Source: Candidatus Spyradenecus sp. (lineage in GTDB: Bacteria; Verrucomicrobiota; Verrucomicrobiia; Opitutales; UBA953). Taken from it: a stretch of DNA of 16,759 nt. The stretch covers positions 1 to 16,759 of the forward strand of contig JAZSKX010000004.1 in NCBI GenBank assembly GCA_045535075.1, written 5' to 3'. A model generated the notes under the pieces. The model did no database searches, was not told the DNA's origin, and saw only the letters and a list, made by a program, of their open reading frames with translations. Positions 1 through 16,759 of this stretch are shown one piece after another. A program made the position numbers and the translations under genes. How positions within the stretch are numbered: the first letter of the stretch is position 1; each line of letters opens with the position of its first letter.

Positions 1-366
1 CACAGGATAACCACAGGTGAAACACTCCGCGTTTTACCTGCAGACAGAACAATGGACCTGACCGTCTCCGAAGGAGACACCCATAAGCAATCCCAAAATC
101 TCACGCACAGATCGAGCAATCACAATACCTGCGAAACAGACATACACAGGATAAACACAGGTGAAACACTCCGCGTTTTACCTGCAGACAGAACAATGGA
201 CCTGACCGTCTCCGAAGGAAACACCCATAAGCAATCCCAAAATCTCACGCACAGATCGAGCAATCTCAATACCTACGAAACAGACATACACAGGATAACC
301 ACAGGTGAAACACTCCGCGTTTTACCTGCAGACAGAACAATGTACCTGACCGTCTCCGAAGGAGAC
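1..366 (+). repeat. 144-bp tandem repeat array (copies at 1, 145 and a partial copy at 289), each carrying a 78-nt REP-like two-hairpin unit; probably continues left of the window
   Basis: CACAGGATAA(C/A)CACAGGTGAAAC starts at 1, 145 and 289. Copies 1 and 2 differ at 4 of 144 positions. Each unit holds hairpin CAGGTGAAAC-actccgc-GTTTTACCTG and hairpin GTCTCC-gaa-GGAGAC (one arm mismatch in copy 2). Confidence 0.95.
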
Positions 367-454
367 GCACATAGGATAACCGTAGGTTGAGAGCTCCGCT
401 CGAAACCTACGGGAAGTAAACCCAACCGCTCCGTCTCCGAAGGAGACACCCATA
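352..454 (+). repeat. Transposase-proximal REP-like element (left flank)
   Basis: GTCTCC-gaa-GGAGAC (352-366), 3 nt, CATAGGATAACC (370), hairpin CCGTAGGTT...AACCTACGG (380-412), linker, then GTCTCC-gaa-GGAGAC (433-447) and ACCCATA. Segment 370-447 is 78 nt, the same length as the array unit, with diverged but still paired stems. Confidence 0.85.
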
Positions 455-500
455 TTTGCATTGACCGGAATATTGCCTATCAATTTCGTATGGATTCACC

Positions 501-953
501 ATGAGTTATATTCGATCGCTCTACCATCTTGTTTTTCGCACCCGAAACAGCGCTACCGCACTTACACTTGAGCACTCGGAAGAGCTTTACCGCTATATAT
601 GGGGATTTTGCAAAAAACGGAAATGCGTCCTACTTCGCATCAACGGCATGGAAGACCATCTTCATCTTTTATTTCGCCTACATCCGGAAATCGCACTTTC
701 CGCATTTGTACACGACTTGAAAATAGCCAGCGGAAATTGGCTCCGGCTTCATAAAAATCTTTTCCCCCTGTTTTCCGGATGGGCGAGATCGTACGCCGCA
801 TTCTCGTATTCACATGAAGAACAAGAGCGCGTTTTGGCGTATATTGCAAATCAGAGAGAACATCACAAAACAAGAACCTTTGCAGAAGAATTTAGGGCTT
901 TTCTTGAAGAAAATAAAATCGAGTTCGACGAAAAGTATTTTCTCGCAGAATAG
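501..953 (+). CDS. tnpA: HUH Y1 tyrosine transposase (IS200/IS605 TnpA family, REP-associated RAYT-like)
   Basis: 150 aa with N-terminal YHLVFRT, HUH motif EDHLHLL, W..SYAAFS and catalytic-Tyr helix AYIANQREHH. No tnpB is adjacent. Confidence 0.92.
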   Translation: MSYIRSLYHLVFRTRNSATALTLEHSEELYRYIWGFCKKRKCVLLRINGMEDHLHLLFRLHPEIALSAFVHDLKIASGNWLRLHKNLFPLFSGWARSYAAFSYSHEEQERVLAYIANQREHHKTRTFAEEFRAFLEENKIEFDEKYFLAE

Positions 954-967
954 ACTTCGCGAGCGGG

Positions 968-1072
968 CGTCTCCTCCGGAGACGATGTGGGCGGGGGGGC
1001 GTACCCTCCACAGGTTGAGCGCGGGAACGCGCTACAACCTGCGGTTATCCCATGGGAGTCCGCTACGCGGAC
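968..1072 (-). repeat. Inverted REP-like element (right flank)
   Basis: The minus strand reads GTCCGC-gta-GCGGAC, 3 nt, CATGGGATAACC, hairpin CCGCAGGTTG...CAACCTGTGG, linker, CGTCTCC-gga-GGAGACG. This is the same order of parts as 352-447, in the opposite orientation. Confidence 0.85.
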
Positions 1073-1181
1073 ATACAGCACTACGACGCTCCGCTCGCCT
1101 AAATCTCCTGCGTCGCCTCCCGCTTCTTCTTAAATCCCCAAGCCGCCCCCTCGCGGGAACGCCTCGCATCAAGTACAAAAA

Positions 1182-1682
1182 TTATTCTCCTTCAGCCAAG
1201 GGCAAATCCTGTTGCCCGTCGGGAGCAAAAACGTCCGGAGAAAAGGGAGCTGAAATAGAAACTGCCCGAAGCGGAACTCCTACGCGGGAACAATAAGTTT
1301 TAGTCCAACGAATCAGCGAGGATTCATCCTCCGAAAGGATAATATCCAGCTTGGAGGCGATCGCCTGACCGATTAGCATAGAATCCACTTTCACGACATT
1401 TCTCGGAATATCCCGATTCTCTTCCCGCGCGGGAACAAAAACTTTTGCCGCCTCAGCAGCGTGCTCTCTGTCAAACGATTCAACAACAATTTCCGGAAAT
1501 ACGTCCAAAATTTTTCCGATATCCTCTTTCACCGAAAATTCCGCTACGCTTAGAGCCGAAACGCAAAGGATATGTCCCTGCTCAATCGCACTCGAAACGT
1601 AGTCCGCCGCGTTCCCGTGGTTTTTTCGGGATGCGTCAGCGAGGGAAATCAAAACACCCGTATCAATGAGGATTTTTGCCAT
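1182..1682 (-). CDS. PIN-domain (VapC-like) ribonuclease/toxin
   Basis: 166 aa with the acidic PIN tetrad pattern ILIDTGVLI, SVAEF, KVDSMLIGQA, ILSEDE. It starts 3 nt after the upstream stop, with GGGGAGG upstream. Confidence 0.88.
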   Translation of the reverse strand: MAKILIDTGVLISLADASRKNHGNAADYVSSAIEQGHILCVSALSVAEFSVKEDIGKILDVFPEIVVESFDREHAAEAAKVFVPAREENRDIPRNVVKVDSMLIGQAIASKLDIILSEDESSLIRWTKTYCSRVGVPLRAVSISAPFSPDVFAPDGQQDLPLAEGE

Positions 1683-1685
1683 CAG

Positions 1686-2480
1686 CTACTCGTCCTCCCC
1701 GCGTAAATCCCGCAACCACGCATTGTGGTCAGAAACGTCAGCCCAAATTTTACGCCCTTCTTCCGCTACTTTTTCCAATTTCGCCATCCGATCTTTCCGT
1801 GACAAAGCCGGCTTTGCGGAAATAATCTTCACCAAATGAAAATTTTTCTTCTCCAGCGTGCGGGGATGATACTCATAGCGAATTTTCAACGTTACCTCGC
1901 TGTAAATCTTGTCAAAACCGCGCAACATATCTTTGGACGATTCTACGACCAATAAATTCTTCTCCCCGGGAACCGTTATATGAAGATTCGCTTTTTGCTT
2001 TCCGCCCACGTTCTCAACCGTTCCCGTGACAAAACGCTCAACGCGAATCCACGATGCCTGCTCCGGCGGAAGCTTCAGCGGCGTTGCTTTGGAAATTTTC
2101 AAATTGTTTTCAGGCGACCCAATCGAATAAGCCACAGACTCATCCTTCATCGCCGCTCGCTCCCATTCGCGGGCAATATCGATGCGCTCTTGCGTTGAAA
2201 CAGCGTCTTCATCTCCGGCACTAATCGCCGCAACATCTGCCGACAACGCATTTGCAAGTGCCGCAGGAACGGCAAAAACCAAGCGTAAAGAACCGTTTTC
2301 CATCGCGGGAGCGCGATGCGGAGCATTACCGTCGTTCCCGTAAACGAACTTCATTGCTTGCTCATAAAATTTCAAAAAATCGTTCCGACTGATATGCTCC
2401 AGAGACACAAAGCGTCCGTCTGCCGTCTTCTTCGAAAACGACAGAGGAATCTTCACAAACTCTGTTCCCGCATCAGACAT
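1686..2480 (-). CDS. Hypothetical protein coupled to the PIN gene; candidate large antitoxin/partner
   Basis: 264-aa ORF. The C-terminal tail KIWADVSDHNAWLRDLRGEDE resembles VapB-type neutralising helices (my pattern recognition, not a search result). The 3-nt gap to the PIN start suggests coupling. Confidence 0.75.
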   Translation of the reverse strand: MSDAGTEFVKIPLSFSKKTADGRFVSLEHISRNDFLKFYEQAMKFVYGNDGNAPHRAPAMENGSLRLVFAVPAALANALSADVAAISAGDEDAVSTQERIDIAREWERAAMKDESVAYSIGSPENNLKISKATPLKLPPEQASWIRVERFVTGTVENVGGKQKANLHITVPGEKNLLVVESSKDMLRGFDKIYSEVTLKIRYEYHPRTLEKKNFHLVKIISAKPALSRKDRMAKLEKVAEEGRKIWADVSDHNAWLRDLRGEDE

Positions 2481-2566
2481 TTTTTGAAATCTTTTATGAA
2501 CAAAATTCTTCTACCAAAATCATAACTTGGCGAGGAAAAATTCGAGAGCCCAAGATATCAACAACT

Positions 2567-3664
2567 TCAAGGTTCTTTGTGCTTTACAAAAGAAGTTATC
2601 GATGATGCTAAGTCTTGAAACGGAGATTTTTCATCACATTTTTTATCCAAGGTTGAGCTAGCATTGAACAATAGAGCGCCAACAGCACCATCAAGAAGTT
2701 TCTCTTCCATTTTTATTCCTTCTTTTGCCAACATTTCTGCCTGCTTCCTATAATTCTCATAAGAAGAGGCAACAGACTCTTTATGTGCGTACTCTTGTTC
2801 AAGTCGACGACTTTCACTACGCCTTTTGGCACTAAAAACAGCGAACCAAATACACGGGATATAGAACGGCAAAAGCGACAAAACTCTTTTGGCAACACAT
2901 TCAAAGGATCTTGTACTGTCTGCGGTTGCTACCAACGCTCCCCACTCCCACGTCAATTTGCCATCATGAGACTCTCCTACAAAAATAGTAAACGCAATGA
3001 GAAGCATAAAAGCAATCGACACTACGAACGATAAGTTCCAAATTTTTATCGATTTCTCAAAAGACTTCCTCATCTCTGAAAAAGATTTTGTTAAACCAAC
3101 CGCTGTTGCTCCCGGAAGCAAGGCTTCAATCCTGTCAAACAAAACGTCACATTTCTGATTTTGTTCACCCAACAAGTTTTCTGATTTCTTTAATGCCTCA
3201 TCAACTTTATGATCTAAAGAGTCAACGACCTCGCCGCCTTCATTCGAAGTTCCAAAAACTTTTTCGAAAAAATCCTCCAGTTTCTTTTGCTTCTCGCGCA
3301 ACCTCATCGCGCGAAATTCGATAGATTCTATAGCACGATTTACCTTGGAGGAGGCATTCTCTATCCTTTTCTCTATAGGGACAAAAGAACTATCTTTTGG
3401 ATCTCCCAAAATTCTCTTATACGCCTCATCTATTTGATTTCTCCTCTCTTGGATGTACTCAAGGTTTCTCGAAACCTCATTGAATACTTCCTCCTTTTGT
3501 CGTAGAAAGGTATGTTGCAGTCGTTCAAGATTCTGCCTTACTTCACGAAGTTGAGCACGTTCTTGATTAAGTTGCAGATCCATTGCAGATGCTTTCTCCG
3601 AAAGCATCCTTGCGGACCACGGCTCTACATTTCGAAAACTTGTTCTTTCATCTTCTACTTTCAT
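2567..3664 (-). CDS. Coiled-coil protein with two C-terminal transmembrane helices, function unknown
   Basis: 365 aa with a charged heptad-like N-terminal ~190 aa, then LLPGATAVGL, hydrophobic IWNLSFVVSIAFMLLIAFTIFVG and VLSLLPFYIPCIWFAVFSA, then RRLEQEYAHK. Visibly AT-rich relative to its neighbours. Confidence 0.8.
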   Translation of the reverse strand: MKVEDERTSFRNVEPWSARMLSEKASAMDLQLNQERAQLREVRQNLERLQHTFLRQKEEVFNEVSRNLEYIQERRNQIDEAYKRILGDPKDSSFVPIEKRIENASSKVNRAIESIEFRAMRLREKQKKLEDFFEKVFGTSNEGGEVVDSLDHKVDEALKKSENLLGEQNQKCDVLFDRIEALLPGATAVGLTKSFSEMRKSFEKSIKIWNLSFVVSIAFMLLIAFTIFVGESHDGKLTWEWGALVATADSTRSFECVAKRVLSLLPFYIPCIWFAVFSAKRRSESRRLEQEYAHKESVASSYENYRKQAEMLAKEGIKMEEKLLDGAVGALLFNASSTLDKKCDEKSPFQDLASSITSFVKHKEP

Positions 3665-3688
3665 TTACGGTATCCTCAAATAACAAAA

Positions 3689-4818
3689 TCAACGAACTAT
3701 TGTAGTAAGTAGCAACGAGAGCATTTCTCGCAATTTTTCATTTTCAAGCTTCTTATTGTACCAATTCATAAAAATCGGATTTAGCTGGGATTTTATTTTG
3801 GATAAATCTTCTTCCGTCGGAATTAAAACCGGAATTGAAAACATATTTGCTTGGCTGATTTTTGCTTGAACTCCTCCCGTGATAATATCCTCAATTTTCG
3901 AATTTCTGAGAACGAGATAAAGGAGATTCTCATCAAAGCCGTTTTTACCTTTTAAAATATGGGCATGATTATTCACCCAAAACTTCCCGCGAACATACTG
4001 CACGACAGGCGTTTTATCTTCATTCATCACAGTTCCGTCTTCTCCCATCAAAATATAACAACCATCAAATAGATAATCATCAACATAGTCCATGAGAGAA
4101 GCCGCACCATAGTAAGGATAAAGCTTCTTCATGTTTTCTCGTTCGTATCCCGCAAGCGGTTTTCGTCTGTAGTCAAAGCATTCCGCGATTTCGGAGAGGG
4201 TTCCTGTGCGCCAGCCGGGGGGAAGGTGGGCGGGATCGATGTTGTCCACGAAGGTGCGGCGGTAGAGGGTTTGGGCGGCGGATTCGAGGGTGGAGATGAG
4301 GCGTTCGTTGAGGCAGATGCGGCGCGTGAGTGTTTCGTATTCGGCAACGATTTCGCGTTGGCGGGAAAGCGGCGGAATCGGCAGACGCAAATCGCAAAAA
4401 TCTTCCCACGTCAAACTTCCGCGAACACCACCGACGGCATAGAAGCTGGCTTCCCGATCGAATTCCTTTCGGGAAAACCACATCATCAAATATTTTGGCA
4501 AAAGCGTTCCCGTATCAATGATTTCAAACATCGGATACGCAGGAGACATTATTGCGGATTCTTCTTCAAACATCGCAATCGGTATTTTCCCATCGCGACT
4601 CACCTGCATAAGACTACACGCAAACTGTTCCCGCCGGATAACTTTATAATTGGACAAATCTGTCCCTATGACATTGGCAACCGACGGAATAAACGCTTTG
4701 TCGATAGTCAGACCGACAAGTTTCGTTACCGTCAACTCGCGGTTGCGGGTTCGACTTCGCGGATGTAATCGCCGAGGCGTTTGTAGTCGGTTTTATTCTT
4801 CAGAGAGTTTTCGGGCAT
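3689..4818 (-). pseudogene. hsdS: Type I restriction-modification specificity subunit with an apparent 1-nt frameshift near 4750 (long ORF 3689..4735)
   Basis: Two TRDs with conserved LPIPPLSRQREIV, LPPGWRTGTLSEIA and IPVLIP segments. The typical N-terminus MPENSLKNKTDYKRLGDYIREVE starts at ATG 4818 in another frame and stops at TGA 4734-4732. Adding one A at 4750 restores ...EVETRNRELTVTKL..., about 376 aa in total. Confidence 0.88.
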
Positions 4819-4849
4819 TTCCGTGAGTAAAGTATCAATTTTCGGCGTG

Positions 4850-4955
4850 TTATTTTACTTTTGGGGCTAAAAGTAAAATAAGGCACTTTCTTATTTTAGT
4901 TTCGAGGCTAAAAGTAAAATAACGGATTTTCTTATTTTACTTTCCGTAAATAAGG
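4850..4955. repeat. Three 41-bp-period palindromic units (13-6-13 inverted repeat) between hsdM and hsdS
   Basis: TTATTTTACTTTT-ggggct-AAAAGTAAAATAA (4850-4881, perfect), TTATTTTAGTTTC-gaggct-AAAAGTAAAATAA (4891-4922) and a truncated TTATTTTACTTTCCGTAAATAAGG (from 4932). The 9-nt linkers are ggcactttc and cggattttc. Confidence 0.9.
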
Positions 4956-4957
4956 CA

Positions 4958-4995
4958 GGCGCGGGAACGTCAGGAGGCGCCGGCGTTCCCGCGCC
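4958..4995. terminator. GC-rich hairpin downstream of hsdM built from two inverted GCGGGAACG motifs; possible terminator or pause site
   Basis: GGCGCGGGAACG (4958-4969) pairs perfectly with CGTTCCCGCGCC (4984-4995). There is no clean U-tract directly adjacent. Confidence 0.45.
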
Positions 4996-5046
4996 GGCTC
5001 ATTTGCGTTTCCGGCTCCGTTTGAGTTATTAGAAATTTTCGAATAA

Positions 5047-6636
5047 CTACCGTCCCTTCCGATTCTCCTGCAGCTTAATTTCGTAGCCAAGGTTTTTGAA
5101 GAGGCTGAGCACTTCTTCGCGGGAACGCGCTTCCTCGGCGAGCAATTCGGACATTTCGGCTTGGAGTTCGCGCATCTTGGTGTCGAAATCCACGGATTCA
5201 TCGCGATTGACGAACTCGATGTATTTGCTGGGGACAAGCGACCAGCCTTTGGCTTCGATTTCTTCGAGCGTGGCGGAATAGCAATATTCGGGAACGTTTT
5301 TGTAAGTTTTTTCGTGTCCTTCGCGTTGCCAGTTGTGAAAATTTTCGGCGATGCGGGAAATGTCTTCCGGTGAGAAGCGGATATATTTTTTCTCAAAAGG
5401 TTCGCCCCATTGGCGCAAATCTACGAAGAGCACTTCATTTTCGCGGGAACGGTATTTGACGGGCTCGCCGTTTTGGACGACGGTGCGTGCCTTGCGGTTG
5501 CCCGCCAAGATCCACAGCGTAACGCTGATGTCCGTCGAATAAAACATGTTGCGCGGGAGAATGACGATGGCTTCGACGAGGCGGTTTTCGAGCAGGCGGC
5601 GTCGGATGGCGAGCTCGGTCCCGTCGCCGGAGAGCGCGCCGTTGGCGAGGAGGAAGCCGGCGGTTCCGTCGGCGGAAAGTTTGGAAACGATGTTGAGAAT
5701 CCAAGCGTAGTTGGCGTTGCTTGTAGGCGGGATGTCGTAGCCGGCCCAGCGCGGGTCGTCGCGGAGTTCGTTATCGGCACGCCAAGCCTTTTGATTAAAG
5801 GGCGGATTTGCCATGATAAAATCCGCTTTGAGGGATTTGTGGCGGTCGTTGTGGAAAGTGTCGGCGGCAGATTCTCCGAGATTGTTGGCGATCCCGCGAA
5901 TGGCGAGATTCATTTTGGCGAGTTTGTAAGTTGTGTTGGTGTATTCCTGCCCGTAAACGGAAATATCGCGCTTGTTCCCGTGGTGAGCCTCGATGAATTT
6001 CATACTTTGGACGAACATTCCGCCGGAACCGCAACACGGGTCGTAGATTTTCCCGCGATAAGGCTGAATCATTTCCGCGATGAGATTGACGATGCTTTTC
6101 GGCGTGTAAAACTCGCCTTTGCCCTTGCCTTCCGCGATAGCAAATTTGGAAAGGAAATATTCGTAAACGCGTCCGATGAGATCGTTCTCCCGGTCTTTGA
6201 GCGTGTCGATTTTGTTGATTTCGTCGAGAAGCGCGGCGAGCTTTGTGCGATCGAGTCCGAGCCCGGAGTAATAATTGCTCGGGAGCGCACCTTTGAGCGC
6301 GGGATTTTCTTTTTCGATCGCGGCGAGAGCGGCATCGATTTTAACGGCAATGTCGTTCTGCTTGGCGTTTTCCATAATGAAACTCCAGCGCGAGGTTTCG
6401 CCGAGAAAAAAGACATTTTTCGCGTTGTAAAAGACCGCCTGATCGACAAACGCGCCTTTGCCGTCGGCGATCAGTTCCTCCCGTCGTTCGACAAAACGGT
6501 CGTCGGCATATTTTAGAAAGATCAAACTCAGCACGACGTGCTTATACTCGGACGGTTCGACGGATCCGCGCAGCTTATTTGCGGATTCCCAAAGCGCTTC
6601 TTCGATACTTTTTGTCTTAATTTGATTTTTTACCAT
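5047..6636 (-). CDS. hsdM: Type I restriction-modification system N6-adenine methyltransferase subunit M
   Basis: 529 aa with LWESANKLRG N-terminus, GEFYTP, SAM-binding YDPCCGSGGMF, YGQE and catalytic ANPPFN. Confidence 0.97.
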   Translation of the reverse strand: MVKNQIKTKSIEEALWESANKLRGSVEPSEYKHVVLSLIFLKYADDRFVERREELIADGKGAFVDQAVFYNAKNVFFLGETSRWSFIMENAKQNDIAVKIDAALAAIEKENPALKGALPSNYYSGLGLDRTKLAALLDEINKIDTLKDRENDLIGRVYEYFLSKFAIAEGKGKGEFYTPKSIVNLIAEMIQPYRGKIYDPCCGSGGMFVQSMKFIEAHHGNKRDISVYGQEYTNTTYKLAKMNLAIRGIANNLGESAADTFHNDRHKSLKADFIMANPPFNQKAWRADNELRDDPRWAGYDIPPTSNANYAWILNIVSKLSADGTAGFLLANGALSGDGTELAIRRRLLENRLVEAIVILPRNMFYSTDISVTLWILAGNRKARTVVQNGEPVKYRSRENEVLFVDLRQWGEPFEKKYIRFSPEDISRIAENFHNWQREGHEKTYKNVPEYCYSATLEEIEAKGWSLVPSKYIEFVNRDESVDFDTKMRELQAEMSELLAEEARSREEVLSLFKNLGYEIKLQENRKGR

Positions 6637-6651
6637 GACGCGGGAGCGGAA

Positions 6652-7044
6652 CTAAAAAGTCTGCAGGTTTATTTTTCTGAAGATGAACCAAATCATGCCG
6701 AGACAGGTTATGAGTGTTAAGGCAAAATTTGTTCCCGCGCAAATCCAATCACCGCGCTTTAAAAGCAAAATAGTTTCCAAGCCGAACGCCGACATTGTAC
6801 TCAAGCCGCCCAAGAATCCGGTAATGAGAAAGAGGCGCAAGCCGGAACTGAGTTCGCAAGTTCCGCGAAATGAAATTCCCGCCAGGCAAGCGATCAATAT
6901 GCACGCGATCAAGTTTGCCAAAAATGTCGCAAGCGGAAATCTCAGAGTTCCGAGCCAAGCGACAACGGCAACTCCGATTCCCCAGCGCAAAACACCGCCC
7001 AAGCCGGCTCCGATAAAAACTAACAATGCGTCACGCACACACAT
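6652..7044 (-). CDS. crcB: Fluoride efflux channel Fluc/CrcB
   Basis: 130 aa with four hydrophobic segments and motifs GAGLGGVLRW, FPLATFLAN and TGFLGGLSTMSAF..ET. Confidence 0.93.
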   Translation of the reverse strand: MCVRDALLVFIGAGLGGVLRWGIGVAVVAWLGTLRFPLATFLANLIACILIACLAGISFRGTCELSSGLRLFLITGFLGGLSTMSAFGLETILLLKRGDWICAGTNFALTLITCLGMIWFIFRKINLQTF

Positions 7045-7099
7045 AAAGTCCCGTTTCTACATGTACAGGAAATGCCTCGGTATCATAAAAAATGCGCTC

Positions 7100-8275
7100 C
7101 TAGGCAACGAGAACGATTTTTCGGATTTTGTCGGCTCCCGGAATTTTTGTACGAATTTTCCGGAGTATCGCGCTTTTTTGGAATTCGAATTCCTGCCGAA
7201 CAACCGGGTTCGTACACTGCACTTTAAGCGTCGAAAAATTATTTTCAAGCGCAACGGGCGAAGTACGCCCTGCAAGTTTTTCGGGAATTAAATTATGCCA
7301 TTCCCGAACAATAGCCGATTGCAGGCTATATTCAAAAAGCCCGCGGGAACGCAAAAGGTTTTCCCAAAACGGCGCAACATCCTGCGGCTCTGTTTTGCTC
7401 TGCTCGCGCCGCGCCTCAGAAGTTTCGGCAAAGCGGCGGGAAATTTTGATTTCTTTTTCCCGATCTAAATCTCCATATTTCCGGGGCGCCGGATCTTCCT
7501 GCGGGAAACCGCTCAACGCAGCGAGCAGATTATTCGCGCTACGCGTCAGTTTTTTTTTTGAGATTTCTCCGACGAGGCGTTCCCGCAAGTACTCGGGAAC
7601 GCCGCGCAAGCTCGGAAAAATCGGAACGTTTTCCGGAGGAAGTTCCGTTGCCCGCGTTGTTACCCAAGCCGCATTAGCACCGAAACGGACGGCGGGAACG
7701 ATGTCTTCGGCGAGCGTGTCCCCGACATGCAACAGTTCGCCGCGCGGAATGCACATTGTGCGGCAAAGATTATCAAACGCTGCTTCACTCGGTTTGGCGA
7801 CACCGGTCTCGGACGAAACGAGGATTTTGTCGAAAAAATGAGCGATTTTCTTGTCCGCCAAGGCTTTTTTCCAACGGGAATCTCCATTTGAGAGAACGAC
7901 GGTTTTTACGCCGAGAAAACTGACAGCTTCAAGCGCGGGAACGACATCCGGCATCAGCTTCCAGTGCTCCGGAGATGCCAAGGCCCGATAAATGAAATCG
8001 ACGGCGATCTCGAATTGGCGGTTGTTGCAGCGCCCGGCGAAAATCTCCCAAAGCATGGCGCGCCAATAGTCGCGGGAACGCTGTTCGCTTGTCGGGCTGT
8101 TACCGTTTGCCTGCGCCACGCGGCGGGCGAGATTGCGGCGGGCGTTGAATTCCGTTGCATCCGGAATGTTCGGAATGTTTTGCGCGCGCATCGCGTCAAC
8201 GCACAAATCGCCGATCGACGGGAACGGCTTCAAGAGCGTTCCCGTGAGGTCGAAGGACACAACGGAGATTTTCAT
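7100..8275 (-). CDS. HAD-IA (REG-2-like) hydrolase fused to a C-terminal DUF721/DciA-like domain
   Basis: Start chosen at ATG 8275 (391 aa), 5 nt after the GH13 stop. HAD motifs are FDLTGTL, LSNGD, AKP and HVGDTLAED. The last ~75 aa (IVREWHNLIPEKLAGRTSPVAL...LKVQCTNPVVRQEFEFQKSAILRKI...IRKIVL) fit the DUF721 pattern. Confidence 0.85.
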   Translation of the reverse strand: MKISVVSFDLTGTLLKPFPSIGDLCVDAMRAQNIPNIPDATEFNARRNLARRVAQANGNSPTSEQRSRDYWRAMLWEIFAGRCNNRQFEIAVDFIYRALASPEHWKLMPDVVPALEAVSFLGVKTVVLSNGDSRWKKALADKKIAHFFDKILVSSETGVAKPSEAAFDNLCRTMCIPRGELLHVGDTLAEDIVPAVRFGANAAWVTTRATELPPENVPIFPSLRGVPEYLRERLVGEISKKKLTRSANNLLAALSGFPQEDPAPRKYGDLDREKEIKISRRFAETSEARREQSKTEPQDVAPFWENLLRSRGLFEYSLQSAIVREWHNLIPEKLAGRTSPVALENNFSTLKVQCTNPVVRQEFEFQKSAILRKIRTKIPGADKIRKIVLVA

Positions 8276-8280
8276 TGAGC

Positions 8281-10794
8281 CTAATCTTCTCCGCGAATCC
8301 AAAGCGAGACGGACAACGGCGGGAGCGTAAGGAATGCTCCTTCGTGAGAAAATCCGCTTTCGGGCGCGACGCCTTCGAAGTCGATTTCCGAGGAATTTGC
8401 AATTTGGCGGAATCCTTCGAGTACAGACTTCTGAATTTGAACCGTTGCCTCTGCGCTTTGCGGATTAAGCATGAGCGCGTATTGCATTTTTCCCTGAGAA
8501 AAATCGGCGTTATAAATCGCAACAACGGCAGTATTTCTCTGATCGGGATAAAAGCGGAAAAACTCGCGGGAAACATTGTGGCGCTGGCGGAAGAGGCGTC
8601 CGCGCGGAGAAAGCCGGAAGCGAATCCACGCGCGCACGAATGCGTGCGTTTTTGCGAAACGAATCAAACGCGTGTAATCGAGCGCATTTTCTTCGCCGTC
8701 GAGATAGGTGTTGTTTTTTCCGTGTTTTGTACGGAGGAAATCCTGACCTTGGGCAAGCATCGGAGTTCCGAGCGCGGAAAGCAAGAATGCGAACATGATG
8801 TGCGTCCGCCGCCGATCCTGTTCGGTCGGATTTTCGGCGTTGGAGTTCCCGCATTCGGTGATGCGATCAAGCCAGCAACGGTCATCGTGCGACTCCGTAT
8901 AGTTAATTGTCTGCGCCGGGAACGTTGCGAAATATTCGGGAGATCCGGCGAGGAAGTAGCGGAATCCGTCGAGGTTGACGGCGTTGTGAACGTATTTTGC
9001 GGCGTAGTCGCGGAATCCGTCGTTCCAAGACGAGAATGTTGTTTTTCTTAAGTTGTATGCGATGTGCCCGCGGAAACTCCACGGCTCCGCAATGAGAATC
9101 GCATCCGGGAAACGCGTACGCACAGTTGATTCGATAACGCGCAACGCGGGAACGCCGATAAGTTCGGCGAGGTCGAAACGGAATCCGTCCACGCCATAGC
9201 GTTCCAGCATCCAAATCAGACTGTCGCAAATGAGCTTTCGGGACATCGGATTGTTTGCGTTGTAATCGTTCCCGCAACCGCTCCAATTGGTAAAATTGCC
9301 GTAAGGGTCGAGATGGAAGTAGTAATTTTTGTCGACGCGGAAAAGGTGGTTCGGCTCGCCGACATGATTATAAACGACATCCAAAATAACCGCGATTCCC
9401 GCCTCATGGAATGCGTCGACGAGATCTCGGAATCCTTCGATTTGCGTTCCCGCGGACGGATCGGACGCATAATGCGAAGCCGGTGCGAACCAATTATTCG
9501 TCATGTAGCCCCAGTGATAATCTTCGCGTTTTTCCGCATCGAATTCCTGAATCGGTTGCAATTCAACGGCATTGATGCCGAGATTTTTCAGATAACAATC
9601 GGGCGATCGGACCCACTCGGCAAGCTCCCGAAAACCGATTGTTTTATTTTCCGAAAACTGCGGCAGGCGCGCAATCAGGTCGCGCAGATGAACTTCCATG
9701 ATCACCAGGTCCGAAAGATCCGGCGTATGAAACTTCTTGGAAGGAAATCCGATTTGGCTTTCATCGACAACAATCGCCGGGCCGCTTCGGCTGCAACAAG
9801 CTTTGGCGTAAGGATCCAAAATCGGCATGTCTTCGGCAAACGCCGATGTATTGTCCACGTTTTTCCCGCTTATGTAATAGAAATAAAAACATCCGGAAAG
9901 GTTGGCGTTGTATTCGTATTCCCAAACTCCGTTTTCGAGCGGACGCAAATCAAATCGCCTGCGAGCGACGTTCCCGCTCCAAAATTCGACGCTTACGGAC
10001 AAGGCTCGCGGAGCAAAAATGCGGAAAACCGTTTTCTTTCCGTCACGGGAAATATGCGAACCGAGCGGAATCGGCGAAAAAATTTTCGCAATCATGAATC
10101 CTGCCTTCACCGGAATTGCGTGCGGGCGATCCGCGCTGTTCCACACCAATTCCTCAGGCAGATTAAAATCAATCGGACGTTCGCAGATAAATTGGAAAAC
10201 CTGATAGCCGGTTTGATTGCGCCGGGCGCACAAATTGCCGTTCCCGCTTTCGTCCAAAACTAAATTGACGGACTCTGACGGCGGGCCAAGCCATTCCCCG
10301 GCCTTCGTAACAAATTTAAACGAAACCTTTTCCGTGTGGTCGCCGTAAAACACGTTTTCCTGCGGAACCCGCAGTTCCCAAATATCATATTGCCCGCTGA
10401 CGACGCGCCGGAGACGCCAAGCCGGATTGCCGATGGCATCTTTCCAGCCGTTAAAATTGCCGGCAACAAAAACTTCCGCATCCGGCGCTACGTAATGCCC
10501 GCTGTAAAGACGCGGATAAAGCACGAACACGACCGTGTTCCCGTCCATGTAGTAACCGTAATTGATCCCTGCGATTTGCGGCGGCACTCGGACAATTTCG
10601 CGGATGCGTGCTCCCGAACGCAAGCTCAGCGGCGGCATTTTTTTTAAATCGCGCCAGTCGCAGGAAAGAAAAACAATTCCGGTGTTGCTCGAAACCCAAA
10701 GCGCCGACTCCAAAGATGCGTGTTCCGAAGATTGTGCATTGGCGAGTGCGGGAAGCCCCAAAAAGTTAGAAAGTTTTTTAAACAGAGAAGACAT
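8281..10794 (-). CDS. GH13 pullulanase/glycogen-debranching-like enzyme with CBM48-like domains
   Basis: Motifs VFVAGNFNGW, FRIFAPRA, DPYAK, YHWGY, DVVYNH and catalytic GFRFDLAE / IAEPW / YTESHDD. ATG 10794 (837 aa) is preferred over ATG 10860, which lies inside a hairpin. Confidence 0.92.
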   Translation of the reverse strand: MSSLFKKLSNFLGLPALANAQSSEHASLESALWVSSNTGIVFLSCDWRDLKKMPPLSLRSGARIREIVRVPPQIAGINYGYYMDGNTVVFVLYPRLYSGHYVAPDAEVFVAGNFNGWKDAIGNPAWRLRRVVSGQYDIWELRVPQENVFYGDHTEKVSFKFVTKAGEWLGPPSESVNLVLDESGNGNLCARRNQTGYQVFQFICERPIDFNLPEELVWNSADRPHAIPVKAGFMIAKIFSPIPLGSHISRDGKKTVFRIFAPRALSVSVEFWSGNVARRRFDLRPLENGVWEYEYNANLSGCFYFYYISGKNVDNTSAFAEDMPILDPYAKACCSRSGPAIVVDESQIGFPSKKFHTPDLSDLVIMEVHLRDLIARLPQFSENKTIGFRELAEWVRSPDCYLKNLGINAVELQPIQEFDAEKREDYHWGYMTNNWFAPASHYASDPSAGTQIEGFRDLVDAFHEAGIAVILDVVYNHVGEPNHLFRVDKNYYFHLDPYGNFTNWSGCGNDYNANNPMSRKLICDSLIWMLERYGVDGFRFDLAELIGVPALRVIESTVRTRFPDAILIAEPWSFRGHIAYNLRKTTFSSWNDGFRDYAAKYVHNAVNLDGFRYFLAGSPEYFATFPAQTINYTESHDDRCWLDRITECGNSNAENPTEQDRRRTHIMFAFLLSALGTPMLAQGQDFLRTKHGKNNTYLDGEENALDYTRLIRFAKTHAFVRAWIRFRLSPRGRLFRQRHNVSREFFRFYPDQRNTAVVAIYNADFSQGKMQYALMLNPQSAEATVQIQKSVLEGFRQIANSSEIDFEGVAPESGFSHEGAFLTLPPLSVSLWIRGED

Positions 10795-10813
10795 GATTTC
10801 GGGAATGCCGTGC

Positions 10814-10842
10814 AGACTATAGGACTTCACACGGATTGGCAA
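10814..10842 (-). promoter_or_regulatory. Candidate sigma70-type promoter for the GH13-HAD-crcB-hsdM transcript
   Basis: Minus strand TTGCCA (10842-10837), a 17-nt spacer, then TAGTCT (10819-10814), about 20 nt upstream of ATG 10794. Confidence 0.4.
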
Positions 10843-10845
10843 GAA

Positions 10846-10912
10846 ACGAAGTAAGCGCATTTCCGGGAAAATCCGATTGGTTTTCAGGAAGGCGAAAATG
10901 CGCTCGCTTCGT
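10846..10912 (-). terminator. Long imperfect hairpin after the PEP-CTERM gene stop; probable terminator
   Basis: ACGAAG-ta-AGCGCATTT (10846-10862) pairs with AAATGCGCT-cg-CTTCGT (10896-10912). It begins 6 nt after the stop and is followed by TTCTT on the minus strand. Confidence 0.55.
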
Positions 10913-10918
10913 CATACG

Positions 10919-13900
10919 TCAACGCCGCTTGCGGCGTCGTGAAAACGCAAACGCGAGGGAAAGCGTTCCCGCAAGAACACCGAAAAGCGACGGTTCGGGA
11001 ATCGCCAAAATTCCGACGGTTCCGTCACGTCCCGTTCCCGAGAAATAAAGCTCGAACAAATTGCCCCGGAGATTTGAAAAATATCCGCTCGCCAAGGCAT
11101 CTTCCCCGGAAATCAAGTCGCCCGGATTGAGAATTTTTGCATTTTCGCCGTTGCCGAGAATCAAACTGTCAACCCCGGAAAAGAGTGTAAGCTTTTCCCC
11201 TGCGCTCAAAGCATCGGCACGCACCAAAACAGCATCGCTCAAGAGAATGCCCTGCTCCAGCGTTACCGAACTTCCCATGGAAAGTCCGCCCTCGGCGACA
11301 TCCAACGTCGAGCCGATATCCAAAGTGAGGTTTGCGTTCAGATGTGCTCCGGCACCGAATGAAGCCGTTCCCGTAACACAAACACTTGCCTCCGTTGCCG
11401 TATTTCCGGGGCTATCCTTGAAGAATCCGGCAATTGTATCCTCGCCGATTCCCAAGTCCGTCAACTCGTAATTTTCCGTCCCGTACATGTTGAGCGTTCC
11501 CGCCGCCGCATTGACTACCGCAAGTGCATTTCCGGAATTATCAATCGTAAGCGTTCCCGCACCGGTTTTTTCGAGTGTACCGCGTCCGCCGGAACGTTCC
11601 AACGCACGCGTTGAATTCAGGCTTGCACCCGCTGCGACATCGTACGTTACGAGTGCCTTGTCCGAAAGCGTCGTCGCAACGGCAAGCGTGTTCGTTCCCG
11701 AAATAGCCTTGATCGTTCCCGCCGAGTCGATTGCGACAGCGGCTTTTTCGCCGTCGATTGTCGTATCGTTCAAAGAGAGCGTTCCTTCGGAAAGAGTCGT
11801 CACGTTGTTCAGCGGAACAGAATTATCCACCGCCAAGCTCGCGCTTTTTTGGACGGTAATTCCGGCGGCATTGTTGAACGCGGAATTGTGCTTGAGCGTT
11901 CCCGCGCCGACGACTTCCAGGCTTGTCGTCCCCTGCAAACCAAGCGTTCCCGTAAAGGAGACGGTAACGCCTTCCGTTTCACTGCGTTGCATCCGAAAAT
12001 CGGCATCCGCTGTCGTTGCCGCCGTGTCGACGGTAATCTTACCTTCGGTATCCGCAGAGCCCCAAGTCATATTATTGGAGAATTTTACAGAGCTGCCCGC
12101 CGCTCCGACGGCGCCGATCGTTGTATCGGAAGCAAGACTGACGACAAGTTCACTACGTTGCGTGCCGCCGGCGGCATACAGTTGCCCGCCTTCCTGGACC
12201 AGAAGATTGGCTTTTACGCCTCCGGAAACCCATTCATTATAGGCACTCCCTTTCAATTCCAGCCCGCTGAGCAGATTCATTCGTCCGCCCTCCTGAATAG
12301 TAACATCAGCGGATTTGCGGTAGAGCGTCATGGCAGCATTGGATGTCAGCGTACCATAGACGTTAATTTTATTGGCTCCGGCAGTCAATTGCGACTGCTC
12401 TCCGCCCACCGCCAATACAAAATCAGAAGCCGTTGTCCCGCTGGTTTCCCCGGCGATAATCAGGTGCGCCCCGGCGGATACGTTAAGCTCGGATTTCGCA
12501 TATGCTGCATCATTGGGCATCAGACAGAGCCCTTTCACGTACATCGTGCCATTGGCATCACTACCGCCAATGGTCAGCGTTCCGGAACTATGATTGTAGT
12601 ACGACCGGCGACTATCCAGGCTTGCCCCGTTTTTCAGGTTAATCGTGTTGTTGTTCCAACTGCGCGTCCGTGCAGAGCTTTCGGCAATACTGAGTCCGTC
12701 AATAGTGACGCTCTTGCCGCCGGCCAGGTTGAAGTTGCCGACGCCGAGCGTTCCCGTGCCGCCCAAAGTCACGTTGTTCCCGTTCGGATTGAGTGTTCCT
12801 ACGGTGGCGTTGCCGTTGAAGTTGGCGGTAATATTGCTCTGGTCAAGTGTAACCGTGGTAATGTCGGTTGCCCCGTTGAAGTTGGATGTGGTATTGTCAG
12901 AACCGGTGTCGAAGCCTGCCAGTGAGACAGAGCCGTTGATATCCAGCGTACCGCCGCCTCTGCGTTCCCATGTGCCGCTGCTACCGGAAACGTTCCCGTT
13001 GATGATGAGGTGATTACCGCTGTTCTGGTGTACCTGCGACGTGCCTTCCAGTTCCAGATTGCCGTCAATAGTCGTTTTTGCCGTTATCTGGGCGTTAACG
13101 CCTCCCGCCAGTTTCAGCGTGTTGCCGAAGCTACTACCCGTGAGCGTGAGGTTGCCGGTCGTCACATGAGTCGTCCCTTCAAAATTCTCATCAATGGCGA
13201 GCTTGTTGTTATAGGTGTTACCGGCGGTGTCGAGCTTGATTTGCAAGGTTCCGATGCCGGAAATGTTGCTGACGGTGGCTGTGCTCTCCTGTGTATTGGT
13301 CAGTACCAGAGTGCCGGAGGCGGCAATCTCCACTTCACCCTCGGCTGCGGTGTAGTCCGCCGCAGTCAGCTTGTTGTTGAGCACCAGCTTGCCGCTTTCC
13401 ACATTCAAGTCGCCGCTGAGTGTGATATCGCTGCCGGAGAAGCTGTAGGTTTCGTTGTTCGTGAAGCGCAGACCGCCTGCGGTTGCTGTGCTTGTGAATT
13501 GAAGGGTTTGGGATGGCTCGCGGTCGCGGAACAGAACGGTTTCGCCTGCGCTGAACACGGCATAATCATCCTGCCATTCCGTAATGCCGTCAGCAAAGCG
13601 GACGGTTACTTTCAAGCCGCTACCGTCGGCAGTAAAAGTGCTTCCCGCAAGGTAATCCGGCATGTTGTCTGCCAGTATTGCATTACGCCCGCTCCAGTCG
13701 CCGGAAAGCAAGTTGTAGGTGGCTCCGTGCTCAAGCGACAGATGATTGCTGAAGCTGACGGCTTGATCGCTGAAGTCTTCTCCGTATTGAATGTTTGCGT
13801 TTAGCAGGGATGTCGCGTCATTCAACGCCGTGCTGTCAAATTCCAGAGTACCGCCGTTGAGAATCAAAGTCCCCTCCAGAGTACCTTGCGAGCCGTTGCT

Positions 13901-16759
13901 TCCGGCAATCAACGCTAGCGTTACACCGTTGTTCAGGCTATAGGAATCGCTCAGTTTCAGGGTGGCTCCCTGAGCGATACTGATGGTATCCGCCACCGTG
14001 GGGGCTTGGGTAAACTCCAGTCGTCCGGAAAGCGCGGAAATGTTCTGCGCCTTGATATTGGTCCCGCTGAAAATCTGAGTTCCCGTGCCGTTCATGGCGA
14101 TGTTCAGCCCGTTGACGGCGCCCTTGTAGTCGTATCTCTCGCTGCCGGTGATAGTCAGCGTGTTTTTGCCGTCACCCGTGGGGGCGGAGTCGAGATTGAT
14201 ACGCGAGGATTCGCCACTGTACGCGAGGGAGTGTTCATTACCGGTGAGTCCCTTGATACGGGAATTATTTGTGTTGACCGCCAGTGACATCGTGGAGCCT
14301 TCGTAGCCGTTCAGCTCCAGTGTGCCGTGCTGCAGAGCTTTATCATGAGCCAGTTCTACATAGCTGTTGTAGGCTGCACCATTTGCTGTGCGGTTGGCAA
14401 TGATTTTGCCCGTGAAGGAGTTTTCCCCATTGAGGATTAAGCGGGAGGAGTTGGTTTCCGTGATGTATTCCCAACTCGTGCCGCCTTGATCACGGCGATA
14501 GTTGGAGGTGGTGGTGTGGGAAGCATTCCAGGTAATGGTGGTATCTTCTGAGGCTTCCAGATTCCGAATTCTCCAGACTGCCTGCTGCGTTGTTTCCTCC
14601 AGAGTGAGATTCTGGCCGTTCAGCTTGATGGTGTTGAAGTCCAGCTCCTGTACATGGCAGTTGGCGGCAGATTGGATATGCGTGACACTATCTGCCAAAT
14701 CCAGCGTGCCGCTTACGGTTACGGTTTGTGTAGTGGGGGAGGTGCCGTTGTAGCTGGTGTAGCTGGTGTTTCCGTTGGTGCCGTATGAGAATGCTATCTT
14801 GGAGGCATCTTCAATGCGGAGTGTACCACCGAGGTTGTAGCCGAAGTTGGTAAACTTCCAATCTCCGGAACCGGTGAGTCTGAGTGTGGCACCTTCGTAG
14901 GCACCGATTCGTCCGCCGACTGTAACCGTATTGGTGCCGTTGGAAAGCGTGGCTGTTCCGCTTGCAACGGTAATGATGGCGTTGCCGCCGATGGTTGAGC
15001 CGGAAGCGGAGGCATCGATGACGGCTCCGTCTCCCGCAATGACTGTGCCCAGATTGAGGTTTTTCCCGTTCAGATGCAGCGTGCTGTCTCCCAGATACAG
15101 GGAGCCGACATTGGAATAAGTCGCTGTGAGTTTGACATCTCCTTCTTCGATGTAGAGAGCGCGGTAACGCAGGTTCCCCATGGTGGTAGAGGTTACCCCG
15201 TTGTTCAACTCAAGGATGTTGCTGCCGTATTTGTGGATGGTGTCCACATTAACCAGACCCTTGATGTCATTGATAGAATTAATGGTGATGTGGAGTTCAC
15301 TGGCTTTGGGGTCGGTGCTGCTCTCCAGGCGGTTGCCTAACAGAGAGCTGCCTTCCTCCAGCACCAGATTGCTGATACGCTGGGTGGAATCGCCGATATG
15401 CAGGGTGCCGCCCGCTTTCAGTGTGACGCTTTCAGCCGAATCCAGAGCGTTATCCTGATCAATGCGCAGGGTGATGTTGCCGATATTTGCCGTTTTGGTG
15501 CTGTCTTGCCCCATAACGGTAACGTTGCCGTTCAAGTTGTTCAGCTGCTCCAGTTTGACCGTGCCGTCGGTGTATCCCTGGGCATCGATGATGAGGTTAC
15601 GATTGCCCCCGATTTCGTTGGCAATGGTCAGGGTACCGGTTGCTGCGGAGAATCGGTAATCCTGACCTTCTGCCAGCTGCAGCTTGCCCGTGTAATTCAG
15701 GTTGCCTTCTGCGCCGAGGAACAGCGATTGATGTGCCGTCATGTCCAGATCCTGATCAGCCTTCCGTTGCAGCAGAATACCGTTCGAGTCATTGGTGATG
15801 TTGGAAAGCAGGTCGGACATGGCTACGCGGTTACCGTAACTCAGATTGAGTGAGATGTTACGGATGACGTCCTCGCTTGTGTAGTTAAGCGTGACACCTG
15901 TCCCCATGAAATCAATGCCTCCGGTAAAGTTGTTGCCGGTGTTGGTGAGGGTGACTACGCCCTTGGTGTGAGCGTTGCCGAGAATGAGCTTATTGTCGCC
16001 CGTCAGCATATAGTTCACCACCAGATTGCCGCCGCCGCCGCCCAGTCGCCAGGCGTTGTCGACCGCCGCCAACTGCTCTGTGGTGCCTTGCTCGCCGTAT
16101 TGGATGGTTTGCCCGGCAAGAGCACCGATGATGAGGTTCTTGTGCCCGGAGGTATCAACCTGGGTGAGCTGGTTCTGCGTGAGAGCCAGCACGCCGTTGG
16201 AGTCGCCGGCAATATAACTCAGCGCCGTATTCCCGTCGGCATTGTGGGCAGCCAGTGCTCCCTTTTCGCCAACGGACCAGTTCTCGTCTCCGACAGTGGC
16301 GCCATCTTCCACCATCAGCGTGCCGCTAATGACGCTGCGGGAGCCGGTGAAGGTGTTGTTGCCAGTCAGGAAGAGGATGCTGTTTGCTGCATCAACGGTG
16401 ACGGTGCCCTCTCCGGTGATGTTGCCGCCATAGGTGTGAGTCGCTGTCGTTCTGTCTGCAAACTCGACCTTGAGCGCACCGCCCGCCAGAGTGGTGTTAC
16501 CCTGGTGACCGTAGTATTCTGCCCATTGCTGAGTGTTTTCCTTGATGATACCGCCTTCAATGTATTCCATTTGGTGGTGAACACCCTCATTCATCACATA
16601 GGTGCCGCCTTCATTAACCGTGATATCTCCTTTGACGCGGGCGTGGGTGCCCAGTTGGAACGTGGCACCGTTTTCTACCGTGACGTTCATCTTGGCATCG
16701 GCGTAGTGCCAGTCATCCTCAGAGAAGAAGATGGCATCACTGTACGGGACGGAGCCGGT
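10919..16759 (-). CDS. Giant autotransporter-passenger-like beta-helix surface protein with C-terminal PEP-CTERM sorting signal (5'-truncated by the window)
   Basis: The frame stays open to the window edge (TGSVPYSDAIFFSEDDWHYADAK-MNV...), giving more than 1946 aa. It is G/T/N/S-rich with passenger-associated repeats (LTGNNTFTGSRSVISGTL, LEKTGAGTLTI) and ends IPEPSLFGVLAGTLSLAFAFSRRRKRR. No beta-barrel is present. Confidence 0.93.
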   Translation of the reverse strand, partial: TGSVPYSDAIFFSEDDWHYADAKMNVTVENGATFQLGTHARVKGDITVNEGGTYVMNEGVHHQMEYIEGGIIKENTQQWAEYYGHQGNTTLAGGALKVEFADRTTATHTYGGNITGEGTVTVDAANSILFLTGNNTFTGSRSVISGTLMVEDGATVGDENWSVGEKGALAAHNADGNTALSYIAGDSNGVLALTQNQLTQVDTSGHKNLIIGALAGQTIQYGEQGTTEQLAAVDNAWRLGGGGGNLVVNYMLTGDNKLILGNAHTKGVVTLTNTGNNFTGGIDFMGTGVTLNYTSEDVIRNISLNLSYGNRVAMSDLLSNITNDSNGILLQRKADQDLDMTAHQSLFLGAEGNLNYTGKLQLAEGQDYRFSAATGTLTIANEIGGNRNLIIDAQGYTDGTVKLEQLNNLNGNVTVMGQDSTKTANIGNITLRIDQDNALDSAESVTLKAGGTLHIGDSTQRISNLVLEEGSSLLGNRLESSTDPKASELHITINSINDIKGLVNVDTIHKYGSNILELNNGVTSTTMGNLRYRALYIEEGDVKLTATYSNVGSLYLGDSTLHLNGKNLNLGTVIAGDGAVIDASASGSTIGGNAIITVASGTATLSNGTNTVTVGGRIGAYEGATLRLTGSGDWKFTNFGYNLGGTLRIEDASKIAFSYGTNGNTSYTSYNGTSPTTQTVTVSGTLDLADSVTHIQSAANCHVQELDFNTIKLNGQNLTLEETTQQAVWRIRNLEASEDTTITWNASHTTTSNYRRDQGGTSWEYITETNSSRLILNGENSFTGKIIANRTANGAAYNSYVELAHDKALQHGTLELNGYEGSTMSLAVNTNNSRIKGLTGNEHSLAYSGESSRINLDSAPTGDGKNTLTITGSERYDYKGAVNGLNIAMNGTGTQIFSGTNIKAQNISALSGRLEFTQAPTVADTISIAQGATLKLSDSYSLNNGVTLALIAGSNGSQGTLEGTLILNGGTLEFDSTALNDATSLLNANIQYGEDFSDQAVSFSNHLSLEHGATYNLLSGDWSGRNAILADNMPDYLAGSTFTADGSGLKVTVRFADGITEWQDDYAVFSAGETVLFRDREPSQTLQFTSTATAGGLRFTNNETYSFSGSDITLSGDLNVESGKLVLNNKLTAADYTAAEGEVEIAASGTLVLTNTQESTATVSNISGIGTLQIKLDTAGNTYNNKLAIDENFEGTTHVTTGNLTLTGSSFGNTLKLAGGVNAQITAKTTIDGNLELEGTSQVHQNSGNHLIINGNVSGSSGTWERRGGGTLDINGSVSLAGFDTGSDNTTSNFNGATDITTVTLDQSNITANFNGNATVGTLNPNGNNVTLGGTGTLGVGNFNLAGGKSVTIDGLSIAESSARTRSWNNNTINLKNGASLDSRRSYYNHSSGTLTIGGSDANGTMYVKGLCLMPNDAAYAKSELNVSAGAHLIIAGETSGTTASDFVLAVGGEQSQLTAGANKINVYGTLTSNAAMTLYRKSADVTIQEGGRMNLLSGLELKGSAYNEWVSGGVKANLLVQEGGQLYAAGGTQRSELVVSLASDTTIGAVGAAGSSVKFSNNMTWGSADTEGKITVDTAATTADADFRMQRSETEGVTVSFTGTLGLQGTTSLEVVGAGTLKHNSAFNNAAGITVQKSASLAVDNSVPLNNVTTLSEGTLSLNDTTIDGEKAAVAIDSAGTIKAISGTNTLAVATTLSDKALVTYDVAAGASLNSTRALERSGGRGTLEKTGAGTLTIDNSGNALAVVNAAAGTLNMYGTENYELTDLGIGEDTIAGFFKDSPGNTATEASVCVTGTASFGAGAHLNANLTLDIGSTLDVAEGGLSMGSSVTLEQGILLSDAVLVRADALSAGEKLTLFSGVDSLILGNGENAKILNPGDLISGEDALASGYFSNLRGNLFELYFSGTGRDGTVGILAIPEPSLFGVLAGTLSLAFAFSRRRKRR

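Follow-up and report, generated by a model that had tools for sequence, protein, structure and literature searches.

An 8-nt motif hyper-abundant in one gut Opitutales genus, tentatively read as a DNA-uptake-like self-DNA signature

The word CGGGAACG is the top-ranking 8-mer of the genome studied here, where it occurs 5159 times in 1.95 Mb, or once in about 378 bp. It is best read as the self-DNA signature of one gut Opitutales (Verrucomicrobiota) genus, possibly a counterpart of the DUS of Neisseriaceae and the USS of Pasteurellaceae that influences which DNA the cells take up or recombine, a reading to which we assign a probability of roughly 0.45 from genome sequence. The genus is uncultured and known to us only from records of metagenome type.

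The window, that is, the whole stretch of 16,759 nucleotides analysed, holds 36 core sites. The initial annotation had proposed GCGGGAAC as an enriched motif, and its 27 exact copies (12 on + and 15 on -) were all recovered at the positions given; dinucleotide shuffles yielded 0.94 copies on average and 4 at most, 0/200 reaching 27, and 21 copies are the full 9-mer GCGGGAACG (shuffle mean 0.36, maximum 3). The peptides AGT, VPA, RER, RSR, CGN and SGN were likewise found encoded, in both orientations and several phases, together with two intergenic copies at 4961 and 4985. The enrichment had been understated and the register was slightly off, the information-bearing core being CGGGAACG, preceded by R (G in 63% and A in 25% of sites) and followed by C in 47%; the extended form is YYR-CGGGAACG-C. 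Words that differ from the 10-mer GCGGGAACGC (1614 genomic copies) by one mismatch are mostly 8- to 300-fold less numerous when the change falls on any of the eight core positions, and about 3-fold less when it falls on either flanking base. Beyond -3/+1 of the core, the flanks are free of information, and the motif is therefore not a mobile or repeat element. One single-mismatch word, CGGGTACG, falls short of its control in genomes of high density (in G003, for example, 1 copy against 83), a rarity of which GTAC avoidance may be the sole cause. In the following list of window features, core stands for CGGGAACG and one-off for GCGGGAAC without the final G, which is one mismatch from the core.

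1-1000, motif-free stretch, IS200-type transposase gene at 501-953
1022-1029, +, core, ORF 814-1296 sense (AGT)
1154-1161, +, core, ORF 814-1296 sense (AGT)
1284-1291, +, one-off
1429-1436, +, one-off, PIN gene antisense (VPA)
1610-1617, -, core, PIN gene sense (GN)
2019-2026, -, core, ORF 1686-2480 sense (TGT)
2333-2340, -, core, ORF 1686-2480 sense (GN)
2464-2471, -, one-off, ORF 1686-2480 sense (AGT)
2501-4600, motif-poor low-GC segment (1 core site, 0.48 per kb, GC 42%)
4505-4512, -, core, HsdS sense (TGT)
4627-4634, -, one-off, HsdS sense
4962-4991, inverted pair CGGGAACG-N14-CGTTCCCG, HsdM/HsdS intergenic, the rarer +/- arrangement
5120-5127, +, core, HsdM antisense (RSR)
5289-5296, +, core, HsdM antisense (VP)
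5444-5451, +, core, HsdM antisense (RSR)
6731-6738, -, one-off, CrcB sense (AGT)
7344-7351, +, core, HAD-DciA gene antisense (RSR)
7578-7601, inverted pair CGTTCCCG-N8-CGGGAACG, within HAD-DciA gene (RER / VP)
7693-7700, +, core, HAD-DciA antisense (VPA)
7936-7943, +, core, HAD-DciA antisense (VPA)
8073-8080, +, core, HAD-DciA antisense (RSR)
8219-8226, +, core, HAD-DciA antisense (FP)
8237-8244, -, core, HAD-DciA sense (TGT)
8845-8852, -, one-off, amylase-like gene sense (CGN)
8917-8924, +, core, amylase-like gene antisense (TFP), position in 12/19 genus-clade orthologues
9147-9154, +, core, amylase-like gene antisense (GVPA), common to 4 other orthologues
9267-9274, -, core, amylase-like gene sense (CGND), common to 15/19 genus-clade orthologues
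9445-9452, -, core, amylase-like gene sense (AGT)
9969-9976, -, core, amylase-like gene sense (SGN)
10239-10246, -, core, amylase-like gene sense (SGN)
10964-10971, -, core, 1923-aa ORF sense (AGT)
11033-11040, -, core, 1923-aa ORF sense (SGT)
11366-11373, -, core, 1923-aa ORF sense (TGT)
11495-11502, -, core, 1923-aa ORF sense (AGT)
11552-11559, -, core, 1923-aa ORF sense (AGT)
11693-11700, -, core, 1923-aa ORF sense (SGT)
11714-11721, -, core, 1923-aa ORF sense (AGT)
11897-11904, -, core, 1923-aa ORF sense (AGT)
11945-11952, -, core, 1923-aa ORF sense (TGT)
12749-12756, -, core, 1923-aa ORF sense (TGT)
12991-12998, -, core, 1923-aa ORF sense (GN)
12999-16759, motif-free stretch of 3.8 kb, GC about 55%, 5' two thirds of the 1923-aa ORF, to contig end

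The enrichment is genome-wide rather than confined to the window. Base composition predicts 69 copies in the whole genome (75-fold excess) and Markov models of orders 1 to 3 predict 183 to 587, while in called coding sequences the 4316 observed copies compare with 472 ± 19 after synonymous-codon shuffling (9-fold excess) and 158 ± 11 after shuffling codon order (27-fold). Markov orders 5 and 6 expect 3611 and 5030 copies and absorb the signal, because those hexamers and heptamers consist of the motif itself; a codon-pair-preserving null would do likewise and was judged uninformative, kinship being the preferred control, with 25 to 383 copies in sister genera that carry the same genes.

Both strands are used evenly (2527 forward and 2632 reverse copies), and the share on the G-rich strand, 54.9%, matches the 56.0 ± 8.2% of 276 composition-matched 8-mers, whereas a polar control word of this genome, GCAGGGCG, scores 88.5% when tested likewise; the motif is thus strand-symmetric, without replichore polarity beyond composition. 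Sites fall in sense (2586), antisense (1724) and intergenic (849) positions, with all six phases occupied and sense xGT (1476 sites) and antisense xVPA (1174) the commonest. They are distributed evenly along genes, without the gene-terminus bias reported for Pasteurellaceae (PMC2346458), and the intervals between them are near random (CV 1.10). Among 154 inverted pairs CGTTCCCG-N4-20-CGGGAACG, 135 are intergenic, lying between convergent (56), co-directional (78) or divergent (1) genes; bordered by A-runs and T-runs, these pairs look like intrinsic terminators. The core or its hexamer occurs in 278/596 terminator-like hairpins, and 363/849 intergenic sites have an inverted partner.

Foreign DNA is depleted in the motif. 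Two Mu-like prophages carry 0.36 and 0.59 copies per kb, compared with 2.65 genome-wide, and the low-GC restriction-modification island of the window carries 0.48; this segment (2501-4600), which spans most of HsdS and a hypothetical ORF of 365 aa, looks like a recent acquisition. A lambda-type prophage of the same genus carries 1.6 per kb. The Mu-like prophages nonetheless lie about 10-fold above background, the reversed word occurring at about 0.04 per kb, and since resident prophages exceed background, an intracellular process would explain these copies as easily as uptake. Strand symmetry, use of every frame, location in terminator hairpins and scarcity in islands, all foreseen in the initial annotation, are therefore borne out.

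Hyper-abundance is limited to one genus, in which copy number ranges from 5159 to 7777 in 15/19 genomes (density reaching about 4.5 per kb in G003), while four low-density genomes hold about 1350 (three of them) or 552 (one). Counts for 102 genomes from four sister genera range from 25 to 383, at most 2.4 times those of the reversed-word control, and background levels were also seen in 12 other families of the order. Dialects, which the initial annotation had suggested looking for in relatives, were found neither in the low-density genomes nor in the sister genera. Positions are conserved: in amylase-like orthologues, individual sites are common to 10 to 16 of 22 sequences. Comparison of the outgroup consensus with motif-bearing proteins (AGD/AGS to AGT, GIEV to GVPA, KKV to RER, RFA/KWP to TFP and LEYA to TVPA) indicates that amino acids were altered to accommodate the motif, at a cost to the protein. 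Upon alignment of 121 kb of this genome (G000) with its sister species G001 (78.1% identity), 67/79 G001 sites are intact in G000, whereas only 67/323 G000 sites are intact in G001, where neutral expectation is 0.781^8 = 14% and decay mostly affects the wobble position. Sites are thus held here while they decay neutrally in the sister lineage, and an active process must therefore maintain them.

Regarding a machinery for uptake, the genome encodes ComEC, DprA, a ~990-aa secretin, a PilB/PilT/PilB cluster and six prepilins, but a search for ComEA (HHH_3/TIGR00426) gave only a match below cut-off, in an 805-aa Tex-like ORF. Many bacteria without known transformability likewise possess ComEC, DprA and type IV pilus genes. 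A 141-aa pilin is a candidate receptor, having full-length orthologues in 15/15 sampled genus genomes and 0/36 sampled sister-genus genomes; the two low-density genomes sampled (G001 and G013) retain it at 90-91% identity. ComEC is intact in 19/19 genus genomes, and the four low-density ones also keep the secretin, the PilB/PilT cluster and 10-11 prepilins each, so decay is not explained by visible loss of competence genes. Faster evolution of ComEC was not seen in the decaying lineage, and no gene among those compared (ComEC, pilins, secretin, PilB/PilT, RecC and m5C methyltransferases) tracks it. The DUS-like reading is in consequence partly supported: every testable sequence-level prediction holds, but ComEA and a competence-gene loss that follows density do not appear. 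Undetected ComEA, competence genes kept at low density, absent dialects, near-random spacing, the lambda-type prophage and a ComEC that does not evolve faster all count against it.

As in Neisseriaceae DUS, the motif is short, non-palindromic, present in thousands of copies on both strands of coding and intergenic DNA, and conserved across related species. DUS, too, form inverted pairs in terminators and are scarce in foreign DNA. Unlike DUS (10-12 nt), it has an 8-nt core of unrelated sequence in another phylum, without dialects or an identified ComP-type receptor. Its density equals or exceeds that of the densest DUS genome described in Frye et al. 2013 (PMC3630211), Kingella oralis, with 5918 copies in 2.4 Mb, N. 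meningitidis having about 1900. With Pasteurellaceae USS, whose accumulation is ascribed to mutation plus uptake bias (molecular drive) at some protein cost (Bakkali 2007, PMC1939737), it shares hyper-abundance, strand symmetry, use of all frames and a protein cost; it differs in its even distribution along genes. USS have a 9-nt core with AT-rich flanks, unlike the information-free flanks found here.

Other readings must be weighed against this one. The motif could be a Chi-like mark of very high density that RecBCD recognises, incoming linear DNA or broken chromosomal DNA being degraded until CGGGAACG is met, so that fragments bearing it survive and recombine, with the same kind of biased transmission but no uptake specificity. 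Although unlikely, this stays alive because RecC (PF04257) is genus-wide (19/19 genomes, with a 1147-aa protein in this one) and rare in the sister genera (6/42 sampled genomes of four). A sharply defined core of 8 nt, which is G-rich on one strand and as long as the E. coli Chi, the Gam DNA-end protector encoded by the motif-poor Mu-like prophages, and a 2024 preprint proposing uptake-like and Chi-like roles of HIP1 in transformation also favour it. On the other hand, polarity is absent in a genome where a polar word is easily seen, RecC-positive outgroups (G039, G048 and G054) are unenriched, the four low-density genomes keep a RecC that has not accelerated (45.1-46.5% versus 46.8% identity to G004), and the correlation with the genus amounts to one or few evolutionary events. 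Chi is polar relative to replication and only few-fold over-represented; a 75-fold excess, such dense sites and terminator pairs are unlike any Chi known to us. Somewhat less probable is a HIP1-like motif under selection, as a chromosome-organiser binding site or orphan methyltransferase target whose role would lie in DNA processing or the structure of the nucleoid and not in uptake. The cyanobacterial 8-mer HIP1 (GCGATCGC) is comparable in density and over-representation (15- to 300-fold) and has sites conserved between genomes and species, its mechanism being given as unknown (PMC5861425); one 2024 preprint links it to transformation efficiency. Our 1-kb counts are slightly under-dispersed (variance/mean 0.70-0.98 on 7/8 large contigs). 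Yet HIP1 is a palindrome with ties to orphan methyltransferases (PMC4390886), whereas CGGGAACG is non-palindromic and m5C methyltransferases, the class profiled, occur in only 10/19 genus genomes, irrespective of density. Selection at more than 5000 sites would also have to beat the amino-acid cost each time, which seems hard without transmission bias. HIP1 is periodic at 10-90 kb, but between 5 and 100 kb no period was consistent over eight contigs, the best one differing per contig and permutation p<0.05 being reached on only two, one of them the contig with the prophage desert.

Slightly more doubtful still is a mutational or repair bias, by which an intracellular repair enzyme or gene conversion would turn near-matches into CGGGAACG, incoming DNA being irrelevant. 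The loss of one enzyme could then explain the abrupt neutral decay in the sister lineage, and the prophage densities above background fit, as does the rarity of CGGGTACG if not due to GTAC avoidance. However, very-short-patch repair and similar processes correct a single base within a short context, whereas here eight positions are sharp, no m5C methyltransferase pattern fits, and site conservation, seen here too, is argued by Xu et al. (PMC5861425) to speak against continual replenishment. Finally, the idea that codon usage, amino-acid composition or a dispersed repeat generates the motif as a by-product is refuted and retains a negligible probability: two phases do dominate and high-order Markov models give most of the count, but occupancy of six phases and intergenic DNA, both codon shuffles, background counts in sister genera with orthologous proteins, uninformative flanks and the altered amino acids all oppose it.

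Returning to the DUS/USS-like reading, we infer that the motif is maintained because DNA carrying it is preferentially taken up or incorporated. A component that binds DNA, perhaps acting in the type IV pilus/ComEC route of transformation or just after it, would prefer double-stranded DNA containing CGGGAACG, giving alleles with the motif a higher rate of uptake and recombination than those without. Over long times, such biased transmission (molecular drive) would fill every tolerant genome position, at the price of synonymous substitutions and of amino-acid changes that are mildly deleterious, and in intergenic DNA an inverted pair would be the cheapest way to keep the motif, doubling as an intrinsic terminator stem. 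No paper describing such a motif in this lineage was found, in line with the novelty initially supposed, and we know of nothing similar to DUS or USS described in Verrucomicrobiota. With thousands of copies per genome in this gut genus, CGGGAACG resembles the uptake sequences of Neisseria and Haemophilus, but in a different phylum.

The most frequent 8-mer of the genome to which the window belongs (G000, Candidatus Spyradenecus sp.; 1,949,087 bases in 18 contigs, 52% G+C, the window being all of contig C10) is CGGGAACG, which reaches 5159 copies when both strands are summed, i.e., one per 378 bases, the runner-up unrelated 8-mer reaching 1228 copies. The initial annotation had reported the word in a slightly different register, GCGGGAAC, and its 27 sites, 12 on the forward and 15 on the reverse strand, were all recovered at their positions, compared to a mean of 0.94 and a maximum of 4 in dinucleotide shuffles (0 of 200 came close). 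The same applies to the 21 copies of the 9-mer GCGGGAACG (0.36 expected), and to the peptides AGT, VPA, RER, RSR, CGN and SGN that the word was said to encode, together with two intergenic sites. Counted on the core word CGGGAACG, the window contains 36 sites, and the genome-wide count indicates that the enrichment is not confined to it; such confinement had been named as adverse to the proposal of an uptake-type signature.

A frequency matrix built on 5158 sites, in which the eight core positions are invariant by definition, shows a purine as the upstream neighbour of the core (G in 63% and A in 25%), preceded by two pyrimidines, and a C following the core in 47%, with information close to zero outside positions -3 and +1. 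Single changes in the 10-mer GCGGGAACGC mostly produce an 8- to 300-fold drop in abundance at the eight core positions, and an approximately 3-fold one at the two flanking positions. This sharp drop upon mismatch, together with the uninformative flanks, indicates a short defined word rather than the core of a longer repeat, and a dispersed repeat of the REP/MITE type is discarded because the copies have no common sequence beyond the short core.

The count was then compared with those expected from several null models, the coding set (1420 genes, covering 86.5% of bases) coming from a crude caller that we wrote ourselves.

Copies of CGGGAACG in G000, expected under null models and observed
Markov order 0 (base composition): expected 69, observed 5159
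Markov order 1: expected 183, observed 5159
Markov order 2: expected 268, observed 5159
Markov order 3: expected 587, observed 5159
Synonymous-codon shuffle within each gene, coding sequences only: expected 472 +/- 19, observed 4316
Codon-order shuffle, coding sequences only: expected 158 +/- 11, observed 4316

The excess claimed from the window alone holds under these Markov and codon-shuffled models, being 9-fold over the synonymous shuffle. Markov orders 5 and 6 give 3611 and 5030 copies, i.e., most of the observed count, because CGGGAACG itself dominates the hexamer and heptamer tables, and this same dominance makes the codon-pair-preserving shuffle originally proposed circular. The decisive control is kinship, since sister genera encode the same proteins yet show background counts. 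An artefact of composition or of repeats is regarded as excluded as the origin of the abundance.

Copies of CGGGAACG among relatives
Own genus, high density, 15 of 19 genomes: 5159-7777 copies, up to ~4.5 per kb in G003
Own genus, G001, G002 and G013, 3 of 19 genomes: ~1350 copies
Own genus, G014, 1 of 19 genomes: 552 copies
Four other genera of the family, 102 sampled genomes: 25-383 copies, at most 2.4 times the reversed-word control

The word occurs in all 19 genomes of the genus and stays at background in the 102 genomes of sister genera, while twelve other families of the order contain 0-49 copies of the 10-mer, the same as the control. Among the loci sampled, G+C content of the motif-rich clade ranges from 45% to 65%, and the word thus does not track base composition. 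Regarding dialects, no variant word was found in the k-mer spectra of G001 (119 kb), G014 (87 kb) and one genome per sister genus (57-100 kb). CGGGTACG appeared enriched in the sample of G031, but genome-wide it reaches 163 copies versus 141 for its control. CACCACCAACCC, the top word of G014, was likewise rejected as a dialect: its 9-mer core is present in ~80 copies in 87 kb (L099-L108), with only 7 in G000, and these copies form arrays with 14-19-nt spacing, often at contig ends, the appearance being that of a clustered repeat between genes instead of a word of the uptake type. Samples of two sister-genus genomes (L248-L257) display enriched words of their own: for G033, a palindromic unit around CCAGGGCAACGCCCTGG, and for G034, CGCCAACACC, which has 26 copies in 57 kb of 71% G+C DNA. 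Records L014, L016, L024, L026, L010 and L017 fall inside the motif-rich Opitutales clade, several of them being titled Sphaerochaetaceae, Bacteroidaceae or Enterobacteriaceae, or filed under Lentisphaerota. CGGGAACG would flag mislabelled metagenome bins of this kind.

Sites in G000 distribute into 2586 sense, 1724 antisense and 849 intergenic ones, the latter making up 16.5% of the total in the 13.5% of bases that lie between genes. Each of the six phases is occupied, which, together with the intergenic sites, agrees with the frame independence initially put forward. The commonest readings are xGT (AGT 983, TGT 342) and, on the opposite strand, xVPA. Sites are evenly spread along genes, with 92 of the 1107 genes of at least 600 nt lacking any site compared to a Poisson expectation of 73. 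Their spacing is near exponential (mean 373, median 262, CV 1.10), counts in 1-kb bins are slightly under-dispersed on seven of the eight large contigs (variance/mean 0.70-0.98), and the eight contigs share no long-range period (p<0.05 in only two of them).

Strand counts are nearly symmetrical, 2527 forward and 2632 reverse. When 1.73 Mb were oriented by the sign of the GC skew, 54.9% of sites lay on the G-rich strand versus 56.0 +/- 8.2% for 276 composition-matched 8-mers, so no bias relative to replichores is observed beyond composition, and CGGGAACG is not Chi- or KOPS-like in polarity. The test has power, since GCAGGGCG is found 154 versus 20 times on the G-rich and the other strand (88.5%), AGCAGGG 162 versus 23, and GCAGGGC 232 versus 43. 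This polar word family is present genome-wide in G000 and looks like the FtsK/SpoIIIE-orienting (KOPS/SRS-type) motif of the organism; a KOPS/SRS-type identity for CGGGAACG is accordingly rejected, with its 54.9%, the role being filled by GCAGGGCG.

Inverted pairs of the form CGTTCCCG-N(4-20)-CGGGAACG number 154 in G000, with a peak at a loop of 12 nt (53 pairs), and 135 of them fall in intergenic DNA, flanked by convergent genes in 56 cases, by co-directional genes in 78 and by divergent genes in 1. The opposite arrangement exhibits no comparable peak (92 versus 239 neighbour pairs within 60 nt). Most pairs have a run of A to their 5' side and one of T to their 3' side, giving them the look of bidirectional intrinsic terminators, and from this shape we infer that the hairpins may terminate transcription. 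An inverted partner with at most two mismatches exists for 363 of the 849 intergenic sites. Conversely, when all 596 terminator-like hairpins outside genes were considered, 142 carried the core and 136 more the core hexamer, so that 278 of them bear the word in one form or the other, consistent with the hairpin association that had been suggested.

Depletion in acquired DNA had also been predicted, and the Mu-like prophages and the low-GC block of the window, relative to 2.65 sites per kb genome-wide, bear this out.

Motif-poor stretches
G000 C16:183000-222000: Mu-like prophage, larger of the two, 0.59 per kb
G000 C8:21000-35000: Mu-like prophage, 0.36 per kb
Window 1-1000: motif-empty IS200 end, 0 sites
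Window 2501-4600: motif-poor low-GC block with HsdS, 0.48 per kb
Window, 3.8 kb: motif-free 5' two thirds of the 1923-aa ORF, 55% G+C

Other features of the window
3689-6636, reverse strand: type I restriction-modification pair, HsdS at 3689-4735 and HsdM at 5047-6636
7100-8302, reverse strand: single ORF with a HAD-type hydrolase domain and a C-terminal DciA (DnaC/DnaI-antecedent, helicase-loader) domain
10919-16690, reverse strand: 1923-aa ORF without Pfam match, reaching the contig end

The two Mu-like prophages are the largest motif-poor stretches of the genome (L229-L231) and encode Mu Gam, a MuB-like ATPase, Mu portal, Gp27 and terminase; they still exceed the reversed-word background (~0.04 per kb) about 10-fold. 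In the larger one, a protein with an ADP-ribosyltransferase-exoenzyme domain adjoins the portal gene, and a D12-class adenine methyltransferase is also encoded. Within the window, HsdS and the adjoining 365-aa ORF, which has no Pfam match, sit in the motif-poor block of low GC (38-45%), which gives the impression of a recently replaced specificity end. All 12 core sites of the 1923-aa ORF are in one phase (xGT, including four AGTL) and in its 3' third. A search of the window and two motif-poor small contigs against Rfam found nothing. Among viral contigs, a hairpin scan returned at least 120 stretches, and the DNA was inspected for 80: L121 is a host/prophage junction of this genus. Three IMG/VR phages of 32-35% G+C (L139, L148, L169) display same-strand tandem clusters of overlapping GGGAAC units, e.g., CGGGAACGGGAAC, that resemble iterons or repeated binding sites and are unrelated to the genus-wide word; the remaining inspected stretches hold 2-9 copies. 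The lambda-type prophage of the genus detected among viral contigs has 15 sites in 9.5 kb. For the genomes of the genus, the word provides a practical marker separating native from acquired DNA.

The history of the sites was followed in an amylase-like gene, by aligning its copy in the window with 3 outgroup sequences and 18 loci from the motif-rich clade (22 sequences). Individual sites are common to 10-16 of the 22 sequences, and many of them altered the protein relative to outgroups, the amino-acid comparison using 21 of ~60 outgroup loci, chosen among complete matches without a stricter rule. Thus, AGD/AGS/AGE became AGT, GIEV/GVDV became GVPA and KKV/KAV became RER, with further changes of RFA/KWP to TFP, SGT/PGT to AGT and LEYA to TVPA; one site, on the universally conserved peptide CGND, differs by codon choice alone. 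In a quick maximum-likelihood tree of this single gene, all motif-rich loci fall in one clade (SH-aLRT 100). The window, at 3.8 per kb, has as its sister group three low-density loci with 0.2-0.4 per kb, namely L010, L011 and L017, and low-density L020 is nested separately, which suggests at least two secondary losses.

Maintenance was evaluated on 121,022 aligned columns between the low-density G001 (16 loci, ~168 kb) and G000, at 78.1% identity. Out of 79 G001 sites in the alignment, G000 has an intact counterpart in the same position for 67 (85%); on the contrary, those 67 make up only 21% of the 323 G000 sites, the remainder including 101 that are one base off in G001 and 80 that are two bases off. 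Considering that an unconstrained 8-mer would survive with a frequency of 0.781^8 = 14%, this asymmetry indicates that sites are held in the G000 lineage and decay about neutrally in that of G001, where they are hardly gained. Among the 101 one-base differences, A to G at position 5 is the most frequent (22); this position is the wobble base in both dominant phases, and the change fits the higher G+C of G001. On this comparative evidence, an active process evidently maintains CGGGAACG and is lost or weakened in a close relative.

A search for competence genes had been proposed as a check. G000 encodes ComEC (570 aa, with the Competence domain), DprA, one ~990-aa secretin, a PilB/PilT/PilB cluster and six prepilins, but ComEA was not detected in it, the only good helix-hairpin-helix match lying in an 805-aa Tex-like ORF. 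Across the genus, all 19 genomes have an intact ComEC and the ATPase cluster, and 18 have the secretin (the exception being a 92%-complete genome). Each genome encodes 6-11 prepilins, the low-density ones 10-11. Identities between G000 and G001 are 80-91% for pilins, 91% for the secretin and 96-97% for PilB. Visible competence-gene loss is hence rejected as the cause of decay, the low-density genomes keeping ComEC, prepilins, secretin and the PilB/PilT cluster.

RecC is present in all 19 genomes of the genus compared to 6 of 42 sampled genomes of sister genera, a pattern indicating that double-strand-break machinery differs between close genera. The distribution of RecC is a genus-level coincidence with the word. 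However, all four low-density genomes retain RecC as well, and the word is not enriched in three outgroup genomes that possess it. RecC evolves fast throughout the genus (35-47% identity to G000), as does ComEC (30-54%), and in relative-rate tests against G004 and G018 neither evolved faster in the decaying lineage.

Full-length orthologues of a small pilin of 141 aa (G000 C5:99026-99448) were found in all 15 genomes sampled from the genus, G001 and G013 included, at 46-91% identity, and in none of the 36 sampled from sister genera, where the N-terminal helix alone matches. Only 12 relatives, all with at least 63% identity, were found among 5.8 billion proteins. Its AlphaFold model shows a plain pilin fold at moderate confidence (mean pLDDT 70.9). 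In Neisseria, ComP is the specific uptake receptor; structural comparison was uninformative as to an analogue here, since a Foldseek search of the model against the PDB gave nothing at E<=0.001, the best match being the P. aeruginosa minor pilin FimU (E 0.034, TM 0.32). Pilins are often lineage-specific, and this one is for that reason regarded as a lead to a candidate reader of the word and no more.

At the sequence level, CGGGAACG appears to share the properties of DUS: abundance, symmetry, frame independence, hairpins and scarcity in foreign DNA. Thousands of sites that are each dispensable, a cost in amino acids, positional conservation and the existence of on and off sister lineages are together what a transmission bias (molecular drive) predicts, a combination that site-by-site selection does not predict. 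We consider a mechanism like that of DUS or USS the leading explanation, with a probability of roughly 0.45: DNA carrying CGGGAACG would be preferentially taken up or incorporated, and the resulting transmission bias would spread the word. A Chi-like mark read by RecBCD is an unlikely explanation; the 8-nt length and the presence of RecC throughout the genus, and hence of RecBCD in this organism, speak for it, whereas Chi has a bias with replication direction that CGGGAACG lacks, and the density of the word is extreme for such a mark.

A selected function like that of HIP1 seems somewhat less probable still. HIP1 is palindromic, while the reverse complement of CGGGAACG is a different word, CGTTCCCG; HIP1 is periodic at 10-90 kb, whereas no common period was found here. 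The abundance of HIP1 tracks cognate orphan DNA methyltransferases; in this genus the m5C class, the one profiled, is patchy (10 of 19 genomes) and unrelated to the density of CGGGAACG. Directed repair or conversion appears the least probable of these readings. According to a 2024 preprint, HIP1 raises transformation efficiency, with uptake or processing and Chi-like roles both proposed, so the uptake-like and Chi-like readings of CGGGAACG may not be mutually exclusive. PMC5861425 still calls the role of HIP1 unknown after twenty years of study.

DUS, USS and HIP1 represent the same phenomenon, here met in another phylum, with an unrelated, shorter word and with natural switched-off lineages. 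With up to 7777 copies in ~1.9 Mb, the genus equals or exceeds the density of the densest DUS reported by Frye et al. (PMC3630211), though for a shorter word. More tentatively than the uptake-like reading itself, it is possible that a switchable sequence-specific molecular drive rewrote ~2-4% of the bases of the genus, and with them amino acids in the majority of its proteins, that the word decays neutrally in sister lineages with every recognisable competence gene, and that the reader is something new, e.g., a DNA receptor (such as the 141-aa pilin), RecBCD with a hyper-dense Chi, or a new directed repair.

In agreement with the initial statement that none is described in this lineage, the literature, supplements aside, gave no account of the word or of any uptake-like sequence, matches to the word or its complement being primers and unrelated items only. 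Titles and abstract openings contained nothing on a DNA uptake sequence in Verrucomicrobia, and among the papers found the genus names appeared only in genome-catalogue and microbiome-survey literature. To our knowledge, only two families, both proteobacterial, have established uptake sequences; CGGGAACG would be a third, unrelated case, in another phylum, and, if the reading is true, the first self-recognition system resembling uptake sequences to be met outside Proteobacteria and cyanobacteria. Its natural on and off lineages, with 15 species maintaining the word and 4 close relatives letting it decay, amount to a natural experiment that allows the gene reading such motifs to be sought directly by comparison, and also lets molecular drive be tested against selection as the shaping force. 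Such a system would point to natural transformation, or to another self-DNA filter, in uncultured gut Verrucomicrobia.
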